DNA from: Mytilus trossulus
Taxonomy: Eukaryota
Direction: 5' to 3'
Length of the DNA stretch: 64,000 bases
Assembly: GCF_036588685.1 (NCBI RefSeq)
Contig: NC_086376.1
Coordinates: 58,094,001 to 58,158,000, forward strand
Positions 1 through 64,000 of the stretch are shown one piece after another (the first letter of the stretch is position 1; every line of letters begins with the position of its first letter). The translations under genes were made by a program, and so were the position numbers. A model generated the notes under the pieces. That model had not been told where the DNA came from and did no database searches. It worked only from the letters and a program-made list of their open reading frames with translations.

Positions 1-1059
1 AATAGAACATAGGGGTAAAATGCAGTTTTTGGCTTATAACTCAAAAACCAAAGCATTTAGAGCAAATCTGATTGGGTTTATATCAGGTCAAGATCTATCT
101 GCTCTGAAAGTTTCAGATGAATTGGACAACTGGTTGTTAGAGTGCTGCCCCTGAATTGGTATTTTTAAGGAAATTTTGCTGTTTTTGGTTATTATCTTGA
201 ATGTTATTATAGATAGAGATAAACTGTAAACAGCAAAAATGTTCATCAAAGTAAGATCTGAAAATAATTCAACAGAACCAAAATGGTCTGTTGACCCCTT
301 AAGGAGTTATTGCCCTTTATAGTCCATTTTTAACCATTTTTCGTAAACCTTAGTTATCTTTTTACAAAAATTTTCTCCTCTGAAACTACTGGGCCAAATA
401 AAATAAAACTTGGCCAAAATCATCATTGGGGTATCTAGTTTTAAAATTGTGTGCGGTGACCTGGCCAACCAACCAAGATGGCCGCCATGTCTAAAAATAG
501 AACAAAAGGGTGAAATGCAGTTTTTGGCTTATAATTCAAAAACCAAATCATTTAGAGCAAATCTGATTGGGGTTAATATTGTTAATCAGGTCAAGATCTA
601 CCTGCTCTGAAATTTTCAGATGAATTGGACAACGGGTTGTTAGAGTGCTGCCCCTGAATTAGTAATTTTAAGGAAATTTTGCCGTTTTTTTGTTATTTAC
701 TTGAATATTAATACAGATAGCGATAAACTGTAAACAGCAATAATTTACAGCAAAGTAAGACCTAAAAATAAGTCTAACATGACCAAAATGGTCAATTGAC
801 CCCCTAAGGAGTTATTGGCCTTTATAGTAAATTTTTAACAATTTTTATAAAATTTGTCATTTTCGACTGAAACTAATGGGCCAATCATTATAAATAGGGA
901 TAATTGTATGCAGCAAGAATGTTCAGTAAAGTAAGATCTACAAACATATCACCATCACCAAAACACAATTTTGTCATGAATCCATCTGTGTCCTTTGTTA
1001 AATATTCACATACCAATAGACCAAGGTGAGCGACACAGGCTCTTTAGAGCCTCTAGTTT
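1..1059 (+). mobile_element. Non-autonomous Helentron (HINE), 3' part, with ~495-bp tandem core
   Basis: aatagaaca..gggt..aatgcagtttttggcttataa recurs at 1 and 496. The element ends in ggtgagcga (subterminal motif), hairpin aggctc-ttta-gagcct (1037-1052) and ctagttt, the usual Helentron 3' end layout. The 5' end lies outside the window. Confidence 0.8.
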
Positions 1060-1221
1060 ACAGGAATGTCCTGTACTCCCATAGTTTTCAGATTTTGTAT
1101 ATAAGCATAAGCCCCTTAATTAATTAAGACACGATAGAGAGGAACAGTATATAGAACAGTATATAGCAAAATGTTCAGCAAAATAAGATCTACAAATAAG
1201 TCGACATGATTTCATCTAACC

Positions 1222-1790
1222 ATGACCTCATTTTCAAGGTTCGTTGGTCAATGTAAATTTTTCGTGTTTTGGTCTGTTTTTGTAATACTATAAGCAATAG
1301 GTCAACTATATTTGGTGTATGGACTAATTGTGAGGTGTACATGTCTCTTTGGCAGGTGTCATTTGTCCTTGACCTCATTTCCATGGTTCATTGGTCAATG
1401 CTTAGTTTTTGTGTTTTGGTCTGTTTTTCTAATACTATAAGCAAATGGTGAACTATATTTGGTGTATGGAATGATTGTAAGCTGTACATGTCTTTCTGGC
1501 AAGTGTCATTTGTCCTTGACCTCATTTTCATGGTTAATTGGTCAATATTAAGTTTTTATGGTTTGGTCTTTTTTTTTCTTGTATACTATAAGCAATAGAT
1601 CAACTATGTTTGGTGTATGGAATGATTGTAAGGTGTACATGTCTGTCTGGCAGGGTTCATTTAATTTTGACCTCATTTTCATGGATCATTGATAATTTTA
1701 AGTTTATGTGATACTAGTATTAAAACTTTTCTTTAGGACTATCAACATAAAACCAATCATGGTTAGTAAAGCAGGCGAAAAATTTTAGCT
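1222..1790 (+). mobile_element. HINE-like remnant with ~147-150 bp tandem core (3-4 units)
   Basis: gacctcattt at ~1224, 1371, 1518 and 1669, each unit carrying tactataagcaa...ggtgtatgg...gtacatgtct. Termini are degraded. Confidence 0.65.
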
Positions 1791-1869
1791 TTTTTTCTCT
1801 TATTTCTATTATTTTGCCAATTATTATGAAAGCTTGAATAGATACATGTAAGTATAAACTGGAAACATG

Positions 1870-2038
1870 GGAAACAGTAAAAATGATCATCAATACAAAA
1901 TCTACATAAAGTCCACTAAATAAGATTTACAAATAACACGAACAAGGAAACATAAATGATTACAATCACAGAAAAATAAATATCAAATAGCGTATTTTTA
2001 CAAGGTGAGTGATACAGACTCTCAAAAGTCTGTTGTTT
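1870..2038 (+). mobile_element. Older HINE 3' end related to the 1-1059 family
   Basis: caaggtgagtgat, hairpin acagact-ctcaaa-agtctgt and tgttt (2001-2038) parallel the end at 1021-1059. Confidence 0.65.
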
Positions 2039-2051
2039 ATTAACTTGTTGA

Positions 2052-2067
2052 TTTTCTATTTTGACAG
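2052..2067 (+). promoter_or_regulatory. Putative splice acceptor 3 nt upstream of the Helentron start codon
   Basis: ttttctattttgacag|aaaATG: a pyrimidine tract plus CAG ending at 2067. Confidence 0.55.
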
Positions 2068-2070
2068 AAA

Positions 2071-5000
2071 ATGGGTCGTAAAAGAAAGAGTAAAGCTACT
2101 GTAGCTAGAGAGCAGAAGGAGAGAATGAGAAGTAGACGACAAAGCAGTGTTGCCTCTATAGAGTTGGCACCTCTAGGTGAGGAAGAACTCTTAGCCAGAA
2201 GGTTGGCTTCTCCTTGTGAGAAAAATCCTTCAAATGCCCAGAGGTTAGAACCTCCTCTGGGAAGCCTGTCTATCCAAAGCATGGATATGCCACTGAGCTC
2301 TGACTCCCCACCGTGGGTTTGTACTCCACCGAGAGTACCCTCACCAAAGCTTGGTGTTGCAGGACAGACGAAACTGGTGGTAGAAACATCATTAGATGTC
2401 ACCAGTATAATTGAAACAAAGCAAAAGGTTCAAGAATACAATACTGAAACAATACTAAGAATAAACAGTACTGAACCAAATACTAGATTATACAATACTG
2501 AGTCAAATACTACAATATACAATACTGAATCAAACACTAGAATATACAATACTGAATCAATACTAGAAATCAATACTGAAGAATGCAATACTGAATCTAA
2601 ACAAGAAATTAACAATGAACTAATGCAAGAAATGCAAACTGAACCTATACCAGAAGTAAAAACTAAACCCAAATCTGTGTACAGAACACAAGAATCAAAA
2701 GACATAAACATATCGACATTACAAACAGATCAGTCAGATTGCGAGATCGAATCGAAAATAAGGCTAACATTAGAATTTGATGAACCACCAAAAACAAAAA
2801 AAGCAAAGTTAGAATCTGTATGTAGTTCAGGCTTTAAAATGTTGCCTCATAATGTTCATTTAAACATAGCTTCAGGGAGTGAAGAAAGCAATAGTATCAA
2901 GTCAGTAAAAGTGAATGGTTGTTCAAAAAATAATATAAATTTTATAGGTGGCAAAGTTGATATTAGAAACAATAAACATTCCTCTGATTCTTCTCATTAT
3001 AGCAAAATAAGATCAAGAAAGCTAATTCAGGGGAAAACAGAAAATGAAGAAACTGACCTTAATTTAAGAGATCAAGAAGAAACTAGAAATGAGGTAAGGA
3101 ATTTAGAAAATACATATTCAGTTAATCAACCATTTATGATGCAAGGTAGTTTCCATCAAGGTGATGACAGGTTCAGAAACAATAGTGGTAAACAATGTGT
3201 AGCAAATTCATTAACAGCCATAGCTTACAGCAAACTCAGTTTGATTGATAATTGGAATATGACTTTCTTGGACAAAATCTTGATAGAAGGGAATATTTTG
3301 TATACTTGGATTCATGGTGATAATGAAGAATTGTTAGTAACAGAATTGCCGAAAATGGTGGAAATAAGAGATATGATTGTTAAGTGTAACAGAAAAGAGT
3401 CGATATTTGCTTTAATAGATAATAATGGTAAAATTGAATTTAATGTTCTTTCTTTGGATCATGCTCTTCAAGAGGCTCTTATTGATTCAGATGGATGTTT
3501 TGTTTGTGTAAGGGGTTTTACTAGTGCCATTATTAGGCAAAATGGGAAAATGTATTTATTTGATTCGCATGCTAGAAATTGTTTTGGTTTACAAGACAGC
3601 TGTGGTAAAAGCGTTGTTATTCAAATAAATGATGTGAACAGTTTGTACCAACACTTTTACAATTTTGTGCAAGGGGATGTAAATGCAGAATTTGAAGTAA
3701 CAGGTATCAACATTGAAATTCAAGATGAAGATTCTGTCACTAACAATCTTGACAAATTTATTGGAAATATTAACAATAGAGAGGTTTTAGAGGATGAAAA
3801 CAACTCGGACGTAGAATTTATTGGTGTCCCAACTCAAACCTGCTATTTATTTAATCCAATTGATTATTGTACAAAAAGAAAACTTTGTAATATTTTAGAT
3901 ATTAAATCGAAATTTGTTTTGAAAATCCCGCTTATGCCAACACACAGTATAGGTACGCCTTTAAAATCAAAACAAATCACTGCAGACGGCAACTGTTTAT
4001 TCAGAGCTATTTCATATGCAGTATCAAACAGGCAAGAAAACTTTAAACAAATAAGAAATGAATTAGTGCGCCACATCTTGCGTCATTCACATCAGTTTAA
4101 TTCTTTTCTTGATTCTGAAACAGTCAATGAGTATATGAAACGTACTAATATGATAGAAGACAATGTTTGGGGAACTGAGTTAGAAATTATAGCTGCTGCT
4201 GATTTATTAAAAACTGACATTTTTACATATTTAGAAGGTAAATGGATTAAATACTCATCAAAGCAAATCTGTAGCAAGAATAATGTGAATGATCAAGCAA
4301 TTTATCTTAATAATGTAGGTAATCACTATGAAGTTGTTCTTTCTGTTTTACCTGGTGGTAAAGAAGAGGTAACGTTAAAGAGTAAAGAAAGTGCCAAGAA
4401 ACGAAATCAATCTGGTATAGAGAAAGACCAAATGAACTTACACTATGAACTATCTCATGAAGGTACAATGAAGAGAAAATATGAACAACATGAGTTGAAT
4501 ATTCCAAAAAAAGTCCTGAAAAGAGAAAAAAATAGTTTTGGTTTAATTGTGGAAGAAAAATATTTGTTGGAAAGGCCAAGAAAAGAACCAGGTGTTTGTA
4601 AACCTCCAGAAATAGAAGAAGGTTTTAAAAAATCTGAAAAAGAAAAAATGAAGTATCAGATGGATCCTCAGTTTAGATTCAATAAATTAGAAAAAAAGAA
4701 AATGAGGTACAAACAAGATAAGTCATACAAAGAAGGGTTAATTCAAACTGGAAAGGAAAAGTATATGAATGATGCTAAATACAGACAATATATACAACAA
4801 GCTTCTAAAGATAAATATATTAGTGATAAAAAATACAGGGAATCAAAGAAAATAGGAAGTATTCAAAAGTATGCAAATGATGAAGAACACAAAAGTGCAG
4901 TCAAACAGGCAAGCATACAGAAATATGCTGATGATGATGAATTCAAAGGTGAAGTCAAACAGGCAAGCATACAGAAATATGCTGATGATGATGATTTCAA

Positions 5001-8000
5001 AAGAAAAGTCAAACAGGCAAGCATACAGAAATATGCTGATGATGATGATTTCAAAAGAAAAGTCAAACAGGCAAGCATACAGAAATATGCTGATGATGAT
5101 GAATTCAAAAGTGAAGTCAAACAGGCAAGCATACAGAAATATGCTGATGATGATGATTTCAAAAGAAAAGTCAAACAGGCAAGCATACAGAAATATGCTG
5201 ATGATGATGAATTCAAAAGTGAAGTTAAACAGGCAAGCATACAGAAATATGCTGATGATGATGATTTCAAAAGAAAAGTCAAACAGGCAAGCATACAGAA
5301 ATATGCTGATGATGATGAATTCAACAGTGCAGTCAAACAGGCAAGCATACAGAAATATGCTGATGATGATGAATTCAAAAGTGAAGTTAAACAGGCAAGC
5401 ATACAGAAATATGCTGATGATGATGATTTCAAAAGAAAAGTTAAACAGGCAAGCATACAGAAATATGCTGATGATGATGATTTCAAAAGAAAAGTCAAAC
5501 AGGCAAGCATACAGAAATATGCTGATGATGATGATTTCAAAAGAAAAGTTAAACAGGCAAGCATACAGAAATATGCTGATGATGATGAATTCAAAAGTAA
5601 AGTCAAACAAGCAAGCATACAAAAATATGCTGATGATGATGATGATTTCAAAATTAAATTGAAAGATCAGTTGTTGACAAGAAGACAGAATGCCAAAGAA
5701 GAAAGTAAAGACATTATAAAAGTTATTGAAAATTTTAGGGAAAATGTAAGTAAGGGTCCAGAATTTGTTTGTGCTTGCTGCTTTAGACTTTGTTTTGAAA
5801 ATCAAGTTGTTCAATGTAAAAGAGAATTGTATAAACCAGGTTCTGCTAAAGCTATAGCGGACACATGCATTTCTGAGAAGTATTTACATATATGTTCAAA
5901 TGAATGCAGAGATGAATGTTTATTTAAGCAAACAAACAGAGTTACACTTTGGATTTGTTACACATGCCATAGAAAGATTCTTAAAGGAAAAATACCTGCT
6001 GAATCTTTTGCTAACAACTTGGCTTTAGAAGATATTCCATTAGAACTTAACAGATTAAATCAACTAGAACAACACCTTATTTCATTAAATATACCTTTCA
6101 TGAAAATTGTTGCTTTACCTAAGGGTGGACAAAAAGCTGTGCATGGTCCATGTGTTTGTGTACCATCAGATATTTCAAAGGTCACAACAACTTTGCCTAG
6201 ATCAGAAGATGATAATTGTTTAGTGAAAGTTAAACTCAAAAGAAAATTACAGTACAAAGGTTATGAGGAATATCAGTTTGTGGACACTAAACATTTGGAA
6301 GAAGCCTTGTCCTTTTTAAAAGAAAAGAATGATTGGTATTCAAATGTTGAAATAGATGGAGAGTGGTTGAATCCAATTCCAACATCAGAGATTAAATGTG
6401 GTGCTGATAAAAAAGATAATGAAAGTAATACAAGAACTGACAGAGTAATAAAGGATAACTTGGAGGACAAAACAGGCAAAAAAGAACAGGAAGATGCAGT
6501 TGATTCATATTTAGATGATAGTTTACAGGGTGTACAGTTTGACACATGCTTACAGCCTGCTGACATTGCACAGGAAGCATTGGATTTATTGTTTGATCAA
6601 GAGTTTAATATATCCCCTGCAGAAGGAAATAATCCAGTCAGTTTACTGAAAGAAAAGGGCATTGAAGCAAAAACCTTTCCAGTGCATTACCCTACAGGTA
6701 AAAACACTTGGAATGAGGACAGAGAAGAAAAATTATCTTTATTAAGGTATTTTAATTTGAGATTAATGAGTGTCGAAAATAGGTTTGCTAGAGATACTTC
6801 CTACATATTCTTTTGCCAGTATATGTCTGAACTAGATAGGGTCATGTCAAATGTACAGATATCGTTACGGAAAGGGTCAGTATTTTCAGATGGACAGAAA
6901 GTAACAAGTAAAATGCTGTGCAATAAGGAGTCTTTAAATGGATTATTTAGAAAAGATGAAGCTATCAAGTTCATGAAACCTGTCCGAGGAACACCACCAT
7001 ATTGGCAATCTATTCAGAAGGACATTTTTTGTATGATTAGACAGTTAGGTATACCCACATTCTTTGCCTCATTCTCATCCGCAGATTTTAGATGGAAAGA
7101 AATTGTAGAAACCATATTGAAGCAGCAAGGAGATATTCGTAATGTTGACGATCTTAGTTGGGATGAAAAATGTAAAGTCCTTTGTAGTAACCCTGCTACA
7201 GCAGCAAGAATGTTTGATCACAGGTTTCACAAATTTCTTAAAGATGTGATAATGTCAGATGCTGAACCAATTGGTCATGTGATTGACTACTTTTATAGAG
7301 TTGAATTTCAACAGAGAGGTTCCCCACATACTCATTGTGTATTTTGGGTAGAAGATGCCCCCAAATTTGGAGTAGACAATGATGATACTGTTACAAAGTT
7401 CATTGATAAGTATATCTCTTGCAAATTACCGTTGGAAAATGATGACCCAGAGCTTACTGACATTGTTAAAACCGTTCAACAGCATAGCAAAAACCACTCA
7501 AAAAGTTGTAGGAAAAAAGGAACAGAGTGTCGGTTCAATTTCCCAAGACCACCATCTGAAAAAACATTTATATCCCGTCCAATTGAAGACAATGAGGAGG
7601 ATAAGGAACATGATAAAGATGCTGATGATGGTAATAAGTCTGAATCTGAAAGCAGTAAACCATGTGAAAAGACATTTATACCATGTCCAATGAAACCTGA
7701 TGATCATCATCATCATGATAAACATACTGATGGTGATATTAATGAGAAATCAGAATCTAAGGGCAGTATCTTAAAAGCAAAACAGATGTTAGCATGTTTA
7801 TGGGATGTAATTAAAGAGTGTGAGGATAAAAGTTTGACTACCGGTGAATTATTTTTGAAAGCAGGAATGTCTCAGGAAGATTTTCAAGAATGTTTTAGAT
7901 GGATAACATACAGAAATACTGTTGTGTTAAAGAGAAATAAAGATGAGTTGTTTATTAATCAGTACAACCCTCATCTGCTGAAATCATGGAATGCAAATAT

Positions 8001-11000
8001 GGATATTCAGTACATATTGGATGCCTACTCGTGTGTGGTTTACATTATAAGCTATATAAGCAAATCAGAACGTGAACTTGGCTTGTTACTGCAGCAGACA
8101 AAAATTGAGGCAGCGGATGGAAATTTGGATGCACAGCAGACTATGAAAAAAGTAGGCACAGCATACTTTCACTTTCGAGAACTAAGTACACAAGAAGCTG
8201 TTTTCAGAGTCATAGGTTTACGTTTAAAAGAATGTTCTAGAAAAGTGCAATTCATTCCAGTAGGAGAAAATCCATGCAGAATAAGTAGACCCCTCAAAGA
8301 ACTGCAACAAAAATCAAAAACATTAAAGATGAAGAAGTCTATAGATGAAAGCAGTGATGATGATGGTGATAGTGATGATATTTGGCTGAAAAGTATTACT
8401 GATAGGTATACAAATAGACCTGATCTAGAACGCTTTGATCAGATGTGTTTAGCAACATTTTGTTCTGAATTTTCAGTGTTAGCAGAGACACAGATACCAA
8501 ATAAAATTAATGAGGACACCACATTCAAACTTAAGAATGATATGGGGTATATCAGAAAAAGGACAAGGACTTCTGATGCTGTTATAAAATATGCAAGATT
8601 TTCTGTAGAAACAGCTCCTGAACAATACTACCAAAGTATATTACAGTTGTTTTTGCCATACAGATTAAATGAGCAATTAAAACCACCACAGTTTTTATCA
8701 TATGAGGATTTTTACAACTCTGGATTTATAAAGTACAGTCAGATGGAAGATCTCTGTTCAGTTCAAAATAAAGTCAACTTTAACATGTCAAAATTTGTGA
8801 AGAAAGACAAGGAGCTAGAGATTGCAGAGAAACAATTGGAAGAAAGAGGATATCAAGAGGATGCATGGGCACAACTATGTCCAGAAACAGAGAAAGAAAG
8901 ACATGAATGTAATGAAGTTGGTGAAAACACAACCACTCAAGAGGTAGAAAGTCCTGAATTAGAAATACCAGATTTGAATCAGACTGACAAGCCAACTGAA
9001 AATGGAATGGTTCAAAAAACATGTTTTTCAAGGTCTGAAGTTATACCGTTGTTGAGAACTTTGAACGAGAAACAAAAGCGCATATTTTTTAAGATCAGAG
9101 AGTGGTGCAATTTTAAAGTGAATGGTAAGAATCCACCGCCATTTCATGTGTTTGTAACTGGTGGTGCCGGAACAGGTAAAAGCCATCTGATTAAATGCTT
9201 GTATTATGAGGCCACAAGAATTCTTGCACACTGTTCCCCAAATCCTGATGATTTGACTGTGTTGTTAACTGCACCAACTGGCACAGCAGCTTTTAATATA
9301 AATGGATTGACAATTCACAGTTCACTTTCCATTTTTAAAGGTTTATCAGTTGAAAAAGCTATGCTTGGAGAAGATAAGCTGAATAGTTTAAGGTCCAAAT
9401 TAGAGAATTTACAAATTCTCATCATAGATGAAGTCTCAATGGTCAACAAAAGGTTGTTATTTTTTATTCATCAAAGGTTGCGTCAAATTAAGAAAAGGCC
9501 TGAGAAGTATCCTTATGGAGGAGTTTCAGTGATAGCAGTGGGTGATTTCTATCAATTACCACCAGTAAAATCAAAAAGGTCAGATAAACTTTATGTTAAT
9601 GATCCATCAAATCCTTTGAATTATCTGTGGAATGATCTTTTTTCTGTTGTGGAATTAGATGAAGTCATGAGACAGAGAGAAGATAGTTTGTTTGCCCAGT
9701 TGTTGAATAGACTAAGGGTCAAACAGAACAATTATCCACTAAAATCTTCAGATCAAGAAATGTTGAAAGAGTGCATAGATAGTGGACCAGATGAAGCTCT
9801 GCACATTTATGCTACAAATAATGAAATTAACATGTACAATAATGAAATGATTATGAAGTTGTCGAGTGAGCCCAAATTAATTGAAGCTCAAGATTTTGAA
9901 AAAGATAAGACAACAGGGAAACTTATGAAGAGAAGACAGAATTTTTCAAAAACCAATATTTGTCTTCCAACATCAATCCTGTTAGCAGAAGGAGCTCGTG
10001 TGATGATGATAAAAAATGAAGCAGTCAGTGATGGTTTGGTGAATGGTGTTATGGGTACTGTTCTCAGTATTTCAGAATTTTCAAAAGGAGCATTACCGAA
10101 CAACATATATATTCATTTTGATAATGATAGAGTTGGAAAAAATGCAAAAGTACAGAAGATAATAAATGGAAAAAGATGTGTTGGATTAGAACCATCTACA
10201 GAAAATATATCATTTAGTAATGGAACAAGAAAACAGTATCCTCTGCAGCTAGCATGGGCATGTACTGTTCACAAGGTTCAGGGTTTGACAGTGCCACAGG
10301 CAGTTGTCTGCTTGAATAAATGTTTTGCCTATGGTCAGGCATATGTTGCATTGAGTAGAGTTACTTCAAAAAATGGGCTGACTATATTACCAATTGATGA
10401 TAAAACTTTGAACAAAAAAATATACAGTGATCCTGATATAATGGAGGGGATGAAATCCATGGATAATTTTTTGTCTCAAAATGACACCATAGTTTCAAAT
10501 CATAAAGCAGGTTTGTCAATAGTTTACCACAATATTCAAGGTCTAAAGGCTCACCAAAATGATTTGAAAGCCAATTCAGACTTCCAAAATGCAAATTATA
10601 TCTGTTTGACTGAAACATGGTTGGAATCTTGTAGTGATGATGTTCACCTTCCTAATTATAAACTTCATCATTTGCCAAGGTCAGCAGCATTTGCATCAAA
10701 TAATCCTTTGTATGCTTCTTTACAAGAAATGAGTCATGGTGGAGTTGGTGTATATGTTAAGTCAGATTCTGAGTATGAAGAATTTGATACATCTCAAAAA
10801 AATCTTGAATGTATAATTTTCAAAGTTCCGAAAATGAATGTTCTAATTGCTACAATATATAGAACTCAAAAATACCAAATTGAACTATTTTTAAGAAATG
10901 TTCGTGCTCTTTTGTCAGAATTGACACAGCTTTCAAGCAGTATTATTGTTTTAGGAGACTTTAATCAAGACATAATAAAGGGTGGCAGTTCAATTCAAGA

Positions 11001-11178
11001 TTTTATGGCTTCATTTGGATTTGAACAGTTAGTACAAGAGGCAACAACAGAGGGTGGTACACTGATTGACCATGTTTATATCAAAAGTTGTGTTAAAGTA
11101 CAAGTAAGTGTTATTCCAACTTATTACAGTTATCATGATGCAATATCTGTCATTTTGGAAATAAACCCTACTTCTTGA
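2071..11178 (+). CDS. Helentron (Helitron2) Rep-helicase-endonuclease polyprotein, 3035 aa, apparently intact
   Basis: Single stop-free ORF. Rep HUH motif VEFQQRGSPHTH (~7300-7335) and Y2 motif YIISYISK (8041). PIF1/SF1 helicase with Walker A GGAGTGKS (9160), Walker B IIDEVSM (9421), VGDFYQLPPV, QYPLQLAWACTVHKVQG and GQAYVALSRV. C-terminal APE-type endonuclease (HNIQGL, CLTETW, GDFN, IDHVY, SYHD). A C-terminal APE domain is characteristic of Helentrons. Confidence 0.96.
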   Translation: MGRKRKSKATVAREQKERMRSRRQSSVASIELAPLGEEELLARRLASPCEKNPSNAQRLEPPLGSLSIQSMDMPLSSDSPPWVCTPPRVPSPKLGVAGQTKLVVETSLDVTSIIETKQKVQEYNTETILRINSTEPNTRLYNTESNTTIYNTESNTRIYNTESILEINTEECNTESKQEINNELMQEMQTEPIPEVKTKPKSVYRTQESKDINISTLQTDQSDCEIESKIRLTLEFDEPPKTKKAKLESVCSSGFKMLPHNVHLNIASGSEESNSIKSVKVNGCSKNNINFIGGKVDIRNNKHSSDSSHYSKIRSRKLIQGKTENEETDLNLRDQEETRNEVRNLENTYSVNQPFMMQGSFHQGDDRFRNNSGKQCVANSLTAIAYSKLSLIDNWNMTFLDKILIEGNILYTWIHGDNEELLVTELPKMVEIRDMIVKCNRKESIFALIDNNGKIEFNVLSLDHALQEALIDSDGCFVCVRGFTSAIIRQNGKMYLFDSHARNCFGLQDSCGKSVVIQINDVNSLYQHFYNFVQGDVNAEFEVTGINIEIQDEDSVTNNLDKFIGNINNREVLEDENNSDVEFIGVPTQTCYLFNPIDYCTKRKLCNILDIKSKFVLKIPLMPTHSIGTPLKSKQITADGNCLFRAISYAVSNRQENFKQIRNELVRHILRHSHQFNSFLDSETVNEYMKRTNMIEDNVWGTELEIIAAADLLKTDIFTYLEGKWIKYSSKQICSKNNVNDQAIYLNNVGNHYEVVLSVLPGGKEEVTLKSKESAKKRNQSGIEKDQMNLHYELSHEGTMKRKYEQHELNIPKKVLKREKNSFGLIVEEKYLLERPRKEPGVCKPPEIEEGFKKSEKEKMKYQMDPQFRFNKLEKKKMRYKQDKSYKEGLIQTGKEKYMNDAKYRQYIQQASKDKYISDKKYRESKKIGSIQKYANDEEHKSAVKQASIQKYADDDEFKGEVKQASIQKYADDDDFKRKVKQASIQKYADDDDFKRKVKQASIQKYADDDEFKSEVKQASIQKYADDDDFKRKVKQASIQKYADDDEFKSEVKQASIQKYADDDDFKRKVKQASIQKYADDDEFNSAVKQASIQKYADDDEFKSEVKQASIQKYADDDDFKRKVKQASIQKYADDDDFKRKVKQASIQKYADDDDFKRKVKQASIQKYADDDEFKSKVKQASIQKYADDDDDFKIKLKDQLLTRRQNAKEESKDIIKVIENFRENVSKGPEFVCACCFRLCFENQVVQCKRELYKPGSAKAIADTCISEKYLHICSNECRDECLFKQTNRVTLWICYTCHRKILKGKIPAESFANNLALEDIPLELNRLNQLEQHLISLNIPFMKIVALPKGGQKAVHGPCVCVPSDISKVTTTLPRSEDDNCLVKVKLKRKLQYKGYEEYQFVDTKHLEEALSFLKEKNDWYSNVEIDGEWLNPIPTSEIKCGADKKDNESNTRTDRVIKDNLEDKTGKKEQEDAVDSYLDDSLQGVQFDTCLQPADIAQEALDLLFDQEFNISPAEGNNPVSLLKEKGIEAKTFPVHYPTGKNTWNEDREEKLSLLRYFNLRLMSVENRFARDTSYIFFCQYMSELDRVMSNVQISLRKGSVFSDGQKVTSKMLCNKESLNGLFRKDEAIKFMKPVRGTPPYWQSIQKDIFCMIRQLGIPTFFASFSSADFRWKEIVETILKQQGDIRNVDDLSWDEKCKVLCSNPATAARMFDHRFHKFLKDVIMSDAEPIGHVIDYFYRVEFQQRGSPHTHCVFWVEDAPKFGVDNDDTVTKFIDKYISCKLPLENDDPELTDIVKTVQQHSKNHSKSCRKKGTECRFNFPRPPSEKTFISRPIEDNEEDKEHDKDADDGNKSESESSKPCEKTFIPCPMKPDDHHHHDKHTDGDINEKSESKGSILKAKQMLACLWDVIKECEDKSLTTGELFLKAGMSQEDFQECFRWITYRNTVVLKRNKDELFINQYNPHLLKSWNANMDIQYILDAYSCVVYIISYISKSERELGLLLQQTKIEAADGNLDAQQTMKKVGTAYFHFRELSTQEAVFRVIGLRLKECSRKVQFIPVGENPCRISRPLKELQQKSKTLKMKKSIDESSDDDGDSDDIWLKSITDRYTNRPDLERFDQMCLATFCSEFSVLAETQIPNKINEDTTFKLKNDMGYIRKRTRTSDAVIKYARFSVETAPEQYYQSILQLFLPYRLNEQLKPPQFLSYEDFYNSGFIKYSQMEDLCSVQNKVNFNMSKFVKKDKELEIAEKQLEERGYQEDAWAQLCPETEKERHECNEVGENTTTQEVESPELEIPDLNQTDKPTENGMVQKTCFSRSEVIPLLRTLNEKQKRIFFKIREWCNFKVNGKNPPPFHVFVTGGAGTGKSHLIKCLYYEATRILAHCSPNPDDLTVLLTAPTGTAAFNINGLTIHSSLSIFKGLSVEKAMLGEDKLNSLRSKLENLQILIIDEVSMVNKRLLFFIHQRLRQIKKRPEKYPYGGVSVIAVGDFYQLPPVKSKRSDKLYVNDPSNPLNYLWNDLFSVVELDEVMRQREDSLFAQLLNRLRVKQNNYPLKSSDQEMLKECIDSGPDEALHIYATNNEINMYNNEMIMKLSSEPKLIEAQDFEKDKTTGKLMKRRQNFSKTNICLPTSILLAEGARVMMIKNEAVSDGLVNGVMGTVLSISEFSKGALPNNIYIHFDNDRVGKNAKVQKIINGKRCVGLEPSTENISFSNGTRKQYPLQLAWACTVHKVQGLTVPQAVVCLNKCFAYGQAYVALSRVTSKNGLTILPIDDKTLNKKIYSDPDIMEGMKSMDNFLSQNDTIVSNHKAGLSIVYHNIQGLKAHQNDLKANSDFQNANYICLTETWLESCSDDVHLPNYKLHHLPRSAAFASNNPLYASLQEMSHGGVGVYVKSDSEYEEFDTSQKNLECIIFKVPKMNVLIATIYRTQKYQIELFLRNVRALLSELTQLSSSIIVLGDFNQDIIKGGSSIQDFMASFGFEQLVQEATTEGGTLIDHVYIKSCVKVQVSVIPTYYSYHDAISVILEINPTS
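2437..2600 (+). repeat. Coding 27-bp (9 aa, YNTESNTRI-like) tandem repeat in the low-complexity N-terminus of the ORF
   Basis: tacaatactga at 2437, 2491, 2518 and 2545, with degenerate copies between and after. Confidence 0.85.
3136..3720 (+). other. Herpesvirus large-tegument-type (peptidase C76 / VTD-like) deubiquitinase domain within the Helentron ORF
   Basis: GSFHQGDDRF-x4-GKQCVANS (Cys codon 3196) and MYLFDSH (Asp 3562, His 3568) match the QC...FD(S/P)H signature of this family. Domain limits are approximate. Confidence 0.85.
3970..4340 (+). other. OTU-family cysteine protease (deubiquitinase) domain within the Helentron ORF
   Basis: ITADGNCLFRAIS (Asp 3985, Cys 3994), WGTELEI and NHYEVV (His 4324) are the canonical OTU motifs. 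Confidence 0.92.
4900..5658 (+). repeat. Coding minisatellite: 14 x 54 bp (18 aa, VKQASIQKYADDD[D/E]FK[RK/SE])
   Basis: Unit starts gtc/gtt-aaaca recur every 54 bp from 4900 to 5602. About 3-4 degenerate units precede them (~4690-4899). Confidence 0.97.
5755..6000 (+). other. Cys/His-rich putative zinc-binding region preceding the Rep domain
   Basis: GPEFVCACCFR...HICSNECRDEC...WICYTCHRKILKGKIP, a pattern typical of the region N-terminal to Helentron Rep. Confidence 0.7.
10510..11160 (+). other. APE/EEP-family endonuclease domain of the Helentron ORF
   Basis: Motifs SIVYHNIQGL, ICLTETWL, HGGVGVYV, IATIYR, IVLGDFN, TLIDHVY and YSYHDAI occur in the expected order. Confidence 0.92.
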
Positions 11179-12089
11179 AAGCTGTATAGTATTAATAGAA
11201 AATGATGAGAGTGCCTTAAACATGTGAAAGGAAAATTCATTTTGTACAAAACGATCAAAAGTTTCCCTACATATTTTTTTTTCAAAATTCTAAGCCGGTA
11301 CTAACAACCTAGTTTTGTATATATGTTCTTTATGTGTTTAAATTTCAAGTTTACTAATAGTTTCCCTATTTTATTTAGCTAAGTATCAAACTCTAAATTA
11401 TATTTTAAAGTGGAATTTGTTTCTTAACTGAATATTATAAGAGTTTTATATGTTTACTTTAATTTCAGATCAAATTCTTAGTCGTCAGTAGTAAAGAAGT
11501 CAAATCAATTGTCTAACTTTTTGTGCATGCTTTGGTAATTTTAATACAGCACTTGCCAACGGGTTAGATAGTTGATACATATATATCATCAGCTGAGAAA
11601 TGTCTATTTATGATTAAGAAGTAAAAAGAAATAGGAGATAGAAGATTAAAATACAGCATTATGTAAAGGTAGGTTCGATAGAATAGTATTTACAAAAGAT
11701 AACTAATGCAAACTGTCTAAGAGCCAGTGTGAGGGATCGACACAATTCCAACTGTCCTGTTGTCTGTTATCATATGTTTGAAAGCGTCATCCGTTGTCTT
11801 TCTGTTGTCTGGAAACTTTTTAAATTTCTCCTCTGAAACTGCTAGGGCAATTTAAACAAATCATGGCCTGAGTCATTCTAAGGATGTCGAGTTAAAATGG
11901 TATGTTTGTTCAGCTCGCCATCCAATTAACATGCCCCATGTTACTATAAATAGAACATGGGAGGTAAAACACTACTTTTTCTTTCCCAAGATATTACAAG
12001 GCTATTGAGACCAAATGTTTGTAAAAAATGATAATTACATAAGCATGATTTGTATTGAACCGTTTGTTAAACATAGGATAAAAAAAACC

Positions 12090-12418
12090 TGTTTTGCTGA
12101 TGCACCCTGATGCACCCTGGGATTTGAGGGGGGGGGGGGGGGGGGGGGTATATATCCAAGTCAGGTCACTCTGTTTGACTTTGACCCTAACAAAATTTAA
12201 AAGTAAAGCATTGTCTGATTTGTGTACTGTGCATAACTTGTACTGTAGAATGTAGGTTGAATAATCTGGTTGCTGATGCACCATGGGATGGGAGTTGGGG
12301 GGGGGGGGGGGGGGGTCCTATATCAAGTCAGGTCACTCTGTTTGACTTTGACCTTTGATCTTTATGCAAGTAAAGTATTGTCTGATTTGTGTACTGTGCA
12401 TAACTTGTGTACTGACGC
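12090..12418 (+). repeat. Two diverged ~175-bp tandem units, each with a ~20-nt poly-G tract
   Basis: gctgatgcacc..ggga..(G)n..caagtcaggtcactctgtttgactttgacc..aagtaaag.attgtctgatttgtgtactgtgcataacttg occurs twice. Confidence 0.8.
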
Positions 12419-13264
12419 AAATAAATAGACAACACTTTGTATGCATAAAGATCATGGTCACTCCGACCTTGACCCTTGATTCCAATGTCATTGTCTCAAA
12501 ATTGAATTTACTACAGTAAATGGTAACTTATATGAATGTCCTGGGTTTTAGATGTGCGCATTTTCTTTAGGTGTGTGTTATTTATTGGTCAGATGGACTG
12601 TATAGTTTTGGTTGAGAATGAAATGTAATAGATATAATATGTGTATACTTTGTAAATGACTGCATAAGAAGAAATGATGTCCTTATATTGAATAGCTCAA
12701 TTGTTAGAGTTTTAATAGCTTGTATGCCATGTAATGATAATGTATTGAAGGGTTTTTTTTACAGTTAAAAGACAATGCATAGTTTTGTTTTTTCTGGTAA
12801 ATTTATTTGTACTGTTTATAAAGCTTATTTCCTGTAACCACAAGCATTTATATACCAGTTAACATTTTAAATGTAATTTGCAGAATAGCAATTAATGAGT
12901 ATGTACCATGTTTAAATTTTCAATGAACAAATATTGTATTTGCATTGCTAACTGAGTAAGAAATACATTATAAACATGATTAACTGACTGTAATATTCTT
13001 GAAATGGAAAAGTCTAATGAAAGTATAAAAACTTAACATAGAATAATAGAGAAATTTATCCTCCTACAAAACAACAGTAACACATTTCCTTTGTTTTCAC
13101 TGTAATTGATATTTTTCTGTATTTGTTGTATACCATATACTGTTTCTTCACAGCTGTACAACTGTATCATTTGCTATTGATGTATTTGTCTGTAAACCTT
13201 TTTATCAGCATGTTTTTTTTCAGAATATAGCTTTTTAACCTATATATATATATATATAAGATAT

Positions 13265-13426
13265 AACTCGTCTAAACATCAACCCAACAATGTTAGATCT
13301 GTAAATTTGCTTTCGCAAATTTTTGGTTCTTCCCTCGCCGGGATTCGAACCCATGCTACTGTGATATCGTGACACCAAATCGCCTGCACTGCAGCCGTCC
13401 CGCTAGACCACACGACCACCTGGGCT
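13265..13426 (-). mobile_element. tRNA-derived SINE-like element flanked by (TA)n
   Basis: Minus strand reads gcccaggTGGTCGTGTGGtctagcg...atgGGTTCGAATCCcgg: Pol III A box (13408-13418) and B box (13341-13351), too far apart for a normal tRNA. (TA)n on both sides. Confidence 0.8.
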
Positions 13427-13547
13427 AAATATATATATAAGTACGTTTAAACAAGTGACAACTCTACAACAGATCCATCCATTGGATTATTAGTGAAGGT
13501 GATACACAGCTTAAAACACATATTGAATTCATAATTACTCTATAAAT

Positions 13548-13686
13548 ATCAAGACAACAATGTTAAATCTGCAAATGTTTGGAAGCACATTTGTGTTCTT
13601 CCCCTGTTGGGATTCGAACTCATGCTATTGGGATATCGAGACAACACTGCCATCACTGTATCTAGCACTCTAGACTACTCAGCCAT
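13548..13686 (-). mobile_element. Second, diverged copy of the same tRNA-derived SINE
   Basis: caacaatgttaaatctg...gttcttccc...gggattcgaactcatgcta...gatatcg...ctagac aligns with 13265-13426 and is followed by (TA)n. Confidence 0.7.
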
Positions 13687-14493
13687 ATATATATATACAT
13701 ATTATAGACAAACAGCAATCTATGGTGGTATTTTATTTTAACCTTGATTATTTGTGAATCCTAGGCAAAAATGGATTTAAATCCAAAACATCAGATTGTT
13801 TTTGTTCAGTAAAATGAAGATAGAAATTGAAAATAAGAAACAGACCAACTATACCAACAATAAATTCTGTGGCTTTGTGGTGATTACTGATCGTTTTGTC
13901 TAGTTTACTTCTGTATCCTCAGACAATACTATTCCAATGTTTATCTTGAACAATAATTTATTGGCATTAAATCTTATTATTGAAGATTAATATATGCAAT
14001 ATATATATGCAAAGGAGAAATGGTGGAGCGGTGAATAATTAATTTGAATTTTCATTTTGGACATTGACAATATTCACATTAAAATGTGCTATTACAGGTA
14101 CAAAGTCCTTTTATACCCAAAGACACCAGACAAAGTATGCTATTAAATAATTTTACATATTTTTAATTAATCAGGAACAATTTTGAAAGTTCAACTAATA
14201 CTTAAAATGTTTCTAAAAAGTACAAGAAATTCAGGAAATCAAAATTAAAGGGAAATGTGCTTGTCATGCTTTTTATTTAAATTTATGTGTTTTCACTATT
14301 AATACACAAACTTGCTTTCACTAAAAGAAGAATCATGGTTTAGCTAGGTTGAATGTACACTTTTACTAGGAAAATAATTATGTTTTTACATATTTGTATT
14401 TGATTACCATATGATTAAATGTATTAACTGGCTTTTACATTTTTGTTATTCATTCACCCTACATGCATGCTCGTTTGCAAACGGCAAGAACCA

Positions 14494-15234
14494 TTTTTTT
14501 GCATGTCCCTGCCATAGCGAAAGGGGCACTAAGTTTTACCCTTGTCTGTCTGCATGTCCGTACATCCCATTATTTGTTTCTGGTCTCTAACTTTAGTTAC
14601 CTCAAACAAATAATATGAAACTTATACACAATGCTAATTACCTCAAAAAACAGATCAAGTTTGAATTTTGATGGTGTCACTTTATCCGTTCTATAGTTAT
14701 GCCCCTTTGCAAATTGAAAAATTACTAGTTTTTTGGATTCTGTTCCCTAACTTTAGTTTGCCTTAACCAAATGTTATGAAACTTATACACAATGTTTATT
14801 ATCTTAAAACACAGACCAAGTTTGAAATTTGGTGCTGTCACTTTTACCATTCTACAGTCATACCCCTTTAAAATTGGAAATATTGCTGAATTATTAGTTT
14901 CTGTTCACTAACTTTAGATTCCCTCAACCAAATGTTATGAAACTTATACACAATGCTAATAACCACAAAAAACAGATGAAGTTCGAATTTTGGCGTCACT
15001 TTCATTGTTCTAGAGTAATGCTCTTTTTCAAATGGAGAAATTGTTAAATTTTTCGTTTCCATTCTCTAATTTAAGTTTGCCTCAACTAAGTGTTATGAAA
15101 CGTATACACCATGCTTATTACCACAAAACTTTGATCAAGTACAAATTTGGGTATTGTCACTTATACCGATCTTGAGTTATCTCCCTTTAACAGGGGGCAT
15201 CATCTGTGTCCCATGAACACAATCCCCATTTATT
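14494..15234 (+). mobile_element. Complete but decayed HINE with 4 x ~161-bp tandem core
   Basis: 5' T-run, then atgtccct...aggggcac inverted pair and a gtct/gtcc microsatellite remnant. Core motif aaac(t/g)tatacac recurs at ~14618, 14779, 14941 and 15098. 3' gggggcat plus imperfect hairpin tgtgtc-ccat-gaacaca (15205-15221). Confidence 0.75.
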
Positions 15235-16528
15235 ATTTCATTTTTTGATACTGTGAATGTAAACATAGCTAGTAATATTTTTACTGTCAATTATGGTTAT
15301 ACCCTCAAGGAAAGGTCAAATATCTTCGGGCTAAATATTACAAAGTTACTTAATGATCCACCATTTTCCACTTCAAGACTTCTGAAACTGTCACAATTGA
15401 TTATATGATCCAGTCAAAAATTTACATCCTGTATAATTTTAACTCTTTAGGTTTTGTCTACCAATTATGATGCAGGTAAATGTTCTTATTTGGGCAGATA
15501 ACTAAGCAACACACTTACAGGGTAACATCCACATACGTATAAAACTCTAAGTTCATTATCTTGGACCTGTCTTATTCATGATGTGAAATATGTTTTAATA
15601 GATATTAAATGTATTGAAAAGAAAAGCATTTAACACATACAGTCCTTAAAATATTGTCAAAAACATTAAATGGGTACTCTAGGATTTGACATGTGACTGT
15701 ATGAGATTTGCCAAGTAGATTGGTCCCTTGTATGCTTATTTAAGACACCATTGACTAAAAATTAGGTTAAGGAGTAAAAGTTATTTTAAGGAACTGTTAA
15801 CAGGGGTTATGCCATTTATGAAAAGATCAAATCTCTTCCGTCAACACCTACCAAATTTGTGCCTTTTTTACCAAAACAATTTTTCAACTATTGATAGGTC
15901 TATACATATAAGGGTTTCTAGAATATCACAAAACAAGTAGTGAGGTCAAATGTCAAGGTCAACCTTACAAAACTTTAACACACACTTAAAACCCTTAAAA
16001 TAATGTTAAAAACACATGATTCCCTATCTGAGACATTACCTTGTAACCTTTTGTCAAAATCATTGGTCCACGATGTCATTACAAAATACCCCATGGGTGT
16101 AGGACCTTTGTTTCAAGAGTTAAAGGTAATGTTGTTTTTTTCAGAAACAATCAGTAGGGGTTATGCCCCTTACGGATAGGTCAAATCTCTTTGGGATATG
16201 CCCCTTACGGATAGGTCCATTATGACCCAAAGATTTTTCACTATTTACCATTTCTGTAAATATAATAGATTTTGAGATATCCAGTAAAAGGTTTTAAGGT
16301 CAAAAAGTCAACCTTAAAAAGCTTAAAAACACACTAAAAATCCTTTAAATAGGTCAAAAACACATAATTTGTTATCTGGGACAGACCTTGACCTTGTGAC
16401 CTTTGTCAAGGTCATTAGTCCCAAATGTCATTGCTGAAGATCCCATGGGTCTAGGACCTTTGGTTGTTTAGTAAAAGCTGGTATTGTCTTTTCAGAAACC
16501 TAAAACTGGGGTTATGCCCCTTACAGAT

Positions 16529-16982
16529 GGGACAACATCCCTAATGCGCCTTGAAATGAGGAACTCAAAAGTCACGTGTAAAGAAAAAATCTCTGTGTAG
16601 TGATATTGGACATGTTTCTATTTTTAACAAATGACTGAACTTAATTATTTGTGGTGATTAGGAAAGTAGAGGAACATAGAATAAATGTGTAAAAACTATG
16701 GAGCTATTGAATGTGTTCAAAGTATTAAATTTTCAAAGAACTTATTGTGTTAAAAAGGGGATATTTTACCACAAGGAGCCACATCACAAACGGATGTTCG
16801 GGGTTTGCTAATTTACGGAAAAAGTAATCTCACTTCGTACCCCGAAAATTTAACCACATATGTGAAAATGTCACAGCTTCGAAACGAGCTATCATACATA
16901 TCCAAGTTTACGATATGGACTGAGCTACAAGAAAAAACGTTACCATTATCGCCTATGGAAAAACAATTAAAGATATTGAGCC
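16529..16982. repeat. Left long terminal direct repeat (454 bp)
   Basis: Near-identical to 18747-19200. Confidence 0.95.
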
Positions 16983-18746
16983 AATTTACAAAAAGATAAA
17001 TCAGAAGTTTCCAGAGTGATCTATGGATGATTTCACCTTATACACCCGGGAAAATTGTGAAAATGATGGTAAGTATTTTTTTATTTATACCTATATATCC
17101 CAGAGGATTTCAGATAACCATTATAGATAAATACCAGCAGATACTCAATGAAATTTTCGCTTTTAGAAAGCATTACAGGCACGGGGCTGAACACTTTTTT
17201 TAGGCACAATTCTAACTTTGTTTACACCCCCCGAGAGATCCGAAAGGAATTTGTTTATGAATTGAAAAAGGCATGAACTAACATAATAGTTTTATCTGTA
17301 AGTAAACATGACACAATACAGTCTTTGTTATGTAATTATCACTCCGGATTACAGGAATAACTGATAATCAAGGGAGATAACACACTCCATACGAGTAAAG
17401 TGAAATACATCATCATCATGTGCTTTTATCCAATAATTTGACCCATGGTCAGTCAGTAGATATCATATGCAGTTAATAAACAGACAAACATGTACATGTA
17501 TTAAAGAAATCATGAATTATTATTTGTAATGCACACTAGCAAATCACAAGATATTGTCTTTTCTCAGTGAAAAAGGGGGAGGGTCAACAAACCTTTCGAA
17601 AACAATATTGCTGCACCTTTTCAACTTTTAAGCTAGTTAGCTACCACTCGTTGCTTCTAATATAAAAGATTTAAACGAAGGTTGATAAGCCACAAGGGAG
17701 AAGCATTTTTCTTTCTTTGCGATAAAACGTTCAAGAATTTGATTTTTGCTCTCTCAATAATACTTATGTATTTAAACCAAATAATAACACAGCCTGAGTA
17801 TTTTTTTTGTCTTATTTCAGTTCCAGACATATCATTACTTTTTAACCTGAGATGACAAACTAGAGGTTTTAAAAGGTCCTGAATAACTGGTAAGCATTTT
17901 GTTTTATTTGGCAAGCTCTAAATTGTTTATTTATGGTATTTATGCAATTCAAATTACAGTCGGTATGTTAAATATATACTGATATGAAAACTGTTGCTAT
18001 GGTCTTGGCATTAAATGAAAATGCTTGGTTACTGTTCTTTTCGACTCCATATTTCAAGTTAAACCTTGCGGCAACTGTTCCTCATGTAACTCTGCAAACT
18101 ATAATTAGCATTATTTTGATATGTCGTTATTTAATGACGCCATATTACGTGTGATGTCACAATGTATCCTTTAAAACCTCATGCCAATATCTCACTGATA
18201 AAAGATTTTCACTGAAATACATGTAAAAAACATTTTTTCTCAAATACAATTATGTGAAAGAACAAGTTTTGAAAATTTGCACTTCATTGCACTCTAATTA
18301 TATGATTCAAATGACTTTTACAGTAATTTATAGTGGTTTCTACAGTATAAAATACCAGGTTTCCACTGGCTAGAATAATTAAGTATTTTGGTGTTTTTTT
18401 TATGAAATCTTCATTTTTGCATAATTTCTCTGTCAAAATGCACTTTTAGGCACCAGAAAATTTTATTGCATGCTTTAACAGGGTCTGTGTGTTGTAATTT
18501 AAGGTTACATTCAGATGTTTTGTCCTTCTTTTGACTAGTGAAGGTATACTGTAAGAAATTAATTATGCATACACTTTGTATTCAAAATAAATAAATATAG
18601 CGATAAAAGTGTCATTGCCTTATAGTGCTGAAACAACTTTATTTTTTTTCAGAAATGGACAAAAATACACAGATTTATTCAGAATGTCATACCGATGAAG
18701 ATCACATAAAAATATTTGGAAAAATCAGAACTATGGATTGCAATAT

Positions 18747-19200
18747 GGGACAACATCCCTAATGCGCCTTGAAATGAGGAACTCAAAAGTCACGTGTAAA
18801 GAAAAAATCTCTGTGTAGTGATATTGGACATGTTTCTATTATTAACAAATGACTGAACTTAATTATTTGTGGTGATTAGGAAAGTAGAGGAACATAGAAT
18901 AAATGTGTAAAAACTATGGAGCTATTGAATGTGTTCAAAGTATTAAATTTTCAAAGAACTTATTGTGTTAAAAAGGGGATATTTTACCACAAGGAGCCAC
19001 ATCACAAACGGATGTTCGGGGTTTGCTAATTTACGGAAAAAGTAATCTCACTTCGTACCCCGAAAATTTAACCACATATGTGAAAATGTCACAGCTTCGA
19101 AACGAGCTATCATACATATCCAAGTTTACGATATGGACTGAGCTACAAGAAAAAACGTTACCATTATCGCCTATGGAAAAACAATTAAAGATATTGAGCC
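18747..19200. repeat. Right long terminal direct repeat (454 bp)
   Basis: Near-identical to 16529-16982. Confidence 0.95.
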
Positions 19201-20131
19201 AGATATGTCAAATCTCTTCGGTCAAATGTAAAAAGTTGCGCCGCATCCATCTCAATGATTTTCACTATTTACTATTTTTGTAAATGCAATCGTTTTTGAG
19301 ATATCGACTAAAAAGTTGTAAGGTCAAAGGTCAAGGTCAACCTTAGAAGGCTTTAAAACACACTGAAAATCCTTCAAATAAGTTCAAAAACACATAATTC
19401 ACTACATTTGACATGACCTTGACCTTTGACCTTTTGACCTTTGTCAAGGTCATTAGTCCCCAATGTCATTGCTGAAGACCCCATGGGTCTAGAACCTTTG
19501 GTTATATAGCAAAAGCTGAATTTGTCTTTTCAGAAACCTAAAACAGGGGTTATGCCCCTTATAAAAAGGTCAAATCTCTTTGGTCAAAATGTAACAAAGT
19601 TGCGCCGTAATGACCCAAACATTTTCCACTATTTAAAACTTCTGTAAGTATAATGGTTTCTGAGATTATCCCATAACAAGGTGTTAGGTCAAAGGTCAAG
19701 GTCAACATACAAATTTGACCTTGAGGTATTTTTCAAAGATACATGAATTGATGATGATTGGTGAAGATCCTAGGTGTCTACGACTTACAGTTTCTGAGTT
19801 TAAGTGGCCAACCGACACCGGTTAATTTTCAAAGGGGCATAACCCTACCAATGAGTCGTTGAATCTTTTCGATCCAAATGTAACGAAGAACCGGGGTCTG
19901 GTCCTGAACAAATTTCACCCTTTGCTTTTTTTCTACCTATTACGGTTACGATGTTGGAACGATAACAAGGTTTTTGGGTTTCGGAGGGATTACTCCGAAC
20001 CGACAAAATATTTCGACTCACAGGGTGAGTTCCAGATAGGTATTCATGACACCAATACAAAGTGTGAACATGAAAGCGACATGGTTTACGGTTACGGAGG
20101 GAAATTTTGTCAAAGTTTGGCGGAACAAAAA

Positions 20132-20171
<40 letters not shown>

Positions 20172-20238
20172 CAGAAGAAATACAGTAAGGTCTTTCCTTA
20201 TAGATAAAGGAAAGACCTTAATAATAATAATAATAATT

Positions 20239-21450
20239 AAAAACCAATTGTTCAGAGAACCATTGATGGTCTTTCCACCAGTAAAGATATTTTTTTATAT
20301 GAAAATATTCAAATTTGGTTTTAAATGTCAATTTTAGCCGTCAAATGACAGCTTATTGAACGCTGATTCCAAAAATATATGGTTTCTATACAAAAAGATA
20401 TAAATAAGGGAGATCATTCTTTACTTCCGGTTTAAAATATGTTGTTTCCGGTATTTTTCGATAGTTTACTTGACACTGATTTCATAAATATATGGTTCTA
20501 TATACTTTTACATTAATTTAGTACAAAATATAGCTACTTCCGGTTAACAAATTGTCACTTCCGGTTGGCTTTTTCTAGATCACATTGCTTGCAACCTAAT
20601 GCAAAAAAAACCATGGCTTTATCATGTATACATATGAGGTAAAAGCAAAGGTCAAAATCTAGAACGTTAAATTTACATATGACCTTGAGCTAAATTTCAA
20701 GGTCATCAGCCAAGGACCTCAAATCAAAAGACTCTAGGCCTCTACCTTATACTGTTAATGAGTTATATTACCATACAACTAATATTAGATATAAAAGGGG
20801 GAAAACTTGCCTCAAACGTCTACATACTCTTTCAACTAATATTTACGTGTTACGACATGTCGCAACTAACAATTGTGTGAAAATATTTTGTCGATATCTT
20901 AAAAGATTTCTGAAAATAAGAGATCACAAGCCAAAATCAAAATTTTAAACATGACTTTGACCTTTGACCTTGACCTCATTTTCATTATTTTGGACCAAGG
21001 ACCTCAAAACAAAAGACCCTAGGCCTCTAACACTTATGGTTTTCCAGTTAAAAATGCATATCACTTATATCAAATATAAAAGGGGAAATAACTCTCATAT
21101 GGAGTCTCCGGATAGCTTCGGTGAAAATAAATCAAATCATCCTGAGGATATAACGAGCAATTCGGTTAAATAAATTTGTCGGTTTCTTATATGGTTGTGA
21201 ATATTAAGCGATCACAAGAAAAACAGTGTTTGGGGAGATAACTCTTACATTGAAAAGATTTTGGTTACGCGGTGTCAGTTTCAAAAGCGTATTAATTGTT
21301 CGATATCATATACCATATATCTAAGCGACATCTTGCGAAACCAAAAAATTGCGAAGGAACAAAAAGTTGGCGGAAGAAAAAAAATAATAATAATAATAAT
21401 AATCAGAAGAAAACCAATAGGTCTTTCCACGGAAAAGTGGAAAGACCTAA
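20239..21450 (-). mobile_element. Complete HINE on the minus strand inserted in an (AAT)n tract
   Basis: Right end has inverted repeat taggtctttccac-ggaaaa-gtggaaagaccta (21418-21449) next to (AAT)n. Left end has the matching subterminal ggtctttccac (20268-20278) and imperfect hairpin caattgttc-aga-gaaccattg (20245-20265). Confidence 0.8.
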
Positions 21451-24400
21451 TAATCAGAAGAAATACAGTAAGGTCTTTCCTTATAGAAAAAGGAAAGACC
21501 TTAATTACCCGTTCTTTATCCTAGAACTAATACATAGTTTTATTGTTTAATTAGTCCTCGTCCTGAATATGCACGAAGATAACAACGTCTTCATACAATT
21601 AAATAACAATAATATTTTTCTTAGCGATGCACGTGGGGATGTAATTTATAAGACACCATGCTTTCTATATGAAGGGACTTAATTAAAAACATCAAATTAA
21701 GAATGTTTCATAATATACCTAATGCAAGTGCAAAGAACGATGCAACTAACAAATAAATTAAGCTACAGCTGAGTTCAGATTAAAGCTTAAACTGTTCTTT
21801 TTGGATTACAAAAAAATCACTCAATATTTTGAGTACTTGTTTTAAAAGCAGTGCACATTTGTTCACTGGACTAGTAATTCCCAGGCTTTTTCTTTTTCAA
21901 TTAGAGCTTCAAACGATAACATTAGATGAAATATAATAAAACTAATATACGCCATTATCAATGTCAATGAATGACTGAAATGAACAAAGAGATTTTTTTA
22001 TAGAAAACATACCATGCTGTTTATTAAAGCAATTATTTTGGTCTATTTAAAATAAAAACCTATATTTTTATCTCTCGTTTAAATGGTTTTTGATTGAGAT
22101 GCTACTCTGTGACATTTTTTCAAAAAATATTATTCAATTTTAATCAAAGTGAGTTAATACGTTTCATTTCCAACTTAAACATTAGTTAAGTAAAAGCAAA
22201 CATGGAACCGAATTATTTTAATTATTTGTAATTATTTAAGCAATCTAAATTAAGTTCGATGTTTTAAACACCTTTTTAACAATCATTTAAACAAAATGAC
22301 ATGATAGTTAACACGTAAACTTCAGCATTTGAGAATCAAATGGAAAGTCAATAAACTGTTTATGAAAATGTATTTGATTCATAAAAACATTGTTCGTTAT
22401 CAACTGGTACTCTGTAGGTCCGGTACTCTGTAGGTCTTACATCTTATGTACATGATACATTTAAAAATTACTCACCACATTAAAGCCGTGAAAATTTTAT
22501 AAAATCGGTAAAATTTGCCATTTACGCTCTGATTTACGCGTAAAGTATCTATGTTAAGACAGAAGTTTAATCAATTTTATATTACTTTAGCATAAAAATT
22601 TAATAAACTACATTTTTTTCTTCATGAAACATCGGAATGGTATATAAATAAATAAAAATGCCATTATTCAAACATGATCATTTAACGTTATTGTTGTGAA
22701 TTTTAAGTAAGATAAAAGCCGTGGTTATTGATCAGAGGCTTTTACTTTCCGCCCTGTATGGATGTGGAAAGACTTTTCCGGTATTAAAGCGCCGTGTGTT
22801 TTAAATATGCGGCAATACATCAATACCACGCTGGCAATTTAGCTGTAATTTGAATGTAACATGACATAATAAAAATACTTTTCAGGCGCATCACTCTTAA
22901 TAATTATGGTAATAGAACAGCTCTACGTCTAAACGGCTGAAAATTATGTTATTTTCACTCATAAAGATTGGCTCATTGAATCACTGTACAAGAAAATTGA
23001 CATGGCAAATTATAACTATACTGGTTCGTAATTTGATCTAGTCACACCTGAAAACATAATAACTAGCAGAAACATGTCTTATGGTACGGAATGTCTTATA
23101 TAAACAATATATAAAACCACAGAGAACTCTGTAACCCAGATATGTATACGTCAAACAGAGACGAATGTTTGGAATGTTACAATAGAATATCTGTACTTTC
23201 AACTAGACTTAAGAAAAGTGTCTTATTAATGTTGGTCCTTTAGAGTTTAAGGTTTTCTTTTCTTCTCTGACAAGTTGAGGATCATTTACCAAAGTCTGTC
23301 TTATTTGAGCAAATGTTTACATGTACTTTAAAAAACTTCTTGGTTACAAACAAATCATTCAGTTTGGAGTTCATAAGATCCTCCAGGTACTATACAAAAG
23401 CGAAGACTCTGGTGGATAGTTGACTAATTTTCAACAATACCACATCTCCTTTTTTTTCATCCTGCATGTTCCTTCTTGGAATTCTGATGTTTTAAACGAC
23501 CCCGGTATATTTTAAATGGCATTTGGATATTTTAAATAATTCAGTACATAATAAATAACGAGTAACGCATGCACAGTGTACTTTTTTCTCATACTTCACA
23601 AATTTCCCTATCCCTCTGTCTCGTGATGGCTTCCATTATTGTTATATAGATATCAACAATTTCGGCAGACAATTATCCTTTAAACGACATTGATTTAATT
23701 AATCTCAAAATGCCGATTCGTCTCTTTTGGACATTAATGTTCAATTGTTTTGACTAGAAAAGTGACATTTACCCTTATAGTCATCAGTTGTAAACGACTA
23801 TCAATAAAATTACGATTCTGTTACAAGAAAAAACATTAAAGGTGTTCCCTGCAAGACAGAAGGGTTTAAATATTCAGACACAAGACCAGACCAAGAGCGT
23901 TATTAGTAGTTATAAACTTGGTTAGACTACTCTGTTTTTTTTTCAAGTTTACGACGAAGCCAAGAAAATGAAGATCGTTTTGATTAATATTCCTTCAATT
24001 ATTTAAATTCTGCATGGTATAAAACTAGAAACCTAATAACGTTAGTCATCATGCTTCACGTGACATCTTTTTCAATATAAAATTTCATTCCAAAATGTAA
24101 AGAATTTATAGTGAATTTTTGAGAGTTTGATTAAATAACCATTCCCATGGAGATCTAAATGATGCTCGTATTTAGACATTTTCATTTTACAGTTGGCACA
24201 TCAACAGGGAAACTTCATTGACTTAAAAACTTTGGTATCAATATGCTGCATGAATCGAATTTTATTAGAAAAATCAATGCGAGAGAATCACGTTTGATAC
24301 TTCTACCAGAACTTCTTATAGTGCATCTTGGCGGCATCTTATTGAATTTAGCCAAGTTATAGAAATCATCATTGTATTTTGCATGTTAACTTTACATAAA

Positions 24401-25797
24401 TAACGTGATTATTTATCAATTTAAAAAGGGTAGGGCAAAAATTCCTCGAACGTTTTTTGTTTCTTTAGGTTTTTTTGTACCATTGATAATTGTCCTTCAA
24501 ATATGTAAAGTACTTAATAATAACCCCAGTGAAAATTAGTCTCGAATAAACATCACAAGGACTATTAAAGATCTGCTATTATTATCAAATTTACAAAATG
24601 ACAAAAACCGTGCATATGCCGAGAGTCAAGAGTGCTGAAAGTTCTCATTTGTGACAGACAAATAAATATATAACAGAAATAAATATGACCTCTATTTATA
24701 GCTCACACTCATTTTAGCTCGACCAATTGAATATAAAAAATATATTTATTTATAAAAGAAGGTTCAATTAGAACTAGTTTACAATTGATGCTTAAGTCTG
24801 TGATAACGATAAACGATAAACAAAATAATGGATCCACACAAATACAAATTTATACTCTCTGAAAAGGAATCATTAACAGAAATATAGCTGTTTGAAAATT
24901 TCGATACTTGATCGAAACAAACCTTGAAAACTTACTCGTTATGCCATTAAATAGCACTTACAATGGTTAAAATTAATACATTAACTGATGGTGTCGTTAA
25001 TTGTGAGCACTCGACATCTCCTTGTATTTTATTTGTATTACAATTTAACATTTGAAGCACACATAAATAAGTGGTGCTGAATCAATGGTAACTGTTTACG
25101 CTTTAACGAATCAATTTGATTACCTGTTTCCCTGAAAGCGAGAGAAAAAAACATGACCTCCAATTGCCTTATGCATATTGAACATATCCCTTATTTATCC
25201 AAAGCCAAATATTTAGACAGGCCAATTGATTTATTAGAGCGAAGGCTTACAAACGAATCGCAAAATAATTACGTTTTCATGTGTATACAAAGACCCGTTG
25301 ATAGCATTGAGCTACAACTAAATCTTCTGTAGGCAGATGCCAATAATTCGTTAGCTTTGTACTACTAGTCTCCTCCAAGATATTTACATATTAAAACACA
25401 ATAATAATTGAATGTTATTTGACGTTCAAATTGACAACCGGATATCCACGTCATATTTTTCACAATTTAGCTGTGTTTTATGTGTTTAAACAGTAAAGCG
25501 GAGGTTGCTGACATAATCCAACTCTAAAAATTGTTCATATTACCAGCTGATCAAGATGTAAGAAAACGGTGAGCTTTTTTTTGGTTTGGAAAACTTTTAA
25601 ATTCAGTAACTGCAAAATGACGTGACTAGGATGGCCAACAATAAATTATAATTATATAACATGTTTCGTGTACAAGATTTTTTATTATTTTTTATACAGT
25701 CTTGCCCTTGATTGCACTATCACACGTCCGGTTATAAAGTTAAAATTCAAACTGAAGCATTTAAAAAAGGTAAAAATACATGTAATTCAGAGGCATT

Positions 25798-25937
25798 GGG
25801 TGTGTTTGGATATACGCCTGAGGCGGCCTATGGTTACCCATAGGTACCTATGGTTTGATATTTTATACACAAAATATCAAACCATAGGTACCTATGGATA
25901 ACCATAGGCTGCCTCAGGCGTATATCCAAACACACCC
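25798..25937. mobile_element. 140-bp fold-back MITE with 3-bp ATT TSD (PIF/Harbinger group, Pangu-type AWT target)
   Basis: 67-bp arms (2 mismatches) around a 6-nt loop; GGG...CCC termini; att at 25795-25797 and 25938-25940. Subgroup inferred from the TSD only. Confidence 0.85.
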
Positions 25938-26669
25938 ATTGATTCTAAGTAAAAAAAAAGTGACGCCTAATTTTGTATCACACATTTTAAAAGCTATTGT
26001 CTGACACATAACTTTGATAAAAATGCTTTAAAACCAAAACAAATTTACAATCAATTGTTACTCTTTGAACTATCAATAAGAGATTTCTCAATTAAAAAAG
26101 TACATTCCTCTTCCAATGCTTTAATTAAAAAAAGCTGAAATAAACTCTGAAAGCAGTAACGCATACTAAACGATGTACTTTATGCCACAAACCATTATTG
26201 ACATCTTTATAAATGTGGAAATACAACTACTATTCGAATATACATGTACACAAATGTACATTGAAGGAAATATAGGGTATGTGTCAAAGAGACAGTAACA
26301 AATACAGAATTACCAAAAGACGTAGAGGTCAAAATGCAATGTTCAACATAATCTGGATAATGCAGTTCCTCCTCGAAACAGATCTCTACTAGTCATGCAA
26401 TGTTTGCAATCGTAGAGAAGCGGAATTTAAAGTCCGAATTACTTGGGTTATGCTAAATAATAAAAAAAAATATCTACTGATGGCAAATTCCAATAATATC
26501 TCGATAATTTAAGTCTTATAAAGCATGTCTACATATTATTTTGAATTCGAATTTAATTGATCAGTTTGAAAATCTTATGAAACTGCCGGATCAAGATTCG
26601 AGCAGTGAGTACACATGTATGTGAAAGTATAAAGATTATCTATCCAGCACAGTAAAGTTTCTCGAGTAA

Positions 26670-27002
26670 GGCAGCAACCATTTGATTTTCTGGGGAGGAG
26701 GGGGGGGGGGGGGGGGGGGGGTGGCTATGGTTTTTTTTTTTCCGTGCAAACTTTTTTTTATCGCCTTCGGCGAAGAACAATCTAATTTTTTTTAGCGACA
26801 AACCGAAAACAATTTTTTTTCTTTCAATTTTAGCATTACATATAGCAGCATCTGAGGGTGAAACAAACATTTTTTTTCTTTCTCAGGGTCCAAAACAAAT
26901 TATTTTTTTTTCACCAAAACCTGGAAACAAACTTTTTTTTGGAAAAAAACCCATAGCCCCCCCCCCCCCCCCCCCCCCACAGAAAATGAAATGGTTGCTG
27001 CC
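26670..27002. mobile_element. Tourist/PIF-Harbinger-like MITE with TAA TSD
   Basis: TIR ggcagcaaccatttgattttctg-(G)n-gctatgg / ccatagc-(C)n-cagaaaatgaaatggttgctgcc; taa at 26667-26669 and 27003-27005. Confidence 0.88.
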
Positions 27003-30000
27003 TAAAGAACCTAAACGACACATGGCATTGATTAAATCAAAAGAAAACAAATAGATTACATACATTATATCAGTTTGAAATTTGCAACTTGCGAAATAGG
27101 AAATATAATAACACATTTACCATCGTTATATGCACGGACAGTTTAATTCGAGAATCCTTTATTTGATACATGATATAAAACTAAAGCAATAGCTGGTATC
27201 TCAGGGACAACAAACTTTCTATTCCTCCTCACAACAGCTTAATAAGTGTATACTATGACACACTATATATAGAATGTCAGTTTTTCTGCATAGTATTAAA
27301 CATTTCCTGGATGAATGAAAACTCGGTGCAATCCAGGTAACATAGTTTGAAACCGAAGGCGTATATATTGTGTGAAGGAAGTACCCTTATTATGTTCAAG
27401 TTTTGACATTTAAGAAAATTCTTATCAGCTTCATCAGCATGGATGAAATCAATTTCAAAAGGCGATGTATGATTTACGTCTTTTCACACAACGCATTGTT
27501 GGCTTAAACATAAAAATTGATTGGAACCGCTTTTCTGCCTTCCTTTAATTGAGAAAGCCCATTGTTTGCATGGTGCAATAATAACGTTCTAAGATAACAT
27601 TGATTCAGAAGAAAGAAAGCCAAGGCTAAAAAGCTCAACACGAAACAGGTTGGCAATTAATTTTCGTTCGGCTAGGTGTTCCGGATATTTGTTTACGAGT
27701 CAGTGAGTTTCACTAAGTTTTATATCGATATATTATCAATGTTTAGAACTGGGCGTTTTTCCTGTTATCAGCTTACATAAGAACGTACTTACACATTGTA
27801 ATAAAAGAAACACAAACATATAAGCTTGAATATATTAATTACTATGCACCTAAAATTCAGGTGTTTTATAGTCAATGGTAGAATAAATTTATTTCATGCA
27901 TATCATCGTATTTGCCTGCTGTTTTAAATTTCAATGTCGTAATTCAGGAAGTAAATAGCAACATACATAGTCACCCTTACGTCTTCACTGATTGTGCCGG
28001 TTCATTATTTCTAAGTAAATAACGCTACAATTTCATGCATCGATATAACGATACAACGTATATAGTTGCTGTTTTTGTTTAATAATACAGAAACATATTG
28101 AAATATATCATAATTTATCCTGTTAAAACTTGATAGTATGAGAAATTTGAAATGCAAATATGTAATCTTCCAATATAATAGCACCATTATTATCTATAGA
28201 TCAATATTAATGAATAAGTATTAGGTATTCCTCACATAACAGCACTATTAGTATTTATAGATCAAAATCAATGGTAAATAGTCGGTGCTGTGAATAATGA
28301 TGAAAATGATAACCAATTTTAACATCTTCTGTACTATGATTTCAAGAATCTTAAACATGTATATTTTCACGATATTAATCAGTTCATTTTTTTCTTTTAA
28401 ATGGGTTCGTTACAAGTAAAAAGACGTCTACAGGTCGAATCCAATGGTGCATAAGTTACTTTTTCACTCTCTAAATCTCCAACAGTGTAGAAATATTGTG
28501 AATATTGTGAAAAAAATACTTTAACAGACTTAAATTAACAAAAATAACATCCTCATGTGACAAATAACACTGAAAAACCACACACACTAACGAGGTTCCC
28601 TTCTTAGGAGACATAAACACGTGTTGACAGTAAAACAAAGTTTGAAGGGATAATTCATTAAGAAACTTATTTTCCCTGCTTAGACCACTTACCTTAAACA
28701 ATCTTCTTGCAATTATTCAATCTTATTCACATAGTATTGAAAATCAAAACATAACATGTAATATCGGAGGTTCAAATTTCAAATAAGGAAACATTTTTCT
28801 ACGTCTTAGGGTATTTTTTTTTTATTGAAAGTTAGTAAAGCATAACGATTAGCAAGGTATATATGTGTTACTTCTTCTTATACATTTGTAAAACAATAAA
28901 CATCAGGTCAGTATGTGTAGACACGGAGATGGTAGAAGAAATTAAAACGAAAACAGGCTCACAAATAAAAACTGACACGTCGGTGACCGCTCCGATATTT
29001 TCAAAAATACTAAGATTCAACAAAATAGTAGAATCAAATATAAATGAGTATATGGTCTCTATTACTCGTAATCACTTCAAACAAGTATTTTGGAAACTTT
29101 AATTTAAATTTCAGTTATTCAAGATTTTTACAAAAAAATTATAACCGAAAATGATCGAATATATTAGTCATCATTAGATATTTCAATGCAAATTTCTCAT
29201 CATGTTTACGTTAAAATATGTGTAAAAAAGATATTCACGGAGAACATTGAATTATAAATAAATGCTATTAACAAAAGTTAATGCATTAATGATTTCTAGA
29301 AGACAACTCTTCTCAAAGACCAACTGACGTAAAAGTAAGCAACATATATGTCGCCGTACGGTCTTAAACAAAGAACAAAACCCTTACAGTAGATTGAAGC
29401 TATTATGTATATATATGTAATACGGTTACTGCAATGATTGTAAATCAATTAATAATGATGAAAAAAAGAGAACATGCAAGGCTTTGCAAATGAACTGTAA
29501 ACATCTTTAGAACAAAGACATAGGACATATTTCTGCTAAATTAATTTCAAAACAGAAAATATTTTCCTTTCCACATATAGATTTCCAATTTCAAATTGAA
29601 AAACATATTTATTCAATTATATCATATTATTATATTTGAAAAGTGTTTTCAAAAGCAATTATTGTAGCTTTTTGGGCCAGCACATGCATCTTTTACATGT
29701 AAAAAAACAGCTAAATTCAAATGACGGCTTGAATAGCTCTTGAAAATGTACATATACAGTAAAGGGACCTTCGCTATAGTAATGCTGGGGTAGATTCACA
29801 TTTGCTAACACGTACATTGTCATACTTTTCAACAGGATGTATTAAGGTAATCTAATGTGCAATATAAAAAAAAAAAAAACACTTTATAGAAGATTAATAT
29901 AATAAATTTGTTTCTGATCAACACAAACTATTCCATTCTATAGACAGATGGTAAAACTCTTGATATCTGTTAAATAGCATGTGGTAGACTAATAGGTTAC

Positions 30001-33000
30001 TAATCAGAAACTATTTACAATATTAACATTGCTGCCGTTTGTAATTAATAAACACTTATTACTGTATTTCCTGGTAAAAGCATACATTTGTATATGTATT
30101 CCATGCTGGAACGCCATGACCAGATTAAAATAATAGCATTTAAATTTGCAGCATTAATAAGAATATTTACAAATGTATGGTATTCAATGGAATCTACCAC
30201 AAACATTGGAATAATTAAGGCGATTTTCGTATAAAATGGTTAAAAAAGTTCACAACATCCAAAGATAATCTACAACGTTTTCATTGAAATTATATAACAT
30301 GTCTGTTTATCTGCTCATATAAGTTAGAGAAATCGTTTAACCTTGAATTCAAATTGTCATCATGCAAAATTATTTTGCAACAGATGCATTATTTTAATTT
30401 ATAAAAAAAATAAATGTTTCCACCTCGTTTCCACTAATTTTGTGAAAAATATTTTGCGTCAATCGTAAACAAGAACTTTGATGTTCATAGAAAAAAAAAG
30501 TTTGCGGAAGGAAGAATAGTGGCGCAACGATTACTATATGATGTCTGCACCAAAAAGACTAACTACATGTAAAAGTTAACGTTATACTATGTAGTGATAG
30601 AGAAAATGTTAGACTCGAAACTGCCAAATGAAACTAACATACCTTCCTAAGTTTATATAAACTATATATAATACTGATATTTGAGTCTGTGTGTCAGCAC
30701 AGCAATTTATTCTATAATTAACTATAACCCTGGTACCATATTGTACATTTCTGAGCTGACAGTTGTATTGTAATGACGTCATGCAATATACCATTTGTTT
30801 CATACACAAACTGACGTTTCCGTGATGTCACGTGGTTATACTCTAATCTGTAGGGAAATAATGTTCTTTCTTTAATCAGATTGAACTATATATACACACA
30901 ACAAAGGAAAAAAAAACCAAGATCCTCATTCAATCTTTTTAATTATTCTATTTCATGACCAAGTTGTACTCAAGTTTAACTCTTCTGCACTGTTATACTT
31001 TAAATAAGTACAATGCGTACTACCAGCTACGTTTGTCGGGTTTAAAATCTAAAATCTAAAATCGGAAATATTTTTTATCATTTATATAAGACATGAATAA
31101 TGTATTTCATTTGACTGACATTTTTCACCTTGAATTTATCAGAAACGAATATTTTGATATTATCAAAAATCAGTTTTTATGTTTGATTTCTGTTTATTTT
31201 TAGACAAGATGACGTAGAGAATACAGTTTGACAAATTTAAGAGCTGTTCTTTAGAGTTTCGTCTCTAGTACACAGCTCCAGTATTTTTTGACTTTTACAA
31301 GGTTAATGCCACGCTTTTCGAAATAAAATGGCAATTCTAGTCAATTAATCTGACATGTTAGTGGAATAAGAAAGTAAAACTTTTATGTTTTAATAATAGT
31401 GGGTGTTTTTAGTATTCTGAAAGATTGGTTCAGGGTTGCATAATGATTTGTCTAACAACAACCAAAAAAAAAAAAGGCAAAAAAAAACCCAACCAATAAA
31501 CAATCGCAAGGAGAAAAGTGTAGAATGTCACAATATTCTTTTCCGAGTTATAAAAGTACGGACAAAAAAATAAATAAAAGAGATATTCTACATGTAATAA
31601 GACAGAAAACCGACGATGAAAAATAAACGAAATGGCACAAACCCATCAACTCATTTTCATACATTAGTTATCCCAGTAAAATTATCAGATTCATGTTTAC
31701 ACAACTAGAAAAAAAGTGTTTATAGGAAATCGTGATAATGTAAACGTATCTGGGAGCCATTTAAAATATGATATCTAAATGACACTGTTACATAATCGTC
31801 CCATTTTCTTCAGAAACAACGCAACGCAAATTGCTAAATTTTTTTCAAGAAGACATATTATGACGGTTTGCTTCAATGGTACAAACCAGCGTATTCACAG
31901 AAAAGTACCGATCGTTGGACGAAAATCGCCAAATTTTCATTTTTTTTTGTAAACAGAGTGCCTCCTTAAATAGCTGTTTTAAATACTGTGGACGAAGCTC
32001 ACTCTCATTAGAATTCAGTATGAGGCAATCGGTACATGTCTCACAACTACGTGACACAATCGACCCTGAAACTTTCGCCCCTTTTGGAATTGTATAACAA
32101 ATACAATAACTCCACACCTATATTTTAAAAGTAAACATCCATGCTAGTAGCATTACATCATATTAATTGCACCATTGAGTAAAGAGACTGGTATTATTAA
32201 TTTCTCTAAGGATTTGTAGTGAGTACTTTTAGTGAGTACCTACTACTTTTACGTCATGCTATAAATACCCAAGACAATTGAGAGCAAGATAACAGTCATT
32301 TTTTTTTTATTTCATATTCCAAAGTTGTTGTGAGGACATGAACTATTATGTTTTAAAATAACTTTACATGAAATAATGGTAATATTCCAATGCAACACTC
32401 ATAGTAAAACAATACAGAAGCGTGACGCTAGATTTTAGTACCTCAAGATGATGATGATTTTCTTTTTTATAACCTCTAATTATGTTTTAGAGTATATATT
32501 GTGATATACAGTAATTATGTTAAGAACTACATAAACCATTACAGATACAACACGCCAATACCATTCGACTTAATTGACTATTTATCTAACTCTGATAACA
32601 CAAATTTACAGTTTTGTAGAATTCATTCTCATCTCAGATATGAAAATTAAAGAATTCAAATTCAATATTGAAAAGAAAGATAAGAATATTTCTTGCTATG
32701 ACCGATTTATGATGTGTCTGGCTGAAACACAAATTTCACCGGTAGTACCGAATCCACGCCATTTAAAGTGCAACCTTTAAAGTACACCCTTACACGAGGA
32801 TTTGTGTTTAGCGTGCACTCTTCTTGATTTGGAGACCTGTGAGAATTGTAATAAAAAATCTTTTGTAAAATATTCGTTTTAAACTTTTATTTCGTGTTCA
32901 CAACAAATTTCTTGTTCATTTGGACGTGGGACGTGGCATGCACTTATTAGGGACTGGCATGATCCTTGCGTAGTATTAAATTAAGGCAACATCAGATTAC

Positions 33001-34676
33001 CCATGTTCAAATCTTATAAATTGGTAAGGAAGATAAAAGCCAAGATAAAAGAAATAAAATTACAACCTGACGGAAAATGCAACTGTTGTTGATATGAATG
33101 TAATATGATGCGTCGGGTATACATCAATGACCGAGTATTCAATGTCGCTATAGAGCTCTATATCCTTATGGTAAATTCATACACCATTTCTGTCAGGTTT
33201 CAGAACTTCCATCAGATATTTGTTTTTCGCTTTTTAAGGTCCTTTACGTGCAGAACATCGTCTCCTGTGCATGAAAAGCAATCAAGCCACCGACTATTGC
33301 AAAAAAAAGAGACCAACCCCAAAAAACAAATCAAAGGCCAGTAATGGCCATTGAATTTTGGAATCATTGTTTACGAATTCAAATCTTTTGATTACTGACT
33401 AGCGTACTAGCCTGCCCTCTCCCGAGTTGCTAATTAGCTCAACTTTCTATTTTGAGTGCCATGGCACATTTATAATTCGAATTTATACTGCTTTGACAGA
33501 CACACAATTTAAAAGCACATTCACAATGATTATGAGGTACACAATTTTTATGCCATGTGGTATAGGATGTCACACGTACAAAATAAGTCCTGCATCTGCG
33601 ATATAACAAAAGTCAAAATTGCATTGACTTACATGTCACAGTTTATTTGCGTTTTCCTGAAATGAGATATTGACGGTAAGCCTGTTCAATAACTAGTGGA
33701 CACGTACATCTAAACAGACAAATTGTGAAGACGGGGAGATTGATTTTCTGTTTTTTTGAAAAATTTACCATTCATTTACAAAATTAACAAAAAGTAAACA
33801 AGAATTATTTTAATGATTATATCTTTAGTATTTAATATGGTGTAAAAAAATATAATGCAACAAATGTTATTATCTGTTAACCGCTCAATGTTTTCCTTGA
33901 AATTCCCAAGATAACATCGAGTATAGTCTATTGTAAACGAATATTAGCATTTTGATTATTTATTTTATATTAGAACTTGCAAGTAGTGCCTCGAAAACAT
34001 CTTTGTTTGTTTTTCCAACAGATTTATAACAGGTCGGGCAGATAAATAGTTTTTGATCGTAGTTTTGATTATATCAGTGACGCGCGATCGGCTCATCGCT
34101 TCATTAGAGTTGGTCTGATAGCAAGAAATTATTAAGAAAGCATCGCTTTATCTCTCCGATTGCTCTAACGATGTATTCAATGTAAATCTAAGATACCATC
34201 CCTTTAAAACACATACTTCTTCTTGTTTTCCGTTATTATTGTAGGAAAAAACTAGTGTTTAAGTAATTTATCAATATAGAATCGACATATTAATGGAGAG
34301 AGGGATAGCAAATCCTTTAAATGTGTCATGTTGGCTATGTTGTAAACTGAATATATTTTGAGATTGTAAATATCTGTTTGAACTGATTGATAGCAAGTTG
34401 ATCTTTTGGCTCAGAAATTATTTAAAAAAAACCACATTCAGTAATTGATGCACTAAATGCAATGCAAGTTTCACTGCACATGCAACCATTTGTAACATAT
34501 TTCAATTTATATGTCGTTTCAGAAACTGATTACGAGTCATCTGTAAACGCTATTCTGTAGCTAATCATTAAAGTAAAAAAACACAACTAAAAAGTGTTTG
34601 ATTGTGTGTGTGTGTTGGTTTGTGAGTAAAACATGGCTTATTATTCTCTTTGAAAAGACAGCATTGCTCTTTGTTA

Positions 34677-34852
34677 AAAGAAATTGAGAATGGAAATTGT
34701 GAATGTGTCACAGAGACAACAACCCGACCAAAGAACAGACAACAACAGAAGGTCGCCAACAGGTCTTCAATGCAGCGAGAAATTTCCGAACCCGGAGGCG
34801 TCCTTCAGCTGGGACATAAACAGATATGTATACTAGTTTAGTGATAATGAAG
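34677..34852 (-). mobile_element. Retroposon (SINE/LINE tail) fragment
   Basis: aaattgagaatggaaattgtgaatgtgtcacagagacaacaacccgacca... recalled as a high-copy mussel repeat. A weaker relative lies at ~26262-26300 (ggaaatatagggtatgtgtcaaagagaca). Confidence 0.55.
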
Positions 34853-36544
34853 ACCGTTTAGTGAAATACAGAATCTTGTCCTACATCTTTGGTAGAATTT
34901 TTTTGTCATTTACATCATGTTGCTATTTATCTATTAAAATCTATAATATTGCATTAAAGATGTTGAAATTAGATATAATTGATCAGGTTAACGCCTTCAA
35001 CTTATATTTGTTATCACGTATCTGCTTGGTTGCTATCAATTTATTTTTCTTCTTTATCTCTTTTGGTACAGATAGACTTAGTGTAAACAAAAGAAGACAT
35101 GCTGCTATACACGGCTCATAGATGTGACATGTGATAAAATTGGTATTCGATGCTTGAACCAATATATCTATACATTAACAATTTTAAAAGATAGTGTCAA
35201 TTTTTCTTTTTACTGTTTATGAAGAAAAACAACGAAAAACTCAAGTTGGAAGTTACACTTTTAATTTTAAAGTTACTAACACAAAAGTATTAGTTTTAGA
35301 ATGGTTGATTCTTTAAAACTTCAATATCATTGAAATTTCCTCAATTGTAAGACTAAACAACGCATTTTAACGACAAGGTATATGATTTGTTTTGTAAACA
35401 AATAATGACAACACCCCAGTATTTGTTTCTCTTTTAGGGTCACAAAGTTGTCAAAATCTTTTGAACTAGATATTAACTGGGACTAATATACTATATATGT
35501 ATAATAGTCCCAGATATTAAGAGGGTCTATAGCATATACATTTAAATTTGAGTATTTTACTGTTAGATATTTTTGTAAAACCACAAAGTTATTCAGCACG
35601 TTGGAGGAATTTTGATACAATACTGCACTATTCAAAGGTAACAGTGTGTATGCTAACAAAAATGAATTCTTGGGTATCCGAAAGACGAAGCATAGTTTTA
35701 CTTTCAACAGAATTTTGTTCTGGGTTACCGATGCCTTTCTTGTGCAGTTAGGTGAATCATACTCAAAGTTAGCATAAATGTTTTTAAATATGATTAAAAG
35801 TTTGCTGACAAGTTTAGAAATAACCCAAATCATTGTAAAAACGTTATAAGGCAGAATTTTAGGGTATGGCGCTATGACTCTCAGACGATAAATGAATAAA
35901 AGACTTTTCAAAAATGGCCATTGGGTACATCTTAATTTAGAGGAAATTGCCCCTAGTGCTTTTGTAAGAGAAAGAATACCTTCCCATTTAATACTGAGCT
36001 TAAAGAGAAGAAAAAAATCTGATGAATCATGCATTTTTATTTCAATATTTTGTAAATAACGTTTTCAAGACAGCTGTGAAAAATGTGTATTTTACGTGAT
36101 GACATTTAGATATATAATTTCATTACTGCACCAGAACACAAACTGTACATAACATTTTCCACTTCAAAACATTTGTATGTAAAGAACCCAATACTTGCAC
36201 GTTAGTATTCAACTATTCATGCACATTAATATATTGTTCAATATCGTGCTTCGATATGAACATTACAAGCTTTGATTTGATACATAAATTACATACTAGT
36301 ATTACATACATGTAGATTTATTGAAAATTGTTAACTTTTCAGTTGTACAATTTCAAAGACTGTTGGGTAGTTATTTTTTCTTTTCAATTCGAGTTCATTT
36401 AAAAAGTTTGTTACACATAAACCATTTTTTTTATTTTAGGTAAAATAAAAGCAAGTTACTCTTTTGACAGTCTTATTTTCAATTGTATTCTCAAATCATT
36501 ATTAAAAGAAAGTTGCCAAAAACAGATGCAGTATCGTAATACAT

Positions 36545-36640
36545 AAAGGCAACAGTAGTATACCGCTGTTCAAAACTCATAAATCCATGGACAAAAAACA
36601 AAATCGGGGTAACAAACTAAAAACGAGGGAAATACATAGA
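36545..36640 (-). mobile_element. Retroposon 3' tail fragment
   Basis: taaaggcaacagtagtataccgctgttcaaaactcataaatc; relatives at ~58295-58410 (same strand) and ~43400-43440 (opposite strand). Confidence 0.55.
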
Positions 36641-37084
36641 ATGTATGTATTGTATGTAATACAAATGATTGAATATGTTGAAAACCGACACCCTACAAAG
36701 TTTCAATGATCATCTGTATCTTATTTAAATACATATCCAAAGCACTATCTTTATGCTATCTTTCTTTTAAAAATAAATTGTAACTATTGAATCGAGAAAA
36801 TATGTTTTTTCCTGAAATCTTTAGAATTTTATAGATAAGCACTTCAAGGACGAAATACCTTTGTCAATCTGACGATGTTGATTTAAAAAAAATGAAAACA
36901 TTGAATCTATTTTCTTTAAACCAAGGTCAAGCATATATATTTCACAATATGGTTAAATGATTTTCTATCATTACAATATGATTAAATGAAAAAATCAAAT
37001 AAACAACCTATCAAATCTAAAAATAAAACTTTTTTTTTAAATTACAAAACACATAAAATCAAATAATGTTTGAAATGGACAATT

Positions 37085-37272
37085 TTAAATGTTTTCCCGT
37101 TTGAATGGTTTTACACTAGTAATTTTGGGGCCCTTTATAGCTTGTTGGTCGTTGTGAGCCAAGGCTCCGTGTTAAAGGCCGTACTTTAACCTATAATGGT
37201 TTACTTTTAAAATTGTTATTTGGACGGAGAGTTGTCTCATTGGCACTCACACCACATCTTCCTATATCTATT
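37085..37272 (+). mobile_element. Retroposon (SINE) 3' fragment
   Basis: ...ggagagttgtctcattggcactcacaccacatcttcctatatctat tail. A decayed relative lies at ~23410-23455 (ggtggatagttgac...ataccacatctcct). Confidence 0.55.
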
Positions 37273-40200
37273 GTCAAATGGCCATTGTCAATTGTACTTA
37301 GTATAGAACCATGTTATCGCTCATCGATAGAAAGTGTTTTCAAAAATTCAGACTAGTTGTCGTTATTGCAGTTAATGTGTTTATTGATATAGTTATTGAT
37401 TGTGGGGGGTTAATTAAACAGCTAAACTGTAATTGTAAACTGTAAAAACATCAAGAATGGGACGAAATAAAACAAAACTTCATTCAAAGTTTGCATTTTT
37501 TGCCCTTGTATGACAATATTAGATATTACTTTTGAACTTCAATGAAAAAAAAATGATAAAAAAACTTGTGTTTTAATTTTTTAAGATATAATAACGTCAT
37601 ACAGTATACGTGCCTCTGAAAGGAAAGACGTCTATGTATTGTATGAATAAGCGTGATTTAACATGTAACAGTTTGTTACATGAATGTCTTACTGTCTCTT
37701 CCCCGCCCCTCTTGATACTAGAAAAAAATATAGGAATTCACTTTGGTTCAATGAGTTAAACTGCTGTTTTCATTGGACATATCTCCTATTTTATCTTATT
37801 TCATAGTTTTACAAGATGATATGCTAGTTGTTTTATAGGGTTTTCATATACAATGTTTGTATTTATAATGGTTTTTGAAGAAAAGTAGAACTCTTCAAAT
37901 ATACGATAAATTTATTTAAATTGCATTGTTATTAAATTGTTTCATAAATATATAATCATAAAGTTTTCTTTGTCTTAGTACAACTTAATGTAAGATTTAA
38001 AACTTAAGCTATAATTTTTCAATTATTAAGTTTTTACGGGTTTTACAGTCATTGTTACACATCAGACCAATATTTAACAATTATTTCAACGTAAGAGGTC
38101 AGGATGATGTCAAAACAAAATGAGGTATAACTAAAAATTGACAAAAACTGACCTGGTTTGCAATTGTTCTTACAGCATCTTTGTTTAGTCAATATAGTTA
38201 GACCGCTTAAAACAAAAATCTTTTTCAAATACGTGACAGATGTCCTATTTCTTTCTTATTTGGTATGAAGCAAACACTTGAAGGAAGTTTGCCCTTCAAT
38301 CAGGTCTTCTAACAGTGAAATAAAAGCATAACGTACAATCCTTTATAAAGTATTGCAAACAACTCACTGTCAGAATGGTAAATCAAATAATACAACCGTA
38401 CGCATTCCTAACACAAAACGTAAACATTTCCTTAGTGATTAAGTGTGAATTCTTTCTTTTCAACTTGTTAATTGTTGATTGTAGAATGGACGTGTGTCTT
38501 TTAGTAATAAAACCATTCATCTTCAAACGAAGTTAAAACAGGTAAATAACGTAATAGCAGGATATTTCTAACCAACACCAAAATTCTAACACAAGTAAGC
38601 TTTATATTGTATCTCAGAAACTAATTAGTTTGTTGTGTTTAAGATGTCTTTCGATGAAAAATTTGTCAATAACAGGTAAACAATGCAGTAATTTGAAAGT
38701 ATGAAGCACTCACTAGCATTTCTAGTGAACAAGAGTATACAAAGAATCACCTTTCGTGAATTTTATCTTCTGATTTACCAATTTCCAATTGTATGATTTA
38801 TCAATTTCAAAACATTTGAAAAATGAGATTAGCTGAAACCTAAGTTTACAGTATTTATATTTCATGGATTCATTTAAATTTTTTCAATAGACCTTATCTA
38901 TTAGAAGAGTCAATATTTGGATTACAATAATTAAGAACTCGAGCTGAATATTGGTAATTTAAAGATAACAAGTAAATACGAGTTGCATTTGTAATTTTAT
39001 TGTGGTTTTATTCAAATTATGGCTGAAAAACTCGATGGGATATATCTTATTCAATGTATTGAATTCGACACAATTCTATAGATGTTTTTGGTTTTGATTT
39101 GCATTTATTCTTTGCCTCTAAATAAACAGAAAATAGCTTTTATTTCACAGTTATCCTGTTATTTTCTTTGATAAATTGTTATACGCTTCTATCGTGCAGC
39201 TTATGTCACATTTTTCTTTTTTTTATATTATCATTTCATCATGTAACTTATGTAACATTATGTGAACTATTTAAGGTTTGGATTTTTTTAGGAAAGACTT
39301 AATCTTTTCGTAGATATCTAAAAATGACAAGGTCATCAGAAATGTGTTTCATTCTTTGAATTCTTTTAAAAACGAGGTCAATACTGCAATTGAAATTAGA
39401 AATCTGGAGATTGAAGATATTCGAAGAATTAATTGAAATGTGCGACTGACAATTTTTTTTTATCTAGTATATCTTAAAATTTTAAGTGCCTAAGGTGCTA
39501 CGAACAAATTCCAACGTAAAAAAATCAGTCAGTTTACGCAGGTTCAAACAACCCCATCTCAAGAATTTGCACTCAAAATAGTCAGTAACTCATATAATGA
39601 AATAATTTCTAACTTCATACCAGCCTTGTAAAAGTTTTTTCCAGCTAAATTTATTCCGTTGTTTAAAGTTATTTTTGTTTATTTGTACTTTACGAAGTTC
39701 TGCATCAGAAACGTGGTGATACCATCATGTTTATTATCCATTAGAAACACACGCTTCGTTTCCACAAATCATTCATTAATAAGATGTTATGTATTAAAGA
39801 GATTACATACACATCAAACCATTTTTTATAAATATTAGTTATAATAAACGAGAAAAATTAAGTTTGTAATATAGCTAAATACATTGAAAAAAAATATTTG
39901 TTGAAAAAAATCACTTGACAATAATATCAAAATTAAAAATTAAAAATTAAAACTTACATGAGGATAACTATAAGAAATTTCCAAGTAAGCGTCTCTCTCT
40001 CTCCCTGTTTCAAAACCATTAACTTCTCTGCTTTCAGCAGATTATAAAAGAAGCATAATTTCATGAAATCGATCACACCAAACTGCCAATCAAACTGCGC
40101 CTGAGAGAACCGTTTATATTGTCAATACTTAATGGTAACTAATTTCTCTAAAATGCTGTCAAGACGAGGCTAATAGGAAGCCGTATTAATAATTGCGGTG

Positions 40201-41148
40201 AATTGTAATTTTACTGTTACAAATAACACCTTTTAATCATTTGCTGACAAATAATTAATAAGGATTTGTTTCTATGTTTATCATTCATTATTAGTTTTAT
40301 GTAAAACTATACAATTTATTGGATACAATATTAGATGAAACAAAAGCTTTCAATATCTGTTTCAGGGCTGTTTACAAAATCAGATACTTTATATAATGGA
40401 TAATATTGATGATGTCATCAGCTAAACAAAAATGTTAACTTATTATTAAAGAGGTTTAATGTTTTAGTATGAAAAATTGATGTTCAATAATCATACTAAT
40501 AATCAGTATGATAACAATATCATATTGTTTGTTGACAATGAAATATTATAAAATAATTTTATTTAAAAAAAACTCAAAACTTTTTACCTTTGAAAACTAC
40601 AAAGAATAAAGAGTAAATGTATCAATAAGTTAATCTTCCAATTAAATCAATCCGTTTAATAAATAGAATACGACTATTCTGAACAAATGATAGTGGACCA
40701 ATAATTATATTTATAGAGAGTATCTTTAATTAGTTACAATGTATATAAAGGATGTTGTTTTCAATAAATAGATATCAATCAATCGTATAATAGAAAACGA
40801 AAGTAAATCAATTCCTGGTTACATTTCACAATACGTCAGTAATAAAAGCACTGTCATTGACCACAAAAGGAGAAATTGTCACAATAATGCAGTTATAATC
40901 TAAGTTTATATGGTCCAAGTAGAGAAATTGGTACAAAGATTGGCTTAGCATTAGAATAAAATCCGATTTATTTGTATAGTTAGAAAGTTAGAGAGAAAAA
41001 AAGCAGTATACCGATGTTCAACACTTGTTATTCCATCTTTAAAACACAAATCAATGTAAATGAGGGAATCACATAAAATACAAACGGGACAAGACTTGAT
41101 GTATCGGAAGGGAAGTTGCTCCTTCTCTGCATATATCACCACTCATGT

Positions 41149-41617
41149 GAATAAACTCATCATAGATAATAGGACTAAATTTAGTATATATGTCAGACGC
41201 GCGTTTCGTCTCATCAGTGACGCTCGAATCCGAAAAAGTTAAAAAGGCCAAATAAAGTACGAAGTTGAAGAGCATTGAGGACCAAAATTCCTAAAAGTTT
41301 TGCCAAATACAGCTAAGGTAATCTATGCCTAAGGTAGAAAAGCCTTAGTATTTCAAAAAATTTACAACCATAAAAAAAAGTCGTAAATAAAATTATCATA
41401 GATACCCGGGTTGACATTTTATATTTATGCCAGACAAGCGTTTCGTCTACAAAAGACTCATTAGTGACCAATCAGTGACGCTCGAATAAAAAATATTAAA
41501 AAAGTTTAATAAAGTACGAAGTTGAAGAGCATTGAGGACCAAAAATTCATATGAGTTTTGCCAAATACAGCTACTGTAATCTACTACTGCGGTAGAAACG
41601 CCTTAGTATTTCAAAAA
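41149..41617 (-). repeat. Two tandem ~235-bp units carrying decayed minimal type I hammerhead ribozymes (Penelope-like / retrozyme-type repeat)
   Basis: Minus strand copy 1: gcgtca CTGATGA gac GAAA cgcgcg TC tgac (stem II deleted). Copy 2: ggtca CTaATGA gtc-ttttgta-gac GAAA cgcttg TC tggc (core G to A). Together they reconstruct a canonical core. Confidence 0.75.
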
Positions 41618-41893
41618 GTAATAGCACTGGGATAAGAATTAAAACTGTTTTTTGAATAACAAGGTGAGTTTGTTCAAAGAGAGGTTCAACAATATGATGA
41701 GACCGATAATTATTATTTATAAAAGGACTGTTTATCGAGGTTTAAGGATAATAATTTAGTTTACATCTATGGAATACAAATAAATTTGTACAAACATGAA
41801 AACGTGCACATTGTCATGCAAACTGTTCAAATAAAGAATATTGGATACTATGTGAGTTTAATTGGAAATCAGATCAGAAGGTTTTGTGACCAG

Positions 41894-42000
41894 GAGTCGT
41901 TTTCACAACGAAATTTACGACTAAGATTGATTGTAAGTATACTGCATTATTCATGACTTACAATCAATCTTAGTCGTACGTTTTGTGTTGTAATCGACTC
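41894..42000. mobile_element. 107-bp fold-back MITE with CAG TSD (PIF/Harbinger group, CWG target)
   Basis: gagtcg..t.acaac.aaa...tacgactaagattgattgtaagt / acttacaatcaatcttagtcgta...ttt..gttgt.a.cgactc; cag at 41891-41893 and 42001-42003. Confidence 0.82.
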
Positions 42001-45000
42001 CAGCAGGTACGTATTTCCCCAAAACCAGAAGTCGACATTAACTATTCTATTGTGTTTATCTTCGAAGGCTGTCCATCGCCAAATTTCAAAAAGGGAAAAA
42101 TATCGTCATTTGAACGAAACATTCCTGTTTCTGTTTGAATCCTAAAATCAACTCCGGAAGGGTGTTTGACGATTCGTTTAAGAAGAGGATATTGGAGAAG
42201 AACTATAAAGAAGCTAGTTTCTTTAATTAATTTGTTTGTACTATAGTATCTTCTATATTATGATTGTTTCGTTGAAGAATGTACTATTTAAACAAAGAAA
42301 GGGATTACTATTTTTTTTTATGCAGGAAAATCAATGATTTGTATAAGAATATAATTTATGTTATCACAAAAAAAAAAATTCTTGTCATTATTAAATTGTT
42401 TTAGTAAATTTTCTTCTTTAGCGTCTGTATGAGCTAGAACTAACAAACAATCGAGTGACTTTCGACATTTCAATCCGCAAAAACAACAAATTTATTATGT
42501 TATTGATAACAACGCAGTGATAATTTCTACTTCAGCGTATTTGTTTTTTGAACTAGTGTGTGATCCAACACGAATTGACATTTGCACGGACAAACAAGGA
42601 AAATACAAATACGTAATGAGAAATTTGAACTAAAGCAAAACAAAGACACAACGAAATAGAATGTAACAAACGGATTTCTTTATCTCTATGTTTTTTCTTC
42701 GTAAATTTCACAAACATTCAATTGAAGAAGGATATATAGACACCTCTTCAACATGTTTGACAAAAACATCTTTTTAGGATTCCTAACATTAATTCTTTCT
42801 ACAGGCAGGAATGGCATAAGGAATTATATGAGTAGGTATATTAAGACATTCACGGCAATCCGTTGCAGATTCTTTAAATTCTACTGCAAAACCCTCTTAG
42901 ACCGTCTTGTAAATTTACAGGTACTACGCTTAACACTACTATCATAATCCTCAAATAAAAAATTGAATACACCGTCTCATCAAAAAGTGCTTTTTTATTC
43001 AAAAATTGGAAACGTAGATACGTTCCTTGCATTATGTCTTTAACAAGCTGCCTTTGTGAAGAACTGCACAGATAACCAAAATAAATACAATAAAGGTGAT
43101 ATCATCAAAATCTTTTTTTGTCTACAACACATTTGTTGAAATGATAAGATTAAATGGGACCTGTTTCTAAACTCACTATTCTTAGATCTTATGATTCCCG
43201 AAAAACAGCCTTATATGAAAGTAAATTTACCGATTGTGTCCTAATCCTTTTTGTGACTTGTAAACTGAGTGTGAAATTCCATGACAGGCGATGTATGCTT
43301 AGCAGGAGACGTTCACCATGCCGAAGCACCGATCTTGTTCTGTTTATAGTTTATTCAGTTATCTCAGTTTGTGATTGTTACTTTGATCTGTATTATTAAT
43401 CGATTTATAAGATTTAAACATTGCGAAACTACTGTTGCCTAAGTGTTTAGTCAAAACTTATGCCAAACTTAGTCCAAATAATAATGACGTCTTAAAATGC
43501 TATTTTAAATGTTTGCTTTGACGCCTTCCTGTCAATGTAAGGCGTTAAATAAAAATATATATAATAGCCTTTAAAGGGTCATAATTATTTGGACTAATGC
43601 CGAACCATGCATGGAACGAAGGTTTTATTTGAACATACAAACGTAGTTACACATTATCAATGGTCAATCTCTTGTTGAAGATGGATACCAAAACTAAAAG
43701 CAAGCAAAACAAACATTACGAAGATTAACCAAATTTTGACAAGTCTCAGTTTAATTTTAATGAAAATAAGTTTTGAGCTAACTCGGAATACAGTAAAGAA
43801 GAAGGTTCAGGAAGACCCCTTTTTGGCCCCAAAATTAAACAGTCTGCCCTTACCGGACCTACTCCTTTATAACTCTTATGATACTCTTAAATATGAACTA
43901 CCATTCAGTCAATATCATCGCTTGATTTGACACAGAATAAGTAAGAGAGTAAATATCTACCGGGATCTTAAATTTTTTAAAAGGGGCTTAATTAAAAAAA
44001 AAACACCCATTAAACTAAATGATAAAAGGGAAGATTTGTGCTCTCGTAAAACTGGTTGAATATCACATCGATTAAAATAAATAACTACTAGTATGTGAAA
44101 CACAAATACAGTCCAAACATCATTACACCGTATACTTGTTATTGAACAAACCACCGTTATAACTTCAATAGTACAAGACGAGGAAGTGTTTTCTGGTACA
44201 TGTTAACCATACGACGTGATGCAAAAGAAAAGCAATCCATCAATCATTATTCAGAGGTTAGTGGTGTTCGATGACTTGAGATTATGATAATGTGAAAATG
44301 GATTATATTCACCCACTTCTATAGAGTTAATAAAGGTCCACCGACGAAACATAGGGGGTTGACAATTGTGTTTAAGGTATTATGTGAGAATTTAAAACAC
44401 CAATTCCGTCATCATCCGTAACTAATTAAAATACAAGCAAAATAGTTTTATTATATATTATAAGGAAATGAACGAAGTTTGCAGTCCTCTCAGATCGACG
44501 ACCTTTTATATTAAGCATGCATGCAAGCCTGTGTATTCTATTATACATATAGAGAAACCATAATAGCGAAAAAATATCATGGCGATTACACATTTTGATA
44601 AAACGTACTAAAAGTTCCAGTACTAGAGGAAATTCGAAATCAAAAACATAGACCGCAACGAAGTTTGTTTGATTTCAAGTAAATGAGGATCACAGCTTAT
44701 TTATTCAAGTCTTTTGAATTAATTTTATTCTAACTTTACATACAAATGCTTCCGAATACGATATTTAACGTACACAATGGATATTTTATATTATAGTAAA
44801 TAAAATAAATACTTCCCAAAACGGTTTCCAAGATTTCACAGAATATTTTATTTGATCAGCATATTTTCAATTAAGAATTCAGCTCGCAATTTTGACTTGT
44901 TGAAATCGTTAAATGTGACACGGTTCACTGTTGCATATAACTAAACCTGAGTAACTTTCAAGAAAAATCAAATCTTTATTCAATATGAATTTCAGTGAAT

Positions 45001-45544
45001 AGTTTCGTTCAAATATGTTTTAAGTGTCATGCATTCATCATTAAAAGAAAAGATGGCAATTGATATTAAACTTAAAGGAAACGTGAAATCCATATAACTA
45101 CTTCAAAGAACACTAGATCTTCCATTCTGTCGTGACGGTCGGACATTCTGTTGAATTCCATTGACATGAAATGCTTTATAACAGCATCTTGTAGGCATAT
45201 GCTGTGTATAGAGATACGTTATCTTCTTTGCACGACTATTTACACAGACTGTCGTAAAGTAAGACTTTAATTCCGGATCAATGTATCGAGTCAGGCAGAA
45301 CGGAAACGACTTATTTAATGGTGGAAGTCGGCACAGTTCTGTTTAAGTACAAAACCAAGATATGAACATGCCAAAAATAAATTGAATAGTACACGACATG
45401 GACACACACGGAATGTTACGTTTGCTGTATAAACGCATTAAAGACCCATCGTGTTGTTATACAAAACAGAAGAATACAGAAGTGACTTGGAAGTTTCTCA
45501 AAATCCGAATGACAATTTTATGTTTTTGTATAAAAATTAAAATA

Positions 45545-45663
45545 AAAAAAATACTGAACTTAGAGGAAAATCAATTCGGAAAGTCCATAATCACATGGCA
45601 AAAACAAATAACAAAACGTATCAAAAACGAATGGACAAGAACTGTCATATTCCTGACTTGTAT
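45545..45663 (-). mobile_element. Short 3' fragment of the same SINE-like repeat
   Basis: aaaaatactgaacttagaggaaaatc...gaactgtcatattcctgacttg. Confidence 0.6.
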
Positions 45664-47127
45664 ATACGATTCAATAGTTGTTTAATGATTCTCAAATCAC
45701 GTTAAACTTATTTTTTTATACAGACCAAGAAAAAAGTTCTAATTTGAAAGAGAACATGAACTCCAAATTGAGCAGGACCAGACAGAGCAACTTAGTCAGC
45801 GTAAACGTATATACAGTATCTTTTTTATTACACTTTTGTTCATCATCACAATCATAATGATTAGATTTTTGCAGCTCAATCTTAAGTTTTATATGTAATG
45901 TTGAATGAACTTTTGTTTGAAGGTCGATTATATGGAATTTTATGTCTGTCACATACACATGGTCCGTGATAGATTTTTTTCCACGTTTTATTCGCATCTA
46001 TCTATTTGATTATATCTATGGTGTTTTCCTTCACAATTCATGGAGATGATAAATGAAATGTCATTGATACCCGTGTAAATGTAAGAGAGTGATTATTTTA
46101 AAAGGATAAGTAATTGGCATTATAAACTGAATTCGCACATTCTTGGAAGTTGCAATTAACATAGTAGACCTGAATTAAAAAAAAAAAAACTTTTTTATTA
46201 ACCTCAGATAAACCTTATAGAGTGGTGGTGTAACGAACAGAGCTGAGCGTTCTGAACAGTAGCCTACATAAAATATTATTTCTGCGACTAGGCATATACA
46301 ACACGTATCAAAGATATTATTTACCTAAAGCTTCCCCCCCCCCCCCCCCCCCCCCAATGTAGGATCACGTACACGACCAAAGTATTATTAATAAGTTGTA
46401 TATGTAACATCTAGCATACTTTAACAATAATTAATATATCAAGTATTGTGATGACCATATGGGACTTAACTTGAGTAAAATAAATATTTAATGTCTTAAT
46501 AATCAATCGTAGGTGTGAAAATATAATAACATATAACCATTATTCACACATATGTTTTATATAGATATCTTAATTATCACTTAAATACACGAAGTCAATA
46601 TCATACACACATTGTTTTGTTAATCAAACAAAACTCTACTTGACAATAAATGAATATTTTTTGTCACCTTGCGATAATGGATGTAGAAATAATAATACAT
46701 ATAATTAATTACTTGACACTATCTGTAACAAAGCAGGAAAAATAATTAGATTCACACTTTTCATTCAACATTTACTTGGCTACCTTTAATTAATCCAAAA
46801 CAGATCGCAACTTCATTACATTTACAATAATGGTATGTTTGTTAATTTCATTGAGCGAACTAAAAGATGGTCATAAAGGGGAGGTTTCCAGATTTTACTA
46901 TAATTGAGGTCTATTTGGGTTCGATAAGTTCTCCAACTTTGTATTGGTTTTGAATCTTAAAATTCTTTGACCTTGATGTTCACTCAAAATACGTTCATTG
47001 TCAAAATGTTTTATAAAATGACTTAATTGAAGGCCCATAAGAAGTTTCGAGTTTTATACTGTCAATAATTTTTTGGCGGATGTAAAGGTACACTACCTTT
47101 TAGACAATTTTATATAAAAAGAGAAAT

Positions 47128-47460
47128 GAAAAAACTACCGAACATCAAGGGAAATTCAAATCGAAATACCTTATCAAAAGGCAAACTAGAAACCTTAAAC
47201 CCATTAAACAAATTGAGAACAACTGTCATATTCCTGATTTTGAACAGGCATTTACTGATGCAGACAATGGTGGATTAAACCTGGTTTTATAGCTAGCAAA
47301 ACATTTCACTTGTATGAAACTCGCATTAAATTACCTAATACTCAAAACAATCTGTCAACACAAAGAACAGGAATAATAGGTAAACACTGTCGAAAAAGGG
47401 GTACATAAGTCAACAAAGTGGTACAATCTTAATCATTATAAAAACAAACAAATATGAAAA
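47128..47460 (-). mobile_element. Diverged copy of the same SINE-like repeat
   Basis: caactgtcatattcctga...acaggcattt...tggattaaacctggttttatagctagc is the reverse complement of ~53140-53220. Confidence 0.65.
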
Positions 47461-47474
47461 AACACTAAAAAATA

Positions 47475-47626
47475 GATGATTTTCATTTCATATTGTTGAT
47501 TATCCAATTTTAGATGGTTACGTTCTATTGTCACCTTTTTATGGTGTTAGTATATCTTAACTTGTTAGATTCGCTCGTGTGTGTTAGATTTTAACGAAAG
47601 AGATATTTGTATTACTGAAAAATTAA
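47475..47626 (+). pseudogene. Degraded fragment of a Penelope-like element reverse transcriptase (C-terminal part)
   Basis: With frameshifts and one stop it reads DDF.FHIVDYPILDGYVLLSPFYGVSIS*LVRFARVC..LDFNERDICITEKL, matching the PLE motif DDFxFxIVNxPxLxxxxPxxPxYGVYISQLxRxARxC. Confidence 0.75.
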
Positions 47627-50600
47627 GGTTAACACCAGGTTAATGGTGACATCGTACTCGGGCATCTTTTAAACTGTGTGTTACTATGCGTATTGTTTTG
47701 TGTTTGTTTTCCTACATTGGCTAGAGGTGATAGGGGGGATTGAAATCTCACAAGCGAATAAAACTTGTCTTTTAACTGTAGCAAACGAAGCTCTCAATTG
47801 TAAATAAAAGGCTGTTTCGACACTTTTGCCAGTTGGTATACGATATGAAAAAATTATAATTACTGCTGCTTTTAATTTGTACAAATGAAACTATTTTTTC
47901 GGGTCAAGTTCAATAACAAATTCAGATTTACATCTTAGGCATTTACGATAATAAATAGAGTCCCTAAATTTTCTACCAAACATTGGAAGTTATTGGAATA
48001 AGACGAACAATTACCCTGCGACTTTTTGGAGAACTCATGATATTTGAGATTTGAACAAGTATTAAAAATTGATGTTTCCTTTAAATCTACATGTAGATAT
48101 TGTAAATGCATTAACTATTCTAATGAGGGATCACTAAAATCATATGTTTTAAATAATATGAATTTGTGAAACCAATAACAATGATTCGAAATAAAACATA
48201 CACATTAAAGGGATGATTAAATTTATTTTAGAATGCACAGTATCTTTGATATTAAATCATTAAATTGCCTTTATTTTCGGATTTATTACATGATTAGAAA
48301 TGTAAAGTTTTTGGATGAAATTGAGATTTAAAAAACGAGTGACATTATCAATATCGCATGATAAAGGTAAATACATTTGAGTCGTGGTTAAGTCTACTAA
48401 CCTGCTTGACAGTCAGTACATCATTTGATAAGAACCTTTTACGTTAATCATACTCATTACTTATACGGCCTTATATATTTACTGGACATTGTAATAAGTT
48501 GTTTTTATTGTTGTTTACCAGCAATTCCACGATATTAATTCTACGAATTTTGTTGTTGTTACAAAATGTTTACAAAGAGGGATTACGTCTGTGTTCTTCA
48601 ATAACCTCCGTGCTTGGATTAGAAAACCCCCTAAAAAGGTCATAGTTGGTGTAAATAAAATGAAACATTGGGTACATGTCCATGAGAAAGCAAACATAAA
48701 ACACAAAAAACTAAACGACATGAGTTCAAAATGCGTATAATTCGTTTAAGATTTATTTCTGTTCAAATTGCAAAATCTCAAATAAATTGAGACAAACACT
48801 GGAAAGATCTCCAACGACTGAAATGTTTGCCTTCGTTCCTGTTGATGGTAAATTACGAAATGCGTTTCAGACGCATATAATTGATAATTTGTAAGGTTAT
48901 TTTCCTTTTTCACTTCCTTTATCTATCTGATGGGATACATAAACTACATTTTTGTGGAGGTACATGATATTCTAGTTTTTTTGGGGTCATTTCTTTAAAC
49001 CTTTCATTTCAAAGAACAAAATTACTGATATAACTTATTTAGATGGATAATTCTCAATACAAAGGAGACAAATAATATTAGTTAACAATATATCATCAGT
49101 TTATTGAGGTATAAAACGGACAACATCGGATAGAGGAATCATTTAAATTAACTTGACCTCCACAATCAGGAAAAGTGGAACTGTTCAAAGTATATTGAAA
49201 GTTCAATTTTAGTATCAAAGTTCTCAGCAACATGAAGAACATGACGTATGCTTATTAATCTGCAATCATATCAGTATCGAATAATCAAGTAAATAGTGAT
49301 TAAATGTAAAAGAAACAACCTTCCGGAAATTTGGCATGATAAAACGTTTAGGAGCCAAACCAGTAACCTTCGTTGAACAACATTCAATGTAAGGTGTCAA
49401 TTAATATTTAAAACAACTGATACCTGACAACAACAAAAACTGGTTAACCAAAGATTGTCGGATTTTACCTTCTATATGTGTTTATGAGCAGCTTATGTTA
49501 CAGATAGGTTAAAGAATAAGACACAACACCTTTTAGCAAATGAGCAGGTGGCAGAAAGATTTGTACGTGACGGGTAGTTTAGATACTCTCTGTGTTATAA
49601 ATTGTATGGAAGGGCAAAACGTTGATTATATTTGCGCGTACCATGAAATATTTTTTCTTACCATACCAAAGGGTCGACAAAAGTTGTTTCAGAACCTGAA
49701 CTGATTATATTATTTTTGTTTTTTTGCCACCATTGTATGACAATACAATGTTTATGATCAGGATTATGCACAGTTAACATTAACTATTTACTTTCACATC
49801 ATTTGTTTACTTGGCGACGTTAAACAGTTTTTATGGCTTGATAGTCTTTTTTGTACACAACTGTGACTCTGGACAGAATTGGAATTACAAATAGGGAAAT
49901 ACAATTTTAATAAATACCAGTACATAAAACTCAAATGCATACTTAGACCCTAAACATCTATCGCTATATGTGAAAATAAAACTATAATGAATTTTCATTT
50001 TATCGTCACACGGTTAGCAACAGTAATAATTTAATTTTAAGAATCGTCTAATCTACATTTTTTACGTTTCCTGTTATTCATGCTGTCCTAATAATTCTAA
50101 TATCAACGAACGGGAAATAAGTCATAAATGTAACAAATTAAAACAGAAACAACCAATGCAATCAGTAGAAAACAGATAACAAAACAAAAAAGACAGACAC
50201 AGTGTATATATCTTACATACGCAACGAACAAAGGAGGATGAATTGATCTCAAAGAGAAATATTTATGTGAAGAAAAGGTCATGAGAACACTAATTGATAT
50301 TTAGCCATACACGGTAATGATTAAATGGAATCGCGATATTGAATGTTATGTTTTTCTTCTCACCTCACCAGAACATTCATTTTTGTTATTGGATATTTCT
50401 TAAAATCGGTATATGATACGTTTTCTACGATGTGTTTTGTGTACTGTTTTTTCTGGCTTTTAAAAAAAAATAGAATCAGACATACCGTTGTCAGTTAATG
50501 TTCAACGTACGAGTTTAAATGTCCCTTTGGTACCTGTTGCCTTTATTTTAATTCGATTTAGGTGTATCAATAAAATGTGTAAACTGATTAGCCCATTTTT

Positions 50601-52791
50601 GTTGGTCCCGTGACTTCTAAAATAAAAATAAAAATAATCGAAATAAAGTAGTATTCTTCAGATGTTCATAATACATAGGTCTTTCTGATATATATTCCTA
50701 TAGTTTTGAGTTTGTCTCTTCCGCATTGCATAAACATTTCGAACTGCATCCATTATATGCAGGACTTGGGAAAAGACCGTCGAAATAGAACTCCTTTATG
50801 AGCTTGGAAATAAACGTCAAAAAAAAAATACGAGCAAAGAGGGATGTTTAACGTCAAGAGAGTTTATTTACAGATGTTAAAGGTGGATACAACCTTGTGT
50901 CATTTTGTGTTTTCTCTGTAAGTATACAATATCCGTTTCAGATGAAACTGAGCTAGAAGATACAAAATCACGATACTATGGCGTAATACATGTTTTATAG
51001 CCTATTTATTGCAATGATGTTTTCTGGTCTGTCCCGCTTCAGGTTAACGTTTTTGGTCGAGGTAGATTTTGATGAAGTTGAAGTCCAATTATCTTCAAAA
51101 CTAAGTATACATGATACTTATGACATTATTGTTGGAAATCACACACAGAAGAGAACGTTAACGTAACGTGGCGTTATTGTGTAGCCAACGTCGTTTACTT
51201 ATGACCTTATCTTATACTTCAGTCATCAATTCTAATTCATACAGTTTAGACGTCTTTCCTATTACATATCCAGTTTTAGTAAAACCGATTTACGATAATT
51301 ATCTTTCTAATTTTAATGCCAGATTATAGTTTTTTCCCCATTTATATGGTCCACTTAACATAGAAAATGATAATACGAGTGGGACATCCGTGTACTTGAG
51401 ACACATTCTTGTTATTGATACATTAATTGAGATTACATTATATAGATAACAAAATGACTTCAAATTGCCAGATGATACCCTACTGTTCTTAAATTATTTT
51501 CATATCTTTCTGAAGTAACTTACGAATTCAACTTTGTAGCGTGTCCTTATGTTAAATATGTATCTTTTATACTACCCCCTATGACAGTTATAAAGGTAAT
51601 AAATACATATTCTTCTCTGTTTTGTTAAAAGTAGACATAAAACAATTGAAGTGAAAATGAGATATTAGATTGGGAAGCATAATTATGTAAGGAAATTCAA
51701 GAAAGAAATCCCCACAAAGGTTATTACTGTATGATCCAGGCTATATACAAAGTCATGAATATTTTATATTCATGGTTTGTGCAATATTACGTCGACATGT
51801 ATACAGCAATAGTCAGCGGATGTCAAATATATATGAATAGGCACCCTAGATAACAAACATTATATAGTTATTGTATTCATAGTAAACTTTCTAAAAAATA
51901 CCTGAATTTAATAACGTTGCTAAAGAGGTATATTTTTTTTAGAGCCTTAAATGAACTTTTCTTTTAAAAATGTATGTTTCAAATAAATCTTAGCTGGAAT
52001 GTGTCTATACAATTTACTAGGAAGTAATCTTCACAAAAATTAAAGCTCTATAAGCCATGATGTATACAAAGTCATGAATATTTCTTGGCAGTTTATTTTA
52101 TCTCAATTATGATTTTTCCCGTAAAGTGTTGCTGTTCAATATTTACCGATACAATTCACAATATCATTTTTACTGTTATTGTAGTAAATTGGTTAATGTT
52201 CGAATGAATTCTTAAAAGCCGAACGTCAACAGCATGCAATTATATTGAAAACATGCGGATCGATTCCTTTAGAGCGGACGATAAAATTTCAGTTACACGT
52301 CGTGTCGTATCAGTGATTTTCATATGATTTCCTATTTTAGTTCAATTTATTAGTTTGTTTTGCATATTTTCTTTGCGACGGATCAATGTCTTATGATTAA
52401 GTAACATTTCTGCGTTAAGATGACAACTTTGTCTGGTGACACAGACAAGTATCGTGTTACTTACATGATTACAACATATGTCTAACGCTGCGTATAATAT
52501 GAAGTTTGTTCTTTATGGATTTGGTGTTATTTCTTTTAAAACACTTTATTTTTACTTATACGTTAAAAATGCCTTTCTACAAATGATATTGGTTAACATG
52601 AATTAGTTATTGATAGTATTACATCCAACAACCCAGATTGACGACATAAATCTGAAAAGATCCAAATTATGCAACACCGATTTTTATCATTTCCTTTGTA
52701 CCTAATTCGATATGAGAATGTTTTTCCCCCAAATTTTAACACTGTAAGGAAAAGGGTAATATGTTACAAGGGTATATTTCAAACTTATCAG

Positions 52792-52823
<32 letters not shown>

Positions 52824-52849
52824 TACCATTGCTTTATGATTTTCTTTTA

Positions 52850-53320
52850 GTAATCTTGTCTTTCATTTTTGTTAATATGCTTTGTTTTTATATTCCTTTT
52901 TGTGTTTCTTGGTTACAAACGAGGTGGCTCTGTACTTAAACATCCCTCCAATTTGTTATTGTGCCATGGTAAATGTTTTTTTTGCATATATGTTTGTTTT
53001 ATAGTGATAACGATCAAAACACGATGTTGACTGCTGTAACCTTTTTGGACATTTTTTACCAATCATGTCTGTTTGTTTTGTTCACACATAGTTGTCAATT
53101 GAATAGAATTTGATGCGATTTTCATACAAGTGAGAGGTTTAGCTAGCTATAAAATCAGGTTGAAATCACTATTTTCTACATAAGTAAATGCCTGTACCAA
53201 GTCAGGAATATGACGATTGATGTCCACTTGTTTGAGCTTTTGATTTTGTCATTTGATTTAGGATTTTCCGTTTTGAAATTTTCTCGGTGTTCAGTATATT
53301 TGTGAATTTGCCTTTTTAGC
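52850..53320 (+). mobile_element. Dispersed SINE-like repeat fragment (Nin-domain-like core gcctgtaccaagtcaggaatatgac)
   Basis: Reverse-complement homologues occur in this window at ~45545-45663, ~47128-47460 and ~61535-61755. Family label is from recall. Confidence 0.65.
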
Positions 53321-53670
53321 AGCAACGACAGACAAAAGTCAATACTATAAGGAAAACATTCGACCGAGCTAAAAGCTTCCTACCAGCCAGAATTATATTT
53401 AACAAAGCGAACCTAATCAGCAAACATAAGATAGAGTAAACGAGTCTCTAATAGACATAAGATAGAAATAACTAAAATAAGATTCATTAATAGTAACCCC
53501 ACAAAAAACCCCTTAGAAGATGGATAAATAGGAACCCCATAATGAAGAGAGAGCGTTATACGAAATTCATCAACACACATATTTTTGATTTTTAGAAATG
53601 CGTATCAACCAACAAACATACGATTAAGTAAAACAATTCATACGCATACACGGAATAAACTCATCATATA

Positions 53671-53748
53671 GTCATGTGATTACTGAGTTTTCTGTAAGCA
53701 ATGAAAATTACAAAATCATACATACAGAAATCTCAGTAATCACATGAC
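53671..53748. repeat. Short inverted repeat (26-bp arms), probable MITE remnant
   Basis: gtcatgtgattactgagttttctgta ... tacagaaatctcagtaatcacatgac, one mismatch. No clear TSD. Confidence 0.7.
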
Positions 53749-55914
53749 CAGAGTCACATGGTACAATAAAACAAGTTTAAAGCACATGTCAAATGTTTTT
53801 GTTTTCAATGGAAGGCTGTTACACTACTCACACTTACTCCATTGAGAATTTAGATTAAAAAAATCGAAGTAACATAGAGACCTAATCAGTAACTTTTTTG
53901 ATTATTGGTTCAAAATTATGATAGTCATTATTGAGTTCGTATATATCATAAATTAACATATATGAAGAAATAAATATTTATTTGTAAAAATGAATTTTTA
54001 AGAATGATTTTCTGAAGACTGACTATAACTACCAGGGTGAACATTTTTCACCGCAGACGCGCGTTTCAATTAAAAAAAAAATCACCAGTAACGCTCGAAT
54101 TAAAAATTGAAAAGGTCAAATAAAGTACGAAGGTGAAAACTATTAAAAACCGCCAATTCCGTAAGGTTTAACCTAATACAGAAAACTAATAAAAACACAA
54201 ACACTACTATACCGACACAATAAGATTGAGTGATATGACCAGCTTTTAAAATGATCTGGAGATTCAATAACTCAAACACTAGATACATACACAAAGTGAG
54301 TAACACATAACCATTCAATTATAGAAAATTAAGTTATACGAATTGCGACAACAAACACATGATTTAGTAAATCATATTTGCAACATGGCTTTCATTTTGA
54401 ATGTTGGCGACCATACTTGCGCAATTTATTTGGTTAAGTGAGGACCTTCATTAACCCTCTCTGTATATGATATGTTGAAACTGGGTTTACATTTGTTACA
54501 TAAATTCACTCTTATGTGACGATGTTTTGATCAGCAGATCTAACGGAATTATTTAAGTGTTAAACATTTTAAATATATGTGTTGCGTTAACATATCAGAT
54601 ATTTAATAATAAAATAAAGTACACTACAGCTGGCTGTCTTTGGATGTTTATTGGATTTCAAATTGAAGAGAATTTTATTTCTTTTTCTCTTCTAAAACAT
54701 CAATAAAGATATACAGATTTATTTCTTTTTAACATCAAAGTGGATTTTTATGCTATAAAATACAATAACTTTTAATTTTTTCTCAGTAAAAACTGACAAT
54801 TTTTGTGTCAAAATTTACTTTAAAAATTAACCTACTTATTGCCAATCTATTTAAAAATTATATTTTTTTAATATAAGGAAAAAAGTGAAAAACAAAACAT
54901 TTCAAACTACTATACTTAAAAATAAAGAAATTCAACGCTGAAATAATCGTAATCTGATATAACTTGAATGGTGACCAACGTTCATAGTCATATCAAATAT
55001 GACATGAGTACTACTGTACTATTACATAATAATACGAACAAGTTGCAAGTTGAAATCAGTTTGAATAATGAATAATGAATGTCGAACCAAAATTGTACAA
55101 AAAACCTTTACACTCCTACAAATATTCAATTTTTCATCATTAATTCTTATTCGGAGCAGACTTGCTTTTCACATAGAATTGTTGCGGAATAAAAACTATA
55201 AACCGAGTTACTTTAACCTTTAGTGTAATAAATATTATTGAGTAATAACATATTATGCACAATTCACCATTTACTCATATATTTGACCACGTAAAAGTAA
55301 TAAAAAACTACAACTTACCCTTAAGAGCAGTAATTTACTGTTATAAAACGTTCAGAAGATCAAATAGTCTTTTATTTCTTCACAATATTACATCAAGTCC
55401 GCTTGACAGACGTTTTAGAACCATTTAATACGGTCGTAAAATAATTTGATCAATATGCTTGTTTTTATCAATTCTGCAACAATTGTAACATATGGAATTT
55501 AAGATGAACGAATTGAAATATGTTTTACAAATCCTTAACTCTATTATTATTGATAAACGGCTGTCATAAATATATTTTTATTACATTATTGAAACGATTT
55601 ATTAATTTGAAACACGACGTTAAAGTATTATTTGTACTATTTTAGTTAAGTCTTATAACTATAAATATGCATGGCGAGTTTTCTATTCTTAGGTATAAAA
55701 AATAGAGAAGAAAAGATTTTATTAATGAACAATGTAGAAATCAATCATAACAAGATGTTACCATCTTTAACCTAATGATTTGGGTCATACATTTCATCGC
55801 TTGAATTATGTTTTAAGAAAGACGTGTGACAACATAATATGCAAAAACATAATATAATCTGCGTGGGAACTTAAAGGTAGATAATTAACGACGATGATTC
55901 ATCAGCCTAATCAA

Positions 55915-57860
55915 AGTGAAAGAAAAAAGGTGGAATACCGACGACAACTAAAGCATCAATGTCATAATGAGGGTGTGAAGGTACAATACCGGCGACAGTT
56001 TGAGCATCAATGTCACTATGAGAGTTTGGATATACATCTCTGACGATAGTTTAAACTTAAAATATCAATGCCACAATGAAAGTGTGAAGGTAGAATACTG
56101 ACGACAGTTAATGCATCAATTTCGTAATGAGAGTATAAAGATATAATACCGATTATAGTTAAAGCATTAAAGGTATTATGAGAAGTCAAACACAGTATAA
56201 AAACCAATTTTTGGAGAATATGAAGATAGAATACCGACGACATTCAGAGCAATGAAACCATCATAATCGTAATATGAATGTAGAATACTGACGACACTTA
56301 AAGCATCAATGCCAAAATGGGATTGTGGAGGTACAATACCGACGACAAATACAGCATCAATGTCACAGTGAGAGTGTGAAGGTACAATACCGACGACATT
56401 ATAGCATCTATGTCACAATGAGAGTGTGCAGGTACAATACCGACGACATTTATAGCATCAATGTCACAATGAGAGTGTGACGGTACAATACCGACGACAT
56501 TTATAGCATCAATGTCACAATGAGAGTGTAAAGGTACAATACCGACGATATTATAGCATCAATGTCACAATGAGAGTGTGAAGGTACAATACCGACGACA
56601 TTTATAGCATCAATATCACAATGAGAGTGTGAAGGTACAATACCGACGACATTATAGCATCTATGTCACAATGAGAGTGTGCAGGTACAATACCGACGAC
56701 ATTTATAGCATCAATGTAACAATGAGAGTGTGAAGGTACAATACCGACGACATTTATAGCATCAATGTCACAATGATATGGTGAAGGTACAATACCGACG
56801 ACAGTAATAGTATCAATGTCACAATGAGAGTGTGAAGGTAGATTACCGACGACAGTTTGAGCATTAATTTCATAAAGGGAGTATAAATATAGAATACCAA
56901 TTATAGTTAAAGCATTAATAAAAAGTCAAACAATGACTGAAAATCATTATTAGGAGAATATGAAATTAGAATTCAGTCGACAGTTAAAGCATTAACGTTA
57001 ACGTTATGAGAATATGAGAAAACATCATAATCGAAATATGAATGTAGAATACTAACGACACTTAAATCATCAATGTCACAATGAGAGTGTGAAGGTAGAA
57101 TACCGACGACATTTATAGCATCAATGTAACAATGAGAGTGTGAAGGTACAATACCGACGACATTTATAGCATCAATGTCAAAATGAGAGTGAAGGGAGAA
57201 TACCGACAACAGTTGAAGCATTAATGTCACCATTACGAGAATACGAAGGTTGAATACCGACGACAATTAAAGCATAATTCTTATGATGAGAATATGAAGG
57301 GGGAGAATACCGACAACAGTTAAAACATCAATGTCATAATGGAAGTGTGAAGGTAGAATACCGACGACATTTATAGCATCAATGTAACAATGAGAGTGTG
57401 AAGGTACAATACCGACGACATTTATAGCATCAATGTCAAAATGAGAGTGAAGGGAGAATACCGACAACAGTTGAAGCATTAATGTCACCATTACGAGAAT
57501 ACGAAGGTTGAATACCGACGACAATTAAAGCATAATTCTTATGATGAGAATATGAAGGGGGAGAATACCGACAACAGTTAAAACATCAATGTCATAATGG
57601 AAGTGTTAAGGGAGAATACGACGACAGTGGAAGCATCAAGGTCATCATTATGAGAATACGAAGGTAACATACCGACGACAGTTAAAGCAGCAACTAAACA
57701 TTATGACAATACGGAGATAGAATACTGACGATAGCTAAAGCCTCAATGTTACCATGATAAGAATATGAAGGTAGAATACCGACGTCAGTTAAATCATCAA
57801 TGTTGTCGTTATGAAAATATGAAGATAGAATGACGACAATAGTTAAAACATCCAAGTCAT
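55915..57860. repeat. ~1.9-kb 50-51 bp minisatellite with higher-order repeats
   Basis: Unit gaaggtacaataccgacgacatttatagcatcaatgtcacaatgagagtgt; homogeneous block ~56330-56850; 258-bp higher-order duplication starting at 57091 and 57349. Confidence 0.93.
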
Positions 57861-60800
57861 CATTAGAATATCTCATTACATCCTAGACCAAAGAAAATTC
57901 AAGCATCACAAGTTATCGGTATTTTTAAAGATAACAAGGGGGTATTTATTATGTCATACTTTCCTTCTTACATGTAGGTAGCTTTATGTGTTATTAATAT
58001 AAATGACAATAAAGGAAAATCACCTTTAACATTTTAAAAATAATTAGAAAATCAGTTATTCAAGAATTAGTTTAATAAGTGTATAATTTATTCTATCTAT
58101 GGCATTGTATTCTTCTGTATATGTAGATAAAATATACCAGATCAGATACGATAAATTTTATATGCAATGTCTTTGACGTCGCAAATTGTTTAAATCGCAG
58201 AGGAGTATCACTACAAGATATATTTATAATCTGAAGTTATTGCAGCTGTTGGACTGGAAAATAACAGATTGCATTGCAACTAATGAATGAATAATGACAG
58301 CAGTAGTATAACATGGTATACCGCTGTTTAAAAGTCATAAAATGATTCAGAGAGAACAAATCCGTGTTAAAAACCAAATCGAGAGTAACACTTCAAATAT
58401 AAGAGGAACACACTCGACGCGCTAAATACTGTTTCTCAAATCAACACATTTATCATTGACTTTTTTCTTGGGTATATAATTATTAGTGACAAAACCTTTC
58501 GTCTTTTACAGAAAAACATATAGCACTTTCCTGATCTTAAGAATTTGTTTCGTTTAAAATTTAAATTTCTAGATTATAGAATCTTAGATTTTTTTAAGTT
58601 TAAAAAGTTGAAACATACTTTCTATTTGTTGCTTATGACCTTTGTAGGGGTAGATCAGAACACGTGCCAATATTTTCTTTCATCCCTTTGACAAAGGAAT
58701 CAATCATATACTGATTTCTCAAATAACTGCACATTGTTTCATGTCGCCAATTTATCTGTTAAGTAATCACACTTAATCTTTAGATCTATAATTAATGTTT
58801 TCACAAGAATGATTAAGAATATGAAAATTGATTTTCCCTATGCTTAGAATATTTATAAATCTTATGAAAACACAAAACCAACGCAGATGTTAGTTTACAT
58901 GAAAAGTTTTGTTTCGTTAGGTCTATGTAAACAAATTTGAATGGTAATACAAACAAATCTACTTGAGTTTGTATTTTTTGTTAAATAAATACAATAAAGA
59001 AATAACTTTTAGCTAACCTTACATGCTTAATAAAAATAATCATACAATTATTAATCATAAGTTTAAACAATAATAATGGCCGATACATTATTTACAACCG
59101 TTCAAAATGACGAGTTTTATGAATGAATGGACATATAAGTGCACAATAAAGTTACATAATACATTCAGCTGTTGTATTGTTTAAAAAAAAAACAGGAAAA
59201 AAGCACATGAATCATTGTAATCACAAACACATATTACTTTTTTATGTATTTTATTTAAAGTACAGCTATCGAATATAAACCTTTCTCCAAAAATGAACAA
59301 ACAAAAGTGTTTTCTTTGCATTTTTTCTTTGAATGGTATTGTTGAATGTCTTAAGTTCAAGACGACCCCTTCAACCAGTTAAATTTCGTTTTGAACTTAC
59401 AACCGGGGTAATTGGCACTTTAATACAGCTGCATGCTATTATACTATTTACCCTATGACAATGTACTTAATTAGAATTCAAGAAAAATTGATAACATGCC
59501 TTTACAATGTGAACATAACTTTTGCATTTAAATACGGTATAAGATAAGTTTGAAATTATGTTCATATAAATTAATATAGCATTATTTATCCCATGGGTAC
59601 AATAACTGTTATTCAGTTCAATGTAATACTAAAATGAGTAGTCAAGTTATTGATCAAGGTTTGTATATGTCGATTTATAATTGATTAAATACACCATTCC
59701 CACTTGTAATACATATGTTATAGTCTGGAAAACTGTTTTACATACTTTTTATACGAAATGTGACAATACCTAAAGGGTCATTTAGTTCTAAAGAACATCA
59801 AGTACGTTTCCATTGATGTTTCTTGCATTCACATTTTGTTCAGTTTTATTTATAGAAGGCGAGGTTGCAAAGAAAAGTGTATGCAACCGAAAATAGTTTT
59901 CAGCATAACACAATTGAGGCTATGTGTAAGGCATTTTGAACATTTTATGAACGTTCAACTGTACAAGGCTAAAATATAATGCAACATGCGTGTTGAGCTT
60001 TTATATTCTCCTTATTATATTGTCATGTTTTAAAAAGCGTCAATGAACATCAATTCCTGTGACAGAAATGTTGCTACAAATTTTATATAAACGATATGTA
60101 AGAATACATTAATTTATGTGTTTAATTGAGTATTTTATACTGCATGTACTGTTAGCTTAATATCCAGTGGTATTATTTTATGTATTTGTAGAACCTGGGT
60201 TTTTTTTATCAACAAGAACGAAATATCATGATGTCTTACCAAGAGCGGTTTTGTTCATGTCCAATGGAAAGTATATTAAGAGCCTGATTTTTTTTATCAA
60301 CAAGAACACAAGTCATGCTATCTTACCAACAGTAGATCAGTTTTACCAGGAAGTGATATATTTTTCTAGTGATATGATATCAATAGAAATATAAAAAGTT
60401 ATGTTCTCCATAGAGAAGGACGATAAATGTTTAGTTTTCTCTCTTACGGGTTGCAATTCCTTTTCGTTTGTGTTTATTCGTTATCGAAGCTATTCATTCA
60501 GCATTCAATGGTAATACTTCTTTTAACACGAACATTAACTAGGGAATGGCTTTCATGAGTCTTTTTTACGTCACCAGAAACCATCCTAGATATAATAGTA
60601 GATATGCAAATAGTGAACGAACAGAAATATACACTGCTAAAAGAACTATTTAAAATACTTAAATGGAAGGTTTTGACAAACCGTCTATTTATGGGAGTAC
60701 ACCCACACATGCATGTAGTCTTTTTGCATATAATATATTTTTTATATATAAACAAAAAATATTTAACATGAAACCAGCATACTATATTTAAAGAAAAAAG

Positions 60801-61534
60801 TTCCATATTCCAAAGGGTTAATTTCAGATCATACCAGAACTAACTTTAAGCAAAGAATAAAGATATGAATTAAAATTTTATGATGTATATAACGAACAAA
60901 TGTTGCAATTACATTGTATGCATTGTAGTTCTCAACAATAAAACTTGTTTAATTCTTGACAAACAATTATATAACACTTTAGATTATTGATAAACTTAGA
61001 GGTTAATAATAATACGGGGTGTTATTTCTTAATTGTCAAAGTTGAACACGTTTATCTCATATTGACATTTCAATAATTTTGCAAAGAGAAAACTACCAAA
61101 CCACAAAACAATGAAACAAAAGTTTACATCAAGAACAGGAAAAAGTTGAAAACAACAGCAAATCAAATTAAAGAAGTCTTAAGACTTTCAATCATTTGGT
61201 CGTTGAATTGCTGTCCCATTCATGAATCACAGACAAGAAAAACAGATAAAAAACCAAGACACATTTAGATAAGGGAGAGATTATCTACAAGCCATATTTG
61301 TTTTTTACTAAATTGACCCGTTAAGAGCTCACAAAAAGTTATACATCAAGAAGAAAAGTATCTTGATTATCTTTGAAGGAGAACAGATCTGATTAATTGA
61401 TTGCTGCTTCCATAATGGTCAACGGGCTTAATAGTTGTGAAATATGTGCACATAAACAACCAAGAAAAAGGAAATTTTATGACAGTGTGACAGAGCATGA
61501 CACAAAAAGTAGTTATAAATGTAGAGGGGGAAAA

Positions 61535-61755
61535 CAAAAATACTGAACTCCAAGAAAAATTCAAAAAGTAAAGCTTCTTCTCAAATCGCAAAATCAAATG
61601 CTCAAATACATCAAACGAATGTATAACAACTGTCATATTCCTGAGTTGTTACAGGCATTATTTTATGTAGAACATGTTGTATTAAACCTGGTTATATAGG
61701 TAGCTAAACCTTTCATTTTGTTGACAGGTGACTAAAATTCCATTATATTGACACA
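61535..61755 (-). mobile_element. Diverged copy of the same SINE-like repeat
   Basis: aaaaatactgaactccaagaaaaattcaaa...caactgtcatattcctgagttgttacaggca...attaaacctggttatatag. Confidence 0.65.
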
Positions 61756-64000
61756 GTGCAATTTGAATTAGAAACATAAGAATAGTTTTATATCGTCAAA
61801 TCGAATAATTTGTACTATACGGGTTAGAACTTTTGAGGAATCACCGTGTTATGTTAACTAAGTCATTGACTCATCATTACGTGGTCTGTTAATCTGAGTG
61901 TTTGTAAACATAGGGAAGTAGGTGGATTACTTAATGTTTACAGCTGTCAGTGAGAAATAATTGTCATTGCAGGGATTAGGCAAATGAGAAAACTCACAAT
62001 CTCGCGGGATCTATTGTGGATAGAAGGATACCATAGTGCATAATTGAAATTCAAATATTCAAGCTGCCTCTCGTTCTATATTGAAGTTGTTATTATTAGA
62101 TGTATAAACCGAAAAAAAATACAGTGTTATTGAAAATTATTAGAAGAATGGTGGTTGAATTGTACTTGTGTTAGAATGTTTTACATACATACAAATATCG
62201 AGGAAGTAACAAAAACTTCGATGCATAATCCTTTCGTTATAATTTTCTACCTTCTTTAATAGTTAAACAAATAAATGCAAGATATGATGGCAATTCTATA
62301 TAAGAAGATTATTCGACTAACATGTTTTGTAGTATTTTTATGAGGCAGATGAACCTTACCTAAGTATTTGATGATTATAACAATACTTTTATAATGCTTA
62401 AAGTGACCCCCTAAATTAATTATCAATGACGGCAAAATATCTTCTTAACTAACCAAGAGTTATCTTTTAGTAACCAAATTCAAGATGTCGCGTATGTCCA
62501 AGGCAACATTTAATTAACACATATACACGTCAAATAAGAAGATTTCAAAAGATTGTAAATAGATTAATATCTGCGACAAAAATACCACAGAACAATTATA
62601 TTAGTTTATCTTCCAATTCATTTTCTTAATTTTTGGTTTAATATTGATACCCTTTTCCCTATTTCTATCATATACCGATAGAGAATAAGATTGCCACATG
62701 TATATTTTCTTTGTGTCATCTTATATCGTTAATGGACGAACTACTTCATATATTTTGTTCGAAATTTTAAAACAGAGTATTGAACGTGTTCGATTGAATT
62801 TAACTAATATTCTAATATTGAGGGTCAAAAAATGTCACAATACCTTCCTAAAGGAAGACAAGTTTTGTCTTCTCGTGACTGGAAGGAAAACAAGAATCAA
62901 TGCACACATACCCGGAAGTGCTACCATATCCTGCTTTACATGTGGCAATCGTCGATTCAAGTCGATTCATATACTCATATTATAACAGGTTACATTCGGG
63001 GAAAAAGACGGGATTGTGGTAACAGCAATTGGAATTGATCTTTAATGGCTGATAAAAATGATGTTACTAATTAAAACAGAGGGTTTATAAAGCACTTTGA
63101 AGACCAAGAAATGTAACGTTGGTTGTAAGGACAAGAATGCAGTTTATGTATCTAAGTCTTAAGTTGAAAATGCAAAAAACACAAAACAGGCCTATGATTA
63201 TATCGGATTTCCTCATTGGCAAGTGTTGTGGAAAAGAAAATGTTGACCCTGCATTAACTATCGCAAGGCGAATCATAGAAAATTATTATTCTTTTATCTT
63301 TTGTTTTTATTCATTCTCACAGACTAGTACGTATATGACAAGTTCATGTATGTATGTGATCAGTAACAGATAAATCGGAAAGACGATGTTAAGCTTTACA
63401 TGTTATAAATAGACTTGTTTATTTCTGGAGACCGTATACTGACCTCTATATATTCTTTGATGTTTTTCCCTGTGTTGTATTATTCAAATACGAATACGCA
63501 CTTTGATTCAATGTAAATCTTTCAGAACCCTGCTATTTAATACCCTGTTAAAGAGAATTATATCTAATGGAACTAAAACCTAATATATGTATGCTACTTA
63601 ACGTTCAAAGAGCCTAACATATAAGCACGCAGATGGAATATGTTTCAATCGAATTGGATGGTAATCCTTTTTCTGTAAATTTTAATGCAATTGGATTAGT
63701 CTACAGACTGTTGTTATTACAATTGGACTTATGTTAGTTTAACGTCGGATATATTGATTTTGGAATTTCCATTTGACCCAAATTTCATTTCGTATATTGA
63801 TTGGTATTTCTAAATGACAAGATTGTGCATTTGCAAAGCAGAATTTTAAGCTTTCTTCATTATATTGATTTTTTATCAAATTATCAACGCAATACGGTGA
63901 TGTCTTTTTCACTCCAAAAAAAAAATGCGATAGGCAAAAGGGACCACAAAACATGTACGGATAAAAAGTAAAAAAAGAAGTAACGAACTCCAAGGAAAAT

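Follow-up and report, generated by a model that had tools for sequence, protein, structure and literature searches.

A young Mytilus trossulus Helentron with two predicted deubiquitinase domains, set among nested elements of its own family

A 9.1-kb open reading frame (ORF) in a 64,000-nt stretch of the Mytilus trossulus genome (the window, on contig NC_086376.1) raises the question of what two deubiquitinases (DUBs) do in a rolling-circle transposon. A sequence-only reading had described a recently or currently active Helentron polyprotein in which a herpesvirus tegument-type cysteine protease (VTD, viral tegument-like deubiquitinase) is directly followed by an OTU protease, upstream of Rep, PIF1 helicase and AP endonuclease (APE) domains. 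Our analysis indicates that this is an intact, recently copied Helentron of HLE2 type, and that its two DUBs probably work and would shield the transposase or its partners against ubiquitin-dependent degradation. Less familiar is the position of the full copies, each of which is inserted at the end of a further member of the family. Papers cited by PMC number are drawn on as far as their accessible text goes.

Domains and ends of the element

The claimed frame without stops or frameshifts is borne out by translation, its sole stop being terminal, and the closest named proteins, labelled Mytilus, are 96-100% identical (Table 1). All catalytic motifs are where the sequence-only reading had placed them (Q375 at 3193, C376 at 3196, FDSH at 3559-3568, DGNC at 3985-3994 and HY at 4324), so that C376, D498 and H500 of the VTD and D639, C642 and H752 of the OTU are all in place. 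VTD does precede OTU, but about 75 aa lie between the two domains and the one does not directly follow the other. Pfam matches and conserved residues confirm Rep, PIF1 and APE downstream; the layout was right for the domains named but overlooked a region of 18-aa repeats and a DUF6570 domain between OTU and Rep.

Table 1. Features of the Helentron and its immediate neighbours (window positions unless prefixed with G000)
Feature	Position	Strand	Remarks
Autonomous Helentron, part inside window	1-20219	.	whole element G000:C4:58091780 to window 20219; 22,440 bp
3′ end: stem-loop and subterminal repeat	G000:C4:58091788-58091819	-	left of window
Likely splice acceptor, pyrimidine-rich tract plus AG	2047-2067	+	3 bases 5′ of ATG; from sequence
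Single ORF, 3,035 aa	2071-11178	+	VTD - OTU - 18-aa repeats - Cys-rich/DUF6570 - Rep - PIF1 - APE; open in 8/8 copies
VTD (viral tegument-like) deubiquitinase domain	3130-3726	+	aa 354-552; Q375, C376, E425, D498, H500
OTU domain	3949-4350	+	aa 627-760; D639, C642, H752, E754
54-bp repeat, 18-aa unit	4870-5642	+	14.3 copies; predicted helical spacer
Cys-rich region and DUF6570	5764-6372	+	PF20209 E 1.6e-22, above cut-off
HUH Rep domain	6748-8064	+	PF14214 (Helitron_like_N) E 8.9e-31; H1753-x-H1755, Y1991 and Y1995, which we take to be the HUH Rep motif residues
PIF1-type helicase	9061-10371	+	PF05970 E 2.5e-28, PF21530
APE-type endonuclease	10501-11175	+	N2821, E2848, D2963, N2965, D3000, H3022
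(AAT)13 microsatellite just inside 5′ end	20133-20171	.	insertion site of other family members; from sequence
5′ end: 13-bp subterminal repeat and inverted copy, hairpin	20187-20219	-	terminal motifs
Non-autonomous element, sister family B	20236-21450	-	inserted directly outside the autonomous 5′ end
Detached 5′ end of non-autonomous host element	21455-21502	-	body of 1.09 kb on the left side of the autonomous copy; bracket pairing

The first DUB domain matches Pfam Herpes_teg_N (PF04843) at aa 360-503 (E 1.2e-9, 38.5 bits versus a cut-off of 25). An AlphaFold2 model of the DUB region, built from a 56-row alignment (pLDDT 81.6), contains two domains; a single-sequence fold of the same region (pLDDT 32) was discarded in its favour. 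The model gives aa ~355-550 a papain-like VTD fold, closest to the VTD of a zebrafish Helitron (8ADD; Z 25.1, rmsd 2.2 over 195 residues; Foldseek agrees, E 4e-15) and similar to the cytomegalovirus enzyme M48 (2J7Q, Z 21.7). The VTD sequence search against the PDB gave nothing significant (best E 0.38), and 8ADD was found by fold comparison alone. VTDs are defined by a catalytic Cys with Asp-x-His (Erven et al., 2022, PMC9741609), here C376, D498 and H500, and these Cys, Asp and His residues are kept in 66, 67 and 66 of 67 homologues. Ubiquitin probes are bound by three VTDs from zebrafish Helitrons in activity assays, with K48/K63 chains as the preferred substrates (PMC9741609), and by analogy the mussel VTD would cleave the same chains.

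The second domain matches Pfam OTU (PF02338) at aa 638-720 above the cut-off (E 2.5e-12), and the model of aa ~630-760 has an OTU fold similar to OTUD3 (4BOU; Z 14.2, rmsd 2.7 over 127 residues). Its Asp, Cys and His are kept in 64, 63 and 66 of 67 homologues. The third catalytic position of OTU enzymes is usually Asp or Asn; it is Glu here (E754), as it is in 40 of the 67. The putative OTU enzyme is presumably active. Transposon OTU domains were stated to be untested for activity in the accessible text of PMC9741609, and our literature search found no later activity test of them. As a separate observation, the mussel family P0025-P0027 has an OTU without the catalytic Cys segment and an intact VTD; P0026 stands for 11 member sequences, so this family may be an active VTD-only lineage.

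Between the OTU and the Cys-rich domain, an 18-residue period is present in 96 of 102 proteins, and the number of motif units varies from 3 to 15 among genomic copies. Each period would make five helical turns, which suggests a rod-like spacer. An atlas comparison of the repeat via the homologue P0010 gave best scores of 0.79-0.83, within the chance range; an STPR cluster is a mere lead.

The Rep (PF14214) and PIF1 (PF05970) matches are both above cut-off and join an HUH endonuclease and a helicase in one transposase; both Rep histidines are kept in 62 of 67 homologues. Exo_endo_phos (PF03372) at aa 2840-3017 scores below its cut-off (E 0.003; 17.8 versus 24.5 bits), whereas 43-50 of 50 homologue segments retain the APE core residues and PF03372 is present in many homologues. 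Judged by these residues, the C-terminal AP endonuclease characteristic of Helentron/HLE2 elements appears to be present despite the sub-cut-off score. The position before the last catalytic His of APE enzymes is usually Asp; it is Tyr here (aa 3021, window 11131-11133) and in 36 of the 50 segments, possibly a clade-specific active site. At the other end of the ORF, the likely splice acceptor may be compared with a related family's ORF in the array on contig C5, which begins with a similar basic peptide; no spliced reads at the ORF start were found among the RNA joints listed.

Comparison of eight loci set the ends of the element, which reaches about 2.2 kb left of the window start, where homology to the copy on contig C13 begins and from where it continues through the ORF. 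The terminal structures are common to all eight copies and to solo elements of ~0.9 kb. Helentron ends comprise a 5′ subterminal inverted repeat (subTIR) with an inverted repeat, a microsatellite near the 5′ end and a 3′ subTIR with a stem-loop (PMC4067079). Read in this way the ends lie on the minus strand, so the plus-strand ORF is opposite to them. Domains and ends together support the proposed Helentron identity. AAT flanks the element on both sides (ATT on the element strand), as T|T insertion predicts, the sites compared being filled ones. Herpes_teg_N, DUF6570 and the endonuclease occur almost only in HLE2, for which DUF6570 was proposed as a marker (PMC11417382); by domain content rather than by a tree, the element would be placed in HLE2 subgroup b. 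No ORF longer than 126 aa besides the main one was found inside the element.

Two insertions, of ~0.17 and 2.68 kb, within the 22,440 bp are absent from the C13 copy. The larger (window 16527-19201; 457-bp direct repeats 99.8% alike) is absent from all seven other copies and corresponds to 1.2 units of a 2,218-bp repeat, itself young, found solo and in long tandem arrays genome-wide (98-100% identity, 1,881 candidates). A short insertion in an (AT)n tract (window 13232-13433), also absent from the C13 copy, is presumably SINE-like, to go by a tRNA-box motif, and shares 93% identity with part of the family B element on C5. Elsewhere the window holds some 30 tandem units of 51 bp in which all open frames are short (55927-57863) and a 193-aa stop-to-stop frame without a Pfam match (35483-36064, minus strand).

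Copies, selection and expression

In a DNA search of the genome, eight loci matched at 96-100% identity, and other families followed at 64-81%. The frame is open in all eight copies (2,816-3,035 aa). The window copy differs from its closest relative, on C13, at 27 of 19,330 bases (0.14%); the two C6 copies differ at 102 of 20,211 bases, the three copies elsewhere on C4 at 0-2, and the groups from one another by 4-6%. In the whole-element alignment of the eight copies, 17 of 17 indels inside the ORF keep the frame, compared with 59 of 216 outside it. The first half of the activity claim is supported in that the open frames and the small distances indicate recent copying.

Selection was estimated by an approximate count of changes among six distinct copies, two of the three near-identical C4 copies being left out and recombination ignored. 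The VTD, with 22.5 synonymous and 9.5 non-synonymous changes (omega 0.10-0.12, p below 3e-8), is shown to be under purifying selection as strong as that on Rep (0.12-0.15) and the helicase (0.10-0.12). The OTU is less firmly under purifying selection (omega 0.25-0.30, uncorrected p 0.011-0.027): its signal consists of 14 changes, 7 synonymous and 7 non-synonymous, and would fail correction for 13 regions. Omega is 0.27-0.32 for APE, 0.30-0.37 for the VTD-OTU linker and 0.9-1.2 for the stretch after OTU. These values argue against neutral decay of the VTD (~0.1) and probably of the OTU (~0.3). Being within-genome estimates, they show that the VTD is maintained by the element and not by the host.

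RNA reads were examined over L032:7103-9700 (window about 2200-4800), the upstream third of the ORF. On the C13 copy, read set X19 has an ORF depth of 0.14-7.1 with first mates almost all on the plus strand, opposite to most flanking transcribed repeat bins, which suggests antisense transcription across the ORF; in X22 the ORF depth is near zero. Contigs of X1 and X2 cover coding and non-coding parts alike and may be DNA. Neither X19 nor X22 gave RNA support for ORF expression in this third, so that the other half of the claim, current activity, is not borne out by the reads, which are rare and probably antisense.

Possible roles of the two deubiquitinases

The tandem DUB pair had been singled out as the notable feature; it is already published and is the usual state of the clade. 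An OTU is also present in 121 VTD-containing Helitrons, with molluscs among the listed hosts, and the zebrafish element DrT2, studied in the same work, has a VTD and an OTU (PMC9741609). Sixty-six of 68 homologues picked with the DUB region, a choice biased by the query, have VTD followed by OTU. For relatives picked with Rep, 120 were listed of 733 matches, and 77 were scored after 43 with short N-termini had been dropped. Among these 77 listed relatives, 69 have both domains, 5 the VTD only, 2 the OTU only and 1 neither; by a crude motif test of the active sites, 57 have both, 10 only that of the VTD, 7 only that of the OTU and 3 neither. Relatives with one DUB may not be active elements but damaged gene models.

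By analogy with known families, Rep would nick the 5′ hairpin and bind covalently, PIF1 would peel off the strand and the copy would be joined at T|T. Both DUBs would stay tethered to the transposase via the variable spacer and trim ubiquitin from it or from nearby proteins, in keeping with the proposal that Helitron VTDs protect transposition proteins from proteasomal degradation (PMC9741609). Their functions would partly overlap, because some relatives keep only one. A rod-like spacer of such variable length would fit loose tethering better than exact docking on the Rep-DNA bond. Protection of the covalent Rep-DNA adduct, which the sequence-only reading had suggested, is a guess.

A division of labour, in which one DUB clears ubiquitin from the adduct and blocks DNA-protein crosslink repair while the other handles a different chain type or NEDD8, is a somewhat improbable alternative. 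It would account for the VTD-then-OTU order, fixed in 57 of 57 listed proteins with both active sites and kept from mussels and oysters to hagfish and bony fish, for the selection seen on both domains and for the VTD of DrT2, which is paired with an OTU, being weaker and without NEDD8 activity (PMC9741609). However, DrT1 has two VTDs and no OTU (PMC9741609), 17 of the 77 listed relatives have one intact site, and a spacer to Rep that varies between 3 and 15 units in intact copies speaks against exact positioning at the Rep active site.

We consider it unlikely that the DUBs act on host defence, such as germline silencing or stress signalling, and not on the transposase. Herpesviral VTDs do target host signalling as well as cullin ligases, and VTDs that have been domesticated are specific to the male germline (PMC9741609), but nothing in this element points that way, and fusion to the transposase with no conserved cut site would suggest local action. 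The earlier idea that the proteases process the polyprotein itself, like viral papain-like proteases, and so free the DUB module from the transposase, is very improbable: although L-P-G-G follows the OTU directly in the query (aa 760-763) and viral DUBs often cut at di-glycine sites (PMC9741609), LxGG lies within 40 aa after the OTU in 5 of 81 proteins (the printed examples being near-identical own-family copies), any GG after the OTU in 9 of 81, GG in the linker between the two DUBs in 7 of 81 and a 2A-like motif in 0 of 147, and a search for these three types found no conserved cut or skip site between the modules. Local protection of the transposase or its partners by partly overlapping DUBs is the reading that we prefer.

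Nested arrays and comparison with known systems

Every autonomous copy sits among non-autonomous relatives of 0.7-1.2 kb. When each 3′ end opens a bracket and each 55-bp 5′ end closes one, the window locus reads host( autonomous( ) B( ) ), with three openings and three closings. At other loci the bodies form one stack and the 5′ ends another, which is the outcome that nested insertion into (AAT)n predicts. All eight autonomous copies lie at AAT beside a family 5′ end, seven of them after the family (AAT)n and one after a family 5′ end. Sister copies are 99.5-100% alike and their left neighbours 79-95%, which indicates separate insertions.

Exact matches to the 3′ end number 451 across the genome, and those to the 5′ end 665. 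With a slightly shorter 3′ pattern, 259 ends come after AATAAT and 53 directly after a 5′ end; these two classes add up to about two thirds. For the first 30 ends listed, which come from 11 loci and are not independent, hand-reading assigned 13 to the family microsatellite, 7 to a family 5′ end and 10 to other DNA; the automated tally was 15, 7 and 8, and L069 and L078 were moved by eye as false fuzzy matches. An AAT-like tract precedes only 1 of the 10 others. The target space, ~665 x 60 bp, amounts arithmetically to some 3e-5 of the genome.

The pattern is that new copies insert at AAT next to the 5′ ends of family members already in place. As to the cause, it is possible, if short of probable, that the transposase homes to its own family's 5′ hairpin and inserts at the adjacent AAT, building nested arrays as a self-made safe harbour. 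The Rep protein of AAV, which integrates at a site resembling its origin, offers a comparison for such origin-directed integration.

The same arrays could arise with no homing, from a T|T preference on (ATT)n, recombination between units and survival in harmless places, an account that we hold equally tentatively. T|T sites abound on the ATT strand, and this would also explain the shared orientation. Brackets are unbalanced at several loci (openings/closings 11/9 on C13, 23/20 on C4, 16/23 on C5, and 3/2 and 5/4 at further loci), so deletion or recombination does occur, and the 53 exact head-to-tail junctions could stem from joined circles. Against it, the genome offers 3,420 bounded (AAT)5 tracts, yet 20 of the 30 sampled ends are at a family microsatellite or 5′ end; near-identical sister copies have dissimilar neighbours; and family B uses the same sites with no blastn match of at least 80 bp at the ends.

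Two other origins were rejected. An assembly artefact or block duplication does not explain the three near-identical C4 copies, given the mere 88-91% identity of their left neighbours. Whether arrays stem mainly from local tandem amplification was assessed with 51 array units, 2 of which had no match; the best match lay in another array for 34 of 49 and in the same array for 15 of 49, and because other arrays offer more candidates, this rules out dominant local copying only.

Three further loci were noted. The array of the C5 copy contains a nested 31.7-kb autonomous family B Helentron (G000:C5:39341140-39372870, L062-L065) that encodes VTD, OTU and Rep, with one stop in the N-terminal part; tblastx of our element against it gave short matches only, at repeats and ends. 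The three near-identical autonomous copies share an 82-kb array (G000:C4:39682500-39764300, L034-L049) in which the second lies inside the first; some 20 non-autonomous elements, belonging to four types, accompany them. At G000:C1:18.43-18.82 Mb there is a long tandem array with a period of ~2.6-2.7 kb and an (AAT)5 tract per unit.

This Helentron, complete and young, is a practical test case: its ends are defined, intact natural variants number eight and non-autonomous partners exist. With it, it becomes testable whether a transposon OTU is an active enzyme and why the clade keeps two deubiquitinases. If the transposase drives self-targeting, this would account for stacked Helitron ends and for some satellite-like arrays; it would also represent origin-directed integration by a eukaryotic rolling-circle transposon, with a natural, definable landing pad. 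The intact element would then be a ready system for studying both targeting and the roles of the two DUBs.

The design of VTD plus OTU is already known, and in this respect the mussel element is an ordinary further example. It shares with DrT2 and the 121 Helitrons of PMC9741609 the VTD with Cys and Asp-x-His, the OTU, RepHel and the C-terminal AP endonuclease; its predicted fold matches their structure 8ADD, and mollusc hosts are named there. It differs in belonging to another family, with 20% identity to 8ADD, and its DUB activity is a prediction only. For the mussel element, the present work adds the ends, the number of copies, the selection estimates and the pattern of insertion to what the accessible text of that study covers. 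With HLE2 subgroup b of HELIANO (PMC11417382) it has in common DUF6570, Herpes_teg_N, Exo_endo_phos, an upstream OTU and short asymmetric inverted repeats, and its AAT flanks are those that the T|T insertion of this subgroup predicts; unlike that subgroup, no RPA or other second gene was found in it.

The end structures and non-autonomous partners resemble those of Helentrons and their HINE/DINE-1 derivatives, and the minus orientation of the ORF to the ends is that of Helentron-Da-40 (PMC4067079); the piling of mussel copies in nested arrays at own-family 5′ ends is not described in the accessible part of that paper. No account of site-specific nesting in animal Helentrons was found in the literature searched, which included the accessible parts of PMC7492417 and PMC13085455 and lay outside subscription papers and Repbase. 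Self-insertion with stacked 5′ termini has been proposed for Fusarium Helitrons (PMC5148889), and nesting and insertion near other Helitrons are known in maize (PMC3288121), both of which the mussel arrays resemble. Whereas those reports, as far as their accessible text goes, concern few cases or a general neighbourhood bias, in the mussel the pattern extends to 8 of 8 autonomous copies, and about two thirds of the family ends lie at two defined positions ~55 bp apart.
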